A DNA stretch of 64,000 nt from Synechococcus sp. (GTDB lineage Bacteria; Cyanobacteriota; Cyanobacteriia; PCC-6307; Cyanobiaceae), in the NCBI GenBank assembly GCA_047285805.1, contig JBJBCN010000002.1, positions 1,312,001 through 1,376,000 of the forward strand, in the 5' to 3' direction. The translations under genes and the position numbers were made by a program. The notes beneath the pieces are model-generated. The model was not told the origin of the DNA. It ran no database searches and saw nothing but the letters and a program-made list of their open reading frames with translations. How positions within the stretch are numbered: position 1 is the first letter of the stretch; each line of letters opens with the position of its first letter. Positions 1 through 64,000 of the stretch are shown piece after piece.

Positions 1-37
1 TCTACACCAGTGGGGCCTGCTGGCTGGGAGCGCGGCG

Positions 38-277
38 CTAGTGGTAGGGGATGCAGTCAAATCCGCGAGATGTCTTGCCATCACTAGGTGAGGCAGCGAC
101 CCAATGTTGCCCGGCCACGATGCAAGCCTTAAGGGTCGGCATGGGGACCTTGGTCACCGCGACGTCCTTGGGGCCGACCCTTAGGGGATCAAAGTTCGAG
201 CGCACCAGCCAGGCCTCGTAGGCCACCGCGGCCGGCATCGAGACCCAGACGAACGCGACCAGCAACAGACGCCTCAC
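38..277 (-). CDS. Small secreted two-Cys protein, same family as 22511-22798 and 34072-34386
   Basis: Signal-peptide-like N-terminus; motif WLV..KVPM..L..C...G..W......GFDC shared with the two element-borne paralogues. Confidence 0.6.
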   Translation of the reverse strand: MRRLLLVAFVWVSMPAAVAYEAWLVRSNFDPLRVGPKDVAVTKVPMPTLKACIVAGQHWVAASPSDGKTSRGFDCIPYH

Positions 278-334
278 AGCTCGACAGGTGCTCCGCGCAC
301 CCTGCCATGGGTGCCCGAGACGCGCCCGACGTCG

Positions 335-1309
335 TTACAAACGAGCGGCGCTCATCCAGTCCGCCCGGGGATCCACACTGCGTGCCGCCCGGAGTTGCTC
401 GAGCAGCTGACGTTCCTGGTCGCTGTAGCGGGCGGGATGCTTGAGGCTGAGGCTGAGCAGCAGGTCCCCGCGACCGCCCTTGGCCGGCCATCCCTTGCCC
501 TTAAGGCGCAGGCTTCGGCCCACGGCCATCGCCGGGGGTACCGAGACGGTGGCTTCTCCATCGGGCGTCGCCACGCGGACTTCGCCGCCCAGGGCCAACT
601 CGTCGAGGCTGAGGGGAAGATCCGCCTTGAGCAGATCCCCATCGAGGATCCAGACCGGGTGGTCCTGGACCTGCAGCGTCAGGTAGAGATCGCCGCGACG
701 ACCGGTTCCGGGCTGCAGATTCCCTTTGCCCTTTAGGCGCAGGCGACTGCCCGGCTTCACGCCTGCGGGGATGCGGACCTGAACGCGTTCGTCATTCACC
801 GCCAGGGTCCGCTCGCAGCCGCGGAAAGCCTCCGAGAACGACAGGGAGATGCTGGCATCGGCATCTAGATTGACCGGCGAGGCCTGACGGCCGGGGCCGC
901 CCGCGAAGCCGCCACCGGGGAAACCCGATCCAAAGCCACCGAAACCACCCGGGGCTCCAGCAAATCCGCCGCCGGGGCCGCCAAAGCGACCGAGAAGGTC
1001 ATTGATGAAGTCGTCGAAATTGCCGTAACGGCCGAAGTCGACATCCACGCCACCGGGGCCAGGCCCCGCACCCGCCTGACTCCAGTACTGGCCAAACTGC
1101 TCATAACGCCGGCGCTTATCAGGATCCGAGAGAACCTCGTAGGCCTCACTGACTTCCTTGAACTTGGCCTCGGCGCCCTTGTCCCCGGGATTCACATCAG
1201 GGTGGTACTGGCGGGCGAGCTTGCGGAAGGCCTTCTTGATCGTGTCCGCATCGGCCCCACGCTCAACGCCCAGAACTTTGAAATAGTCGCGGTAACCGTT
1301 GGCGCTCAT
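335..1309 (-). CDS. dnaJ: DnaJ-class chaperone (J domain, G/F-rich region, C-terminal domain, no zinc finger)
   Basis: HPD motif (YHPDVN), KFKEVSEAYEVLSDP, G/F-rich linker, GDL motifs. Confidence 0.93.
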   Translation of the reverse strand: MSANGYRDYFKVLGVERGADADTIKKAFRKLARQYHPDVNPGDKGAEAKFKEVSEAYEVLSDPDKRRRYEQFGQYWSQAGAGPGPGGVDVDFGRYGNFDDFINDLLGRFGGPGGGFAGAPGGFGGFGSGFPGGGFAGGPGRQASPVNLDADASISLSFSEAFRGCERTLAVNDERVQVRIPAGVKPGSRLRLKGKGNLQPGTGRRGDLYLTLQVQDHPVWILDGDLLKADLPLSLDELALGGEVRVATPDGEATVSVPPAMAVGRSLRLKGKGWPAKGGRGDLLLSLSLKHPARYSDQERQLLEQLRAARSVDPRADWMSAARL

Positions 1310-1457
1310 CGCAGCAGCGGGGAAGGACCGATCAACGGCCCCTCAAGTGTCCCAGCCCTGGGGTGGATTGAGCGAGGGGGCAAACAGGCGGAAGGCCGAA
1401 CGCGTAACCAGCCCCGCCATCGCCTTTAGGGTGCGGCCAACACCTTCCAAAGCAGCT

Positions 1458-1889
1458 ATGGCAGGCTTTCGCAGCGTTCAACTCCTGGGACGCTTGGGCC
1501 TGGGCCTGCTGATGTCCGCGCCAGCGCTGCTGCCGGCCGCCCAGGCCGCCGAAGAACACCCGGCCGCCGCCAGCTCGTCGACGACGCGGCAGAAACAATT
1601 GGCCGAGCACCTCAAGACCCAGGGATTTGTGGTCTACGGGGCTTGGTGGTGCCCCCACTGCAACACGCAAAAGGAACTCTTTGGCGCCGAAGCCATTGCG
1701 TTACTGCCCTACGTCGAATGCGCCCAAGAACAGGAGGGCCGCCAACGCTGCATGGCCGCCAAGGTGCGGGCTTACCCGACCTGGGACTACCAGGGCGAGC
1801 GCCGCGAAGGCTTGATCAGCCTGGAGGAACTCGAGGTGTGGAGCCGCTTCCCCGCCGCTCAATCCGAGGCGGTCACACCGAAGCAGTGA
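1458..1889 (+). CDS. Secreted thioredoxin-fold protein (like the VKOR-associated Trx domain)
   Basis: YGAWWCPHC..QKELFG, YVEC, YPTW; signal peptide. Confidence 0.8.
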   Translation: MAGFRSVQLLGRLGLGLLMSAPALLPAAQAAEEHPAAASSSTTRQKQLAEHLKTQGFVVYGAWWCPHCNTQKELFGAEAIALLPYVECAQEQEGRQRCMAAKVRAYPTWDYQGERREGLISLEELEVWSRFPAAQSEAVTPKQ

Positions 1890-2122
1890 ATCAGGGCGTC
1901 GCCCAAGGTGTTGACCCTCTGAAGCTGAGCCTCGTCGGCCTGGACTAGGGCATCCCCATGGACCCAGAGCAACGCGGGCTTGCTCTGGGTGAAGCCATGC
2001 TGCTCGGCAATCGTGAGGATGTGGTCCACACCAGCGTCGGCGTGGATGTGGTCGCGAATGGCCTGATTGATCCCGACCTTAAAAAGGAAGGTGAGAAGAG
2101 CCGCGGCGGTCACGCAGCGCAT
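1859..2122 (-). CDS. Nif11-like leader-peptide family small protein
   Basis: L..F...V.....R.....A.....IA...GF pattern and a C-terminal GDALIHCFG; start uncertain (ATG 2122 or GTG 2113). Confidence 0.5.
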   Translation of the reverse strand: MRCVTAAALLTFLFKVGINQAIRDHIHADAGVDHILTIAEQHGFTQSKPALLWVHGDALVQADEAQLQRVNTLGDALIHCFGVTASD

Positions 2123-2176
2123 CGCGAGAGTCCTCTCCATGCTGAAGAGGACGTCCTGTTTTGGCTGCGACCGCCC

Positions 2177-2386
2177 ATGAAAATGCATGTCGCCAATACG
2201 GTCGCGGTGTCGCTCCTGTCGACGGCCGTCTTGGTGCTGGCGCTGAAGGACAAGTCATGCCCGAGCACCACGCCAGCCGCTGGCACACAAACCGCACCAA
2301 CCGCCCAAGCTGCTGGTGCGGCGAATCCCGCTCCACCGGCTCCAGCGAGCTCCCAGCGTCAACGCCGGGAGCTCGGCAAGTTTTAA
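2177..2386 (+). CDS. Small hypothetical membrane/secreted protein
   Basis: Hydrophobic N-terminal helix followed by an A/P-rich tail. Confidence 0.45.
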   Translation: MKMHVANTVAVSLLSTAVLVLALKDKSCPSTTPAAGTQTAPTAQAAGAANPAPPAPASSQRQRRELGKF

Positions 2387-2744
2387 GAGGCCAAATCAGT
2401 GAAGTCCTTCAAGTTGAACTGACCGTCGCCGCCAAAGAAGTGATCAAACTCAGGGCTGCGCGCCACAACTGACTCGTTCGAGACGCCCAACAACAGTGCA
2501 TCTGGATCCTGGTGATGCAGCGCAAATGCACTGTCCATGAACAGTGCATAGGGACGATTGGCTGTCGCCACAAGGATGGCGCGCCCCTCAGCCAAGGCTT
2601 TGAGACGTTGGCTGAGGAGACAGAAGGCCCGGTCGAGGCGAATCATCATGAGGTCCAGACCTCCTCCCCCAATGCTGGCCACAGATCACCTGTCTGGCCG
2701 CAGGGTTCACGCCCTGCCTGGAGATGCGAGGAGAAAGCAACCAA

Positions 2745-3020
2745 CAAAAAAGCCGGCATCCAAGGGCACCAGCTTCGGAGAAAGTGTTGGGGTCGGAGCT
2801 TCTGAAGGAGGCACACCTGGGGCCAAGGATCCAGGCGTCGAGGGTGATTCTCCCGGGGCACCTCACGCGGCGCAGGTGGAGTGCCGACAGCTCAGACGTC
2901 GATTTGTGTCCGATCTGCCGGCCCGTTCACAATCGGTAGAAGACTGTTGGAGCATTGGCCTTCGGTCAGCTCGCTCCTGGTGACTGGTTCGGTGGAGTGT
3001 CGGTCAAATCCGCCTCCAAG
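2745..3020 (-). ncRNA. Probable Yfr6-like RNA with internal short ORF (MLQQSSTDCERAGRSDTNRRLSCRHSTCAA)
   Basis: Segment AAATCGACGTCTGAGCTGTCGGCACTCCACCTGCGCCGCGTGAG resembles picocyanobacterial Yfr6 as recalled from memory; ends in terminator GCTGGTGCCCTTGGATGCCGGC-TTTTTT. Confidence 0.5.
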
Positions 3021-3118
3021 ATCTATGGTCCCAATATCGGAGGAATCGAGGCCATGGGCAAGCGGGATGAATACCCATTGCATCCGGGCCAACTCCGATT
3101 GAGAGTGATCAATTGCCG

Positions 3119-3559
3119 TCAGCGCAGATCCTGGTCTCCGACCGAAGCCTGATCGGTGCGAGCCAAGACCGCCTCGCCATCGGTGTAGTGCTTGAACTCC
3201 AGCCAGTTCGCGCTGGGGTCTTGTACAAAAAAGGTGTGATGCTCCAGCGGTCCGCCGGCGTAGCGGCACTTCGGTGTAACCGCGAAGGGACATCCCTGCG
3301 CGACGAGTTGATCGCGGAGCTGCTCCCAACGGTGCAAGGGCGCAAAGACCAATCCGAAATGACGGGGATAGATCCCACCCTGCGGCAGCTCCTGGAGCCC
3401 CGGCGTGGATTGCAGGACCAGCTGATGTCCCTCGAAGTCGAGAATCGCAGCCTGATGACTACGGCGTCCCGGACGGCAGCCCAGGGTGACGACGTACCAG
3501 TCGTGGCTGCGTTGCAAATCGATCGCCGGGATCGAAAGATGAAAGCAAGGGCGCTCCAC
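3119..3559 (-). CDS. VOC/glyoxalase family protein
   Basis: FHLSIP, LGC..GR, GHQLV, GIYPRHFG, DPS.N.LEFK motifs. Confidence 0.85.
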   Translation of the reverse strand: MERPCFHLSIPAIDLQRSHDWYVVTLGCRPGRRSHQAAILDFEGHQLVLQSTPGLQELPQGGIYPRHFGLVFAPLHRWEQLRDQLVAQGCPFAVTPKCRYAGGPLEHHTFFVQDPSANWLEFKHYTDGEAVLARTDQASVGDQDLR

Positions 3560-4380
3560 CGTGCGCGGCCTAGGCCAGCCCCGGCTTGCAGAGGCGACCG
3601 TTGCAGCCCTGCCAGAACTGGACATAGGGGCTCAGGAGCGCGCCATGCAAGCTGCAAAATCCATGGCAGCTCGGATCCCCTTTGACATAGGGGCAACCCG
3701 AACATTGAAGCTGCAGTTGAGAGCGCATGGAGGCGAGATGAAGATCTCCCCTGGTGCCATGGGCAGGGACTGCGTGGGGAGAGTGGAACACGAGCTTGCT
3801 CCCTTCAGGTGCGTATTCCCGGTCTAGGAACGCCCTTGGGTTTCGGCTAATGAAAAGGAGGGAATCCAAACGGGAGCCTCCAGCCGGGGTGGCCGCAGCA
3901 CGGATCTCTGGCTACGACGGAACCAGTCGAAGTGATGCAGTGGAAGACGGACTCTTAGGCCTCGCCGGGCTTGTGATCCTCTTGGCCCTAGCCGGTTTTG
4001 GACTGCAGGAACTGGCCGTTGAACTGCGCAATGCCCAGGACCACCCCTCCACGTAATAGCGCCGCGGCCGACTGGGGGAGCTAGGCGCTAGAGGTGGGAT
4101 GGCTGCTGCCCGATCCATGGCCCTTCAACGACTGCGCTCAATCAAAAAGCACTTGATTCAATCAATGGACCGCCTCACCCAGGGGGGCTCCAAACGAGCC
4201 AAAACCAAACGGATCATCAGCCAGAAAAGCCAAGAGGCCTACGAGGTCGTCTGCGGCGTAGCCGGGTGTGTCCTCAAAAAACGAGCCAAGCTCAAGGCTT
4301 AAGGCATCAGACAGGTCGACCTGCAGATGACCAGAACCACCGGGCTTAGTTCGCTGAGACCAGCAATGGAACTCCCCACC

Positions 4381-4404
4381 GCGGCTTAAAGCCGCATTTT
4401 TTTT
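4381..4404 (+). terminator. Intrinsic terminator near the left edge of the lower-GC region
   Basis: GCGGCTT-AAAGCCGC followed by a T run. Confidence 0.65.
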
Positions 4405-4799
4405 GCCGATGAACAGAGGAGCTGTTCGAGTGACACAAACCGCCTTACGGCCCTGGCCGCAACGATGAGCGATACGACTTTGGATCGAGGGTCTCGAGAG
4501 AGCTGGCTGGACAGTTCTCACCCGTGGCATTTGCACTGGCACATCCATCAGGGATGTATGTATCGCTTGAGACGCCAGCTCAACTGCAACCGGAGCCATC
4601 ACTGATCTATGCGCAGGCTTCGTGAGTGGAAACAACCTTCATAGCCCGTCCAAGCGACGAGGACTTAGCCCTCTTGTGGCCGACCACCCCTTATACCTGT
4701 TGGATCGGCGGCGACATTTCATTGCCGTGCAGGTGTGAGCTGTGCACTGCTCACCGACGTTTGCGCTGGGAAGAGGAAGAGGGGTGAAGCCCCACAGCC

Positions 4800-4954
4800 C
4801 CTCCGGCTTCAGAGAGAAACGGCAGAAGGGTGTTGTTGGCGATTGGAGGGACCCAGCCACCGCCAAACGGCTCGAAGTGTTCACCGCTCGTCGTCTGGAG
4901 TTATGGCAACGCATGCGAAATAAGGGAACCGCCCTCCGACTCACTGCTCAGTAG
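4800..4954 (+). pseudogene. DUF1651-like gene remnant
   Basis: ATAKR.....R.LELWQRMR.KG resembles the C-terminus of picocyanobacterial DUF1651 proteins; broken before the terminal W. Confidence 0.4.
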
Positions 4955-4998
4955 TGGGGAGTGTTGAGGTGGGGGAGATTGGCACTCCCCCTTCTCGG
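4942..4998 (+). repeat. Dispersed island repeat, copy 1
   Basis: CACTGCTCAGTAGTGGGGAGTGTTGAGGTGGGGGAG..CTCCCCCTTCTCGG, near-identical to 10328-10384. Confidence 0.9.
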
Positions 4999-6328
4999 AC
5001 AACGACCCATGTACCAGTCGCCTACTGAACGGTTGTGACCTTGGCCCTGGAGAGCTCGCAAGGATTGGTCGCGCAGCCTCTAGGACAAGCGGGGCGGTAA
5101 GAACCAGCTCAGGCTCGTGGACTGCGCACCGTGGAAGTTATGGCAGGCCTAAAACCCTAGGAGCATCAGTAGTTGTACTCAGGATTCCTCTATCTCTCCG
5201 AGAAGTGCGACCGCATGAGAAAACGCAATTCCAGCGGCTCACCACTCTCCTACCGGCCGCCGGATCGGCTTGGGCACTACGCAGTCACTCTTAGTGGTGC
5301 TGGGTTGTTCGCTCCGCCTGAGCACCTCTTCTGCGTTCCACAGTCCTTGAACTGATTGGCAGTGACCCTGCGGGTCACAGACCCTGAAGAAGTTGCCTCC
5401 CAAAGAATCGAGCGTTGAACCCTTGGCCGTGTCCTTGATGCGTGTGCAAGGCATCAGTGCTTAGCCGCTACACCTGCATAAACAGAGGCGCAGGAGCTGT
5501 ACAAGGGCATTCAGCACTGTCGTGCTCCACTTTCACTGAAACCTGGTGCAGCGGCAGTGATGTGGACAAACCCAACAAGAATCAAACGATTTCAGCGGGC
5601 GCCCCAATGAGAGCCGGCAGCGCGCGTTGTGCCGAAAGGGCTACAAAAACCTGAGCTTATCAGCCGGCGAAAAGTTTCCTATCCCATTTCGTAAATCGCA
5701 CTTAGTACGCAGACGTAGCGAGACAATATTCAACTCGTCAGAAAGGAATACCCCGATCTACGTAGGCATCAAACTCGTTCATCTTCTTGAGAGCGAAGGG
5801 CTTAAGCTGAACTGACTTAGTCCTCATCTGCTTCATCATTAGAGCCTCATTGCTGTTGCAGGTTGGATTATTCGGCTGGCTCCAAGCTGTTGCCAGTTCA
5901 GCGCAATACCTCTTAACACTTCCGAGCCAGGATAGGATCCTATTGATCCTTGCTGGCAATTAAAAAGAGGATTTCAAGGGGTGATTTCTTCTCCAATTAA
6001 GTCGCCAAGAAAAAACATAAGTGGTCGACCCAAGGGGCGTGGGGCCTCCTCAGATGACGCCCCACAGGTTTATGCGGCGACTCCGGTCGGCACAAGCATG
6101 AGAACCGCCAGAGAAAGTACGGTTGTGGGAACTAACCCCAACAAGCCGACCATTAAAAAGGGCGGGGGTTAACCCACCCTTGGCACCTGACCCAAAGCAA
6201 GCGAGGCAGAGTCTGTTGGCGTCTAAACCCTTGTTAGGATTCCAATCAAGTAGGCAGCATCGGCAAAAGCGCTCAACCTCGGAGAACATAAGAAAGGAGA
6301 CGAGCCAACACCATCACTCTCTCCTGGC

Positions 6329-6482
6329 CATTGCTCATCAGCGGGGAGTGTTGAGTTAGGGGAGCTTGCACTCCTCCGCTGGGATCACGGTGAATAGCTC
6401 GACCGTCTCATTAGCGATTGTGGCCTAGATGCTTGAAGGGAGCTAGGACCTCAGTAATGAGCCAGTACCCAGCCCAGGGTCA
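6329..6482 (+). repeat. Dispersed island repeat, copy 2
   Basis: CATTGCTCATCAGCGGGGAGTGTTGAGTTAGGGGAG..CTCCTCC; downstream blocks match copies 3 and 4. Confidence 0.85.
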
Positions 6483-6960
6483 ACACACCGACCAGCAGTA
6501 TCCAAAACATTTGATTGGGCTCAGGCCTCCGCTAGCACCCATCCCAGTGCGATTATGCCAAACACGAGTAGCGGCAGAACTCCCATGACTTCGATCCGTC
6601 GTGAAGGTCGCTAACCCTCTCAGATTCGAGCCTAAAAGACATCAGCAATTGTGCTCAAGCATTCTGTCTCTCACTGGGCAATAAGCGCACACAGAGAAGG
6701 GCGGCGTCCCCACCGCCCCCTCGACACCTACCCGTCAGAACGAAGGCAGGCCTTGTAGGTGGCGGAGCCTTGACAGGTGGGGCATCAGGAACTGACATCA
6801 GTAGAAACACCTGTTCAAAGCTTGCGATCCATCAAACGGCGTCCGGCAAGCCCGTCATCGCAGTTTTCTGCTGATCCACCTCTGATCGTCACACCCGACA
6901 GAAGGAGATGGGTCGATCCCCCGAAGCTGGCTAGAAAAGGATCAGACCTACCGAAAAACA

Positions 6961-7215
6961 ATGAACAACGCACGTGATCTCATCAACGCCCACCTCTACC
7001 CTGTGCTGGCAACGGCTGGTACCATTTTTCTTGCGGTTGGAATGGCAAACGTTATCCAGATCAATCAAAGAATGCACGCTGTTGAAGAAGAGGCCAAGTA
7101 CTTCAACCATTGCATCAAGGCTCATATCGAGGAGAACTCCAAATACCTGATTGATGAGATCGTCGTCCACTGCAATGGCAGCTACAGAGAGCCAAAGACA
7201 TCTTTGGCTCAATAG
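6961..7215 (+). CDS. Small picocyanobacterial membrane protein (HxYPVLA...FNxC...CNG type)
   Basis: HLYPVLA transmembrane segment, then YFNHC and HCNG. Confidence 0.7.
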   Translation: MNNARDLINAHLYPVLATAGTIFLAVGMANVIQINQRMHAVEEEAKYFNHCIKAHIEENSKYLIDEIVVHCNGSYREPKTSLAQ

Positions 7216-7721
7216 AAAACGTCAACGAGGAAATGCGGTAACAGTTGAGCATGAGGAACCAGGGTTTTACAGGCTTTGTTCTTGCCTACAAACGGCCCCA
7301 CTGGCTTCACAAGCGCTGCATTTGAGGGGTGTTGATGGGCGACTGGGGGAAGCCAGCCACCGCCACAAGGATCGAGGAGTACGCGTCTCCTCCTACCCGC
7401 CACCTGAAATCGCGTTGACATTCTGAACGCCAGAAGCACTGTCGTCGAAGCCTTCTTTAAGCAACTTGCTCATTCCTTTGTGTTTGCCGAGTCGCGCCGG
7501 CCATATCTCGGTGAAGCCGCTAGCCCCCCGAAAAGATTACAACTCTTACAGAAAATTCTCTGGTCGAAATAAAAACCCACTTTTCTCGCCATTAATTCAA
7601 AAGTTCCGTAACTATTCTGGAATATTGATGGCGAACTTCTCTCCATCAATGGCCACAAGTGAAATTTGTGACTAATTTTTATCCAATCGTTTCTTGTGGA
7701 ACCTTGATCTCAACTACCTCT

Positions 7722-8600
7722 GTGATCACTACCTTTGGCGGCGAGCGAGCAACTGAACCAGTGGTTTCGTATGGAAATACAAAGAAGAGCGTTCCATCTG
7801 TTGATCAAGGAGAGTTTCGTCAAGCCTTATGCAACGACCTTAACCTTCCCGTCGGGCCAAGGTTTCATGAGGACTGTGGCAAAAAGGTTCAAAGGCCTGG
7901 TTTCAATGTATCAGATAGTTCTGGGGGTGAAAAAGCCATCAAAGCTGCATACAAGCATGTATACGGAAATGCTCATGTGATGGAATCTGAAAGGGATATG
8001 TTATCAGAGTCACAGCTTATGCAAGGCAACATATGCGTAAGAGAATTTGTAAGAAATATCGCAAAAAGTGACTTCTACATTCGGAATTTCTATTCAAAGT
8101 GTGCGCCCATACGCTCGATCGAGCTCAACATGAAGCACATCCTTGGACGCTCCCCAAGGTCAGCAGAAGAAATCTCGTTCTACATTCAGATCCAGGCCAA
8201 TCATGGGCATAATGCGGTTGTCGACCATATGATTGATTCAGCTGAGTATCTAGAGACTTTCGGAATGGATACTGTGCCATATATGCATTCTTGGAAGTCT
8301 TCTGCGGCAGGTTTTCAGTCCTCCTTTAATAGGACAGCCGCTTTGTCACCTGGTTTTTCCTGCTCAGATAAGGCCATTGGAAATAAAAGCCTATTTTCCA
8401 TGAACTATGGTAAAGATGCTAACTACAAGATTACTCCGCCTGCAGCTGCGGCAATCAAGTTGACAATGGCCTCAAGGACCTGGCCTGGAGGCCAGCCTCC
8501 AGCCATGGCCAAAAAAGCGGGTGCTGTTCTTGTGGTGGCTGGCTCGATCGAAGTTATTCGGATCATATTAGTTCTGATTATTTCTGCTCTCACGTCATAA
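7722..8600 (+). CDS. Phycobilisome linker polypeptide, phycoerythrin-associated (MpeC/E-like N-terminus) with hydrophobic C-terminal tail
   Basis: AAYKHVYGN, VREFVRNIAKS, IELNMKHILGR, DSAEYLETFG.DTVPY linker domain; N-terminal C...(L)PVGPR...C. Confidence 0.85.
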   Translation: MITTFGGERATEPVVSYGNTKKSVPSVDQGEFRQALCNDLNLPVGPRFHEDCGKKVQRPGFNVSDSSGGEKAIKAAYKHVYGNAHVMESERDMLSESQLMQGNICVREFVRNIAKSDFYIRNFYSKCAPIRSIELNMKHILGRSPRSAEEISFYIQIQANHGHNAVVDHMIDSAEYLETFGMDTVPYMHSWKSSAAGFQSSFNRTAALSPGFSCSDKAIGNKSLFSMNYGKDANYKITPPAAAAIKLTMASRTWPGGQPPAMAKKAGAVLVVAGSIEVIRIILVLIISALTS

Positions 8601-8698
8601 TCTCGCAAGAATCAATAAAGGGGCTGCCTTCATTCTTTTGTCGCAACCAGGTCTGTGTTTGCCCAAAGGCTTTGTAGACTATTTAGTAAGCAGCTAAA

Positions 8699-8845
8699 AG
8701 TGTTGAGACTTGGGGGGGGGGCAGGACCTCCCCCTCACGTATCTCAGCAAGAGACGACCGTTTCCTTAATCGTTATTGCTTAATTAATTAAGCCGCTTCA
8801 TGGGTGCTAGTGCCTTAGTAATACGCCAGTAGCTACCCAGGGTCA
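8699..8845 (+). repeat. Dispersed island repeat, degenerate copy 4
   Basis: GTGTTGAG..GGGGG..CTCCCCC, GACCGT block, and CTTAGTAATACGCCAGTAGCTACCCAGGGTCA matching 6450-6482. Confidence 0.65.
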
Positions 8846-9548
8846 GTAGAACAACCAAGGTCCATAGGGATTTCACGACTCACTCCTATGGGACCATCAA
8901 TGAACCCAGCCGTGCTCACCCAAAACGACCAGCTGGAGCAGGAGTGGCAGCAGCGTCTGCTGATGAAACCCAGCATTGGCCAGGCGGACAAAAAAAGGAC
9001 GGCTTGCGCCCCGCCTCGGTTTCTGCATTGAAACCCACTAGTAGGCTTGAAAGTAATAGTGCGGCTAGGCCTTAAACAGCTAAGTGTCTTTTGTCACCTA
9101 CTGAGCACTGAGCTGGTCCAAGAGTTTCGAGAACAGTGTTGGGTCAGGGGGAACCGTCCGCTCTCGTTGACATGATTACGCGGATCTCGCCGAAACGCCT
9201 TACGAAGCCGGTCAGGAACTTCTTTTGTGGAACCGCACGCCTACAGAGCGCAAAGGCCACCGAAAACGATGTGATCCCCAAGACATTGGCGGTTAACACG
9301 ACTGTTGTTCCGCTCGTTCTCGACCGATCCGCGACAGGCTTCTCTTACCTTTCGTCAGACCTCTGTGCCCAAATTCCACAACGAAGTGATTGAGCTGACT
9401 GGTTACACGCTGGACCGCTGGGACCTACATGGCGTTCCCTGTAGCTGCCCTGAATGCACTGCTGACTATGAGACTCTGCGGGTGATGCAGCTCTCAACAG
9501 GCAAGCGTTTCCCGAGAACAGCGGGTTGACCATGGGCAGAAATCGGCG

Positions 9549-9932
9549 CTAACCCTTAAGCCAAATCCGGGAGATGATCCAGGCAAAGAGGCCGCAAGGA
9601 ATGGCAAACCCAATAAGCCCAACTGCCATCGCTATTGGCTCTAGCAATGCAGCGGGACTCCGGGGCATCAGCTGCCACACCCAGTTTTTGATCACTCCCC
9701 TGCAGAACAGGGGTAGAAAGAACATCACCGGCACGTACATCGTCGAGAGCATGACGGTGATGACGATCTTCTTGATCTTGCTGAGCTGGCGTCTTTCCAA
9801 TTTGTTGCCTGGTTCGGGAGGTGGTCCGATAGGCGTCATTCCACCTGGCCTTACAGGGCAGCCGCATTTGGGACATGCGGGAGCCTGATTCGAGAACTCG
9901 TGGCCGCACTCGCTGCAGGTTATGAGAGTCAT
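9549..9932 (-). CDS. Zinc-ribbon membrane protein
   Basis: CSECG...CPKCG N-terminus plus two transmembrane helices. Confidence 0.8.
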   Translation of the reverse strand: MTLITCSECGHEFSNQAPACPKCGCPVRPGGMTPIGPPPEPGNKLERRQLSKIKKIVITVMLSTMYVPVMFFLPLFCRGVIKNWVWQLMPRSPAALLEPIAMAVGLIGFAIPCGLFAWIISRIWLKG

Positions 9933-10327
9933 GCAGCAATGGTGACCTTTGCTCGGAGACGCATCAACCGTCCGTCTTCACCCGTTGATAAGTCCCTTAT
10001 AGAGACGAGCCTGAAGACAAAAAACTCCGACTTCAAAACGAAGGCGTCGGAGGGGTATTGGGCGGGCTCAGGGAGAAATCGGGGAGGGAGTTAGCTCCCC
10101 GGCGGATCGCTGGGACTCGCCAATCAGCGTTCCTCGGATCATTTATGGCAAAGCCCATTGGGGTAGTGCGAGGGCTTGTAATGAAGCTCAACTGCGACTG
10201 CGCACCCACTTACTGGCATTTTGTATCTAAATGAGCCATAACCAAGGAGTGCCGTGCGGTGCACAGGGAGAGAAAGGAGCCGGTTGGTGACCGGCTTTTT
10301 TCTTGCTCGCCAAACAGCTCGCCGACC

Positions 10328-10427
10328 CACTGCTCAGTAGCGGGGAGTGTTGAGGTGGGGGAGGTAGCTGCTCCCCCTTCTCGGGTCACGGGTTCTCTCG
10401 GACCGTGTCCTCAGTGGTTATGGCTCT
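10328..10427 (+). repeat. Dispersed island repeat, copy 3
   Basis: CACTGCTCAGTAGCGGGGAGTGTTGAGGTGGGGGAG..CTCCCCCTTCTCGG. Confidence 0.9.
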
Positions 10428-10460
10428 GGTCGCCTTGGAAGTGCAAGGGGCACCATGGCG

Positions 10461-10975
10461 TTATGAACGCTGATGGCGGACGTGACTGTTCACGCCCAGG
10501 CCATACAAGGCATCCAGCTCCCGGCAAGCGCCGAGAACAGCACCAACGTTTTCTGCTTGAGCGCAACCCCAACGGCCGCTTTGAGCTGACTGACCACCAA
10601 GCAAAATGCTGTCGTCGCTCAGCGAGCCTCTACCACTTTAGCCTCGATCCGAGCCAATGCTTTCTGGATCAACCGATAGCCCTGACTTCTTGAGCCCCCG
10701 CCCCACCGCTGTCGCGCATAAGTGACACATGAGCTCTTGGGGCTGCCTACCAGGATCAGTCACTGCAGCTTGTCAACTCGGTCTCTGGTGACTGAGGCGG
10801 TCTAACGAGGTGTGTCACTTCTAGGTCCAGGACATAAAGCAGAATTTCCCTGTGGGCCAAGGCCGTCATCCCGACTTAAATCGGTATAACCTTCTGCAGA
10901 ATGACCGGGGTGTGGGCTGTTGTGGCCGCAATCGCTTTTGCGACCGCGCATGGATCTCTGAGTTGATCATTCATT
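10461..10975 (-). pseudogene. Frameshifted relic of the element A TerS-like region (34437-34952)
   Basis: Colinear nucleotide similarity over ~500 bp (shared blocks such as ACTCGGTCTCTGGTGACTGAGGCGGTC and CCTGTGGGCCAAGGCCGTCATCCCGAC); indels, no intact ORF. Confidence 0.85.
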
Positions 10976-11834
10976 ACAGCCGCAAGCAATTGCCAGAGCC
11001 GCTGTACTGGGATCTAGCAGGGGAATAAAGAGAAATAGACATGACTGCGTTGAAAAAACAAGGCCGAGCGAGAGAGGCACTGTCAGCAGTAAATAATCCA
11101 ACAACCTATGGTTTAAAGCAGCACCCTGTCCACCGTCTTGATCGATCAGACTCGAAAAGCAGTACACCAAGACGCCTATCGAAAATCCATGAAGCGTTTT
11201 GCTTAGTGATCAATGCTTAAGTATCGGGTCCCATCCGGCAGGGGCCTTTTTTCTGACTTAGCAGAAGTCTCAAGCTTTACCCCCCTCCACCTGAGTTTAA
11301 TAATACGAGGACGAAGGCTATAGAACTAAAGGCAAGAAACAATGCCAAAAGGATTGACTCGAGCTTAAGCATAGCTAACGAGTGCTTAATCAACAAAAGA
11401 ACAATGCGAGATCCAACTTTAGCGCTTGTCGAATCGAAACCAAAACAAAAGACGCCTTTGGTAGTAATACTTGCTACATCAGAATGCACCTAAAGAGGGA
11501 TTCGATCGCATCCCATAGCAAACGAAGCAATGCTTGCCTAGAAAAAGATGCCCAAACCAAGAGGCAACAGGTGCAACATTTAACCAATGACTTGGCAGGT
11601 CATTCCGCATACCAGTTAGCCACCTAAAAGCCATCTATTTGAGCACTTGAAGGACAAATGCAACAAAGATCACGGATGGCGGGCAGAAATTAAGCGGGGA
11701 CTGAGTGACGCGAGGGGCCTAGGCAATCAACAGCCAAACGTAGTGTTTTCTGGATGGGAAAGCGAACCGACTTCCTCTTTTGGCTTGCCAGCAAGTCCGT
11801 TCTCCCATTGGGGCTGCCATCCAGTAAAGCCTCA

Positions 11835-11886
11835 CCCAACACCCTCCGACCCCGACTTCAACAAGTCGGGGTCGGAGGGTGTTGGG
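11835..11886. repeat. Perfect 24-bp inverted repeat with 4-nt loop
   Basis: CCCAACACCCTCCGACCCCGACTT-CAAC-AAGTCGGGGTCGGAGGGTGTTGGG. Confidence 0.95.
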
Positions 11887-12206
11887 CCCAACTGAGTGCA
11901 TCCGATGCTTGCAGTTAAACGCTGCAGGAAGCCTAGTTTGACAACACAATATTACATACAACTCGACTCAATCATGATATTGATTGATTTTGCTCACGGC
12001 AGCCAGGTATCAGGTCGCAACCGCATGCGATACACCAGAAGGAGGACTTTCTTCGGGTTGACCGAAAATCCAGACACGTACAACAAACAATCAGGCATAG
12101 GGAGTCAAAAACAATTTCAACAAGGCCTTGCATGCAAGTCAAAGAATAAGAAGAAATAGAGCGAGGAAAGCCTGCCGAGACTGACCAATATCACTTTTCC
12201 TTAGGA

Positions 12207-13223
12207 TTACATCCTAATTGGCCGTACTCGAGAATTACGACTGATTTTGCCCGCATTACTTTCCAGGATATCAGGTAGCAAGTTCCAGGCTATGGAAACA
12301 CCATCATTAGCTGTGAAAGCCGTCTCAATAAGCTGTTGATTGGCCCAGCTGATATCGAGAGTCGAATAAGTATTCTGAGCTGTCTTTCCACCTTGAATTA
12401 GACGCCTGGGTCCACCCCCTAAAGCTCCGAGGCAAATGAGGTCCAATTGACCTTTGCGACCCGAATACCATGCGTGTTGGTGGCCACTTATGTAACCATG
12501 AACATTGCCGGTCTCAAGAACATCGTGAATTAGAGATGAATTGGCCAGATACTCGCCTGGCTTGTCGCGACCTTGACTAATGCCAACTAGTGGCAGATGT
12601 CCGACCACAAACCTAAGTTTTGCTCGGTAGGCCGCTGGGCTTGCTAATTGTCGGCGTGCCCATGAAATTTGTTGTTGAGGTATAAATGCAGAACTCGCAT
12701 CCCAAACCAACCAGAACACATCGTCCTGCAGAACGGTGTAGTGGAAAGGGAAGTCAGCAATATCTACGAAGTTCAAACCCAAGGAATCACGCTGAGAATT
12801 CCAAAAGTGCCTTAACGAGGCTCGATCAAGCTCAAATCCTGGTGCACCATCATGGTTGCCAACTGCAGGCATGAAAGGGATTCCTGATCTACTTGCTGGA
12901 AGCAACACATTTCGAGCAAAGCTACCCCACATCGCATCGAGTCGAAATGATGATAATTCGCGCTTTTGACCAGCAATCATATCACCAGCACAAACGATCA
13001 GCGAGGGACGAAGAGATATGAGATGTTGCAATCCTTGCGAAACATGGGGAATATAGGTCAAAGATCCGTAGCTACTATTGAGATCGCTAATAAGGCCAAC
13101 CTTCAAATCAATCTGATCAGCACCGACATAATTAGCGGACTGAGCCTTCAGCACAGACGCGTTCACGCTTAGACCAGCAGCCAATCCGGCAACATGTAGA
13201 AATTGACGACGGGTCAAATGCAT
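12207..13223 (-). CDS. TAT-exported calcineurin-like metallophosphoesterase
   Basis: TRRQFL twin-arginine signal; SDLN, AGD, GNHD, GH, GHQH motifs. Confidence 0.88.
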   Translation of the reverse strand: MHLTRRQFLHVAGLAAGLSVNASVLKAQSANYVGADQIDLKVGLISDLNSSYGSLTYIPHVSQGLQHLISLRPSLIVCAGDMIAGQKRELSSFRLDAMWGSFARNVLLPASRSGIPFMPAVGNHDGAPGFELDRASLRHFWNSQRDSLGLNFVDIADFPFHYTVLQDDVFWLVWDASSAFIPQQQISWARRQLASPAAYRAKLRFVVGHLPLVGISQGRDKPGEYLANSSLIHDVLETGNVHGYISGHQHAWYSGRKGQLDLICLGALGGGPRRLIQGGKTAQNTYSTLDISWANQQLIETAFTANDGVSIAWNLLPDILESNAGKISRNSRVRPIRM

Positions 13224-13522
13224 AGCAAGACCAGAAGCAGGTGGCAGAGCAGGGCATTGAGTCAATTCCCACGGAAAGCACTATAGACATAATTGACAGA
13301 CAAAAACAAACCAAGATGCTGATGTCAATATCAAGCTGTCTTAAGACTTTCACTCATCCTTGAGAACAAGGTCAACTAAACGAATAATGCCCCTCAACTC
13401 AGTACAGGCTAATGTCTCAATTGTCACAACCTGATGCATCGATTGACGCCGCTCCCCTGATTCTGTACAGCAAGATTGATCCGAAGTCATTTTTATGACT
13501 TACCTCTTTGGTGTGAGGACCA

Positions 13523-15133
13523 ATGAAACTGTTCCAGAAGCTTCTTCTGGCGCCTGCAGCACTGGGCCTTCTGGCTCCTGTCGCTGCAAACGCCGCTGAC
13601 GTCAACATTGCTGGCCTGAGCCAGTACGGCGTCGAAGAGCAGGTGACTTCGATCACCCAGTTCTCCGACGTGCAGCCCACCGACTGGGCTTATCAGGCAC
13701 TGAGCAACCTGATCGAGCGCTACGGCTGCGTCGCTGGTTACCCCAACGGCACCTATCGCGGCAACCGTGCGATGACCCGCTATGAAGCGGCCGCACTGCT
13801 GAACGCTTGCCTCGACCGGATCACTGAGGTGACTGACGAGCTCAAGCGCCTGATGAAGGAATTCGAGCGTGAGCTGGCTGTGCTCCGCGGCCGCGTTGAT
13901 GGCCTCGAGGCCCGCGTCGGCGAACTGGAAGCTACTCAGTTCTCCACTACTACCAAGTTACGCGGCAAGGCTGATTTTGTCGTTGGTGGGGGGGCCTACA
14001 CGGGTGATACCTCAGGTCTGACAACATCCAGTGGTAAGTACACCGGTCAAGATGTTGTCACGTTCAACTACCGCTTGACCCTAAATCTCGATACAAGCTT
14101 TACGGGCAAAGACCTCCTTTACACCAGACTGCGGTCTGGCAACTTCAACAAAAACTTCTTCTCGGGCAAGGGCTACACAGGCAACCAAACAATGCTCAAT
14201 GTTGCCAAGGAGACTGGCAACATCCTTAAGGTCGACAAGCTCTGGTATCAATTCCCAGTTGGCAATGAGCTCAAGGTCTGGGTTGGACCACTGATCGAGA
14301 ATTACTACATGCTGGGCAGCACACCCAGTGTTTATCGACCCATCCTCAAACAGTTCAAGCTTGGCGGTTACTACGGAGTTTATGGCGCGAGCACATCACC
14401 TGGAGCCGGTGTCAGCTGGAAGCAAGCCTACAAAGGAAGTGGGATGCCACGCTTTAGCGTAAGTGCAAACTACACAGCGAAAAATGGTGGCAATGGTAAT
14501 GGTGGTATTGGCACAGATCAGTCCAAAGGAAAATTCTTAGCTCAAGCTGGATATGGCACCAACTTTTGGAACCTGACTGCTGCCTATGCCTACATCCAGA
14601 AGGGTGCGACTGTCGGCTACGGCACACCGCTCGGTGCAAATACCAATGTTGTGGGGAGCGGCAACAAATCCGTATCACGCGGATTTGATTCGGCAAATGC
14701 CGTTGCTCTGAATGCCTGGTGGCAACCTCAGAACCGTGGCTGGATTCCTGCAGTCAGCGCAGGCTGGGGTTTGACTGCCTTTGACAGCTCCGAAACCGAA
14801 TTCGGTACTGGTGAAAAATTCCAGACTCAGGACTGGATGGTTGGCTTGGGATGGAAAGATGCTTTCGTTAAGGGCAACCTTCTAGGCTTTGCCATCGGTC
14901 AGCCTCAGTTTGAGACAGGACGCTCCGGCAACACAACTCCCCAAGACGGGAATTACGCAATGGAGCTCTATTACCAATACGCAGTGTCTGACAACGTCAC
15001 TGTTACTCCTGCTGTCTATTACCTGTCTCGCCCCTTCGGTGAGCTGACTGGCACGAACGATACCTACGGCGGAACTGGTGCTGATTCATTCGGCGCCCTT
15101 GGCGCTTTGGTCAAGACCACCTTCAAATTCTGA
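13523..15133 (+). CDS. som: Som-type outer membrane porin with SLH domain
   Basis: MKLFQKLLLAPAALGL, FSDVQPTDWAYQAL, FSTTTKL, C-terminal TTFKF. Confidence 0.95.
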   Translation: MKLFQKLLLAPAALGLLAPVAANAADVNIAGLSQYGVEEQVTSITQFSDVQPTDWAYQALSNLIERYGCVAGYPNGTYRGNRAMTRYEAAALLNACLDRITEVTDELKRLMKEFERELAVLRGRVDGLEARVGELEATQFSTTTKLRGKADFVVGGGAYTGDTSGLTTSSGKYTGQDVVTFNYRLTLNLDTSFTGKDLLYTRLRSGNFNKNFFSGKGYTGNQTMLNVAKETGNILKVDKLWYQFPVGNELKVWVGPLIENYYMLGSTPSVYRPILKQFKLGGYYGVYGASTSPGAGVSWKQAYKGSGMPRFSVSANYTAKNGGNGNGGIGTDQSKGKFLAQAGYGTNFWNLTAAYAYIQKGATVGYGTPLGANTNVVGSGNKSVSRGFDSANAVALNAWWQPQNRGWIPAVSAGWGLTAFDSSETEFGTGEKFQTQDWMVGLGWKDAFVKGNLLGFAIGQPQFETGRSGNTTPQDGNYAMELYYQYAVSDNVTVTPAVYYLSRPFGELTGTNDTYGGTGADSFGALGALVKTTFKF

Positions 15134-15149
15134 CCCTCACAGAATCACT

Positions 15150-15174
15150 GGCCTCCGAAAGGAGGCCTTTTTTA
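15150..15174 (+). terminator. Porin terminator
   Basis: GGCCTCC-GAAA-GGAGGCC followed by a T run. Confidence 0.9.
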
Positions 15175-15218
15175 TTGCCATAAAAAGCCCTCGGCTAGGA
15201 GGGCTTCAGAAGTAAGAA

Positions 15219-15449
15219 CTACCAACAATTCTCACCTTCTCCAATCGGCACACAAACCTCTTCTTGCTCGGCTTTCTCCTTGAAAGCTTTTAGCTCAGCA
15301 TCTGGCTTGGCCTCATCATCAACTTCTTGGTCAGTCGTCCACTCTTGAAAGCCTCCTTGAGGCGAAGACTGGGAGAATGCAGGAATGGCTGCCTGGGTCG
15401 AAAGAGCTGCTGTCGCCGCCAAAAGAATTGCAGCAGGGGATCTTTTCAT
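15219..15449 (-). CDS. Small secreted hypothetical protein
   Basis: Signal peptide, C-terminal CVPIGEGENCW, own terminator at 15182-15206. Confidence 0.7.
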   Translation of the reverse strand: MKRSPAAILLAATAALSTQAAIPAFSQSSPQGGFQEWTTDQEVDDEAKPDAELKAFKEKAEQEEVCVPIGEGENCW

Positions 15450-16294
15450 TTGGGTAATTGGTTTGACTCAATTATAGGACTTTCTGACCCATAAAGAGCC
15501 CCTGTAAACACAGTACTATCAGCTTGAAAGTCTTCGTAGAGCATTGGTGTAAGCCTGAAACACAAGATCGAGTTCTTCACTCCTCCCATGCTTTGCAAGG
15601 AGTCCCTTTGCCCCTGCATTTAAAGAAAGTAGGATTTGACGATCTTCCGCCGACTTGAGGTAGCTTTTTATCCGGACGCCACAAGCGGACCTCACTCCTT
15701 CTTCTATCTTACAAAGACGATGAATCGGTGAGTTTGGGTAGATGAAGAAATCGCCTATTTGTATAAGCTAGCTTTCGTCGAAATCAAGCCTTCAACTTGA
15801 AGCTGCCCCCTCATAGGCATCAAGATCACTTACGAAAACCGTAAATGAAAGATCTCTTCTGCGATAAGCGGTGAATGGGTTGTCTAAATACCAACCATAA
15901 CCAGATTCACACTTTGAAAGGATCATGCCGTGGATTCGCTCGGTATTGAAAAACTTGTACAAGGAGTTGGGTCAGTATCTTTTCGTTGATAAATCAGGAA
16001 ATTCTTTGGCAAGACTCGCTTGAAAGATATAGCTGCTGATTCTTTTTGACGGGTAATGCCTGAGCGCTGGCCCCCAAGCATCCATCCGCCAACTGGCGAG
16101 GTTCTAGACAGGTTCTTACTTGAACTTTTTAGACTTATAGCTGGAAATTACCTCTGCGGCAAGGACATCCATACGCGCATTAGCTTTTACAAGATTTAGT
16201 GCAGTTAACGTGGCAGATCAGACCTGAGCAGGTGATAAAAGTCACTAGAGACAAGTCTCCCCAGAGCTAAGATGAAGAAAGCAAAGGAAACTAA

Positions 16295-17296
16295 ATGAAA
16301 AGATACATCCTGCCTCTTCTTTCCCTTTGGGTTGCAGCTCCAGCACTTACACAAGCGGCGGAAGTTCGTGTTTATTCTGGTCGTCACTATAACTCGGATC
16401 GCAAAGTCTTCAAAAAGTTCTCCGACCTGACAGGTATCAGGGTTCGACTTCTTGAGGCAACAGGCATCTCATTGGTTGAACGACTCAAACGCGAAGGAGA
16501 TCGAGCTAATGCCGATGTGATCATTCTAGTTGACGCTGCACGGATTCAATCAGCGGCAGATCAGGGTCTCTTGCAGTCATCAGCGACCGATGTTCTGGTT
16601 CGCCAGGTTCCAAGTGAATATCGGGATCCAAAGGGGAGATGGTTTGGAATGACGCGCCGCATTAGGGGAATAATTGTCAATCCAAATCGTGTTGATAGCG
16701 AATTAATTCAAGGCTATGGTGATCTCACCTCTCCAAATCTGAATGGTGAGCTGTGCTTGAGAAAGCGAAAGAATGTGTACAATCAATCGCTAGTTGCCAG
16801 CCAAATCGCCCTAAACGGACAGGCCAAAACCAAGCAATGGCTTAATGGGATGCTGCGAAATGTTTCCGAGCCATTCTTTTCTAGTGACACAGCATTGATA
16901 CGAGCAGTCGCCCAGGGCAAATGCGGAGTTGGTGTTGTCAATCACTACTACTTGGCTAGAATGCAAGCTGGCGGGAATGGAAAACGGGATTCTGAATTAT
17001 CCAAGAATGTCGAACTGATACTACCCAGACCTGCACATGTCAACATTAGTGCCATCGGAATCGCGGCCTCTGCCAAGAACTACAAGGAAGCAATCCAACT
17101 TACGGAGTTTTTAACATCCAATCGCGGAAGCTCTGCCCTCTCGAGCTCTACCTATGAATACCCAATATTGGGGAATAGTTCTTCTAGCAAGCTCAAAGAA
17201 TATGGAGCTTTTACACCAGATGGGGTATCGATTAGCAATCTCTCGAAGCAGCTGAAACCAGCTCTAACTCTAATGACTAAAAGCGGCTGGAAGTAA
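16295..17296 (+). CDS. futA: Fe(III) ABC transporter substrate-binding protein (FutA/IdiA)
   Basis: VYSGRHY, ADVIILVDAARI, YNQSL, VNHYY motifs. Confidence 0.88.
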   Translation: MKRYILPLLSLWVAAPALTQAAEVRVYSGRHYNSDRKVFKKFSDLTGIRVRLLEATGISLVERLKREGDRANADVIILVDAARIQSAADQGLLQSSATDVLVRQVPSEYRDPKGRWFGMTRRIRGIIVNPNRVDSELIQGYGDLTSPNLNGELCLRKRKNVYNQSLVASQIALNGQAKTKQWLNGMLRNVSEPFFSSDTALIRAVAQGKCGVGVVNHYYLARMQAGGNGKRDSELSKNVELILPRPAHVNISAIGIAASAKNYKEAIQLTEFLTSNRGSSALSSSTYEYPILGNSSSSKLKEYGAFTPDGVSISNLSKQLKPALTLMTKSGWK

Positions 17297-17407
17297 CTCG
17301 GAGCTCTCCACACAATCGAATCAACAGATGGGTCGACCATGGGCGAATGCCGGTTGTGAATCAAAAATTTTCGCCAGGTTTAGCCACTGCAAATCTCTTT
17401 AGAGGCC

Positions 17408-18370
17408 TCAGCCCAACCTCAGCGACGAGCTATCTGCAGGGTTGGCGGCGACGTAGCCACCAGTCGTCGACGCCGATGAATGGGCCAGCGTGCATTGCAG
17501 AGTGAACACGTCCCACCCCCTACGAATGGTATGGGTCGCGTGAGTGTGCCGGCACCTGTACGGGTGAAGCAGGCCCCCCGCCTCTTGGCCCCACTTGGCC
17601 ATTAGACCGGCCACGGCCTGACGGGTCAGCGGACCATCCCGACGATCAGACGGGAAGAGCCATTCCTCCACCTCACCGCGGCCGAGCGACTCGAACAGCG
17701 CGAGCGTCTCCTTACTTGTACGAACGGTGCGGGCCTTTGATCCCTTCCCAAGCAAATGAATCTGGGCACCGTCTTCCAGGGGCTCGCTGTCCTGCCAGCG
17801 CAAACGGCACAACTCGGTGACGCGACAACCGATCAGGTAGCGGCCTTTGACCATGACGAAGTCGCGCGCGGCTGTCCCACGGCCCTGGCCGTCGGCCGCC
17901 TTGGCAATCGTGGCCAGCACCATGCCCAACTCGTCATCGGTCAAAGCCTTGGCGAGCTTTGGAGCGTGCAGGGTGGCTCGGCGCGGCATCAGGTTTCGGG
18001 GAACTTCCGTCACCGCAGACCGGGTGGGCTCGGAGGCCCAGCGGTACATGGCACTGACGGCAGTGATGCGGCGGTTGAAACTGCGCGGCTTGAGTTCGTC
18101 AGCCGACACCATTTCCAGCAGCGAGGACACCCAGTCATCCACGAGGGCCGGGTCCAACTCCCGTAAGTGCAGGTGGGGGTGCAGCTCATCTCGCCAGCGG
18201 ACGAACGGGCGCAGCTCGCGGGCGTAGCCGTTGATGGTCTCCTGGCTCCCGGTGCGGCTGCACTGTTCAAGGAAACGCTTCAAAAGAAGGTCGTCTCCCC
18301 ACAGCACGGCCCCTGCCGTGGCGGCGTCGAACAGACGCGAGACGTACGCCAAAGCCTCCGCCTTATCCAT
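17408..18370 (-). CDS. XerC-like tyrosine recombinase of element C, probably decaying
   Basis: Close paralogue of 36282-37253; HxxR reads YRCR, LGH reads LAH. Confidence 0.85.
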   Translation of the reverse strand: MDKAEALAYVSRLFDAATAGAVLWGDDLLLKRFLEQCSRTGSQETINGYARELRPFVRWRDELHPHLHLRELDPALVDDWVSSLLEMVSADELKPRSFNRRITAVSAMYRWASEPTRSAVTEVPRNLMPRRATLHAPKLAKALTDDELGMVLATIAKAADGQGRGTAARDFVMVKGRYLIGCRVTELCRLRWQDSEPLEDGAQIHLLGKGSKARTVRTSKETLALFESLGRGEVEEWLFPSDRRDGPLTRQAVAGLMAKWGQEAGGLLHPYRCRHTHATHTIRRGWDVFTLQCTLAHSSASTTGGYVAANPADSSSLRLG

Positions 18371-18394
18371 GCCGTCGAGCAGGGGAGGAAGCTC

Positions 18395-18416
18395 TTTGCG
18401 TGCAGTTTTGCGTGCA
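18395..18416 (+). repeat. Arm-type direct repeat at the element C right end
   Basis: TTTGCGTGCA twice, same position relative to att and Xer gene as the element A right-end repeats. Confidence 0.7.
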
Positions 18417-18470
18417 ACCGGTTTTCGAGCTTCTGACGTAATCGCCAGATCGGTTGCGGCGGAATGATTG

Positions 18471-18510
18471 AAGGGGCCTTCCAGCCCCAGCGGATCATTT
18501 GGTTGATAAG
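18471..18510 (-). repeat. att copy (tmRNA 3' end duplicate), C/B junction
   Basis: AAGGGGCCTTCCAGCCCCAGCGGATCATTTGGTTGATAAG versus 37352-37391. Confidence 0.95.
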
Positions 18511-18613
18511 ACTGAGTGCCCCCAAAGCGGCACAGTTCTTTTCAGGCAGATGTCTTTCTAAGCCTGAGTTTACGAAAGCCACCCACAGCAAACGAAAGCT
18601 TGCGGGAGCTATT

Positions 18614-18636
18614 TTATCCGGAGAATTATCCGGGGA
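18614..18636 (+). repeat. Arm-type repeats, element B left end
   Basis: TTATCCGGAGA-A-TTATCCGGGGA directly before the integrase ATG. Confidence 0.8.
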
Positions 18637-18637
18637 G

Positions 18638-19876
18638 ATGGCCGCCGAAGCTTGGGAAAAGGGTTTCCGCGCTGCGATAAAAACCGGGAGACAGGGGTGG
18701 GGAGTAAGCAACGACAAGAGCACAGGCCGAGTGCGCCTAAAACTCCAGTTCCCAAAGGCGGGGGACTGGCCAAGCAATAGCTCGGTCAACCTGCCTTACG
18801 CCTGGACGCCAGCGTCGATCAACCCGGTGATCCAACTCGTCAATGCGGCCTATGGACCTGTCATGGAAGGTCAGGTCCCGCTCAAGGCGGCGATTGAGAA
18901 CCTGCTAGCCATAAGCGATCAAAAAGCTGATCTGGTGCGTACAGCCTGGCCAGGCATTGCGAGATCCTTCCGCACCAAAAAGCTAAGCACAGGAAATCGA
19001 ATAGCCGATAGCACTTACAGCGCTTCCTATGGGCGCTACATAGAAGTGGCCTTGCAACACCTGCAGGGTCCCAAGTCTGCTCAAACAGGAAAAGCGCTGA
19101 TCGAGCGTGTACTAATCCATCAACGAACCAACAAGAAGCCCGGCAAGCGTTTCGGAGAGCAGCTCACCCCCTGGATCGATCAGCCGAAATCCCGCATGCA
19201 GTGCTGCCTAGCGCTGAAACTGTTCCTTGAGTTTGCGGTTGCCGAGCATCGACAAGCGCAGTCCTTTCTGATCATCGAAAAGGACTACCTCCAGCTTCGT
19301 GGTGGTGATGGAAGGACAAGAAAGAAGGCAGTCCTTACAGATGCGCAGATATGCGAGCTCATCAGACTGCTCCCAGAGCACTGGAGCAACGTAGTGAAGG
19401 TGTGCCGATTGTTTGGCGTAAGGCCATGGGAGATCAACTTCATCGAACGACGCATCAACCCGGGGGGCGAACAACAGCTATTCGTCAGGAAGGGCAAAGA
19501 AGTCACCAGCCGAAGCGGTGTCAAAGAAGAAACTGAGCCCCGCTGGTTAGAAGCGGTGGCCATTGATGGAACGACATTTGGACTTGTCGAGAAGTGGGAG
19601 AGCTTGAAGCTTCCCGCAAGAGTCAGCGGGGCGAACCTAGGCGCCAGGTTGCGAAGGCTCCAGTACTGGAATTGTCTCGTTGAGGAATTCAAGGCCAACG
19701 GAGAATGGCTGCGTCCGTACTCGTTCCGAGACACCTTCAGCGTGCGTGCGCACGACCTGAACATCAGCAGCACAAACATCGCTCAAGCAATGGGCCACAG
19801 CGTTGAGGTCCATCACCGAAGCTATAGGACTTCGGAGTGGAAGGGCGTCAGAAAAGCCTTCCTCCGAGCTAGCTAA
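18638..19876 (+). CDS. Tyrosine integrase of element B
   Basis: FGVRPWE, RPYSFRD, AMGHS....H..SY catalytic motifs; adjacent to att. Confidence 0.9.
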   Translation: MAAEAWEKGFRAAIKTGRQGWGVSNDKSTGRVRLKLQFPKAGDWPSNSSVNLPYAWTPASINPVIQLVNAAYGPVMEGQVPLKAAIENLLAISDQKADLVRTAWPGIARSFRTKKLSTGNRIADSTYSASYGRYIEVALQHLQGPKSAQTGKALIERVLIHQRTNKKPGKRFGEQLTPWIDQPKSRMQCCLALKLFLEFAVAEHRQAQSFLIIEKDYLQLRGGDGRTRKKAVLTDAQICELIRLLPEHWSNVVKVCRLFGVRPWEINFIERRINPGGEQQLFVRKGKEVTSRSGVKEETEPRWLEAVAIDGTTFGLVEKWESLKLPARVSGANLGARLRRLQYWNCLVEEFKANGEWLRPYSFRDTFSVRAHDLNISSTNIAQAMGHSVEVHHRSYRTSEWKGVRKAFLRAS

Positions 19877-21174
19877 TGGGACGCCCTGCAAAAAACGAAA
19901 TCGGCAACACTTATGGCTTGCTGACAGTCGTTAGCGCCGGTCCCAAAAAGGGAAGTGCTACAGCTTGGATGTGTAGATGTGCTTGCGGAAATCAAGAGCT
20001 AATCCACTGCAGTGGGACGGAGCTAAGGGGAGGAGGTCGTAAAAGCTGTGGATGTATCAACCAGACACGACTGGAAGATCTGACTGGCCAGGTATTTGGA
20101 CACCTAACGGTTGTGGAGCGGGGTCCCAACATTGGGCGAAGACCAGGCTGGTCTTGTCAATGCGATTGCGGCAGCCCAAAACTTGTTCTTCTTAGAGCAG
20201 ACCAACTAAAGAAAGGAATCCCTGGAGACTGTGGCTGCTCGAAAACACCTTATACGAAAGGTATTTATGGTCCTTTTATCGATCGCCGGACGGCACTAAA
20301 GCAGGGGTTAACGCAGTACTTCCCTGGTTCTTTATGCGCTAAAGGGCACCTATCGCCAAGAATGACCTCTGGAGGATCATGCATGGTCTGCATACGCGAG
20401 CTGGCAGCAAAGAAACAGAAGGAGGGCTATTTCCGCGAATATGCAGCCAAGCGCAGAAAAACAGATCCCGACTGGAAGGCGAATAAAGCACGAGTAGCTC
20501 GAGAGTCATACCATCGTCATAAAGACGACGAGGGTGCCAAGGAAAAGAGAAGAGATTGGTACGAAAAGCACAAGACGACTGACTGGTACAAGGAGGCTTC
20601 AAAACGAGCCAAGGCCAAGTTCGTAGCTAGTGGGAAAAAAGCCCAGGCAGATCGGGCGTATAGCCAGAGCCAGGCAGGAACGGTTGCACGCATCAAAGCT
20701 CGCAGGGCGTGGCGAGAAAAGTTTGAGGCTGAGAAGGGCATGCCCATCAGCAGCTGGAGGCTGAAGAACGACCCTCAGTTCAAATTGCATGTCCGTTTAA
20801 ATCAACGCATCAGCGACGTCTTGAAGAGGCAGGGGGTCGTGAAAGCATCAAAAACAGTTGACCTAATAGATGCTGAAATCGTCCACTTCAAGGCTTATCT
20901 CGCAGCCAACTGGGTCGAGGGCATGAGCTGGGAGAACTACGGTCGAGATGGTTGGCACGTTGATCACATACGACCTTGTGCAAGTTTTGACCTCACGGAT
21001 GAGGACCAGCAACTCGTTTGCTTCAACTGGAGAAATCTAAGGCCCATGTGGGCCACCGAGAACATCTCCAAGAGCGATAACTATGACCCTGCAGATGAAG
21101 TCGAATGGGCTGAGATGATGGTTGAGCTTGGCTTTGAGGGTGAGCTTTTTCTCCTCTATACGACCAACGAATGA
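19876..21174 (+). CDS. Multi-domain HNH endonuclease
   Basis: Two G..(Y/F)G.LTV..W.C.C.CG..CGC repeats, a C.KGH...R....G.C..C module, C-terminal GMSWENYG..WHVDHIRP...NLRPMW..EN..K. Confidence 0.85.
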   Translation: MGRPAKNEIGNTYGLLTVVSAGPKKGSATAWMCRCACGNQELIHCSGTELRGGGRKSCGCINQTRLEDLTGQVFGHLTVVERGPNIGRRPGWSCQCDCGSPKLVLLRADQLKKGIPGDCGCSKTPYTKGIYGPFIDRRTALKQGLTQYFPGSLCAKGHLSPRMTSGGSCMVCIRELAAKKQKEGYFREYAAKRRKTDPDWKANKARVARESYHRHKDDEGAKEKRRDWYEKHKTTDWYKEASKRAKAKFVASGKKAQADRAYSQSQAGTVARIKARRAWREKFEAEKGMPISSWRLKNDPQFKLHVRLNQRISDVLKRQGVVKASKTVDLIDAEIVHFKAYLAANWVEGMSWENYGRDGWHVDHIRPCASFDLTDEDQQLVCFNWRNLRPMWATENISKSDNYDPADEVEWAEMMVELGFEGELFLLYTTNE

Positions 21175-21380
21175 AGAGATCTGGCACCTGATCTCTTCTC
21201 AGTTTTCACCAGGCTTTAGCATGGTTAACGGGGAAGGGGGAATCTCTACCAACTGCGGATCTTTGCCCTAGCGTTAACTCACTTTTTAACCTGACGCTAG
21301 ACGAACCGTGCGCCTCCGGATGACCCACATAGATTGACCCAACAAGGACCCGACTAAACAGATTCAGTATTATGACTGAA

Positions 21381-21839
21381 TCATTCTTCGATAAACCTTG
21401 TTGTAGGCATGCCCTTGACAGAGGCAACTGTAACCCAGACGATCGTCGGCTCTTTACCGACATTTTCTACATAATGGGGCTCGTTGGCACCTTCAACAAA
21501 TGCCTCACCGGGCTTGAAAACAGTTTTAACTTCAGTCCCGTCAGGCTGAACCCGAGTGTTGAGTAATGAACCAGATCTGACACCTTGCACGTAAACCATC
21601 ATTGGAGCAGGGTGAGTATGCAGGGGAATCTTTCCTCCAGCAGGAATTTCAACTCGATAGAGGCGCAGCTCTGGTTTGCCTGAGGGGTACTTAAGAGCAG
21701 TTCCGTTCAGTGTTTCTGAACTACTAAGGATCTCCTGAATCGCAGGTTTCGTTGAAGTTGACGACGTTTCACCTTTTTGATTAGGACTACATGCAGCCAA
21801 TGCCAGGGCGACGGTTCCGAACGCGAGAAGGCGCTTCAT
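21381..21839 (-). CDS. Cupin-domain lipoprotein
   Basis: LAAC lipobox; PLHTHP...G.AF.E....H cupin motifs. Confidence 0.85.
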   Translation of the reverse strand: MKRLLAFGTVALALAACSPNQKGETSSTSTKPAIQEILSSSETLNGTALKYPSGKPELRLYRVEIPAGGKIPLHTHPAPMMVYVQGVRSGSLLNTRVQPDGTEVKTVFKPGEAFVEGANEPHYVENVGKEPTIVWVTVASVKGMPTTRFIEE

Positions 21840-22011
21840 CCAAGTTGAGATGCTGGGTTGATTCTGCACCAACTAGTCGCAACAAGCTACGGAATAAGCC
21901 CGAGGGAGTGATGCTCCTCGGGCGGAACTGCACCGCTGCAGGAGCTTTCGCGGTTATGCGATCGCGTCCTGCATCGCAGCGAAGCTTTCAGGGTGTCTGA
22001 CGGGGGAACGC

Positions 22012-22242
22012 TCATCCGAGCCTCTGAGCGGCCTCCCAGTACAGGCACGCTGTCTTGACTATCGGAGGTCCGTCCTTGAAAGGCAATGCGCATAAAGCCT
22101 GATTGCCCTCTGTTCGAATCAGGCCGATGGTGGGTCCATCGATCTCGGAGGCGTTTTGGACGACACTCCACCTCAGAAGCATCAGTGAGCTAGCTGACTG
22201 CAGACCCCTGCTCCACAGCTCTTTCTCATCCACCACGGGCAC
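22012..22242 (-). pseudogene. DUF1651-like remnant
   Basis: DGPPIVKT....EAAQRL resembles the DUF1651 core; truncated. Confidence 0.4.
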
Positions 22243-22510
22243 GTCCTAAATCTCGGTTCTGCCGGGGGACACTCCATCCGCACCCAGTGAGGTGCCCTAA
22301 GGAGCAAGAAGGCCCGCCAACTGGAAGCACGGCCCCAGGCGTCGAGATCAGAAGCTCCATCCATCTCTTTCGTCCATCAAGCAGTGGGTGCATCCCATGC
22401 ATGAACGACCTAGGTAGGCCGTCTCTTCCACCGGGGAGGGGCGGCCTTCCTTAATGAGTCGTAATTGGCGTTGCGGAGCGTCGGTCAAAATAGGGTGTCG
22501 CTTCAGAACT

Positions 22511-22798
22511 ATGCGCAAGCTTCTGCTCGGGACATTCGCAGTCTTGGCGGCTGCCCTTCCACTTGCGGCGCAGGAACTTTCGAGCCCCGACGGGACCGCT
22601 CCTGATGCGCCAGCACCTGCTGTCGAGCCACCCTCCATCTGGCTCGTTTTGCGATACGGAGTAGGCGGTCCTGGAGCGCTAGAAAAAATAGAGATGCGAG
22701 ACATGGCGCAATGTGAAATGCAAGGTGCCATTTGGGAGTCAAGTAAGCGCCTCAGTGAAGGTGGTTACACAGGTTTTGAGTGTATGGAAGGCAAATGA
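22511..22798 (+). CDS. Secreted two-Cys hypothetical protein
   Basis: Signal peptide; WLVL..KIEM..M.QCE.QG..W.SS..GFEC.EG; paralogue of 34072-34386. Confidence 0.8.
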   Translation: MRKLLLGTFAVLAAALPLAAQELSSPDGTAPDAPAPAVEPPSIWLVLRYGVGGPGALEKIEMRDMAQCEMQGAIWESSKRLSEGGYTGFECMEGK

Positions 22799-23322
22799 AA
22801 AGATTTAGAGCCGCATTATTGGTATCCGCGTCAATCTCATGTCTTGGCATGAATCCTGCTTTCGCCGACTTTGGAGATGCAGACTTTCCTGAAGCCCTGT
22901 TTAACGACGGTCCCCGCAGCTATCACGATGCTTGGTGCCGAAGGATAAAGAACAAGTGTCGGGTGCGCTTCCAGGGAAAGGGAATGTGGGTCGAGGGGCA
23001 AGGCGGGATTCAGCGCTCGCAACTAAAAAGTTTCAGAACAGATTTTGACGGAAACGAGTTCTATAACTATGTGGACTACATATCGTCGGAAGGCCGCCTT
23101 AAAAGTGCGTTATTCATGTTTTCAAACTTTGAAGCCAACAGGGAGTTCCTTCGCGCAGTGGTGAGGTGGCAGCGAATGGATGCAAGCCCAGTGCCGAACT
23201 TTCGTTTTCCAGCAAGCCAGGGTCCACAGGACACGCATGGTCGAGATAAGAGCTACGGCAGGAACAACAATCCTTATGCCAATCCGCCAATTACTGACTG
23301 GAAAGAAAAGACCACGCCCTAG
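22795..23322 (+). CDS. Secreted hypothetical protein
   Basis: ATGA overlap with upstream gene; close paralogue of 33473-33997. Confidence 0.85.
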   Translation: MKRFRAALLVSASISCLGMNPAFADFGDADFPEALFNDGPRSYHDAWCRRIKNKCRVRFQGKGMWVEGQGGIQRSQLKSFRTDFDGNEFYNYVDYISSEGRLKSALFMFSNFEANREFLRAVVRWQRMDASPVPNFRFPASQGPQDTHGRDKSYGRNNNPYANPPITDWKEKTTP

Positions 23323-23370
23323 CGGTAGGCCTGGTTGGTCGTAATCAGCCTTGCGGTGTCACAGACTTGC

Positions 23371-23730
23371 TCACGCCATCAGCGAATGAATGATCTTAAT
23401 CAGTTCTGCTTTGGTGAGCTTCTCTAAGGGCGGTGGTGGTGCTTGAACATTATTTTCCTTTAACAACTTACATAGAGCTGACTTGTTCAGGCCAGAGAAT
23501 CGCTTTAGTCCGTTCTCTTTACAGAGACTTCGCAGGGTCTTCACCGACTGCTTTTCAAAGCTGCCTTTGCCGAGGAGCAAACTTAGTCTGTCTTCACCCT
23601 TAAGTCGGCCTGCGCCTGAATTGCCTTGATTCGCTTTTTGAAGTTCTTCGCTGATTTCGCGCAGGCTGCGTGCATCCGATTGCGCAACCTCTCTTAAGTT
23701 GGCCCTAAGGGCTTCAGAGATCTTTCCCAT
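23371..23730 (-). CDS. Helical protein with HeH/Rho-N-like domain (module gene Y2)
   Basis: SVKTLRSLCKENGLKRFSGLNKSALCKLL and LTKAELIKII; AAGGAG RBS inside the upstream gene. Confidence 0.75.
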   Translation of the reverse strand: MGKISEALRANLREVAQSDARSLREISEELQKANQGNSGAGRLKGEDRLSLLLGKGSFEKQSVKTLRSLCKENGLKRFSGLNKSALCKLLKENNVQAPPPPLEKLTKAELIKIIHSLMA

Positions 23731-24223
23731 CAGACTCCTTCAATTTGGCTTGAATCGACTGTTGCTTCTCGATAAGTGTTTCTAGCTTCTCTTTTGATCT
23801 TGTCCAGCGTGTGATGAACTCGATTACAGCCTTCATCAGGTTCCCAAGGAAGTTGCCGCCCTGATAGGTACGACGACCACTTCTGTAAGCCTCGAATTGA
23901 GTCACCAGATCATCTCCGGCATCTTCTAGCTCTCCAATAACTCCGGTCACAATCTCAAGCATTTCATAAGCCTCTGCTCGTACAGATGCTTCACGCTCGG
24001 CTATCGATCTGAGTTTCCCCTCTAGCTCAGACATGGCCGCGCGACTGCGTTGTGCTTGCCCGCGAAATTGTCCTCGACTCACCATGAGCCCCCTGTAGGA
24101 GCTTCTTAAATCCAAATAAACGGATTCCAGAGCCTCACGCTCTAGCTGACTTACCTCGGCAGGAAATGCGCTAGTTGAAGGGAGCATGCTGGTCATGGGG
24201 GTTGGTTCGTCTTTTTGATTCAT
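23714..24223 (-). CDS. Coiled-coil hypothetical protein (module gene X2)
   Basis: Paralogue of 24627-25091 (SRGQFRG, ELEDAG..L...FE, L..AV..FI). Confidence 0.75.
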   Translation of the reverse strand: MNQKDEPTPMTSMLPSTSAFPAEVSQLEREALESVYLDLRSSYRGLMVSRGQFRGQAQRSRAAMSELEGKLRSIAEREASVRAEAYEMLEIVTGVIGELEDAGDDLVTQFEAYRSGRRTYQGGNFLGNLMKAVIEFITRWTRSKEKLETLIEKQQSIQAKLKESDGKDL

Positions 24224-24265
24224 GAGCTTCTAGAGAAGAATCACAAGGGGGAATGACTCATCACA

Positions 24266-24640
24266 TCAATTTGAGAATTGCCTTTGGGAATCGATCCAGT
24301 ACGCCAGGAGTTGTTCGTAGCTGGGCGCTAGGGGTGCGTGGTTGTTTATCAGGAATGTGATTATGTCTGCCTTACGCTTCGGCTTACTTCTGTTCGGTAG
24401 GTTCATTCGGGTTGCTATCGCCCTCAGCTCGCCGACCTTTAGTTTCGAGAATTGATCTTCCTTGGCTGGAGGGAGTGCACGAAATGCCTCTGGTGCGAAG
24501 GCTTTTGCATCTACCTCCTCTCTTAAAGCGGCGAGAGCCTTGTTCTGGGAGTCAATATGAGATCCAATATCTCGTGCGAGTTGTTTATCAAGACTATTTA
24601 TCTCCTCAATAGCTGCTATTAGGCCATCAGCTATCGACAT
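24266..24640 (-). CDS. Helical protein with HeH/Rho-N-like domain (module gene Y1)
   Basis: FSKLKVGELRAIATRMNLPNRSKPKRKADIITFL; N-terminus aligns with Y2. Confidence 0.75.
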   Translation of the reverse strand: MSIADGLIAAIEEINSLDKQLARDIGSHIDSQNKALAALREEVDAKAFAPEAFRALPPAKEDQFSKLKVGELRAIATRMNLPNRSKPKRKADIITFLINNHAPLAPSYEQLLAYWIDSQRQFSN

Positions 24641-25091
24641 TGCTTTCACCCCTCACTGCGGCGAGACGAGCTTTTTGCTCTTCTCTGGCCTCTCTGGCTT
24701 GCTGCATGGCCAAACGGAAGGTCTGAATGAAAGCCCGCACTGCTTCCACGAGTGCACTGCCTGAAAACAAGCCCCAAGCACCGTTGTTTTCAAAAGCGTC
24801 TTCCAATGCGACGCCGGCGCCCTCAAGTTCCTTGAGTACTTGGCCGTAGCCCAAGACAATCTTGTTTAACTCTGCTTTTTGACGGAGGGTGAGGTCCATC
24901 TTTTCCTGGAACTCCAGCAGCTCTGCTTGGAGCTGAGCGATATGGGCCTTTTGCCTCGTGACAGTTCCCTTGTACTGACCCCTCGCGCGATTCAGGTACT
25001 GAGCTTCGTCGAACAGACGGTTGTAGAGCTTCAGGACATCGGCCCCAGGGTGGATGGGGTACCGGTTCCGCGTGATTTGTACTGGAGTCAT
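24627..25091 (-). CDS. Coiled-coil hypothetical protein (module gene X1)
   Basis: ARGQYKG, ELEGAG..L...FE, LVEAVRAFI. Confidence 0.75.
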   Translation of the reverse strand: MTPVQITRNRYPIHPGADVLKLYNRLFDEAQYLNRARGQYKGTVTRQKAHIAQLQAELLEFQEKMDLTLRQKAELNKIVLGYGQVLKELEGAGVALEDAFENNGAWGLFSGSALVEAVRAFIQTFRLAMQQAREAREEQKARLAAVRGESNVDS

Positions 25092-25173
25092 CGCTGTTCA
25101 GCCTGGTCCTTATCCGAAGTTTCTAGCACACAAGGTGTCTACACCCCGTGCTCACCCGGGCTACACTTATTTC

Positions 25174-25332
25174 ATGCCCACGACCAAGCCCCGAGTCGGC
25201 TGGATCATTGATCCCACGCTGCTCGACAAGCTCAAGGAGCTTTCCGATAAGAGCGGCCGTACCGTTCCCAAAGAGGCTGAACAGGCGATTAAGAACTGGC
25301 TTCAGCTCCACGGGAAGCTCCCCGTCGATTGA
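25174..25332 (+). CDS. Ribbon-helix-helix regulator
   Basis: 52 aa; beta-strand RVGWII then LLDKLKELSDKSGRTVPKEAEQAI; divergent from the four-gene operon. Confidence 0.75.
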   Translation: MPTTKPRVGWIIDPTLLDKLKELSDKSGRTVPKEAEQAIKNWLQLHGKLPVD

Positions 25333-25559
25333 AGCTCGGTCCTGGCCGCTGATCATTCGTAGGGCTGGTTACGTCAGTGGACTTGGCCCGTCTCTGTCAG
25401 TTCAGCGGCAATAAAAAACCGCGGTGGCTTCTCCGCGGCTTAGATCTCCCTACCCGGGACTCGTCCCAGATGTCGTCATGGTGCCGGCGGTGGGAGCCGC
25501 TTCAATAGGGACGCCTACTCATCTCTGGTAGAGGTATCGCAACCGGATAGGCCATTCGA

Positions 25560-25659
25560 GAAGGTTTTGAAGGTTTTAAAGGTGCTGTCCGCACAGGCAC
25601 GTGACTCAAGGCGAGTGATGCCCTTGGGGGAGGGGCCTTCAAAACCTTCAAAACCTTCA
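25560..25659. repeat. Inverted iteron arrays, putative replication origin of element B
   Basis: GAAGGTTTT-GAAGGTTTT-AAAGGT facing CCTTC-AAAACCTTC-AAAACCTTC, immediately downstream of the helicase. Confidence 0.75.
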
Positions 25660-25664
25660 GTCAC

Positions 25665-27035
25665 TCAGCTACTCATTGCTTTGAGCACCTCCTCGACAGG
25701 GCGAAAGAGTGATGCGGGGGCACCTCCCCGCCTCCCGTTCGAGTCTCTGAACCCGTCCTCAACGATCAGATGTTTGCGCTCTAAAGCCAGGAGCGTCTCC
25801 CTGGCCTTTTGAGGAGCATTCACCTCAATCCCCAAGGCATTGCCTAAGTGAACCGCATCCATACCCCTCTTGGTGGAGAGGTAGTGATGACATAGGTCTT
25901 TGAGCGCCTTGTACTGACGATCTGTGAGGTCGTCGAGCACTCCCTGAATTGCAGCTTGCCTTGCAACCTCCTCGCCGGATCCATGAAGGATCCAGCCAGT
26001 GTTGGTTTGCTCTATCAAGAGGTCAATTGGAGCTGACTCGCGGCCCTCTGCCATCAGCTTGCTCCGCTTGTCTCGTTGAGCGAGCGGGTTGTCATCGCCG
26101 TCCCCAAGAGACGCGATAGCAAGGGTTTGGCTCACGGCTCCGGGCAGAGCGTTATTGCCTCGACTGGCCTCTGAGGCCCGCAATGCACCAGGCCGTTTTT
26201 TTGCGTGGTGGATCAACAGCAGCGTTGCCTCGTGGGGAGCAAGTGCTTCTGTCAGATCGATGCAGGGGTCAGCAAAGGAGGCATCGCACTCCTGCAGCCC
26301 AAGCCTGCTGGTGAGTGCGTGATAGCTGTCGAGCAAAACGATCAACCCTGGGTAGCGGGTGCAGTAACCGGCAATTCGCTCGATGCCTTCCTCATCCATT
26401 GAAAGGGGCGCACCCTTATGGAAGAGGCTGACGATTGACGGGTGCATGCTCCGGTCTGGGTAAAGCAGGCCGGCACGCTTGAGGCATATCGCCCAGTCCC
26501 GTTGAGGTTGGTCGCTGCCAACGATCAGGATTTTGGGGTCCGGCCATGGATGCAGAGGCTGTCCCAAGAAGGACGTTTCACCACGGACCAGAGCGCCAAG
26601 GACGGCGCACATCAGCCGTGATTTGCCGACCTTTGGAGGGCCAACGAACAGGTTGCTCGTTGCCTTAAGCAGGACGTTCTCCCAGAGCCAAGGTGCTTCT
26701 TCGAAGGAAAGCTTTCCGCCTTGTGGGATGGGCTCAACGGCGCCCATCAGCTTTCGCCGCTCTTGCCCAAGTAGGCGGCGCATTTCGTCGTCTCGGACGC
26801 GCGTCTGAAGTTCAGATGCGGTTCGGCGTAGGTGGATAAGCCGCTGATGGCTGGGAATGGCCTCATCGCAAAGGAGATCCCGCGCCTTCCTCTGCAGGGT
26901 GCGTAGGTCCTCTGCTGCCGATGGCTTGCGTCGAGGGGTGGGGTCAACGCGTTTGAGCTGACCCTGAACGCGTTGTTGCCGTTCCCTTTGATCAAACGCG
27001 TCTGAGTTGTCGAGATATGCAAGTGGATCGCTCAT
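25665..27035 (-). CDS. RepA-like AAA-family replicative helicase
   Basis: Walker A GPPKVGKS, Walker B IVLLDS, LIHHAKK..RG motif; probable C-terminal winged helix. Confidence 0.85.
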   Translation of the reverse strand: MSDPLAYLDNSDAFDQRERQQRVQGQLKRVDPTPRRKPSAAEDLRTLQRKARDLLCDEAIPSHQRLIHLRRTASELQTRVRDDEMRRLLGQERRKLMGAVEPIPQGGKLSFEEAPWLWENVLLKATSNLFVGPPKVGKSRLMCAVLGALVRGETSFLGQPLHPWPDPKILIVGSDQPQRDWAICLKRAGLLYPDRSMHPSIVSLFHKGAPLSMDEEGIERIAGYCTRYPGLIVLLDSYHALTSRLGLQECDASFADPCIDLTEALAPHEATLLLIHHAKKRPGALRASEASRGNNALPGAVSQTLAIASLGDGDDNPLAQRDKRSKLMAEGRESAPIDLLIEQTNTGWILHGSGEEVARQAAIQGVLDDLTDRQYKALKDLCHHYLSTKRGMDAVHLGNALGIEVNAPQKARETLLALERKHLIVEDGFRDSNGRRGGAPASLFRPVEEVLKAMSS

Positions 27036-27292
27036 CTCGACCTCCTCGCCCACCGGGCCATTCGGAGGCAGCCGATCGGGTCTTGGCGCTCCAGAAGCGT
27101 TGCTGCTCGGTCGTAATCCGCTGAAGACCAGGTTTGTTCGCTGGTGAGACGCAGCAGCTTGCCGGTCAGATCAACGGAGTCCAGAGGCCGCGAAAAATCT
27201 CCGTAATGCCGCCAGCGGTAGCGCTTAGCGACAATTAGGTTGTCGTTAGACATTTCTTCGCGACCCCCAGCGCCAACTGGGGGTTTTTTCAT
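27032..27292 (-). CDS. Hypothetical protein
   Basis: ATGA-coupled to both neighbours. Confidence 0.6.
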   Translation of the reverse strand: MKKPPVGAGGREEMSNDNLIVAKRYRWRHYGDFSRPLDSVDLTGKLLRLTSEQTWSSADYDRAATLLERQDPIGCLRMARWARRSR

Positions 27293-27552
27293 GCCCGAAC
27301 CTGCACGAGGGGCTGGTGCAGACCGAAGGTTTCTACTGAAGAAGCAGGCATACGCCGAAAACCTGTAAAGGCGGCTTCAGTGGTGGCGATATTCCACTGG
27401 AGTGATCCTGCTGTTGTCATTCCAGACCATCGGTAGTGACTTCCCTCGACAAATGGGCTGCGCCCATCACGACGCAGCTTCAACAGCGTCTGCCTGTGAA
27501 TACCAAGGTGGTCAGCCATTACGGCCGAACTCACCCAACTTTGAATTTTCAT
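27289..27552 (-). CDS. Excisionase-like HTH protein
   Basis: MADHLGIHRQTLLKLRR..PF..G.HY; paralogue of 29875-30144. Confidence 0.75.
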   Translation of the reverse strand: MKIQSWVSSAVMADHLGIHRQTLLKLRRDGRSPFVEGSHYRWSGMTTAGSLQWNIATTEAAFTGFRRMPASSVETFGLHQPLVQVRA

Positions 27553-27560
27553 TGGGGGGG

Positions 27561-27779
27561 CTAGATAGACCCCTTCGCCCGTAGAGCAAGCTGAAATGCC
27601 GGAACGGTCAGGAATTTCCTGAGAAGAGGATGCTCCTCTAAGGGGGGGTACAACCTGGTAGTGCGCTCCAACAGCTCAAGCGTCTGCATAAACCTTGTTG
27701 GAGTCCAACCTTTCGGAATCCGAATGGTCTGACCTCCAACGTGCACTGCATTGACGCGTTGCTTCTGCTTGCCCGCCAT
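27561..27779 (-). CDS. Hypothetical protein
   Basis: First gene of the xis-helicase operon. Confidence 0.55.
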   Translation of the reverse strand: MAGKQKQRVNAVHVGGQTIRIPKGWTPTRFMQTLELLERTTRLYPPLEEHPLLRKFLTVPAFQLALRAKGSI

Positions 27780-27930
27780 AGCGAAGGGGAATGAACAGAT
27801 GCCTCGCGCCCAACGGACTCATATCGGTCCATCGTGTTGAGCCTGTGCGATTTAGGAACGCCGGTGCAGAGCAGCTGCGTTCAGCAGGCTCACGATAACG
27901 GCTGTTTTCGATCGTGAAGCCAAGAGATCC

Positions 27931-27954
27931 TTTATCCGGAGATTTATCCGGAGA
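27931..27954 (+). repeat. Arm-type repeats, element B right end
   Basis: TTTATCCGGAGA twice in tandem. Confidence 0.85.
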
Positions 27955-28005
27955 CAGACCGAACGCGATCGCAACGCGCGCCAGAACTATTGCCACACAA
28001 TTAAA

Positions 28006-28043
28006 AAGGGGCCTTCCAGCCCCCATGGATCATTTGGTTGATA
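28006..28043 (-). repeat. att copy, B/A junction
   Basis: AAGGGGCCTTCCAGCCCCCATGGATCATTTGGTTGATA. Confidence 0.95.
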
Positions 28044-28144
28044 GGCATGATCCACAGGATTACGGAAGGAGTGGCCGCAAGCGATTTCGCCGTAAAGCCA
28101 GTCAGAGACTAATCCCAAAGACAGTCCTTGACAGTCGTAGGCGG

Positions 28145-28180
28145 TCAGACAAAACTAATTTGTCGGAAATTTGTCGGAAA
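28145..28180 (+). repeat. Arm-type repeats, element A left end
   Basis: TTTGTCGGAAA twice (28159, 28170) plus an inverted variant TCAGACAAAA at 28145. Confidence 0.85.
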
Positions 28181-28205
28181 TTTGCCCAGGCGGAACCTGT
28201 CCTCC

Positions 28206-29495
28206 ATGCCCCTGTGGGAGATGCGCCTGGTCTCCATTGCGGCCAAGTGGCCGGGATGGAGCATCACCAATGACAAGGGCTACGTCTGCGTTCGATACCG
28301 CGTAGCTGGGCAGCCAAGGCAACAAGTCAACCTGCCGAAGCTCCGGTACCGCGAAGAGGACGAAGTTGCGGCCATCACCATGGCCAGGCAGCTCTTCAAG
28401 GTTTGGGACAAGGCAGGAGGGGGGCTATCGCTGAAAGCAGCCTTAATTGAGGTCAAGGGCTCCTGCGATTCAGAGGGGTCGGCACAGGTCGTCACCTGGG
28501 GGCAGATCGTTGAGGCCATGCGCGAGGCAAAGGTCGAGAACGGCCGCAAGATCCAGCCCCAAACCTGGAAGACCAACTGGGCGCCGATCCTCAACCAAGC
28601 AGTGAGAGTTCTCAGCAGGAAGAACGCGCCGGCTGATGGCTACGAGTTGCTCAAGGCCGTTCAGAAGCATTGGAGCCACGCCCCCGCCACTCAGCGCGAG
28701 TGCGCCCGATACCTCAGTCGCTGGATGGAATTTGCAGAGCGGCGATACAAGGTCCCGCGGAGCTGGTTGATAACCGAGGCCGACAGGCAGGAGCTGGCGC
28801 CCCGAGCGCCCAAGCGAAGGAAGAAGGCCGTCCTGGAAGACGTTGAGATCTTGGAGTTCGTCGAACTGGTCGAGGCCCACAGCCCAGCCTGGTCGAACGT
28901 CTTCCGCCTGTGCGCGCAATACGGGTTACGACCGACTGAACTGCAGTACCTGTCAATCGTTAAGGACCCGATCACAGGCCAGCGGACGTTCTGGTGTTCG
29001 TACGAAAAAGACGCCGGCGGTGAGGCAAGTACAGAGCCTCGGTACCTGCGGGCCATGTACTTGCGGGACGCTGACGACAGGCCGGTGCAGTGGCCACTGA
29101 TCGATGCGTGGGAGGCAGGAACACTGGCTCTTCCTCAGGACAGGAACGGCGGGCTACGCAAGCTGAGCGGTTCTGCTGTGAATACCTACCTGGCGCGCCA
29201 GGGCAAAGACGGCGGCCCTGCCAGTGCGGTTCAACGATGGTGGAAGGCCAAGGTCGCCGAGTACGCATCAAAGCCCCAGCCCGAGTGGCTGAGGGCTTAT
29301 TCGTTTCGGGACAGCTACAGCGTCAGGTGCCATCGCGAGGGCCTTCCGCTGGATGTGATTGTCAATGCGATGGGCCATTCCCACCAGGTCCATCAGCAGA
29401 GCTACCGAACCGTCACGAACTCAATCGTGGCCCGGGCTTTCGAATCTTGTGCCACAGATTTGCGGCTCCCGTCTACACCAGATACGGAGGACTGA
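28206..29495 (+). CDS. Tyrosine integrase of element A
   Basis: YGLRPTE, RAYSFRD, AMGHS....H..SY; same family as 18638-19876. Confidence 0.9.
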   Translation: MPLWEMRLVSIAAKWPGWSITNDKGYVCVRYRVAGQPRQQVNLPKLRYREEDEVAAITMARQLFKVWDKAGGGLSLKAALIEVKGSCDSEGSAQVVTWGQIVEAMREAKVENGRKIQPQTWKTNWAPILNQAVRVLSRKNAPADGYELLKAVQKHWSHAPATQRECARYLSRWMEFAERRYKVPRSWLITEADRQELAPRAPKRRKKAVLEDVEILEFVELVEAHSPAWSNVFRLCAQYGLRPTELQYLSIVKDPITGQRTFWCSYEKDAGGEASTEPRYLRAMYLRDADDRPVQWPLIDAWEAGTLALPQDRNGGLRKLSGSAVNTYLARQGKDGGPASAVQRWWKAKVAEYASKPQPEWLRAYSFRDSYSVRCHREGLPLDVIVNAMGHSHQVHQQSYRTVTNSIVARAFESCATDLRLPSTPDTED

Positions 29496-29600
29496 CTGTC
29501 GAAAATGGCGTCAAACCGCCACAAATGGTGTACGTTGGCGATGAACTCGGAGCAGCCGTCGGCGCACGGACCGAGTCTTGATTAACCCAAGTCTTCAAGC

Positions 29601-29924
29601 GTGCCTGTCACCGAGGGGCAAATCCTCCAGATGGTGCGAAGCACTGAGAGGCAGCAACTTCCTAGCTGGCTCGAAGTTCGCCGCAGCAAGTTTCAACGCT
29701 TCGTGGTCAACATGACCCGTAGCGGTGCGGTGCCGATTAGCGACTGCAGCCGTATGACCGTCAAACTAGGCGGAGAGCTGCTGAGCCCTGAGCAACGCGG
29801 ACGGTTCTGGAAATTTGCCCAGAAGTGGCAAGACCATTTGCTGAAAGACGCGGGAGGCCAAAAGGAGGGTCGCAATGTCTATTGCGTCACCAACAACAGA
29901 GCCAGCCTTCGCGACAACAAGTGA
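29601..29924 (+). CDS. Hypothetical protein
   Basis: ORF co-oriented within the int-xis-primase run. Confidence 0.55.
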   Translation: MPVTEGQILQMVRSTERQQLPSWLEVRRSKFQRFVVNMTRSGAVPISDCSRMTVKLGGELLSPEQRGRFWKFAQKWQDHLLKDAGGQKEGRNVYCVTNNRASLRDNK

Positions 29925-30144
29925 TGTCGCCGAAGCGGCCCAGCTTCACAAAGAGACGCTGCTCAAATTGCGGCGCTTAGGGCCCGAGGGCCCGTTCAAA
30001 CTTGGACGCGATTACGTCCACCTGGGTAGTGGCAACCGCCGACTCGGGTGGAACAAGAGCCAGGCGCTGAAAAGCCTCTGGAGTTTCAACCGGCAGAGCT
30101 GGAGAGAGGTGGAAACCTTCTCCGGTTCGCGGAACCCGCGCTGA
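29875..30144 (+). CDS. Excisionase-like HTH protein
   Basis: VAEAAQLHKETLLKLRR..GPF..G.DY...VETF; GGAGG RBS. Confidence 0.75.
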   Translation: MSIASPTTEPAFATTSDVAEAAQLHKETLLKLRRLGPEGPFKLGRDYVHLGSGNRRLGWNKSQALKSLWSFNRQSWREVETFSGSRNPR

Positions 30145-30160
30145 GCAGAGGGCGACTCTG

Positions 30161-32134
30161 ATGCTCAATAAACAAGCGCGCCAACAATGGCGCGAGGACG
30201 TTCATCGTCTGAACGGGTTTCCACTCCTGCCTTGTGGCGGGGGTGCAAGTGGGAAGGCCCCACTAATCAAGAGCTGGCCAACAGCTAGCTGCAGCCCTGA
30301 AGAGGTGCTGGCGACACCCGGACTCCGCAGTGTCGGCATCCGCCTTGGGCCCGATGCCGGAGGGCTGGTCTGCATCGACTACGACGGCGCATCAGCCGTT
30401 GATTACGCCGCCGGCTTTGGCCATGACGCAAGGGAACTTACGTCCTGGGTCATTGGCCGCGACAGCGATGCGGATCGGTTCAAGGCCGTCTACCGCGTGG
30501 GCGAGAACGACTGGGGGGCACTCCCTGGGAAGACCGTCCACAGCACCGGTCCCGGCGAGCAAGTCGAGGTCTTCTTCAAAAGCGGACAGGTCATCGTCTT
30601 GGGCGAGCACGTCCCAAGTGGCGGCCATTACCGCTGGCTTCACGGAGGGCCTGAGTCAATCGAACCCCTCCCCCGTGAGTTGGCTGAAATGTGGTTTGCG
30701 GCCATCGCCAGCAGCCCTAGCTCAACCGCCCGCGGGGGGCGCGGCGAATGGCGGGATTGTGTGCCCTGCACGATTTGCGGCAGGACCGAACCCGACTGTC
30801 GAATCAGCGGCGACGGGCGAACGATTGCTTGCCACCGGGGCATCAGGTGGACCCCTCCATTCCTGAAGCCTGGGGAGACGATCAAACGAGGCGACACCTC
30901 CTGGGCCTACTGCGGCGAGACCCAGACAGCGGTGGGGGCAGCGGCGCTCTTCAAAATCGACGAAACGCAAGTGCCATTGCGAAAGAAGCCGATGGTCCCT
31001 CCAAGTGAGGGGCTTCGGCTGATGAGTCAGGAACTGCATGGTGTCCCACGCCTCAATGTGCGGACGCGCGCAATCCACGTCGAAGACCAGGTGTTCACCG
31101 CTGAACAAGCGGCAAACGTTTACCTCGGCCTGTCGCAACGGGGGCGGTACTGCTGGCCCAAGCAACTAGCCGTCGATTGCCTAACGGCATTGGCCTCCAA
31201 AAACGAGTTCGACCCCGTCCGGGACTATCTCGACTCGATCAGAGCGGAGCCGCTGCCAATGGAGCAGTGGGACCGTTTGGACAGGTTGCTCTTCGGAACC
31301 GACGACACCATCACCGCGGCATTCTTCAAGCGGTACTTGGTTAGCGCGGTTCAAAGGGTCTTCGAACCCGGGTGCCCGCAAAGGATCTTGCCCGTTTTGG
31401 TCGGGCCACAAGCCATCGGGAAAACCACCCTGGGCAGTGCACTATTCGGCGTTGAGTTCTACGGCGATGCCGTCAGCGGCAACGCAAAGCTCGACGTTGA
31501 TGACATCACCTCGATGGGTCTGACGTGGGCCACCGAGCTGGCCGAGCTAGACGGCCTTACTCGGAAGGCTCAAACGGCGTCGCTGAAAGCCTTCGTCTCT
31601 CGCACTCACGACCTCATCAGGAGGAAGTACCACCACGGTTCGGAGCGGGTGCCCCGGCGCAGTGTGTTGTTTGGCACTAGCAACCAGTGGCCGCTGAATG
31701 ACCCAACAGGGTCAACGCGGTTCTGCCTGATCTCGCTGGGCAAAAAACCACTCCCCTTCAACGAAGTCGCTCAGCTGCGCGACAACATTTGGGCGAGGGC
31801 TTTGGTCCAGTACCGCGACGGCTACCAGCCATTTCCAACCGCTCAAGAGGCCAAGGAAATTGCTGAACGCAATGCCTGTTACGACCCTGAGGATCCGCTT
31901 GAAGGCAAGCTCAGGCGCCTAGTCGAGCGAAAGGCGAGCGCGCCATACATCACGTTGGACGAAGTGCTCGATTTCATCGGCGCAGATCCAACAGGCTCGC
32001 CACAACTAAGCGCACGGCTCAATGTCGTTATGGCGCAACTGGGCTGGGACAAAAAGCGCCTCAGGTTCAACGGGCAAGGAAAAGTCTCTGCGTACTGGCC
32101 TGCGGCCAGGGAGGGCAGGGATGAAAGCGCATAA
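30161..32134 (+). CDS. Bifunctional primase-polymerase fused to VirE/VapE-like helicase
   Basis: KAP..W, G.....GLVCIDYD prim-pol motifs; CxxC module; Walker A GPQAIGKT, ELAELD, GTSN, DPTGSTRF. Confidence 0.88.
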   Translation: MLNKQARQQWREDVHRLNGFPLLPCGGGASGKAPLIKSWPTASCSPEEVLATPGLRSVGIRLGPDAGGLVCIDYDGASAVDYAAGFGHDARELTSWVIGRDSDADRFKAVYRVGENDWGALPGKTVHSTGPGEQVEVFFKSGQVIVLGEHVPSGGHYRWLHGGPESIEPLPRELAEMWFAAIASSPSSTARGGRGEWRDCVPCTICGRTEPDCRISGDGRTIACHRGIRWTPPFLKPGETIKRGDTSWAYCGETQTAVGAAALFKIDETQVPLRKKPMVPPSEGLRLMSQELHGVPRLNVRTRAIHVEDQVFTAEQAANVYLGLSQRGRYCWPKQLAVDCLTALASKNEFDPVRDYLDSIRAEPLPMEQWDRLDRLLFGTDDTITAAFFKRYLVSAVQRVFEPGCPQRILPVLVGPQAIGKTTLGSALFGVEFYGDAVSGNAKLDVDDITSMGLTWATELAELDGLTRKAQTASLKAFVSRTHDLIRRKYHHGSERVPRRSVLFGTSNQWPLNDPTGSTRFCLISLGKKPLPFNEVAQLRDNIWARALVQYRDGYQPFPTAQEAKEIAERNACYDPEDPLEGKLRRLVERKASAPYITLDEVLDFIGADPTGSPQLSARLNVVMAQLGWDKKRLRFNGQGKVSAYWPAAREGRDESA

Positions 32135-32225
32135 CTCCCCTTATTACCTACCCCCTCTCTCTCCAGTTATGGAAAAAACCCCTGACCACCCCGCCCACTC
32201 ATCCACCAACCCCCTGAACTCCACC

Positions 32226-32675
32226 ATGTCTCAGACAAAGCAACTCCCCGAAGGCATCCAATTCAGCGACGTCTACATCACTGACACAGTCAGTCAGCCA
32301 GCCCGTAAAGGACTGATCGACTCCAGTCAGCTATTGAAGTCTGATTGCCACTATCTAAAGCTCTGGAGCGAAGCGGAAGTAATCAGCGAACAGGCCCTCT
32401 ACGACTGGCAGGTTGAAATCAACAACTGGCAGATCGACATTGAAGACAAGGTCCGCCACAACGGAGGAATACCTCACGGATGCATTAGGGACGGGAACGG
32501 AAAGTTCCTCTACATGTGCGAACCGATCTGGGTGATCGGCAAGGGTGGTGACTACTGGTTCACCGTCTTCAACAACACGCCAGAGACAATGGCCTTCACC
32601 TCCCTGCGCGATGCCTGCATGTTCGTGCAGGGCTGGAAGCTCAAAACGCACGGACCAGACTCAGAGATGGGCTAA
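32226..32675 (+). CDS. Hypothetical protein
   Basis: Coherent ORF followed by a terminator. Confidence 0.65.
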   Translation: MSQTKQLPEGIQFSDVYITDTVSQPARKGLIDSSQLLKSDCHYLKLWSEAEVISEQALYDWQVEINNWQIDIEDKVRHNGGIPHGCIRDGNGKFLYMCEPIWVIGKGGDYWFTVFNNTPETMAFTSLRDACMFVQGWKLKTHGPDSEMG

Positions 32676-32683
32676 ACGTTCTG

Positions 32684-32713
32684 CCCCCGGGGTCTGACCT
32701 CGGGGGCTTTTTT
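32684..32713 (+). terminator. Intrinsic terminator
   Basis: GCCCCCGGGGTC-T-GACCTCGGGGGC followed by a T run. Confidence 0.8.
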
Positions 32714-32763
32714 GTGACGTAACCAGCCTTACGGGCCATGCTGGGCTGAGCCGCCTTCATGTC

Positions 32764-33402
32764 GTGCTTCGCCTTCTCGTAGCCCTTGCCGCCCTCAGCG
32801 CAGGGACAGCCTTGGCCCAGGGGCAGGTCGACCCCGCCATTCACAAGCTCTGCATTGAGGCGAAGGACTATGCAGGCTGCGTCAGAGCAATGAAAGGCGA
32901 GCCAGCTCCCACCACTCGCATCATCAATTCAGCAGGTGCTGAAGTGGCGGAAGGTAATCAATGCCCTGCATCTATGGCTTACAGGGGTGGGGGTAATTGC
33001 CAGGAAGTCATCTGTGCTGACCATGGGATGTGGTTCGTTGGGCCTCATAACCCGCTGCTTGCCGGTAAGACATGGAAATGCACTGGAGGCGGGATTGGCA
33101 GCCCAGGGAGATTGGCTTGGGGTGCGACCACCGCAAGAGCTTCTCAGAATCCAAACTGCCCCGCTGGTGAAATAGAGATTGGATACAACAGCACTTGCGA
33201 CAAACCTCCATTTGGATGGGAAAGCCCTGCTGCCAAGGCTGCACGCGAAGAAAGGGAAGGCCCTAAGTGCGACTTCAAGCTCAAGGCATACAAGTGCAGC
33301 TACAACGCGTACCTCGATGCCAACCCAGGCATGAAGAAATGGGCTGAACTAAACCCGGAACTTGCCCAAAAAGAAAGGCTCAAGCTGCAGTCAGTTGACT
33401 AA
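32764..33402 (+). CDS. Secreted Cys-rich hypothetical protein
   Basis: Signal peptide; VDP.IHKLC..AKDY.GCV motif; many cysteines. Confidence 0.8.
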   Translation: MLRLLVALAALSAGTALAQGQVDPAIHKLCIEAKDYAGCVRAMKGEPAPTTRIINSAGAEVAEGNQCPASMAYRGGGNCQEVICADHGMWFVGPHNPLLAGKTWKCTGGGIGSPGRLAWGATTARASQNPNCPAGEIEIGYNSTCDKPPFGWESPAAKAAREEREGPKCDFKLKAYKCSYNAYLDANPGMKKWAELNPELAQKERLKLQSVD

Positions 33403-33472
33403 CCACCAAGCAATCTCTCTGCAACTTGCCCAGTAGTTACGCAAGGCTGATTACGACCGACCAAGCCTGCCG

Positions 33473-33997
33473 CTAAGGAGTGCTCTTCTCTTTCCAGTCC
33501 GTAATAGGCGGGTTGGCATAAGGATTGTTGTTCCTTCCATAGCTATTATCCCGACCGTGAGTCTCCTGAGGCCCTTGACTCGCAGGAAGTCGATAGTTAG
33601 GTATGGGTTGAGCGACCTGCTTCTTCCAGCGGAAGAATGCTCTTAAGAATTCGTTTTGCGCGACTGGATTGGCAAACAGAAAAAGAGCCACCCTGGGCTC
33701 ACCACTCGAGGAAACATATCGGAGATAATTATAATACTCGTTACCGTCTATATCGTACTTAAATCCTAGATACTGATTCGATTGAATGCCACCTTGACCT
33801 TCGACCCACATCCCCGGACCCTGAAAACGTATTCTGCATTGATTCTTGAGTTTTCGGCACCAGGCGTCGTGGTAACTCTTAGGCCCTTCATTAAAGGCAC
33901 CCAAGGGAAAGTCTGCATCACCAAAATCAGCAAACGCTGCTCCGGGTAACGCAACGGCTGAGGCCAAGCAAAGCTTTGCAAGGAATCCCTTTATCAC
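33473..33997 (-). CDS. Secreted hypothetical protein
   Basis: Paralogue of 22795-23322 (FADFGDADFP, SYHDAWCR, GMWVEGQGGIQ, NPYANPPITDWKEK). Confidence 0.85.
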   Translation of the reverse strand: MIKGFLAKLCLASAVALPGAAFADFGDADFPLGAFNEGPKSYHDAWCRKLKNQCRIRFQGPGMWVEGQGGIQSNQYLGFKYDIDGNEYYNYLRYVSSSGEPRVALFLFANPVAQNEFLRAFFRWKKQVAQPIPNYRLPASQGPQETHGRDNSYGRNNNPYANPPITDWKEKSTP

Positions 33998-34071
33998 TTA
34001 CTGCTCTCCATTCATGCAAATCTCCACATTTGCCATAGCCGCATGGGGACATTGAAGACCACTCTGCACTT

Positions 34072-34386
34072 TCATCTTGCCCCTTCAAAGCATTCGAATC
34101 CTCTGTACTCAAGAGGTTGGTCTAAGTAGGTAGGGATTCTGCTGGATGCCATCCATTTCGCCCCTTGCTCCTCGCACTGGTCAAGCGACTTCATTGGAAG
34201 ACTCACAATTCCATTGCCTCTTAAAGACTTCCCAAGCGTGAGTACAAGATACGTAGGTGAGTCGGGTCTAGCTTCCACAGGCAACTCCTCAACAGTTGTG
34301 ACAGGTTCCAGCGGTTGCAGTTCTTGTGATACTGCAGGTAATGAGGCTGTTATGACTGCGATTGATCCAATTACAAGCTTGCGCAT
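34072..34386 (-). CDS. Secreted two-Cys hypothetical protein
   Basis: Paralogue of 22511-22798. Confidence 0.8.
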   Translation of the reverse strand: MRKLVIGSIAVITASLPAVSQELQPLEPVTTVEELPVEARPDSPTYLVLTLGKSLRGNGIVSLPMKSLDQCEEQGAKWMASSRIPTYLDQPLEYRGFECFEGAR

Positions 34387-34436
34387 GTTGGGAACCTGGC
34401 TGCCCTCCATGTTGCCCTAGCACACCGCAACGGTAA

Positions 34437-34952
34437 TTACGACCAACGCTGGTGGCGGACGTGGCTGTTCACGCCCAGGCCACACAAGGCATCTAGCTCT
34501 CTGCAAGCGCCGACAACAGCGCCAGGGTTTCGCTGTTTGAGCGCGACCCCTACGGCCGCCTGGAGCTGGGAGACGCACCAGGCCAAAAGCTGTCGTCGAT
34601 CACAGCCAGCGCCTTCCACGTCGGCCTCTATCTGCGCCCAGGCTTTCTGGATCAGCCGATAGCCCTGGCTTCGTGAGACCCCCCACTGTTGTCGCGCAAA
34701 AGCGACACAAGAGGAGTTGCTGGTCCCTTCCAGGATCAGTCGCTGCAGCTCGTCGACTCGGTCTCTGGTGACTGAGGCGGTCGCTCGAGGCGTTCCATTT
34801 CCAGGTCCAGGACGAAGAGCAACATTTCCCTGTGGGCCAAGGCCGTCATCCCGACAAACATCGGCACGACCTTCTGCAGAACGCTCGGGTGGTGGGTTGC
34901 TGTTGCCGCAATTGCTTTTGCGACCGCCTGGACCTCGGAGCTGATCATTCAT
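34437..34952 (-). CDS. HTH protein resembling cyanophage small terminase-like proteins; start uncertain
   Basis: RVDELQRLILEG......FARQQWGVSRSQGYRLIQKA HTH plus helical C-terminus. Confidence 0.55.
   Translation of the reverse strand: MNDQLRGPGGRKSNCGNSNPPPERSAEGRADVCRDDGLGPQGNVALRPGPGNGTPRATASVTRDRVDELQRLILEGTSNSSCVAFARQQWGVSRSQGYRLIQKAWAQIEADVEGAGCDRRQLLAWCVSQLQAAVGVALKQRNPGAVVGACRELDALCGLGVNSHVRHQRWS
34736..34948 (-). CDS. Hypothetical protein overlapping the TerS-like frame
   Basis: ATGA-coupled to the upstream gene; helical composition. Confidence 0.5.
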   Translation of the reverse strand: MISSEVQAVAKAIAATATHHPSVLQKVVPMFVGMTALAHREMLLFVLDLEMERLERPPQSPETESTSCSD

Positions 34953-35286
34953 CCAACAGCGCGCTGAGTTGTGCGCACAGCTCCTCCGCCGCGGCCTGTT
35001 CCGCGAGCTTTGAGCCGACAAGGCTGTGAACCTCACTGCCGATCGCTTCTGACCGCCGACGCAGCTGTTCGCAGTGCTGTTGAATCTGGCCGCGATACCG
35101 ATCTTGTCGAGCAAGAGCAGGTAGCTGCTCACGCCACATCCAATCGATGAAGCCGGGGGCAGGGCCTGCCCGCTGCTGGTCGGGATCGTTGTCGCGCTCA
35201 GTGATCAAGCGATCCATGGTGGCGCTGTAGTCGCGCCCTTCCAGCTTCAGCCAACCGAGTTGGGGATGAGATTTAGCGACCCTCAC
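34945..35286 (-). CDS. Hypothetical helical protein
   Basis: GTGA/ATGA overlaps with both neighbours. Confidence 0.65.
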   Translation of the reverse strand: MRVAKSHPQLGWLKLEGRDYSATMDRLITERDNDPDQQRAGPAPGFIDWMWREQLPALARQDRYRGQIQQHCEQLRRRSEAIGSEVHSLVGSKLAEQAAAEELCAQLSALLDE

Positions 35287-35687
35287 TGGCCAAGCCTCCG
35301 GTTGCTGTAAGGCTGTACCCCGCGTGCGAATGACTGCTCAACGTGGTGGCGGCGGGCGGCATTTTGACGACGCAGCCGTTCGGTTTGAGCCTCAAGCGAT
35401 TTGACCCGCAAAGCCCTGGCCTCCTGGTCTTCCTCCTCCCGGATGTGAGCGTCAGAGGGGACGCCCAAGTAGGAAGCAAGCTCAGGGTCATGCTTTGCCA
35501 GTAGCGATCGCAGGGTCAACGACTTCGCCAGTGCGGCGGTGTCGAAGGGGCGGCCGTAACCGCGGGGTGGCAGTAGCTCAGCGGCCCCGTCGATCTTTTT
35601 GATCCGAGTTTCGATCGCCCGCGCCTGGGTCTCAGCGTGGGTGACGTTCTGATGGGCCTCCGCGACTTCTTTATTTAGATCAAACAT
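35283..35687 (-). CDS. Hypothetical coiled-coil protein
   Basis: First gene of a coupled leftward operon. Confidence 0.7.
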   Translation of the reverse strand: MFDLNKEVAEAHQNVTHAETQARAIETRIKKIDGAAELLPPRGYGRPFDTAALAKSLTLRSLLAKHDPELASYLGVPSDAHIREEEDQEARALRVKSLEAQTERLRRQNAARRHHVEQSFARGVQPYSNRRLGQ

Positions 35688-35895
35688 GAGCAGACTTACG
35701 GCGCGCTTGGGGATTAGTCAGTGGCGATTCGGGAGCATTTGGCAGGTCATCATCGATCAGGTGACGCTCAAGCCTTGCCTCATCTTGTAGCTCACGAATT
35801 GCTAGCTCACCTAACAATGAGAGCTGTGTTCTGCTCTTCATCTTCTAGGGTCCGTAGATACGAATCTATTCTAGTGACAAAGTTATAATCTAAAT

Positions 35896-35957
35896 GTCGG
35901 GAACGCCATCCCTGACTGGTTACCGGTGTGGGCGCGGGAGTCGATCTCCCGCTTTTT
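35896..35957 (+). ncRNA. Candidate ~62-nt two-hairpin small RNA
   Basis: TATAAT at 35884-35889; 5' hairpin GTCGGGA/TCCCTGAC; terminator GCGGGAG-TCGAT-CTCCCGC-TTTTT. Confidence 0.55.
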
Positions 35958-36033
35958 CTTTGCTAATCTAGTGGCCGAGCAGGGGTCGCCCGCGTTCGCC
36001 ACATAGGGATAGCAGGTGTTGGCCACTATCCCG

Positions 36034-36071
36034 CAAAAAGGGGGGCAGGTATTAACCACCCCCCATTTTTG
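36034..36071. terminator. Bidirectional terminator-like hairpin
   Basis: CAAAAAGGGGGG...CCCCCCATTTTTG. Confidence 0.7.
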
Positions 36072-36111
36072 TTGGCTGTAGACGGCCTAAGACGATTTAA
36101 CGCAATCGCAG

Positions 36112-36282
36112 TTACGTCTGTTCTTTCTCAAATCGCTTTCTTCGCAGCTCGCGGCAGAAGCTGCACATGCAAACAAAGTCGTCACCCTTGGCCCCGTAAC
36201 CGTTGAGGCCACCAACACCCCAGCGAGTGTGCATCGTCCACCGGAACATCACGGCCAGCTCTTCGTCAGAGGGAACCGCCAT
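36112..36282 (-). CDS. 56-aa CxCxxC protein coupled to Xer (absent from the ORF track)
   Basis: TGATG overlap; MAVPSDEELAVMFRWTMHTRWGVGGLNGYGAKGDDFVCMCSFCRELRRKRFEKEQT. Confidence 0.6.
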   Translation of the reverse strand: MAVPSDEELAVMFRWTMHTRWGVGGLNGYGAKGDDFVCMCSFCRELRRKRFEKEQT

Positions 36283-37253
36283 CAGCCCAACCTCAGCGAC
36301 GAACTATCCGCAGGATTAGCGGCGACGTAGCCACCAGTCGTCGATGCCGACGAATGGCCCAGCGTGCACTGCAGCGTGAACACGTCGCACCCCCTGCGAA
36401 TGGCATGGGTCGCGTGGGTGTGGCGGCACCGGTGCGGATGAAGCCGGACCCCAGCCTCTTGGCCCCACTTCGCCATTCGACCGGCGACTGCCTGACGGGT
36501 CAGGGGGCCGTCCCGACGATCAGAAGGAAACAGCCATTCCTCCGCCTCGCCGCGGCCGAGCGACTCGAACAGCGCGAGTGTCTCCTTACTTGTACGAACG
36601 GTGCGGGCCTTTGATCCCTTCCCAAGCAAATGAATCTGGGCGCCGTCTTCCAGGGGCTCGATGTCCTGCCAGCGCAAACGGCACAACTCGGTGACGCGAC
36701 AACCGATCAGGTAGCTGCCTTTGACCATGACGAAGTCGCGCGCGGCTGTCCCACGGCCCCGGTCGGCGGCCGCGGTCATCGCCTGGGCGATCGTGGCCAG
36801 CACCATGCCCAACTCGTCATCGGTCAAAGCCTTGGCGAGCTTGGGAGCGTGCAGGGTGGCTCGGCGGGGCATTGGGTTTCGGGGAACTCCCGTCACCGCA
36901 GAGCGGGTGGGCTCGGAGGCCCAGCGGTACATGGCACTGACGGCACTGATGCGGCGGTTGAAACTGCGCGGCTTGAGTTCGTCTGCCGACACCATTTCCC
37001 GCAGCGAGGACACCCAGTCATCAACGAGGGCCGGGTCCAACTCCCGCAGGTGCAGGTGGGGGTGAAGCTCATCTCGCCAGCGAACGAAATGGCGCAGCTC
37101 TCGGGCGTAGCCGTTGATGGTCTCCTGGCTCCCGGTGCGGCTGCACTGTTCGAGGAAACGCTTCAACAGAAGGTCGTCTCCCCACAGGGTGGCCCCTGCC
37201 GTGGCGGCGTCGAACAGACGCGAGACGTAGGCCAAAGCCTCCGCCTTATCCAT
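36282..37253 (-). CDS. XerC-like tyrosine recombinase of element A
   Basis: GCRVTE, GKGSK.R, HPHRCRH, LGHSS....GY: full catalytic set. Confidence 0.92.
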   Translation of the reverse strand: MDKAEALAYVSRLFDAATAGATLWGDDLLLKRFLEQCSRTGSQETINGYARELRHFVRWRDELHPHLHLRELDPALVDDWVSSLREMVSADELKPRSFNRRISAVSAMYRWASEPTRSAVTGVPRNPMPRRATLHAPKLAKALTDDELGMVLATIAQAMTAAADRGRGTAARDFVMVKGSYLIGCRVTELCRLRWQDIEPLEDGAQIHLLGKGSKARTVRTSKETLALFESLGRGEAEEWLFPSDRRDGPLTRQAVAGRMAKWGQEAGVRLHPHRCRHTHATHAIRRGCDVFTLQCTLGHSSASTTGGYVAANPADSSSLRLG

Positions 37254-37273
37254 GCCGCTTAAGACCGGCGGGA

Positions 37274-37296
37274 TTTTGTCGGAAGTTTTGTCGGAA
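37274..37296 (+). repeat. Arm-type repeats, element A right end
   Basis: TTTTGTCGGAA twice. Confidence 0.85.
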
Positions 37297-37351
37297 AGCG
37301 ATTTTCGAGGATCTGGCGTAATACCAAGATCCCCTGCACTGGAATGATTTG

Positions 37352-37621
37352 AAGGGGCCTTCCAGCCCCCACGGATCATTTGGTTGATAAGGCTGATCTA
37401 ACCCCATCTCCCTTAATTAGGGTCAGGCGGCCACAGGGGCGGTCTGACGGGAGAAACGAACGATGTTGTTCGCTGTTACGGGTTCGCTCTAACCGAGCAG
37501 GCTTCAGTCACCCTCCTCATGCCCCGTCGAAACCATTGCAGCCCCTTGGAATGGAGCTGAGCGGAATCGAACCGCTGTCCGAAACACTGGTGTGAGCCAC
37601 CTAGTCCGATCAAGACCGGAC
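37352..37621 (-). ncRNA. ssrA: Permuted two-piece tmRNA; tag ANNIVRFSRQTAPVAA (37423-37473)
   Basis: Acceptor piece ending GGTTCGATTCCGCTCAGCTCCA precedes the coding piece starting GGGGCTGCAATGGTTTCGAC; terminal hairpin GGGGCTGGAAGGCCCC. Confidence 0.95.
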
Positions 37622-37698
37622 TTCTTCATTGTGCAGGGTGAACGCACAATGAGAGAGGCCGCCCGATGGACGGGTGACCGACCGCGTTCATCAATGAC

Positions 37699-38868
37699 AT
37701 GACAGAGGCCTGGCGCCAGCAGTCCCATCGCCGCAGCGGCCTCATCCAAGGGATTGCGGTGCTCCCCCAGGGCCTGGAGGAGATTGGCGCTGACGAGCTC
37801 ATCAAGCTGGGGGCCAAACAGGTGCAACCCCTCCGGCGCGCCGCGGCCTTCGAAGCCGACATGGCCTGCCTCTATCGGCTCCATCTGCAAAGCCGCTACC
37901 CCTTCCGCTTCCTTCGGGAAATGGCGCGGTTCCCCTGCCATGACCGCGAGTCCCTCTACTTCGGCATCCAGAATTCCCTCGACTGGCAGCGTTGGCTGCA
38001 CCCCTCCATGAGCTTCCGTGTGGATGTCAGCGGAAGCAACCCGGGGCTCAGCCATAGCCACTACACGGCCCTACAGGTCAAAAACGCCGTGGTCGACCTG
38101 CAGCGGGATCTCTGGGGGGAGCGATCCTCCATCGATATCGAGGAACCGGATCTCTCCCTCCATGTCCACCTCAACCGCCAGGAAGCCCTGCTCAGCCTGG
38201 ATGGCTCCGGGGGCAGCCTGCATCGCCGGGGCTACCGCAGCGCCATGGGCCTGGCCCCCCTCAAGGAAAACCTGGCTGCCGGTTTGGTTCGCCTCAGTGG
38301 CTGGGATGGGACCACTCCCCTGGTAGACCCCCTCTGCGGCTCGGGCACGCTCTTGATCGAAGCCGCCAGCTGGGCCATCTCCCAAGCTCCCGGCCTGCAT
38401 CGCCCCTTTGCCCTCGAGGGCTGGGCCGACTTCAACGCCGAGCTCTGGGAGGAGGAACAACGACGGGCCCAGGCCCGGGAGCAACCGCTCAGCACCCTGC
38501 CCGTGCTGCTGGGCTGCGAACAGAACCCGAGCGTCGCCGATCAAGCCCGCCACAACGTCCAGGCCGCCAGCCTGGGCGACGCGATCACGATCCAAACCGG
38601 TGACTTCCGCACGCTGGAGCTACCCAGCGGCCCCGGGGTCCTGGTCTGCAACCCGCCTTATGGCGAGCGGATTGGCGAACGGGAGGAACTCGAACAGCTC
38701 TACGCCGATCTGGGGGCCATGGTGAAAGAGCTCTGCAGCGGCTGGAGCCTCTGGCTACTGAGCGGAAACCCTGAGCTCACCGGAGCCCTGCGGATGAAAG
38801 CCAGCCGGCGCATTCCCGTAAGCAATGGCGGCATCGATTGCCGCTGGCTCCACTACGAGATTCGTTAG
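37699..38868 (+). CDS. THUMP-domain class I RNA methyltransferase (RlmL-like); start uncertain
   Basis: SLHRRGYR, APLKENLAA, DPLCGSGT, NPPYG. Confidence 0.9.
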   Translation: MTEAWRQQSHRRSGLIQGIAVLPQGLEEIGADELIKLGAKQVQPLRRAAAFEADMACLYRLHLQSRYPFRFLREMARFPCHDRESLYFGIQNSLDWQRWLHPSMSFRVDVSGSNPGLSHSHYTALQVKNAVVDLQRDLWGERSSIDIEEPDLSLHVHLNRQEALLSLDGSGGSLHRRGYRSAMGLAPLKENLAAGLVRLSGWDGTTPLVDPLCGSGTLLIEAASWAISQAPGLHRPFALEGWADFNAELWEEEQRRAQAREQPLSTLPVLLGCEQNPSVADQARHNVQAASLGDAITIQTGDFRTLELPSGPGVLVCNPPYGERIGEREELEQLYADLGAMVKELCSGWSLWLLSGNPELTGALRMKASRRIPVSNGGIDCRWLHYEIR

Positions 38869-38872
38869 CACC

Positions 38873-40198
38873 ATGGGCCATTTGCTGGCGAGTACCCAGG
38901 GACTCATGAGCGTCCCGCTTGAGATGCAACTGCTGTTTATCGGCGCGGTTTATCTCGGGACGTTGATCATCAGTCGCTTCTCCATTCGGATGGGTCTTCC
39001 CGCCGTGCTGGGCGTCCTGCTCTTAGGGCTCCTGATCAATCTCCAGGTCTTGGATGTGCATCCCTCGGAGGTGGAGCGCCTCCAGACCTTCTCCCTGGCC
39101 CTGCTGCTCTTTTATGCCGGCCTCAAAACAGACATCCAAGCGATTCGGGGCTTCCTGAAGTACGGACTCGTCCTCGCCATTGCCGGGGTCGCCATCTCGA
39201 CCCTGGTGCTGGGGGCCGTCATCGTCTGGCTGACGTCCCAAAGCGGCAGTGCTATCACCCCAGGACTCGGTAACGCCATCCCCCTTGGGGCAGCGCTTTT
39301 GGTGGCGGCCTGCCTGGGGTCTACGGATGCCGGCGCAACCCTCGGGGTGCTGCGCCAGGTCAAACGCCATGTTCCTCAAAAAGTGCAGGACCTGCTGGAA
39401 TTCGAATCCTCGGTGAATGACCCTTCGGCTCTGATTCTGTTCAGCGTTGCCGCCAGTCTCTTCACCGTTGGCGCGCAAGGACAAGCCCTCCCTGATGTCG
39501 TCATCGGAGCCTTCTCGAGCCTGCTGCAAAAAACGGGCTCAGGCGTCTTGGTGGGCCTGGGCTTTGGCTACATCGCCCGCTTGATGATTAACCGCTTAGT
39601 GGTCGACCGCGAGCAACTACTGATCGTGGCGATCTCCATCGCCTTTATGGATTACGGCTGCACCCAAATTCTCGGCGGATCTGGCTTTGTCGCGGTTTAC
39701 ATCACTGGTCTTTTGATGACCAACGAGCACTACAACAGACCTGAGATCAATCACCAAAGCATCCAAGACGTGTTGCTGCCGTTCAACACGATGACGGAGA
39801 TCAGCATCTTCTTCATTTTTGGTTTGCTGGTGAACCCGAATCAGCTGCTCCCGGCCCTGCCCACCGGCCTGGCTACCGCTGCGGTCCTGATGCTCCTCGC
39901 CCGCCCCTTGAGCGTCCTGATCTTTCAACGGCTATCGCCCTTCAGCCTCAAGGAGTCCCTCTTAATTGCCTGGTGCGGCCTCCGCGGTGCGGTGCCCTTG
40001 GCGCTCTCCTTCAACGTCATGGCGGCCATCCCGATGCTGCGGGGGGTGCCCAGCGATACAAGTGCCAACTTTCTGGCTCAGAACTGCCAGGCCATCGTCT
40101 TCATCACGGTGATGATCAACCTCAGCCTGCAGGGCATCTCCCTACCCAGCCTCTGCCGCTGGCTCAGCGACCGACCAACGCCCGGGTCGTCTTCATAA
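38873..40198 (+). CDS. Cation:proton antiporter (NhaP2/CvrA-like)
   Basis: STDA, FESSVNDP, GLRGAVPLAL; multiple transmembrane helices. Confidence 0.88.
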   Translation: MGHLLASTQGLMSVPLEMQLLFIGAVYLGTLIISRFSIRMGLPAVLGVLLLGLLINLQVLDVHPSEVERLQTFSLALLLFYAGLKTDIQAIRGFLKYGLVLAIAGVAISTLVLGAVIVWLTSQSGSAITPGLGNAIPLGAALLVAACLGSTDAGATLGVLRQVKRHVPQKVQDLLEFESSVNDPSALILFSVAASLFTVGAQGQALPDVVIGAFSSLLQKTGSGVLVGLGFGYIARLMINRLVVDREQLLIVAISIAFMDYGCTQILGGSGFVAVYITGLLMTNEHYNRPEINHQSIQDVLLPFNTMTEISIFFIFGLLVNPNQLLPALPTGLATAAVLMLLARPLSVLIFQRLSPFSLKESLLIAWCGLRGAVPLALSFNVMAAIPMLRGVPSDTSANFLAQNCQAIVFITVMINLSLQGISLPSLCRWLSDRPTPGSSS

Positions 40199-40574
40199 GG
40201 CCCGCGAACGTTTCCGGCAGGTAGGGCCCTTTGGTCAACAGACCTCCGATTCGAAGGAAGAGGCCGCTCAAGAGAAGGTTCACGCCCATCACCCCAAGGG
40301 CGGCGTGGATCCAGCTCCAACCCCAGCCCTGATTCAGCCCGACCAGGAGCGCCACATCGGCCGCCAACCAGGCCATCAGGAGAGCGGAGAAACCCGCCAT
40401 CAGCAGTACCACGCCGCCGATAAGGCGCCGCTTCTCCCGATCGGCCTCCTTCAGGGCAATGCGGACATGCAGGTCCATCACCGAGGCGACCAGACCGGTA
40501 ATCCGAGACGCCGCCTTCAGGGGAACCCCACGCCGAGGAGCATCTTGCTGAGGAGAAGAGTCGGAGCTGGTCAT
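40164..40574 (-). CDS. YqjE/holin-X-like membrane protein
   Basis: DLHVRIALKEADREKRR plus two transmembrane helices; paired with the DUF883-like gene. Confidence 0.75.
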   Translation of the reverse strand: MTSSDSSPQQDAPRRGVPLKAASRITGLVASVMDLHVRIALKEADREKRRLIGGVVLLMAGFSALLMAWLAADVALLVGLNQGWGWSWIHAALGVMGVNLLLSGLFLRIGGLLTKGPYLPETFAGLMKTTRALVGR

Positions 40575-41077
40575 GACGAACGGCGGCCGGAGAGCATCAG
40601 ACCCAACAACAGACCCACTCCAGCAGCCAAACCCAAGGCCATCAAGGGGCGTTCCCGCACGGGCTTCTCAATACGCGGCCGCAAAGTCGTGTTGAGGTCG
40701 TCCAGCAACTGCTCGAGCTGCTCCTCCAGGGGCCGCAGGGAATCCGCCCATTGCTGGGCCTGGTCCTCGCCGAGGGTCAGCAGATCCAAAAGCTGATCCT
40801 TGACCCCCTCGCTGGTGCGTCCGGTCTGGCGAGCGATCACCTCAACCACATTGTCCAAACTGCCGCGGGTGGCCTCCAGGGTGTGGCGAGCCACCTCGGG
40901 CCACTGCCGCTGGATCGTCGGCAGAAACTGCTCAAAGTGCTCGCGGAACAGGGTCGCGACCGGGGAGACGGGCTCGGTCTCAGGCGGCTCGTCCAGTTCC
41001 TGCTCGATCTTGTCCTGCCAGGGCTGCTCCGGCGTGGGCTCCTTGGGGACACCTTTGCTGGTCGTGCCTAAGTCCAT
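40571..41077 (-). CDS. YqjD/ElaB (DUF883)-like protein
   Basis: C-terminal VRERPLMALGLAAGVGLLLG. Confidence 0.75.
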   Translation of the reverse strand: MDLGTTSKGVPKEPTPEQPWQDKIEQELDEPPETEPVSPVATLFREHFEQFLPTIQRQWPEVARHTLEATRGSLDNVVEVIARQTGRTSEGVKDQLLDLLTLGEDQAQQWADSLRPLEEQLEQLLDDLNTTLRPRIEKPVRERPLMALGLAAGVGLLLGLMLSGRRSS

Positions 41078-41168
41078 GGGGCCGTGGGACAGCTAACACA
41101 CCGTAATGACCATGCCTTGAAATCGACAGCGGGTCGGCTACCTTTCTGGTGCTCGACGCTCGGGCCTG

Positions 41169-44100
41169 TTGGTTCACATCAATCAGGTAGAGCTGACCCA
41201 CTTCAAGTCCTTTGGAGGATCGGTGTCGATCCCACTGGACGAAGGCTTTACGGTAGTCACCGGCCCCAATGGCTCCGGCAAAAGCAACATCCTTGACGGG
41301 GTTCTTTTTTGTCTGGGCCTCGCCAGCAGCCGCGGGATGCGGGCTGATCGACTCCCCGACCTCGTCAACAGCTCCAAGCTGAAGCAGGGCAAGGCCGCCG
41401 AAACGGTGGTCTCCGTTCGCTTTGACCTCAGCGAGTGGCAGCCCGATGAGGCTGAACAGGGCCTGGAGGCCCCCGAAGAGGGGCCCTGGATCAAACCCGG
41501 GCAAACCGAGTGGACCGTGACCCGTCGGCTGCGCATCGCCCCGGGCGGCACCTACGCCAGCACGTACAGCGCCGACGGAGTCCCCTGCAACCTCCAGCAG
41601 CTCCAAACCCAGCTCCGGCGCCTGCGGGTGGACCCCGAAGGCAGCAACGTTGTCATGCAGGGCGACGTTACCCGCATTGTCTCGATGAGTTCCCGGGACC
41701 GCCGCGGAATCATCGACGAATTGGCCGGGGTGGCGCTCTTTGACTCCCGGATCGAGCAGACCCGCTCCAAACTCTCCGACGTCCAAGACCGGGAGGAGCG
41801 CTGCGCCATCGTCCAGCAGGAACTTCTGGTCTCCCGCCAGAAGCTTGAGCGGGACTGCGCCAAGGCGCGCACCTATCAGGAGCTGCGGGACCGCTTCCAG
41901 CGAGGCCGGCTCCAGGAGCAAGTGCTGGGCTTCGAACAGGCCGAGAGCCAGTTCAAGCAGCTGCAAAGCCGTCAGGAAGCGCTGAAACACCAGCAGGACA
42001 GCGAGCGCCAAAGCGTCATCGAAGGCAGGACCGCCCTCGAAAGTGCCGCCACGGCCCTCGAGGCGCTGCAAGCCGAGGTCAAGGCCCTCGGGGAAGACCA
42101 GTTACTGGCGGTTCAATCTGAGCTGGCGGGACTCGAGGCCAGCTCCCGGGAACTCAGCCGCCAGGCCGAGAAGCACCAGCAGGGCGCCGAAGAGCTGCAG
42201 CGCCAACGGATGGAGCTGGGGCGTCATCAGGCCGACCTCAAGCAACAGCAGAGCCAGCTGAACAGCGCCGACGACCAAGCCAGCCTCGAGCAGGCCGAAG
42301 CCAATTGCCGCGGCGCAGAAGCCGCCGTCGAACTCTCCCGCCGGCGCCTCGGGGAAGTGGCCGGCCGCAGCGGCAGCTGGCTCGAAGAACAAAAAAAGCG
42401 CAGCCGCCAACGCCAGGACATCCAGTCCAAGCTCTCCCCGCTGCAGGCCGAGCAACAGCAACTCGTCGAGCGCCTGCGTCAGGAGGAGGAGCGCCTGGGC
42501 GAACTCCAGGAGCAACTCCAGCAGGACTCCGCCAGCAGCGATGGGGTCTCCAGCTCCTTGACCGCGCTCGCGAAAGAGTGGCAACAGCTCCTCGACGACC
42601 TCAAAGCCCAGCAGACCCGCGCCCAGGAGATCGCCGAAGCCCTCGCCCTCCAGCAGCGCACCCGCCAGCGGCTCGAACAGGAGCAGGTCAGCCTGGAGAG
42701 GGAGATCGCCCGGATGGAATCCCGGCGCGAAACCATCCAGGAAAGCCGCGGGACAGGGGCTCTGCGCCTGCTGCTGGAGGCCGGACTCGAGGGCATCCAT
42801 GGTCCCGTCGCCCAACTCGGCGACGTGGAAGAAGCCCATCGCCTGGCCCTCGAAGTGGCCGCAGGGGCCCGCCTCGGCCAGGTCGTGGTCGATGACGACC
42901 GCATTGCGGCCCGGGCGATCGATCTGCTCAAAAGCCGCAGGGCCGGACGGCTGACCTTCCTGCCCCTCAACAAGATCCGCGGCGGCGGGGCTGCGATGCG
43001 CAATGGCGCCGCGTTCGAGCGAGGCGGTAGTGCCGTGGGCGGTGACGGTCTGGTGGGCCGCGCCGTGGAGCTGGTGCGCTTCGAACCCGTCTATGGCGAG
43101 GTCTTCCGCTACGTCTTCGGCGACACCCTGGTCTTCCGGGATCTCGCCAGCGCCCGCCGCGAACTGGGCCGCTGCCGCGCCGTCACCCTCGATGGCGAAC
43201 TGCTCGAGAAGAGCGGGGCCATGACCGGAGGCAGCTTCCAGCAGCGGGGCAACCAACTGAGCTTTGGCGCGGCCAGCGACGCCGATGAAGCCGAGCCCCT
43301 GCGCCGGCGCCTGCTGGAGCTCGGTGAAACCCTGCTGGCCTGTAAGCGCAAAGAGTCCGATCTCGGACGGGCCCTCGAGGAACTGCGCCCGCAGCTCAGC
43401 CGCCTCGAGCAGCGCAAAGCCGCCCTTGAGGCCGAACGCATGGCCGCCCAACGGTCCCATGGCCCCCTGCAGGAGCGGCGCGATCAGCTGACGACACGGA
43501 TCAAGCAGATCGAGACCGACCTCAGCGGCGGTCAGCAGCGGCTGCAAACCATCGCCACGGAACTCAGCCCGCTGCAACAGTCCCTGCAGGAACTGGAAGC
43601 CAGCGAAACCAGCGCCCAGGCCAGCGGCGACAGCGAGCGTTGGCAGGGACTCCAGCAGGAACTCGAAGTCGCCGACGCCGCCCTGACCAAGGCCAGGCAG
43701 GAACGGGACAACTTGCTAGCCGCCCGCCGTGAGAGGGGACTGGCCGCGGAGCGGGTCAGCAGCCAACTGCAGGCCCTCGGTGGCGAAGAACAGCGACTAG
43801 CCCAAGCCGTGAACGCCCTGATCGCCGAGCGCAGCCAATGGAAGGAGCAACACCAGGCCGACCAGCAGAAGCGCAGCGAACTCGAGACCAAACAACAGGA
43901 GCTGCAAACCCGCTTCGGTGAACGGCGCCGCGCCCGCGATGAAGCCGAGGCCCAACTCGCCAAGCAGCGCCAGGGCCTGCAGCAGCAGGAGTGGGAACTA
44001 CAGCGCCTCGGCGAAGAACTCCTGGCCCTGGCCGAGGAGGAGCGCAGCAGCGGCGCTCGGCTCGAGCAGCTGCAGCTGGAGCTTCCCGATCCCCTGCCAG

Positions 44101-44774
44101 AGATTCCCGACGAGGTGCGCGAGAACGGCCTAGAAGCCCTTCAGGCCGAACTCAAGAGCCTGCGGCAGCGGATGGAGGCTCTTGAGCCGGTCAACATGCT
44201 CGCCCTGCAGGAGCTCGAGGAGCTGGAGACCCGGCTAGCGGACCTGCAGGAGCGCCTCGATGTCCTCTGCAAGGAGCGCGAGGAACTGCTACTGCGGATC
44301 GAGACCGTGGCGACCCTGCGCCAGGAGGCCTTCATGGAGGCCTTCAAGGCCGTCGATGAACACTTCCGCGACATCTTTGCGGGCCTCTCCGATGGCGAAG
44401 GATTCCTGCAACTGGAGAACCCCGAGGCACCGCTCGAAGGGGGGCTGAACCTCGTGGCCCACCCCAAGGGAAAAGCGGTACGCCGCCTGGCCTCCATGAG
44501 CGGTGGCGAAAAGTCCCTGACCGCCCTGAGCTTCCTCTTTGCGCTGCAGCGCTTCCGTCCCTCCCCCTTCTATGCCCTCGATGAGGTCGACAGCTTCCTC
44601 GATGGCGTCAACGTCGAGCGTTTGGCCACATTGATCGCCCAGCAGGCCGATGCCGCCCAGTTCCTCGTGGTCAGCCACCGCCGTCCGATGATTGGAGCAG
44701 CCACCCGCACCATCGGTGTGACACAGGCCCGCGGTGCCCACACCCAAGTGGTGGGATTACCCCAAGCGGCGTAA
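41169..44774 (+). CDS. smc: Chromosome segregation protein SMC
   Basis: GPNGSGKSN, hinge (GRLTFLPL), MSGGEKSL, LDEVD. Confidence 0.98.
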   Translation: MVHINQVELTHFKSFGGSVSIPLDEGFTVVTGPNGSGKSNILDGVLFCLGLASSRGMRADRLPDLVNSSKLKQGKAAETVVSVRFDLSEWQPDEAEQGLEAPEEGPWIKPGQTEWTVTRRLRIAPGGTYASTYSADGVPCNLQQLQTQLRRLRVDPEGSNVVMQGDVTRIVSMSSRDRRGIIDELAGVALFDSRIEQTRSKLSDVQDREERCAIVQQELLVSRQKLERDCAKARTYQELRDRFQRGRLQEQVLGFEQAESQFKQLQSRQEALKHQQDSERQSVIEGRTALESAATALEALQAEVKALGEDQLLAVQSELAGLEASSRELSRQAEKHQQGAEELQRQRMELGRHQADLKQQQSQLNSADDQASLEQAEANCRGAEAAVELSRRRLGEVAGRSGSWLEEQKKRSRQRQDIQSKLSPLQAEQQQLVERLRQEEERLGELQEQLQQDSASSDGVSSSLTALAKEWQQLLDDLKAQQTRAQEIAEALALQQRTRQRLEQEQVSLEREIARMESRRETIQESRGTGALRLLLEAGLEGIHGPVAQLGDVEEAHRLALEVAAGARLGQVVVDDDRIAARAIDLLKSRRAGRLTFLPLNKIRGGGAAMRNGAAFERGGSAVGGDGLVGRAVELVRFEPVYGEVFRYVFGDTLVFRDLASARRELGRCRAVTLDGELLEKSGAMTGGSFQQRGNQLSFGAASDADEAEPLRRRLLELGETLLACKRKESDLGRALEELRPQLSRLEQRKAALEAERMAAQRSHGPLQERRDQLTTRIKQIETDLSGGQQRLQTIATELSPLQQSLQELEASETSAQASGDSERWQGLQQELEVADAALTKARQERDNLLAARRERGLAAERVSSQLQALGGEEQRLAQAVNALIAERSQWKEQHQADQQKRSELETKQQELQTRFGERRRARDEAEAQLAKQRQGLQQQEWELQRLGEELLALAEEERSSGARLEQLQLELPDPLPEIPDEVRENGLEALQAELKSLRQRMEALEPVNMLALQELEELETRLADLQERLDVLCKEREELLLRIETVATLRQEAFMEAFKAVDEHFRDIFAGLSDGEGFLQLENPEAPLEGGLNLVAHPKGKAVRRLASMSGGEKSLTALSFLFALQRFRPSPFYALDEVDSFLDGVNVERLATLIAQQADAAQFLVVSHRRPMIGAATRTIGVTQARGAHTQVVGLPQAA

Positions 44775-44809
44775 CCAAGCCCCGCCAGCTTTTCGGTCAA
44801 AATGCGCCC

Positions 44810-45733
44810 ATGACAAGCACCCCACCCGGAAGCGACCCCGCGGCCACCCCAAGCGATCGCCTTTGGCTGCGCTCGGAGCTTATGGGCACCCAGGTGATCA
44901 CCCGCGACACCGGACGGCGTCTGGGTGTGGTGGGCGAAGTCGTCGTCGATATCGACCGCCGCGAGGTGGTCTCCCTGGGCCTGCGCGACAACCCGCTGAC
45001 CCGTTTCCTGCCGGGCCTGCCACGCTGGATGCCCCTGGAGAGCATTCGCCAGGTGGGCGACGTGATCCTGGTGGATTCCGCGGACTCTCTCTCCGAGAAC
45101 TTCGATCCGGACCGGTACTCCCGGGTGATCAACTGCCAGGTGATCACCGAATCGGGCGAACAGCTGGGCCGGGTGCTGGGCTTCAGCTTTGACATCGAAA
45201 CCGGCGAGCTCACCACCTTGGTGATCGGGGCCGTCGGCGTTCCCCTGCTCGGGGAAGGGGTGCTGAGCACCTGGGAGCTGACCGTTGAGGAGATCGTCAG
45301 CAGCGGACCCGACCGAATCATTGTTTATGAGGGCGCCGAGGAGAAGCTGAAGCAACTCGGCACCGGACTGCTGGAGAAGCTGGGCGTCGGTGGACCGAGC
45401 TGGGAGCAGGAGGAGCGCGAGCGCTATCGCCTCAACATGGTTCCGGTTGAGAACCAGCTGGCCGCCGGTCAACCAACGGCCCAAGAGGAACAGCGCCGGA
45501 TTGCACCGGCCACCAATCGCCGCTTCGAGCCGGAAGAGGATTACGACTACGTCGAGGTGGAGCAGCGCCGCGAACGGGAGCCCCTGCGCCAGCGCCGCTA
45601 TCTGGACGACGAGCCCACGCCACGCCGCTATGTGCGTGATGAGTCCCCGCTGGACGTGGAGCCCTATGAGCCCTACGACGAGCGGGCACCCATACCGCGA
45701 CGGCGGGAGCCCTCCGGCGGCGATCCCTGGTGA
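44810..45733 (+). CDS. PRC-barrel domain protein
   Basis: Two PRC-barrel repeats, charged tail. Confidence 0.85.
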   Translation: MTSTPPGSDPAATPSDRLWLRSELMGTQVITRDTGRRLGVVGEVVVDIDRREVVSLGLRDNPLTRFLPGLPRWMPLESIRQVGDVILVDSADSLSENFDPDRYSRVINCQVITESGEQLGRVLGFSFDIETGELTTLVIGAVGVPLLGEGVLSTWELTVEEIVSSGPDRIIVYEGAEEKLKQLGTGLLEKLGVGGPSWEQEERERYRLNMVPVENQLAAGQPTAQEEQRRIAPATNRRFEPEEDYDYVEVEQRREREPLRQRRYLDDEPTPRRYVRDESPLDVEPYEPYDERAPIPRRREPSGGDPW

Positions 45734-45745
45734 TGGGGGAAGGGA

Positions 45746-46147
45746 CTAGACCTTCTCCTCCTTGAAGTTCAGGGACGCAGAGTTAACGCAGTAACGCAGC
45801 CCGGTGGGTTTGGGACCGTCGTTGAAGACGTGACCTAGGTGGGCGTCACAGTTGGCGCACTTGATCTCGGTACGGACCATTCCGTGGCTGGTATCAGAGT
45901 GGATGCTGATGGCGCCCTCCTTGGCACCATCCCAGAAGCTCGGCCAGCCGGTGCCCGAGTTGAACTTGGTCTCGGAGCTAAAGAGCTCACTGCCGCAGCA
46001 GACGCAGCGGTACATGCCCTTCGCTTTGTTGTCCCAGTAGACCCCGGTGAAGGCCCGCTCGGTCCCCCCCATCCGGGCCACCTGGAACTGCTCAGGGGTG
46101 AGCTTCTCGCGCCATTGCTCGTGGTCGTGCCGGGCGGCGTCAGCCAT
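45746..46147 (-). CDS. msrB: Peptide-methionine (R)-S-oxide reductase
   Basis: [29 protein letters not shown]. Confidence 0.97.
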
Positions 46148-46176
46148 CGCTGGAGATCCTGCGGATTGCGCTCAAA

Positions 46177-47481
46177 TTAGGCAGCGTCCACAGGGGACGG
46201 CGGCAGCAATTCCCGCACCATCGTGGCCAGGGCCGCCACGGCACCGGGCTGCCCTCTCAGGCTGCGCAGGTCCTCCCGCATCCCCTCCAACCGCTGGGGA
46301 TGGGACAACCAATCGGTGGCTTCCGCGGCGATCTCCTCAGGCGTGATCGCCCCGACACGCTCGGGCACCACCTGACGTTCCGCCGAGATGTTCGGCCAGG
46401 CCAAGAAGCCGTGGTTGCGCATCCGCCAGGCGGTCAAGGCCGCCCCCAACAGCCAGCGCAGCAAGGGCAAGCGAGCCAGGATCCCGATGCCCCCATCCCA
46501 GGCCTGCATCACATGCAGGTGCTGCGTGGGCACCAGAACGATCATCGGGACCCCAAGGGCCCCCAACTCCGCCGTGTTCGCCCCGACCGTGGTCAGCGCC
46601 AATTGGCATTGGCTGAGCACCCCATGGGCGGGCTGCTCCTCCACCAAACGAATTCGTGAGCCGGCAGGGGTGATCAGATCCTCGCCCTCAAGCCAGGGCT
46701 CCCCGGAGCCGTAGTGCTGGGCAATCGGATTGGCCGCGCTGCCATAAGCCACCAGCTCTGCAACGCTTGTGGTGGGGGCAACGGGCAGCAGAAAGCGGCA
46801 GCCGGGCCGCTGGGCGGCCAGGCGATCGGCGGCCTCCAGCAAAAACGGCATGCCCACCTGGAGCTTCGCCCTCTTGGATCCGGGCATCAACGCCACCCAT
46901 TCGCCCTGGGGCAGGGGGCGCTCCGAACGGGCGGCCTCCGAGAGATCGGCCATCAAGTCCCCCACCACTTGGCAGCGGGGCTGCCAGCGGCGGGAGAGGC
47001 GATCCGCGGCCGCTGGCCCCATCGCTGCAATCCGGTCGTTCCAGCGGGGCCAGCGGGCCACCCATTCGGCGTAGGTGATGTGGCGATAGCCCAGGCGGGC
47101 CGAGAGGAGCACCGTCCAGAACTGATCACCGCCGAGGAAGACCACCACACCGCGCCGTGGCCACCGCCCCCAGCGCTGCGGGCACAGCAGCAGGCTCCAG
47201 AAGCGTTTGGCGGGGCTGATCCGCTCAAACAGACCCATCCGCTCCGCCACCTGGTGCTCAATGCCCGTGGCATTGGGGCATGGAACCAGCACCAGCTGTA
47301 GCGCCATCTCCGCCCCTGGTATCACCGGGCGCAGGTCCAGTTCACGGTGAAGGCGCTGGGCCAGGGGGCGCACCCAAGTGGCAAGTTCGCCGGGGCCATT
47401 ACAAACCAGGACGATGCATGCTGGATCACTCCCGCCAGGGGGGGAATGCTGTTGCTGTTGCTCAGCGGCGGCAGGCTTCAC
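46177..47481 (-). CDS. Lipid-A-disaccharide synthase-like glycosyltransferase
   Basis: NGPGE, LMPGSK, GANTAEL. Confidence 0.8.
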   Translation of the reverse strand: MKPAAAEQQQQHSPPGGSDPACIVLVCNGPGELATWVRPLAQRLHRELDLRPVIPGAEMALQLVLVPCPNATGIEHQVAERMGLFERISPAKRFWSLLLCPQRWGRWPRRGVVVFLGGDQFWTVLLSARLGYRHITYAEWVARWPRWNDRIAAMGPAAADRLSRRWQPRCQVVGDLMADLSEAARSERPLPQGEWVALMPGSKRAKLQVGMPFLLEAADRLAAQRPGCRFLLPVAPTTSVAELVAYGSAANPIAQHYGSGEPWLEGEDLITPAGSRIRLVEEQPAHGVLSQCQLALTTVGANTAELGALGVPMIVLVPTQHLHVMQAWDGGIGILARLPLLRWLLGAALTAWRMRNHGFLAWPNISAERQVVPERVGAITPEEIAAEATDWLSHPQRLEGMREDLRSLRGQPGAVAALATMVRELLPPSPVDAA

Positions 47482-47500
47482 GCTGCGGAGCTTTGAAGAA

Positions 47501-47582
47501 TGCGGATGGCGAGACTTGAACTCGCAAGACCGAAGTCACACGCCCCTCAAACGTGCGTGTCTACCAATTCCACCACATCCGC
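47501..47582 (-). tRNA. tRNA-Leu(GAG)
   Basis: GCGGATGTGGTGGAATTGGTAGACAC..; anticodon loop TTGAGGG; long variable arm; GTTCAAG T-loop. Confidence 0.96.
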
Positions 47583-47794
47583 GTGGTAGTGAGAGCCCAC
47601 ACCAGAACGATGTCCTAGACTGGATTCTCGGGGGGAATGCACCACCGAGAAACGGTGGCGTGAGGGGTGCAGCGCTGATGCACTGCCCAGGCAATATACC
47701 CATCACCTGACCCCGCTCAGCAACGGGAGGGTCTCGGTCAACACTGATACAGTCCCACCGGCCTGCCCTGCCGGATTCGCCGGACTGCCACTGG

Positions 47795-49147
47795 ATGCCC
47801 ATCGGCAAACTGCTGATCGCCAACCGCGGCGAAATTGCTCTTCGGATCCTGCGCACCTGCAGGGAATTGGGTATTCCCACCGTGGCCGTCTACAGCACGG
47901 TTGATCGCAACGCCCTGCACGTTCAACTGGCTGACGAAGCGGTCTGCATCGGCGATGCACCGAGCAGCAAGAGCTACCTCAATATCCCCAACATCCTCGC
48001 GGCAGCGACCTCGAGGGACGCCGACGCGATCCACCCCGGCTATGGCTTCCTGGCCGAGAACGACAAGTTCGCCGAAATCTGCGCCGACCACGGCCTGACC
48101 TTTGTTGGCCCCTCGCCCGAGTCGATCCGCTCGATGGGCGATAAGTCCACGGCCAAGGCCACCATGCAGAAGGTGGGAGTCCCCACCATCCCCGGCAGCG
48201 AAGGCCTGCTGGAGAACGTGGACGATGCCCGCAGCCTGGCGGAGTCCATGGGCTACCCCGTGATGATTAAGGCGACCGCCGGTGGCGGTGGCCGCGGGAT
48301 GCGCCTGGTTCCCTCAGCGGACCAACTCGACAACCTCTTCAAGGCCGCCCAAGGGGAGGCGGAAGCCGCCTTTGGCAACCCCGGTCTCTACATGGAGAAG
48401 TTCATCGACCGGCCCCGGCACGTCGAGGTTCAGGTGCTGGCTGACCGCCATGGAAACGTGGTCCATGTCGGAGAGAGAGACTGCTCCATTCAGCGACGTC
48501 ACCAAAAGCTACTCGAGGAAGCCCCGAGCGTGGCTATCGACGCAGAACTGCGCCGGCGCATGGGCCAGGCCGCCGTCGCCGCAGCTCGCACGATTGGCTA
48601 CGAGGGCGCCGGCACCGTGGAGTTCCTGGTGGATCGCACCGGCAACTTCTATTTCATGGAGATGAACACCCGCATTCAAGTCGAGCATCCCGTGACCGAG
48701 ATGGTCAGCGGTGTAGACCTGATTGCCGAGCAACTGCGCATCGCCGGCGGTAAGCCCATCTCAGTCAGCCAGGACCAGATCAAACTCACCGGCCACGCCA
48801 TTGAAGTCCGGATCAACGCAGAGGACCCCCGCCAAAACTTCCGGCCTGCCCCCGGCAAGATCACCGGTTGGCTTCCGCCCGGCGGCCCCGGGGTTCGCTT
48901 CGACAGCCACGTCTACACGGGCTATGAGATCCCGCCCTTCTACGACTCCTTGATCGGCAAGCTGATCGTCTGGGGCAAGGACCGCGATCACGCCCTGAAG
49001 CGCCTGCGCCGCGCCCTGGCGGAATGTGCCGTTACCGGGATTCCCACCACAATTGATTTCCACCTACAACTGCTGGAGCGCCCGGAGTTCATCTCCGGTG
49101 ACGTGCACACCAAGTTCGTTGAGCAGGAGATGCTGCCGAACGGCTAA
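47795..49147 (+). CDS. accC: Acetyl-CoA carboxylase biotin carboxylase
   Basis: [35 protein letters not shown]. Confidence 0.97.
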
Positions 49148-49488
49148 GCCTGCAGCACGCTCAAGCGCATCACCATCTGGGTCAGCAGCCCCTGCTGACC
49201 CACCAACAGCTCTCGAATCAGGCTGACCAGCCCCACCCAGATCACGGGGGTGACATCCACCCCGCCGATCGGAGCGATCAACTTGCGGCTGACGGCAAGC
49301 ACCGGCTCAGTCGGAATCGCCACCAGCTTCCAAAACCCCTGGCTGAGATCCACCTGCGGGTACCAGGTCAGAACGATCCGGAACAAGAACAGCAAGGTCC
49401 AGGCCGAGAGCACCAGACCCAGGCCCACTGCAAAGGGCGGCAGCACAAGACGGAGCAGTTCCAAGCTGGAGCCATCAGTTCCCGTCAC
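49144..49488 (-). CDS. YggT family membrane protein
   Basis: [23 protein letters not shown]. Confidence 0.9.
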
Positions 49489-49565
49489 AAAGCCCTAAGC
49501 AGCGGCTACGCAATCGTAGGAAGTTGCCATCACTGCCTAGGATTACCCGCGGATTCGGCACAGTC

Positions 49566-49688
49566 ATGACCCCTTCCCTCGCCAATTTTCTGAGCAGCCT
49601 TCTCTGGGGCGCCGTGATCGTGGTCATCCCTGTGGCAGCCGCAGTGATCCTGATCAGCCAGAACGACCGGGTCGACCGCAAGCTCTGA
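49566..49688 (+). CDS. psbX: Photosystem II protein X
   Basis: MTPSLANFLSSLLWGAVIVVIPVAAAVILISQNDRVDRKL. Confidence 0.95.
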   Translation: MTPSLANFLSSLLWGAVIVVIPVAAAVILISQNDRVDRKL

Positions 49689-49754
49689 TTCCGCTTCGGC
49701 TGCCGGGCCGGTCTCGACGCCCGCCCTAGAGTGGCCTGAAAGGGCAATCGATCT

Positions 49755-50642
49755 GTGGTTAACGCCAGCCTGAATTGGGCCAGCATTGTCGGGATCGTGC
49801 TGGCCGTCGGCGGGGCTCTCCTCTATTTCATGAGGAGCTTCAAACCGGCTCTGGCCCGCGACTACGACGTGTTTTTTGCCGCCGTTGGGCTTCTCTGCGG
49901 CGGCATTCTCTTTTTCCAGGGCTGGCGCCTGGATCCGATACTCCAGTTCGGTCAATTCCTGCTGGCCGCAACCACCGTCTTCTTCGGCTACGAGAGCGTG
50001 CGGCTCCGGGGTGTGACAACGGAACAGGCCCGGCGCTCCTCCTACTTCGACGACGACGACGAACCCAGTCCAAGGCCGCGCATGGGTGGCGGAGGGGACT
50101 TCCGCGACGACGCCGACCGCTTTGACGATCCCCAGCCCCTGCGCCGGCGGATCCGCTCCCGAGAGGACAGCTACGGCGAACGGGAAGAAGATGATTTCTA
50201 CCGTCCCCGTCGCCCCGCCCGTGCCGCCATCCCCGAGCGGGCCGCGTCCCGGGATGATTGGCAAGGCCAAGGCGGCCGCTCCGAGCGGGACCGCGAGCCC
50301 TCCAGCCGCTTCCGCGCTAGCGGCGCCCCAGCCTCCTCGCCTTCGGAATTCGGCAGTCGCCGCCAAGGCCGAGAGGATATGCGCCGCGGCAGCCGTCCGA
50401 CGATTCGCCCTGACGACATGCCCCGCTCCAGCCGTCGCGGCAGCCCCATGGGGGAGGCCTCCTCGACCCCGAGCACCGGCAATCCGGGTGTGCCCCAAGG
50501 GGCTCCCTATCAAGCCAACGCCAAACCAGAATCGGAAGCGGGCGTGAGTGATGCCGAGTTCCGGCCGGTCAAGCCGGCCGCTGGTGGCAGCACCAACGGA
50601 TCCCCCCGTCCCCGCGACAACAGTTCCCGCTTCGACGACTGA
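49755..50642 (+). CDS. ycf66: Ycf66 family protein
   Basis: LARDYDVFF, FQGWRLDPILQF. Confidence 0.93.
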   Translation: MVNASLNWASIVGIVLAVGGALLYFMRSFKPALARDYDVFFAAVGLLCGGILFFQGWRLDPILQFGQFLLAATTVFFGYESVRLRGVTTEQARRSSYFDDDDEPSPRPRMGGGGDFRDDADRFDDPQPLRRRIRSREDSYGEREEDDFYRPRRPARAAIPERAASRDDWQGQGGRSERDREPSSRFRASGAPASSPSEFGSRRQGREDMRRGSRPTIRPDDMPRSSRRGSPMGEASSTPSTGNPGVPQGAPYQANAKPESEAGVSDAEFRPVKPAAGGSTNGSPRPRDNSSRFDD

Positions 50643-50647
50643 GGCCG

Positions 50648-51187
50648 TTGCACACCCGAGCACTGGTGATGGCTGGCGTGCTGCTGGCCATCGGCGGATG
50701 CGGATTGCGCCGGCAGACGGCCAGTCCGATCGGCCTCAATGGGGCTGAGAACCGCGAGCAGCCGGCCCTGAGCGGCGATGGTCGTTTGCTGGCCTCCCTC
50801 GTCGAGCGCGGCGGACGCACCACGGTTCTGCTGCAGGAGCGCCGCAGCGGCAAGGTGCTGCCCCTGGGGCACCTGCGGAGACATCAACCCCACAGTTCCC
50901 CTTCGCTGAGTTGGAACGGCCGCTACCTGGCCCTCTTGATCCAACGGGGGGCCCGCCGGGAGGCGGTCATTGAAGATCGGGCCAGCGGCGCCCTCCAGCC
51001 CCTCTTTCTGCCTGGGAATGCGGAGCCCAGGCGACTCAGCCTGGCGCCGGATGCCCGCCAACTGGCGGTGGAGCTCACCAGCCAAGGCAGCACGCGGCTG
51101 CAGCTCTATGACCTGAGCGGACTGCTGGAGCCGGACCTGGCCCCGGGTCTGCGCGAGAGCGGCGGTGGACCAGGGGGGCCGCCGTGA
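50648..51187 (+). CDS. TolB-like lipoprotein
   Basis: PALSGDGR, PSLSWNGRY repeats. Confidence 0.75.
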   Translation: MHTRALVMAGVLLAIGGCGLRRQTASPIGLNGAENREQPALSGDGRLLASLVERGGRTTVLLQERRSGKVLPLGHLRRHQPHSSPSLSWNGRYLALLIQRGARREAVIEDRASGALQPLFLPGNAEPRRLSLAPDARQLAVELTSQGSTRLQLYDLSGLLEPDLAPGLRESGGGPGGPP

Positions 51188-51669
51188 CGCGGCGCCTCGT
51201 GCTCACAGCCGGCACGGCGCTGCTCCTGCTCAGCGGCTGTGGCGGTGGACGGCTGCGGCCCCTCGCCGGGCTCAACCAGCAACTCAATCAACTGGGCCAA
51301 GGCCGGAGTCCTTCGCTCTCCGGCGGCTGGCTGGCCTTAATCGCCGCCCGCGGCAGCGGCCGCGTCCAGGTGCAGCTGATCGACGTCAACCGCCGCAACC
51401 CCGTCCCCCTGCCCGGGCTGAATCGACCAGATGCCCTGCCGATCAGCGTCGCCGTGGACCAAAACGCGGAACGCCTCGCCGTCGTGCGCCAACGGGAGGA
51501 CCGCACCGAATTAGTGCTTTATAAACGCAGACTGCAGGCCACACAACTCCTTCCGATGGAGCCCGCCGGGGTGCCGCGTCAAGTGAGCTTCAGCGCCGAT
51601 GGGCGCGTGCTGGCGGTAGAGGTCAGCCGCGGCGGACTCTGGCAGATAGATCTCCTGGAGATCCCCTAG
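51184..51669 (+). CDS. TolB-like lipoprotein
   Basis: LSGC lipobox, SFSADGR repeat. Confidence 0.7.
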   Translation: MTRRLVLTAGTALLLLSGCGGGRLRPLAGLNQQLNQLGQGRSPSLSGGWLALIAARGSGRVQVQLIDVNRRNPVPLPGLNRPDALPISVAVDQNAERLAVVRQREDRTELVLYKRRLQATQLLPMEPAGVPRQVSFSADGRVLAVEVSRGGLWQIDLLEIP

Positions 51670-51676
51670 ACGAGCC

Positions 51677-51859
51677 TCAGCCGACGAAGCCGGCCCAACT
51701 CAGGAAAGTCTTCCCGCTGATGGCCTCCACCACGAGGATCGCCACGAAGCCGACCATGGCGAAGCGACCGTTGACCCGCTCGGCATAACCGCTCCACCCG
51801 AAGGCCGGAGCGTCATTGGTGGTGGCGCTTGTGGCAGGGACGTCGGGCGTCTCGGACAT
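51677..51859 (-). CDS. hli: High-light inducible protein
   Basis: AERVNGRFAMVGF. Confidence 0.92.
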   Translation of the reverse strand: MSETPDVPATSATTNDAPAFGWSGYAERVNGRFAMVGFVAILVVEAISGKTFLSWAGFVG

Positions 51860-51866
51860 CGTGGGA

Positions 51867-53858
51867 TCAGGCTCCTGAGCTGAAGTCATAGCTGGTGGCG
51901 GGAATCAGCTTCCATCCCCCCTGGCCGTCGAGCTCGAGCACCAGGTCGTGGAAGCTCTTGAGGCTAGGGCGGTGGCCCACGCTCACGAAGGCCATCTCCC
52001 GTTGGGAGAGCAGCTCATAGAGGTGTCTCTCCGTACCCACGTCCAGGGCACTGGTGGCCTCATCCAGCACCACAAAGCGCGGGGAATTCAGCAACAGGCG
52101 AGCAAAGGCCAAGCGCTGCTGCTCGCCCAGCGAGAGCAGCCGCGGCCAGTCCTGCTTGATGTCGAAATCGGGGTAACGCTGCACCAGGGCCGACAGACGC
52201 ACCTCGTTCAAAACGCTGCGCAGGTGCTCATCGCTGAAGCGCTGGGGCTCCTGGGGATAACAGAGCTGCTCCCGCAGGCTGCCCAGAATCATGTAAGGCT
52301 TCTGGGGGATGAACAGCAGCTCTGAGAGGGGCGGACGCTGGACCTCACCAAGGGCCGCCGGCCAGAGGCCACTGACCAGACGCAGAAAGGAGGTCTTACC
52401 GCAGCCGCTGGGGCCCACGACCAACACCCGCTGCCCCGGACCCACCTCGAGGCTCAAATCCTGAATCAAGCGCCGCTCACTATTGGGGGGCACCAGATCG
52501 ACGTGACGCACCAACAGCGAACCAGAGGCCCCAGCGCTGGATTGCGCCTCGCTCAAACGCTGCTGCTCGGCGTTGAACTCGCTAATGGCTTCGACCTTGC
52601 CCTGGAACCCCTCCAGACGGCTAATCGATGCGGAGAAGGCGGCCAGGCGGTCGATGTTGTTGACGATGAAACTCACCGAGAACAGCACCTGGGAGAAGGC
52701 AATCCCGGCCTGGGCGAAGACCCCGAAATCCACCTCCTTGGCGAAGTAGATCGGAGCGATCACCAACCATGGCAAAAAGCGTGAGAAATAGTCATAAGAG
52801 CGCTGAATCACGCTGATCAGTGCTTCCCAAATGATCAGCTTGTTGTAGTTCTGAATCGCCCCACCAAGGCGCCGCTCCGCCTCCCGTGATTCCTGCTGCT
52901 CACCGCGGTAGAAGGCGATCGATTCGGCGTTATCGCGGATGTGCACCAAGCCGTAACGGAAGTCGGCTTCCAGGCGCAACTGGTCGTAGTTCAGAGCCAC
53001 CAGCTTGCGGCTGGCGAAGACGATCACGGCCGTCCCGCCCAGGGAATAGATCAGCAGCCATAGGGCCAGGGTCGAGCTGATCGTCCACAGCACCACTATG
53101 AAGCTGAGAAAGGTCAAAACGGCAGACACGACCTCGACACTGACGCTCAGGCTGGTGCCCGTGAAGCTGGCGGTGTCCTGGGAGATCCGTTGGTCCGGGT
53201 TATCAATTTCTTCGGCCGCCTCATCGTTGGGATTGAGGACGTAGTAAGCGCGATTAGTCAGGTAGCGCCGCAAAAGGCGGCCACTGAGCCATTCCCGCCA
53301 CAACAAACCCAAGCGGGGAATCAGGTAGCTCTGCAGGGCCCGGATCGGCAACGCCAGCACCAAGCAGAAGGCGTAGATCGCGACGATCTGCCAGAACTCT
53401 TCGACCTTGTAGGTGACAAGAGCGTTTTCAACGTTGCGGGCGACATAGCTGATGCCGACGTTGATCCCGTTGATCACCAGGATCAGCAGGGTGATCACAC
53501 CGAGCATCAGCCACGGGAGCCAGCGCCCCTGACGCAACTTGCTGCGCAGGGAGACAAAACTGCCGACCCCTGCCGCAAACAGGACCATCAAGATCGGTCC
53601 GGCGGGACTGGCCCAAATCGAAGCCACCTGCTCGGGCACCCCTGGCAGGAAACGGGCCTGAAACTCAGGCAGCAGCGCAACACTCAGGGCGATGACCCCA
53701 CTGAGCAGCAACAGGGTGCTGCCGGCCACGACCGCCAACAGAGCCAGAATCAGCAGCAGGAACTGCCAACCACTGGTCTCCTCAACGGGAAGGAAGTAGG
53801 GCTGAGCCAGCCGCTGCAGCTTGATGAGCTGACGGCGGAAGGCCTGCAGGGGATTCAT
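51867..53858 (-). CDS. ABC transporter fused permease/ATPase (ABCD/YddA-like)
   Basis: DNPDQRI, GPSGCGKT, LSLGEQQR, LDEATSALD. Confidence 0.92.
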   Translation of the reverse strand: MNPLQAFRRQLIKLQRLAQPYFLPVEETSGWQFLLLILALLAVVAGSTLLLLSGVIALSVALLPEFQARFLPGVPEQVASIWASPAGPILMVLFAAGVGSFVSLRSKLRQGRWLPWLMLGVITLLILVINGINVGISYVARNVENALVTYKVEEFWQIVAIYAFCLVLALPIRALQSYLIPRLGLLWREWLSGRLLRRYLTNRAYYVLNPNDEAAEEIDNPDQRISQDTASFTGTSLSVSVEVVSAVLTFLSFIVVLWTISSTLALWLLIYSLGGTAVIVFASRKLVALNYDQLRLEADFRYGLVHIRDNAESIAFYRGEQQESREAERRLGGAIQNYNKLIIWEALISVIQRSYDYFSRFLPWLVIAPIYFAKEVDFGVFAQAGIAFSQVLFSVSFIVNNIDRLAAFSASISRLEGFQGKVEAISEFNAEQQRLSEAQSSAGASGSLLVRHVDLVPPNSERRLIQDLSLEVGPGQRVLVVGPSGCGKTSFLRLVSGLWPAALGEVQRPPLSELLFIPQKPYMILGSLREQLCYPQEPQRFSDEHLRSVLNEVRLSALVQRYPDFDIKQDWPRLLSLGEQQRLAFARLLLNSPRFVVLDEATSALDVGTERHLYELLSQREMAFVSVGHRPSLKSFHDLVLELDGQGGWKLIPATSYDFSSGA

Positions 53859-53896
53859 GAGGGCGCTCAGATGCCTTCATTCTCGCCGCTTGCAAC

Positions 53897-54259
53897 TCAG
53901 CCTGGAGGCCAAGCCAAGGGACGGCCACCGATCACGTGCACATGCAGGTGGAAGACGGTCTGGCCGGCCTCCTCGCCGCTGTTGATGACCGTGCGGAAGC
54001 CCGTAAGCCCCTCCTGCTTGGCCACCTTGGCGGCCACCAGCAGCAGATGGCCCAGCAATGACGCCTGGCAGGCCTCGGCCTCCGCCAGGTTCACCACGTG
54101 CTCGCGCGGGATCACCAGGATGTGGACCGGAGCCTGGGGAGCCACGTCGCGAAAAGCCAGACACTGTCCATCGGCATAGACCTGATCGCAGGGAATCTCC
54201 CCCCGCAGGATCCGGCCAAAAATCGTGTCGTTTCTAGCGAGGTCAGCGGCGTCGGCCAT
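53897..54259 (-). CDS. Histidine triad nucleotide-binding protein
   Basis: HLHVHVIGG, PQAPVHILVIP. Confidence 0.95.
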   Translation of the reverse strand: MADAADLARNDTIFGRILRGEIPCDQVYADGQCLAFRDVAPQAPVHILVIPREHVVNLAEAEACQASLLGHLLLVAAKVAKQEGLTGFRTVINSGEEAGQTVFHLHVHVIGGRPLAWPPG

Positions 54260-54319
54260 GGGTTCAGGCAGCTGGTGAAACAGCGGTGGAACTTCGAAAC
54301 CAGCGCTGTCCTTAAGCCG

Positions 54320-55426
54320 ATGCTGGCACGATCAAGCACCGCCGCCCTGGTCGGGATCGAGGCCTATCCCGGCCATGTGGAGGTGGATCTCGCCACCGGC
54401 CGGCCTGCTCTGGTCATCGTCGACCTAGCCGATGCGGTCGTTCAGGAATCCCGGGAGCGGGTGCGCTCAGCCCTGCGCAAAAGCGGGCTGGGGCTGCCGC
54501 TCTCGCGAGTGGTCGTCAGCCTGGCGCGAGCTTACCGCCGCAAGCAGGGGCCCAGCTTTGATCTCCCCATCGCCCTAGCCCTGGCCTGAGCGAGTGGACA
54601 ACTACAACCCGAGCAACTCGAGGGGATCTGGTGCTGCGGCGAACTCGGCCTCGATGGCCAGCTACGGCCCATCCGCGGGGCCCTCTTGATCGCTCTGGGC
54701 GCGCACGAGTCCGGAGTCCGGGTCCTCCTGGTCCCCGAGACCAATGGGCCGGAAGCCGCTTTGGTGGAGGGGCTTGAGGTTCGGCCGGCCGGCAGCTTGA
54801 ACGAAGACTTCGAGGCCCTGCAGCCGAGCCACACCCCCAAGCCGCTGCCGGCTCAAGGTCCCCTCCAAGCGCCAGGGGCACGCCCGTCGATTGCGGGACG
54901 TGCACGGCCAGCCCAACGGCCGCCGTGCCTTGAAAATCGCCGCGGCAGGGGGCTATCGCCTCCTGCTCGTGGACCCGCCCGGCAGCTGCTCCAGCGCCAA
55001 ACGCCAACGCTACTGGGGACGCCTCTCAGGCCCCTTGCTCAATCGCATTGACCTGAAGGTGGTCATGCGGCGGGTTCCGGCGACGATCCTGCGGTAGGGC
55101 TATGGAGCAGGCCGCCGCCTCGCGTCCCCGGAATCCACGGGCTGCGTCGCCCAGCGAATCCAGCAGGCACGGGCGCGGATGGTCCAGCGCAATCCCCCAG
55201 GGATCAACAACCACAGCTGAGCGCACGCGATCAGCGCGAGGGTGCTCAGCTGGTCCCAGACGGGCTCAGCCTCTGGGAGCAGGTCATGGCGGCGCGGGCC
55301 CTGTCCACCCGCAGCGGTCAACATCTGCTGAGCGTGGCCCGAATCATTGCCGATCTCGATGGCACAGCGCAGGTCGGGACCCTAGCGGTGGCCGAAGCCC
55401 TCACCTACCGCAGCTTTACGCCCTAG
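54320..55426 (+). pseudogene. comM: YifB/ComM ATPase pseudogene
   Basis: ESRERVRSA, FDLPIA, GELGLDG, SGPLL.RID fragments; stop at 54587, frameshifts, internal deletion at Walker A. Confidence 0.9.
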
Positions 55427-55566
55427 TGCTTGTGGGGAGGTGTATCGCGGTAAGGCTGCACGCCCACGTTGGGGGGCTGGTGCTGGCGCTCTTCGAGCGG
55501 ATTGCCAAAGGCATTGCCCACGCTTTTGCCAAACCAGCGGTTGATGGCATTGAACAACTGCTTCAC
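55423..55566 (-). CDS. Small hypothetical protein (47 aa)
   Basis: MKQLFNAINRWFGKSVGNAFGNPLEERQHQPPNVGVQPYRDTPPHKH. Confidence 0.55.
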   Translation of the reverse strand: MKQLFNAINRWFGKSVGNAFGNPLEERQHQPPNVGVQPYRDTPPHKH

Positions 55567-55668
55567 AGCGCACCTCGATGGAGACCTTCACCATCATTGG
55601 TAGCCATGAAAAAACGGGAATCAGTGTTTCTACCGATTCCCGCTGAAAGGTTGGGCTGAAGCCGAAGC

Positions 55669-55839
55669 TCAGCGGCGGCGGCGGCGCTGCTGGGCCTTGC
55701 GCTTGTACTTCTCTACGGGAGTCTCGTGGTGACGCAGACGCTTGAGATCGGCAAAGATCCCGGCCTTGGAGACCTGGCGCTTGAAACGGCGCAGCGCCGA
55801 CTCAATGCCCTCGTTCTCGCCGACGGTGACCTGGGTCAT
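55669..55839 (-). CDS. rpsU: 30S ribosomal protein S21
   Basis: [31 protein letters not shown]. Confidence 0.97.
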
Positions 55840-55916
55840 AAAACCGATCTAAGAATTTTGCAGTTTGAAGATGATACCAAGCGCTCTTCACCCAATCCCC
55901 CGCGAGGGGGAGGGGA

Positions 55917-56534
55917 TCACCAAAGACCAGGGACAGCGGGATCCATAGCGGGCTGATCACCGGTCGGAGCGGGCTGCTCAGCCACCGGCCAGCTTTCCCT
56001 AAAGATGTAGATGTGACCGAGGTTCCGTCCACCGAACTGACGGCGCATCAGCTTCCAGCCGGGTTCGGGCTGCAGAAGAAGGTAGTCGGTGTTTTTGTTA
56101 TGGCCGCCGGTGCGGGCAATAACCATCTCCGGGCCGGCGCTGGGCTTTGAGGGGAAGGCCATCAGAACGTTGTCGCCCTTCTCCCGCACCACGCTGATGC
56201 GGTAAATACTGGCCAGGTCGTCCTCGCCCACCCGCAGGGAATAGCCGTTGCCGTCGATGTAGCGGCTACAGATCCCCGTGAAGTCAAAGCTGGAAAGCAG
56301 GGGGTCGACCTTCACCGGCCCCTCCTCCACCAAGGCGAAACAAGGACGGGTGTCCTTGCGTTGTTCGTAGATATTCAGCTGGGCCCGCTCGCCTGTTCCA
56401 ATCGGGGCAGCGACGATGACGAACCTGGTCTGATCGACCTCTACAGCTTCAAACAACGCTTTGGCCTGCACGGGCGCAGCTATCAGGCTTGCGACCGGAA
56501 GCAGGGCAGCCAGGGTTCGGACCAGAGAAAACAC
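55917..56534 (-). CDS. DUF3747 family secreted protein
   Basis: VDPLL..FDFTGIC.RYIDGNGYSLR. Confidence 0.85.
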   Translation of the reverse strand: MFSLVRTLAALLPVASLIAAPVQAKALFEAVEVDQTRFVIVAAPIGTGERAQLNIYEQRKDTRPCFALVEEGPVKVDPLLSSFDFTGICSRYIDGNGYSLRVGEDDLASIYRISVVREKGDNVLMAFPSKPSAGPEMVIARTGGHNKNTDYLLLQPEPGWKLMRRQFGGRNLGHIYIFRESWPVAEQPAPTGDQPAMDPAVPGLW

Positions 56535-56593
56535 AGAGTCGCTTCAGTTGGCAGGGGCTGATCGTAAAAGTGATCGGCAGCGGCGCCAGTCCC

Positions 56594-56785
56594 TCAGGCC
56601 GGCTTGTTGATCCGAATGGCCACCAACAGGCTGATCAACGTGCCAGGCAGGGACAGGCCAAGGATCGTGCCGGTGGCGGTCACCCCCAGCTCGGGGTCGC
56701 CGTAGGCCAACTCAAATACTGATCCGGTAGCGGCAATACCCAAAACGCAGGCCAAGGCAAGGAAGAGTCCCGCTAGGGGTTTCAT
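56594..56785 (-). CDS. Small two-helix membrane protein
   Basis: IAATGSVFELAYGDP.LG. Confidence 0.75.
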   Translation of the reverse strand: MKPLAGLFLALACVLGIAATGSVFELAYGDPELGVTATGTILGLSLPGTLISLLVAIRINKPA

Positions 56786-56801
56786 CGGCATAACGAATGG
56801 C

Positions 56802-57404
56802 TCAGGCGATGGTATGGACGTCGGAGCGGTCAAACCCCTTTTCTTTCAAACCCTCGAGGAGCTTCTCATCGTCGGTAACCCGATCCACAAAGAGAACCCC
56901 GTTGAGATGGTCCATCTCGTGCTGGATGCAGCGGGCCATCAGGCCATCGGCCTTCATCCGCTTGGGGCGGCCGAAGGCATCCCGGTAGCTCACATCCACC
57001 ACGCTGGGGCGAACCACATCCAGGTAAACGCCGGGGATGCTCAGGCAACCCTCTTCATAGGTGCACAGGCCACCGCCCACGGAGGTGATCTCCGGGTTGA
57101 TCAACACCAGGGGAGGGCTATTAGGGTCATCCAGCTCCAAGTCGATCACCAGCAGCTGTTGGTTCACACCAATCTGCGGAGCAGCAAGGCCAATGCCTTT
57201 GGCGGCGTACATGCTCACCAGCATGTCGGTGGCCAGCTTGCGGACCGCGTCATCAACCTTGCCGATGCGCCGCGCCGGCTCCCGCAGGGCCTCATCACCC
57301 AGCTTGTGGATTTCGAAGGGAGGATTCTCGATGGGCTCCTTGGACACCTGCAGGCGTCCAGAGAGCTCAGCCGAGCGCGCCAACTTGGCGAAGCTATTGG
57401 CCAA
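56802..57404 (-). CDS. def: Peptide deformylase
   Basis: GIGLAAPQ, EGCLS, QHEMDHL. Confidence 0.97.
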   Translation of the reverse strand: MANSFAKLARSAELSGRLQVSKEPIENPPFEIHKLGDEALREPARRIGKVDDAVRKLATDMLVSMYAAKGIGLAAPQIGVNQQLLVIDLELDDPNSPPLVLINPEITSVGGGLCTYEEGCLSIPGVYLDVVRPSVVDVSYRDAFGRPKRMKADGLMARCIQHEMDHLNGVLFVDRVTDDEKLLEGLKEKGFDRSDVHTIA

Positions 57405-57463
57405 GACGTGTCCTCAACAGCGTTGCAAACAGCGATTCTAGGAGGCCTGATCTGCATGTTCCG

Positions 57464-59356
57464 TTGAGCCTGACCCCTCCAGCCACGCTCACTCCCCTCT
57501 CCGCCGAACTGGTGCTGGGGAAAACTCCCAGCCTCAAGGAGCCTGCGCTGTTGGGTGGGGCGCTCTATTGGCTGGAGCAGCGGCCGCACGAACAGGGACG
57601 CACCACCTTGATGGGGCGATCGACCCCAGGGCAGGAGGCCCGCGAATACACCCCAGGGAGCTGGAATCTGCGCTGCCGGGTCCATGAGTACGGCGGCGGC
57701 GCCTGTGCGATCGGCCGCCGAGCTAACGGAGAGGCCGTGGCGGTGTTTGTCCATGACGCTGACGGCAGCCTCTGGCGCCTGAATCTCGATCAAGTCGGGG
57801 CCGAACCGCAGCGGCTGGGGGATCGCTTCGAGGGAGCCCTGGGGGGCGGCCTGATCGACCCGCAGCAGGACCGCTGGATCGGCGTTCTCGAGCGCGATGG
57901 CCGCGACCAGTTGGTGGCCCTGCCCCTGGCCGGCGGGGAACTCCATCTGCTGTATCAAGCCGCCGACTTCTGCGGCTACCCCGCCCTGAGCCCCGATGGA
58001 ACGCGACTGGCCTGGGTGGAGTGGCAGCAACCGAGCATGCCCTGGGACCGCAGCAGCCTCTGGCTGGCGGAGGTCAATGGCGCCGGTCCGATCAGCCGGG
58101 CCCAACGGGTGGCAGGAGCCTCCCCCGAGGACGCCCAAGCGATTTCGGTCTTTCAACCCATCTGGGCGGGGCACGACCTGGTGGTCGCCAATGACCGCAG
58201 CGGCTTTTGGAATCTGGAGGGCTGGTCCGGCGCCGCTCAGGCGCCCCTGGAGACGCACAAATGGGCCCCCTTGTTGACGCTGGAGGCCGAGTTCGCGATG
58301 CCCCAGTGGGTGTTTGGCATGAGCACCCACGCCTGGGATGGAGAACGGCTGCTGGCCATCGCCTGCCGCCAGGGCCGTTGGGAACTCGGCGAAGTCACCG
58401 GCGAAACATGGCAACCGATCGAGCAACCCTGCAGCGACCTGGCGGGACTCTGCGCCGAAGCCGGAAAGCTGGCCTGCATCGCCAGTAGCCCAACCCATCC
58501 CTCGGGCCTGCTGGAGGTCGCGCTGGAGGGCGGCCAATGGAGCCATCGCGCCGCGGCCCCCTGCCCGATCGCCCCGGAGGCCATCAGCCAGCCCGAAGAA
58601 CTGTGGTTTGACGGCCATGGCGGCCAGCCCACTCAGGCCTGGTACTACCCGCCCGCCGGAGGCGGCCACAGTGAGGCGCCGCTGCTCGTAAAGAGCCACA
58701 GCGGCCCCACCGCGATGGCCCGCACCGGTCTGAATCTGGCCATCCAGTTCTGGACCAGCCGCGGCTGGGGGGTGGTCGACGTGAACTACGGCGGGTCCAC
58801 GGGCTTTGGCCGGGCCTACCGCGAACGGCTCAACGGTCAGTGGGGTGTGGTCGATGTCGCCGACTGTGCCGCCGCGGCCCAGGCCGTGATCGACCAAGAG
58901 CAGGCCCACCCGGAGCGGGTGGCGATCGAGGGGGGCAGCGCCGGCGGCTTTACGACCCTGGCAGCCCTCTGTTTCACAGACCGCTTCAGTGCTGGAGCGA
59001 GCCGCTACGGAGTGGCCGATCTGAGCGCCCTCGCAGAGGACACCCACCGCTTTGAGGCCCGCTACCTCGATGGCCTCGTGGGTCCGTGGCCGGACGTGCG
59101 CGCCAACTATGCGAACCGCTCTCCCTTAAACCATGCCGAGCGGATGAGCTGCCCGGTGATCTTCTTCCAGGGGCTCGAGGACGTCGTGGTGCCCCCCGAG
59201 CAAACCGAGCGGATGGCAGAAGCCCTCCGCGAGAAGGGCATCCCCGTGGAGGTGCGCCTCTTTCCAGAAGAGGGCCACGGGTTCCGGAAAGGCAGCACCC
59301 AGATCGAGGTGCTAGAGGCCACGGAAGCCTTCTTCCGAACGCACTTCGCCCTCTGA
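57464..59356 (+). CDS. S9 family peptidase
   Basis: GGSAGG, FQG.ED, EGHGF. Confidence 0.92.
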   Translation: MSLTPPATLTPLSAELVLGKTPSLKEPALLGGALYWLEQRPHEQGRTTLMGRSTPGQEAREYTPGSWNLRCRVHEYGGGACAIGRRANGEAVAVFVHDADGSLWRLNLDQVGAEPQRLGDRFEGALGGGLIDPQQDRWIGVLERDGRDQLVALPLAGGELHLLYQAADFCGYPALSPDGTRLAWVEWQQPSMPWDRSSLWLAEVNGAGPISRAQRVAGASPEDAQAISVFQPIWAGHDLVVANDRSGFWNLEGWSGAAQAPLETHKWAPLLTLEAEFAMPQWVFGMSTHAWDGERLLAIACRQGRWELGEVTGETWQPIEQPCSDLAGLCAEAGKLACIASSPTHPSGLLEVALEGGQWSHRAAAPCPIAPEAISQPEELWFDGHGGQPTQAWYYPPAGGGHSEAPLLVKSHSGPTAMARTGLNLAIQFWTSRGWGVVDVNYGGSTGFGRAYRERLNGQWGVVDVADCAAAAQAVIDQEQAHPERVAIEGGSAGGFTTLAALCFTDRFSAGASRYGVADLSALAEDTHRFEARYLDGLVGPWPDVRANYANRSPLNHAERMSCPVIFFQGLEDVVVPPEQTERMAEALREKGIPVEVRLFPEEGHGFRKGSTQIEVLEATEAFFRTHFAL

Positions 59357-60741
59357 TGGACGCGCTTCTGCCGGGACTCTGGGGCCCTGATCTCTTCGAT
59401 GGGATCAGCTGGCTGGTCCTGGCCGGAGGCGTTCTGGCCGGAATCCTGGCGACCGGTCGGGCCATCGGCCGGCGGCTGCAGCTGCAGCTCTGGGGCATTC
59501 CCGAGGCCTTGGTGGCCGGTGTCTTGGGCCTGCTGGTGGCCCCCAAGGGCCCCTTCCCGCTACTGCCCGAGCACCTGATGGAGCTCTGGGCGCAGCTGCC
59601 CTTGGTACTGCTCACCTTGGTCTTCGGCTCCTTGATGCTCGGCAAACCCCTGCCCAAGCTCGCGGGGGTGCTCAAGCCGGTGGGCGGCCACGTCGCACTC
59701 GCCTTGGTCCTGGCCTTCGGTCAGTACGTCGTGGCGGGGTTGGTGGTGCTGCTGGTGCTGCACCCCCTGCTGGGCTTCAGCCCGGTAATGGCATGCCTGA
59801 TCGAGGTGGCCTTTGAAGGCGGCCATGGCGCCGCCGCGGCCATGGGGGCAAGCTATGCGGCCCTGGGATTCGAGAGCGGCCAAGACCTCGGGCTCGCCCT
59901 GGCGACGGTGGGGCTGCTCTCCTCGACATTGATCGGGGGCTTGGTGGTGGTGCTCGGGCGCTCCCGAGGTTGGCTGGTGGCGGATCTCGCCCCAGAGGCG
60001 ATCCAGCCCCCCGCGACGCCAACAGGGACCCGCGACGGTCCAGGACATCCGCTGGCCGCGTGGCTCTGCAACCTCGGCCTGGTGGGCCTCGCCGTTGGCG
60101 TTGGCTGGATTCTGCAACTGCTGCTGCGACAGCTGACCGGCTGGATCGGAGGCGGGGTGGCCACGGTGGGACAGGCCCTGCCAGTGTTTCCGCTGGCGAT
60201 CCTGGGGTCCCTGCTGGTGCGCTGGCTGCTGCAGCGCAGCGGGCGCAGCCAATGGGCGTCCGCAACGATACAAAGCGAAGTCAGCACCCTGGCCGCCGAT
60301 CTGCTGATCGCTTCGGCCACCGCCGGGCTCAATCTGGAACTTCTGCAGGCCAACTGGCTACCGATCAGCCTGCTGGCAGGGGCTGGCTTGGCCTGGAACC
60401 TCCTGATCAGTCTTTGGCTGGCCCCCAAGCTGCTGCCGAAGGACTGGTTTGAGCGGGCCCTGGTGGAATTCGGCCAGGCCACCGGCGTGGCCGCCTCGGG
60501 CCTGCTGCTGCTGCGCATGGCGGATCCGGAGGCCCACAGCGACGCCCTCCCAGCCTTCTCGCTAAAGCAATTGCTACTACAACCCCTGCTCTCGGGCGGG
60601 GTGATCACCGTGGTGGCCCCCCTGGCCGTGGCGGGCTGGGGGCTGCCGCTCTGGACCCTGGTCTGCGCCGGGGTGATGCTGCTGGCCGCGGGCGCGGGCC
60701 TCTGGATCGCTCAGCTGCAGGAGCTCGAGGAGGCCCGGTAG
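59356..60741 (+). CDS. Sodium/glutamate symporter (GltS family)
   Basis: FEGGHG.AA, FGQATGV..GLLLLRM.DP. Confidence 0.85.
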   Translation: MDALLPGLWGPDLFDGISWLVLAGGVLAGILATGRAIGRRLQLQLWGIPEALVAGVLGLLVAPKGPFPLLPEHLMELWAQLPLVLLTLVFGSLMLGKPLPKLAGVLKPVGGHVALALVLAFGQYVVAGLVVLLVLHPLLGFSPVMACLIEVAFEGGHGAAAAMGASYAALGFESGQDLGLALATVGLLSSTLIGGLVVVLGRSRGWLVADLAPEAIQPPATPTGTRDGPGHPLAAWLCNLGLVGLAVGVGWILQLLLRQLTGWIGGGVATVGQALPVFPLAILGSLLVRWLLQRSGRSQWASATIQSEVSTLAADLLIASATAGLNLELLQANWLPISLLAGAGLAWNLLISLWLAPKLLPKDWFERALVEFGQATGVAASGLLLLRMADPEAHSDALPAFSLKQLLLQPLLSGGVITVVAPLAVAGWGLPLWTLVCAGVMLLAAGAGLWIAQLQELEEAR

Positions 60742-61388
60742 AGCAGGGTGAGGAACTGGTGGCGCACCTGCTCCATCTGCTCAGCACTCAGCAACGGCGG
60801 CTCGCCAAGGGCGAGAGCCTGCAGGTAGATCCGCGCCAGGGTTTCAACCTCGACGGCGAGGGCGAGAGCTTTGTCGAGGGTGGGGCCCACCGCGACTTGA
60901 CCGTGCTGAGCCATCAGGCAAGCCAGCCGTCCCTCGAGGGCTTGGACCACCCCATCGGAGAGCTCCTGGGTTCCAAAGGTGGCGTAGGGGGCGCAGCGGA
61001 TGTCATGGCCGCCGGCCACCGCCGTCATGTAGTGGAAGGGAGGGATATCGCGGCCATGGCAAGCCAGGGCGGTGGCGTGGATGGAGTGGCAGTGCAGCAC
61101 CGCCTGCACCTCTGGGCGGCTGTCCAGGACATCGGCATGCAGGCGCCACTCCGAGGAGGGCCGGCGCTGAGGACGGCCATCGGCGGGTATGAAGAGGGGC
61201 TCCCCCTTGAGATCAAGCGCCACCAAGTCGGTGGGCTGCATCTGCTCGTAGGGCAGGGAGCTGGGGGTGATCAGCATCCCGCCGGGGATGCGCACCGAGA
61301 GGTTGCCAGAGGTGCCCTGGTTAATCCCGCTGGCCTGCATGCGACGTGCGCAGTCGACCAGTTGCTCGCGCAGATCCAGATCAGACAT
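60711..61388 (-). CDS. Class II aldolase (FucA-like)
   Basis: GTSGNLS, PSSEWRLH, HCHS, HG. Confidence 0.9.
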   Translation of the reverse strand: MSDLDLREQLVDCARRMQASGINQGTSGNLSVRIPGGMLITPSSLPYEQMQPTDLVALDLKGEPLFIPADGRPQRRPSSEWRLHADVLDSRPEVQAVLHCHSIHATALACHGRDIPPFHYMTAVAGGHDIRCAPYATFGTQELSDGVVQALEGRLACLMAQHGQVAVGPTLDKALALAVEVETLARIYLQALALGEPPLLSAEQMEQVRHQFLTLLYRASSSSCS

Positions 61389-62469
61389 CGGCGTAGAGCT
61401 CCTGGAGCCCCTCCGCGCTGGCGGCGACGACGCCGCGCTCGGTGATTAAGGCCGTCACCAGGAGGGCCGGGGTGACATCAAAGGCGGGGTTAAAGCCAGG
61501 GCTGCAATCGGGGCTGAGCCGCACGCTGGTGATCAACCCATCGGGGCAGCGGCCCTGGATGTGGGTGACCTCCTCGGGGCTGCGGGCCTCGATCGGAATC
61601 TCGGCCACCCCGTCATCGATCTGCCAGTCGATCGTGGAGGCCGGCAGGGCGACATAGAAGGGGACGTTGTTGTCGCGCGCCGCCAGGGCCTTGAGGTAGG
61701 TCCCGATCTTGTTGCAGACATCGCCGCGGCGGGTGGTGCGGTCGGTGCCGACGATCACGGCATTCACCTGACCGTGCTGCATGAGGTGCCCGCCGGCGTT
61801 GTCGACGATGACGGTGTGGGGGACCCCTTCGCGGCCAAGCTCATAGGCGGTCAACGAGGCGCCCTGGTTGCGAGGGCGGGTCTCATCGACCCAGACGTGA
61901 ATGTCCAGGCCAGCGCGATGGGCTTTGTAAATCGGCGCGAGGGCGGTGCCCCAATCGACGGTAGCCAGCCAACCGGCATTGCAGTGGGTGAGGACGTTGA
62001 AGGTCTTGCCCGGCCGAGCCGCGGCCAGCTCCTGAAAGATCGCGAGGCCGTGGTCACCGATGGCCTCACACATGGCCACGTCCTCATCTGCGATGGCTGC
62101 CGCTTCGGCTTGGGCCGCCTCGGCCCGCTGCTCGGGGGCCAGCGGTGCGACACGATCCCGGACCCGCTCGAGGGCCCAGCGAAGGTTCACGGCCGTGGGG
62201 CGGGTGGCATTGAGTTGCTCAAAGGCGGCCGCCAGAGCGGCATCGCTGGGGTCAGCCTGCAGGGCGAGCATCAGGCCGTAACCCCCGGTGACCCCGATCA
62301 GGGGGGCACCGCGAACAACCATCGTACGAATGGCCGCGGCGGCTTCATCGCAGCTGCTCAGGCTGCGGGTGGTGAAGCGGTGGGGCAGCAGGGTCTGATC
62401 GATGACCCCGACCGAGCGACCACCCTCTTCAAGCCAGATGGTACGCCAGGCCTGGCCGTCGATGTTCAT
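61381..62469 (-). CDS. mtnA: Methylthioribose-1-phosphate isomerase
   Basis: VRGAP, RPTAVNL, THCNAG.LAT, ETRP..QG, NKIGT. Confidence 0.95.
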   Translation of the reverse strand: MNIDGQAWRTIWLEEGGRSVGVIDQTLLPHRFTTRSLSSCDEAAAAIRTMVVRGAPLIGVTGGYGLMLALQADPSDAALAAAFEQLNATRPTAVNLRWALERVRDRVAPLAPEQRAEAAQAEAAAIADEDVAMCEAIGDHGLAIFQELAAARPGKTFNVLTHCNAGWLATVDWGTALAPIYKAHRAGLDIHVWVDETRPRNQGASLTAYELGREGVPHTVIVDNAGGHLMQHGQVNAVIVGTDRTTRRGDVCNKIGTYLKALAARDNNVPFYVALPASTIDWQIDDGVAEIPIEARSPEEVTHIQGRCPDGLITSVRLSPDCSPGFNPAFDVTPALLVTALITERGVVAASAEGLQELYADV

Positions 62470-62517
62470 GGCTGCTGCCCGCGCAAAGGACTGCACCGAT
62501 CATCCCCTCCAGCCCCC

Positions 62518-63063
62518 TCAGATCGGGCGATAGCCCTGCCAATCGGGCACCTGGGGCGGGCTGAATCCCGCCGGATCGTGGCTGAGCTGCACATGCCAGC
62601 GCTCACCGCCGAGCAGGTCCAACTGCTCGAGGGCCAGGCAGTTATCGACCGCACAGAGGTCGTCCTTGTGTTGCTGCAGGGCGCCCTGGAGCCACTGGCG
62701 TTTCGCCAGGGCCTTGGCCGCCTTGGGGCTGCGGGCCACCACAAGACCGAACTGGTGGAGTTCCGCGAGGGAGTCCGGGCGGTAGGCGCCCAGGTTGACG
62801 AACCAGAGCTTCTCGGGCCGGGGCGCGGCGGGCTCGAGCCCCAAGCTCACCGTCCAGCCATCGATCGATCGCACCGCCATGTAGGCATCCACGTGCAGGC
62901 CCTCAAGCCTCCCGAACCACTGGCGCTTGAGCTCCGGGATGGTGGCATCGAGGCTCGATCCAGCCACAAAGCGGACGTCATGGAGCTCGATCAGGCTGGA
63001 GGCGGTGCGCCCACCGAGGACCACCAGAAATAGGGTTGGGGCGCTGGGAGATGGCGGCGTCAT
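62518..63063 (-). CDS. DUF1543 family protein
   Basis: LGGR...IELHD, LWFVNLG.Y....AELH, HKDD. Confidence 0.85.
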   Translation of the reverse strand: MTPPSPSAPTLFLVVLGGRTASSLIELHDVRFVAGSSLDATIPELKRQWFGRLEGLHVDAYMAVRSIDGWTVSLGLEPAAPRPEKLWFVNLGAYRPDSLAELHQFGLVVARSPKAAKALAKRQWLQGALQQHKDDLCAVDNCLALEQLDLLGGERWHVQLSHDPAGFSPPQVPDWQGYRPI

Positions 63064-63751
63064 GGACCTGTTTCAGCAGCAATGGGCCACCTACCGGGCC
63101 GTACTCGATCACGACCTGATGGAGCACCAGGCCATGAGTGAGGTCTGCGGGCAGCAGCTGCGGCAGTGCTGCGCAGAAGCCGAGCCCCCCAGATTGGTGG
63201 ATTTAGGCTGTGGCGATCTTGCCTTGCTGGCGCCGCTGCTGCGGGAACTGCCGTTGGCGAACTACACCGGCCTGGATCTCAGCGCCCAGGTGCTGCCCCT
63301 GGCGCAGGCGGCCCTGGAGGGGGCGCCTTATCCCCGCCGTTGGATCGCCGGCGACATGCTGAGCTGGGCCTGCGAGCCCGGTGGGACCGCCGTGGACGTC
63401 ATCCACACCAGCTACGCGGTGCACCACCTCCAGGACGCCGAGAAAGCGCAGTGGCTCGATGGCTGCCGCCGTCGCATCGCCCCGGGCGGGTACTTGATCT
63501 GGATCGATGTCTTCCGCGAGACCGGGGAGAGCCTCTCGGACTACCTGGCCCGCTACGAGACGAGGGTTGAGCGCTGGAGCGACCTCAGCCCGAAGCAACG
63601 CCAGGCGGTCCTGGGGCACATCCAGCGTTTTGACCGTCCCGCCGAACGGGGCCCCATTGAATCGACCGCGGCGGCCGCCGGCTGGTCATGGCATTGGGCC
63701 TGGCGAGGGAGCCACCGCGCCGAGGCCATGGCCGTGCTGAGACCGGCCTAG
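63062..63751 (+). CDS. Class I SAM-dependent methyltransferase
   Basis: LVDLGCG, GLDLS, HHL. Confidence 0.85.
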   Translation: MDLFQQQWATYRAVLDHDLMEHQAMSEVCGQQLRQCCAEAEPPRLVDLGCGDLALLAPLLRELPLANYTGLDLSAQVLPLAQAALEGAPYPRRWIAGDMLSWACEPGGTAVDVIHTSYAVHHLQDAEKAQWLDGCRRRIAPGGYLIWIDVFRETGESLSDYLARYETRVERWSDLSPKQRQAVLGHIQRFDRPAERGPIESTAAAAGWSWHWAWRGSHRAEAMAVLRPA

Positions 63752-64000
63752 CTGTGCTCGCGCAGGAAGCTGATCGTTCCCTGCAGTTCATCGGCGAACC
63801 GATCGATCTCCTCGAGCGTCGTCGTGAAGCTGAGGCTGGCTCGTGCTGAGGCACTGATGCCGTAATGACGGTGGAGGGGCTGCGTGCAGTGGTGGCCGCT
63901 GCGAATGCAGATACCAGCGGCGTCCAGCAGAGCCGAGATGTCGTTGGCATGGACACCCTCCACGTGGAAGGCCGCCAGCGCCGCGCGATCCGGCTGTTGC
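63748..64000 (-). CDS. sufS: SufS cysteine desulfurase, 3' end (partial)
   Basis: RSGHHCTQP, RASL. Confidence 0.9.
   Translation of the reverse strand, partial: QQPDRAALAAFHVEGVHANDISALLDAAGICIRSGHHCTQPLHRHYGISASARASLSFTTTLEEIDRFADELQGTISFLREHS

Follow-up and report, generated by a model that had tools for sequence, protein, structure and literature searches.

The silencers of the H-NS group are built from an oligomerisation rod and a head that binds DNA non-specifically, and the plasmid protein KfrA is alike in design, combining a coiled coil with a DNA-binding head. For the anti-phage system Druantia, the accessible parts of recent reports describe DruE as a helicase whose type III partner DruH binds single-stranded DNA (10.64898/2026.05.12.722862), and propose that a coiled-coil insertion in type II DruE contacts a coiled-coil partner (10.1101/2025.09.15.676423). 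SAP domains bind DNA without sequence preference, and SAP repeats in a subunit of the chloroplast polymerase bind DNA as well, according to the portion of 10.64898/2026.06.23.732312 that was available. Cargo-carrying tycheposons integrate at tRNA or tmRNA genes and consist of integration, replication and cargo modules, as far as the accessible text of 10.1101/2020.12.28.424599 goes.

The gene pair analyzed here, X-Y, resembles each of these in part. With H-NS, Lsr2 and MvaT it shares only the design, a coiled coil that would oligomerise and a small, probably DNA-binding head, on acquired DNA; the two functions are divided between two genes, and Pfam, NCBIfam, PDB sequences and Foldseek gave no sequence or fold match to these silencers. 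Like the accessory genes in the variable slots of restriction-modification (RM) and DISARM operons, and like type II toxin-antitoxin pairs, X-Y is a pair of small coupled genes that heads defence operons or lies inside them, but it contains no nuclease, NTase or other recognisable toxin domain and belongs to no family of PADLOC, Pfam or NCBIfam. The middle domain of Y is like that of the SAP/Rho-N HeH proteins (Ku70 SAP, Rho N-terminal domain, chloroplast PEPS1), whereas Y itself is a free protein of about 120 aa that bears an N-terminal helix and is paired with a coiled-coil gene of its own. Searches of the open-access literature found no description of the X-Y pair, of an X::DruF fusion or of a SAP-expanded cyanobacterial RpoC2, which supplementary tables of defence predictions may list as unnamed candidates; the accessible parts of PMC11090510 and PMC3898017 hold nothing specific on X-Y. 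What is new concerns the make-up of the gene pair; its function we infer.

The window, i.e. the whole stretch of 64,000 nucleotides of Synechococcus sp. that was analyzed, contains the two pairs X1Y1 and X2Y2 on an integrated element with the following features:

18464 to 19876, plus strand: tyrosine integrase (PHROG integrase E 5.5e-7; limits of the open reading frame, true start further in)
18471 to 18508, no strand: left att-like repeat of the host element, a copy of the tmRNA-end sequence at 37352-37398
19876 to 21174, plus strand: HNH/endonuclease VII-like gene, further cargo of the host element (PHROG scan)
25416 to 25441, minus strand: terminator-like hairpin that separates the helicase gene from the RHH/X1 region (identified by consensus match alone)
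25665 to 27053, minus strand: AAA_25 helicase-like replication gene (Pfam and PHROG scans)
27289 to 27552, minus strand: excisionase-like HTH gene (HTH_17 E 7e-4, DUF1233 E 0.009)
28006 to 28052, no strand: right att-like repeat of the host element, tmRNA-end sequence
37332 to 37641: tmRNA gene

The recurrence of the tmRNA-end sequence at 18471-18508 and 28006-28052 delimits tandem integrated elements, and the 9.6 kb between both repeats form the host element of the two pairs. The integrase reads inward from the left end and the excisionase-like and AAA_25 helicase genes from the right end, with about 6 kb of cargo between them. No open reading frame of the element exceeds 470 aa, and the HNH-like gene is the only known potential defence partner. 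An integrase with att repeats at a tRNA/tmRNA gene and a replication module of helicase/primase and excisionase are also found in cargo-carrying tycheposons (accessible text of 10.1101/2020.12.28.424599). That term names the vehicle and not the X-Y cargo, and the majority of X-Y pairs lie outside such elements. The scan of the main open reading frames of the element against Pfam and PHROG revealed neither a terminase (terS) gene, nor a capsid gene, as would be present in a PICI-like satellite, so the element looks like a cargo-type tycheposon-like vehicle rather than a helper-exploiting satellite. Interference with a helper, which the preliminary description had considered, is unsupported.

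The locus itself comprises six features:

25174 to 25332, plus strand: RHH/Arc-like protein of 52 aa, divergent from X1 (weak profile matches)
25134 to 25145, no strand: GGTGT-CT-ACACC palindrome, candidate RHH operator (intact in G209, partial in G076)
24627 to 25091, minus strand: X1, coiled-coil protein of 154 aa, X family (X1 clade)
24266 to 24640, minus strand: Y1, 124 aa from ATG 24640, N-terminal helix and Rho-N/SAP HeH domain
23714 to 24223, minus strand: X2, 169 aa, predicted hairpin of two long helices
23371 to 23730, minus strand: Y2, 119 aa, N-terminal helix, linker, SAP/HeH domain, PPPP and trailing helix

All four leftward genes that the preliminary description had reported in the order X1-Y1-X2-Y2 are present. 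The open reading frame of Y1 opens at GTG 24649 (24266-24649), and homologues favour ATG 24640; X2 likely starts near 24196 or 24187, since its homologues begin at about residue 10-13. The proposed translational coupling fits the sequence: X1 and Y1 overlap by 14 nt with GAGGGG 8 nt ahead of the Y1 ATG, X2 and Y2 overlap by 17 nt with AAGGAG 5 nt ahead of the Y2 ATG, and each ribosome-binding site thus lies inside the preceding X gene. X1 and X2 are paralogues, as had been suspected, with 36% identity over 67 aa in a pairwise alignment (E 5e-7). For Y1 and Y2 BLAST gave no alignment (E 5.5), whereas iterated HMMs started from either protein recovered the other (E 1e-37 and 6e-27), which upholds their paralogy too.

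The divergent 52-aa gene is also where it had been placed, and its assignment to the RHH proteins relies on weak matches (Pfam TraY E 0.009, RHH_3 E 0.035; PHROG Arc-like repressor E 4e-4). The palindrome between this gene and X1 occurs once in the window against 0.01 expected, for a pattern that was picked after being seen. It is likely that the RHH protein regulates the transcript led by X1. None of the five proteins exceeded the curated cut-off of a Pfam or NCBIfam family, matches to PHROG were weak (best E 1e-4), and PADLOC-DB 2.0 returned no family for any of them at E up to 1. Together with the searches of PDB sequences and Foldseek this agrees with the earlier statement that the genes do not form a named system.

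The preliminary description had taken the X-Y-X-Y arrangement under the RHH regulator as the system. This was not supported, and the RHH gene was rejected as a core part; the conserved unit is the single X-Y pair. Y, nearly always overlapping X, lies directly behind it in 29 of the 30 best X2 loci, where the single miss is at the end of a contig. Of 40 wider loci, 37 have Y in this place; two of the remaining three have a divergent partner with weak N-terminal likeness only (probability 27%) and one has an X fragment. A direct X-Y-X-Y arrangement was present in no other locus examined. Trees were built from 68 X and 52 Y proteins, with a bootstrap that had yet to settle and a quick version for Y; in both, X1Y1 and X2Y2 fall into separate deep, well-supported clades, and pairs of both clades each occur alone elsewhere. 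The separate clades indicate that old modules have been juxtaposed rather than duplicated locally, and nothing suggests the X1Y1X2Y2 tetramer that had been envisaged. The RHH gene was seen with X1's subclade alone, in G209 and G076 and as a broken copy in G032; RHH-X1-Y1 is accordingly one travelling unit and X2-Y2 another. The similarities of X and Y are correlated over 52 pairs (rho 0.66), which is not an independent test because the pairs are related rows.

Within the family, X2 was matched in 88 of 301 genomes (79 of the 209 of good quality), X1 in 44 and the Y profile in 104, the latter including repeats in RNA polymerase. A profile search of the cluster representatives yielded 227 proteins, and P0197, P0222 and P0238 were set aside as probable chimeric assemblies. 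Named homologues come from Synechococcus and Cyanobium, and the ESM Atlas contained solely 'hypothetical protein' clusters of Cyanobacteriota. Outside the family, X was found in 10 of 367 cyanobacterial genomes, each time followed by a co-oriented gene of 131-194 aa; in these ten copies the middle domain of Y differs. The tandem also occurs beyond this isolate: contigs of three metagenome studies fully cover the X1-Y1-X2-Y2 block, and one contig of 998 nt spans X2 into Y1. RNA contigs of one metatranscriptome lie over parts of Y2, X2 and X1, a coverage that cannot show transcription.

Models and profiles bore out the anatomy of a coiled-coil X protein and a HeH-containing Y protein that had been read from the letters. 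The model of X2 (pLDDT 87, pTM 0.49) consists of a helix of 90 residues, a turn and a helix of 45 residues, and the hydrophobic face of the helix after the turn is kept across all X clades. The residues that are nearly invariant in the family alignment (P, L, Y, R, S-R-G, L, E, G) do not point to an active site. Against PDB sequences the X profile found generic coiled coils only, and Foldseek gave no PDB match at E <=0.001 for X or Y. A match of X to WXG100/ESAT-6 proteins (E 0.05) was rejected, being below cut-off, confined to the coiled-coil stretch and without the conserved WXG column; CREPT and UPF0758 were also rejected, as weak matches below cut-off. The prediction of an X2+Y2 complex with alignments reached a score of 0.08 (mark 0.32) and is counted neither in favour of binding nor against it.

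The model of Y2 (pLDDT 68) shows an N-terminal helix of 33 residues, a disordered linker, a two-helix HeH unit (helices 63-72 and 83-92) and a trailing helix after PPPP. The HeH assignment of the preliminary description was confirmed by the Y profile, which matched the Ku70 SAP domain (1jjr) with E 1e-8 and the Rho N-terminal domain with E 0.001; profile match and two-helix extended fold are both those of SAP/Rho-N HeH domains. Structural matches in Foldseek were weak (SAP/Rho-N, rmsd 0.9-1.9 A over 37-38 residues), and with single sequences the Pfam SAP/HeH matches of Y1 and Y2 stayed below cut-off, while that of the homologue L188 lay above it.

The C-terminal SAP unit of Y2 was also detected inside RNA polymerase. 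Four tandem copies are located within RpoC2 of 2,470-2,620 aa in the genus g9, where all 10 genomes matched, two of them checked with Pfam (hhalign 98%, E 1e-13); RpoC1 of this genus has a SAP match as well. A search with the Y profile for long proteins returned none, a blank that is uninformative because the genome search did find the RpoC2 repeats. As an X match is absent in 4 of the 5 g9 genomes searched, the domain appears to be portable and to work without X.

To describe the genomic neighbourhoods, 40 X-Y loci of about 18 kb each were tallied from gene clusters with one representative scanned per cluster; two pairs among them are near-identical. Type I, IIG or III RM, GmrSD, PLD-SNF2 or Mokosh/Hma-like genes were found in 19 of these loci, candidate systems only (PDC-M21, HNH nuclease) in four and none in 17. 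In the control, the loci of the neighbouring 180-aa cargo gene, RM was present in 1 of 12; this control is weakly matched, as 12 of 19 fetched loci were screened, with open reading frames of at least 380 aa only and from mostly small genomes. One X-Y clade has RM downstream in 11/11 loci, in 10 of them immediately adjacent and in the same orientation, and X2's subclade has restriction-type neighbours in 6 of 14. Among the genes scanned around X1's clade there were none (0/4, or 0/7 when a further scan is included). Two more pairs, found via a weak Y match alone, each stand directly before hsdM, and in both a divergent X precedes Y; the one X that was compared had a probability of 33%. In the locus L124 the pair lies within a complete DISARM operon of the order drmD, Fic, methylase, X, Y, MNT, HEPN, drmA, drmB, drmC, and L125 resembles L124 by gene sizes and Pfam matches.

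The defence link that the preliminary description had raised is probable in view of the restriction-type systems in 19/40 loci versus 1/12 in the control, the DISARM insertion and the fusions of X to a Druantia subunit described below. Clustering of island genes has many causes. The ten non-family X copies lie amid housekeeping genes, with the nearest neighbours only scanned, which argues against a purely defensive superfamily.

Restriction genes would likewise adjoin X-Y if it protected its own element from self-restriction. X-Y would then be selfish cargo that aids the establishment of mobile DNA, by anti-restriction or by such protection, and merely co-accumulates with defence genes. Two X1-clade copies do lie beside tycheposon-type replication genes (VapE in L054, AAA_25 in L063), and an ArdC anti-restriction gene is located near X-Y in L044. 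However, X2 had no match in 50,697 phage and 72,556 plasmid records or in IMG/VR, where the search reaches close relatives only, so that distant viral copies may still exist, and the libraries scanned revealed no likeness to known anti-restriction proteins. We regard such a service to the element as improbable.

X also forms the N-terminal domain of proteins of 854-1118 aa. One of these, P0252, matches DruF2 with E 3e-11, and over 940 aa it has 39% identity with a DruF2-like protein that lacks X and is located directly before DruE2 in G167; G217 has an unfused DruF-like protein before DruE2 in the same order. Nine genomes contain a large DruF-like protein, which is fused to X in six, unfused in two and present as a fragment only in one, and in 6/6 genomes the fusion stands directly behind a free X-Y pair. 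The order is X-Y-X::DruF-DruE2 in L163, while in L164 and L165 a DruF-like subunit without X stands ahead of DruE. DruE2 is convergent or about 10 kb off in L162 and G080, and type I RM takes its place in L159-L161; among the related loci, DruE is present in L162, L163 and L166 only. The shorter fusions (854-920 aa) have lost the region that matches the DruF2 model. X-Y resembles Druantia type II (DruE2 and DruF2) in that a DruF2-like subunit elsewhere carries X at its N-terminus. In contrast, neither X nor Y as such is matched by a Dru model, and most pairs, X1Y1 and X2Y2 included, have no Druantia genes nearby: the host element contains neither a DruE helicase gene nor a DruF-like subunit. 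The fusions suggest that X may serve for oligomerisation and thereby recruit the Druantia subunit to the complex of X and Y.

The explanation that we favour, tentatively and at somewhat less than an even chance, is that X-Y is a non-catalytic DNA-binding scaffold used in anti-phage defence. X would form a coiled-coil rod and Y a SAP-domain head, and the complex of both would grip DNA. The N-terminal helix of Y may dock on X, and X presumably oligomerises, so that an X::DruF protein would be drawn into the complex. Binding would occur without sequence preference, with invading DNA as the probable target. Where a partner system is present, X-Y would likely tether its nuclease or helicase; since no enzymatic partner stands beside the pairs here, X1Y1 and X2Y2 would work by themselves or together with host systems in trans. 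The four SAP units inside RpoC2 fit a portable DNA-binding module. Against the scaffold counts that 21 of the 40 loci have no restriction-type neighbour, four of them with candidate defence genes only. The 0/7 loci of X1's clade, the 6 of 14 in X2's own subclade and the non-family copies amid housekeeping genes weigh against it as well.

This share of loci, about half, without an enzymatic partner would be compatible with a stand-alone abortive-infection or toxin-antitoxin pair. X would be a toxic helical effector, acting for example on the membrane via its conserved amphipathic C-terminal helix, and the N-terminal helix of Y would inhibit it until phage DNA or proteins draw Y off. The strict two-gene coupling, the position in variable DISARM slots next to Fic and MNT-HEPN modules, the hydrophobic-faced helix after the turn in all X clades and the joint decay of X and Y in G080, G076 and G032 are consistent with such a pair. 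Yet neither a toxin fold nor a transmembrane helix was seen in X (Pfam, PDB sequences, model, Foldseek), and an intact X domain on a large soluble Druantia subunit points to an interaction module rather than a toxin. Moreover, SAP domains are to our knowledge not what type II antitoxins typically use to bind their operators. A toxic pair thus appears rather unlikely to us.

Analysis of the regions upstream of X revealed the box TATGCA-N5-TGCATA in 16 of 77 regions, compared with a background of 0.009 per region. Twelve of the 16 boxes are located at -86 to -88 within one X clade, a fixed position that common descent explains. Three genomes contain 6, 11 and 4 sites versus 0 for the reversed pattern; four of these 21 sites precede X-Y and nine lie ahead of defence-type genes, of which PADLOC confirmed 4 and the others were assigned by reading the sequence. 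The box-bearing X clade has its palindrome in common with RM, DISARM and DruE-like genes, and the box thereby likely ties this one X-Y clade to a defence regulon. One site precedes a gene which we take to be cyAbrB-like, as is likewise the case in the window's own genome. The box may resemble the NtcB box, a likeness that the literature searched did not confirm. As a general X-Y operator it was rejected, since it is missing at the X1/X2 locus and in 61 of the 77 upstream regions, and the X clades as a whole had no upstream motif in common.

The cyAbrB-like gene behind one of these palindromes would suit a role in island chromatin or transcription, in which X-Y would be a split H-NS/Lsr2-like DNA bridger or a regulator by which acquired operons are silenced or tuned, among them the defence operons that X-Y heads. 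The rod of X and the head of Y correspond to the H-NS design, X-Y is often first in its operon, the domain of Y2 is built into the RNA polymerase of one genus, and the copies outside the picocyanobacteria are not located in defence islands. DNA is likewise bound by SAP repeats in a polymerase subunit of chloroplasts (accessible portion of 10.64898/2026.06.23.732312). Neither the fusion of X to DruF nor an insertion amid the genes of a DISARM operon is expected of a silencer; H-NS, Lsr2 and MvaT went unmatched, and no motif extends across all X clades. We consider a silencer unlikely.

On a more far-reaching reading, X-Y would be a plug-in DNA-tethering adaptor common to unrelated cyanobacterial defence machines. 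X would be a docking rod that any enzyme can join, as Druantia DruF has done, and Y a SAP grip captured even by RNA polymerase; in Cyanobium-type genomes the regulon of this adaptor would also include RM, DISARM and Druantia operons. We hold this proposal to be doubtful.

X-Y is a real, widespread and unnamed two-gene family, and its ties to DNA-targeting defence are circumstantial, if strong. About one third of the sampled picocyanobacterial genomes carry this pair, for which there is no name, family model or structure. The X::DruF fusion predicts a physical link to Druantia, and the SAP unit repeated in the beta'' subunit of RNA polymerase is a surprise in its own right. If X-Y is a non-enzymatic DNA-binding scaffold tied to restriction, DISARM and Druantia, it would represent a type of defence component that catalogues based on nucleases and toxins have missed, in hosts that are among the most abundant phototrophs.

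At least three tandem elements are suggested at the tmRNA gene because two Xer-like recombinase genes with 90% identity to each other are found at the att repeats and because the stretches 10466-10974 and 34445-34952 of the window are similar. The neighbouring element also holds small cargo genes and, at 34437-35687, genes without an assignment. The following features were located in the window:

17408-18515, Xer-like recombinase gene, lies immediately left of an att repeat
36282-37396, Xer-like recombinase gene, lies immediately left of an att repeat
28006-37398, neighbouring element
28128-29495, integrase of the neighbouring element
30161-32134, Prim-Pol/VapE replication gene of the neighbouring element

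Analysis of the element carrying the X-Y pairs (X, predicted helical coiled-coil protein; Y, small SAP/HeH-domain protein) and its surroundings revealed additional features:

19876-21174, + strand, HNH/endonuclease VII-like gene (432 aa), directly 3' of the integrase
22454-23322, + strand, pair of small signal-peptide-like proteins (114/180 aa)
33473-34410, - strand, pair of small signal-peptide-like proteins (112/174 aa)
25560-25658, inverted repeat of GAAGGTTTTGAAGGTTTT units, immediately 3' of the helicase gene
13503-15673, porin-like gene region

The 432-aa product may be a homing endonuclease or a defence nuclease, and the inverted repeat is a possible replication origin with iterons. The two signal-peptide-like pairs are paralogous, and the elements that carry them lie side by side. 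Members of the 180-aa family, which gave no match in Pfam, occur in 24 of the 301 genomes. The repeat at 21958-22450, non-coding in look and with several copies in the same genome, showed a very high contig depth of 100-600 in DNA and RNA runs and is possibly a mobile repeat or a small RNA. The porin-like region has a 2.2-kb copy at C2:916547-918718 of its own genome (99.6% identity) besides several partial copies.

In ten loci from other cyanobacterial families (L108-L117) the gene 3' of X retains the N-terminal helix and differs in the small middle domain, for which Pfam gives no match; the head presumed to bind DNA would here have undergone a domain swap. A single record, P0262 (324 aa), is an apparent one-chain fusion of X with a divergent Y-type partner, which could be a read-through artefact. 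A cyanobacterial Druantia variant combines the helicase DruE2 with a DruF-like subunit that either begins with an X domain or lacks one (L163:7313-17503; L107; L159-L162; L164; L165); near some X::DruF genes no DruE was found within the fetched stretch.

The palindrome TATGCA-N5-TGCATA, with the LysR-type geometry T-N11-A, lies 5' of hsdM, DrmD, DruE-like helicases, X-Y and a gene that we take to be cyAbrB-like (genomes G022, G093, G143; loci L127-L148), and the own genome has a site at C2:365900. It is a candidate operator of a defence regulon.

In genus g9 the Y profile matches 10/10 genomes, and four tandem SAP units were identified within the RNA polymerase subunit beta'' (RpoC2, 2,470-2,620 aa):

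L186:9211-17070, - strand, SAP-expanded rpoC2, four tandem SAP units
L187:8796-16202, - strand, SAP-expanded rpoC2, four tandem SAP units
L186:17122-19485, - strand, rpoC1

RpoC1 (787 aa) shows a SAP match too, and the C-terminal domain of Y2 closely resembles the RpoC2 units. No published description of a SAP-expanded cyanobacterial RpoC2 was found in the open-access literature, and the surprise value of these repeats is possibly above that of the X-Y pair itself.
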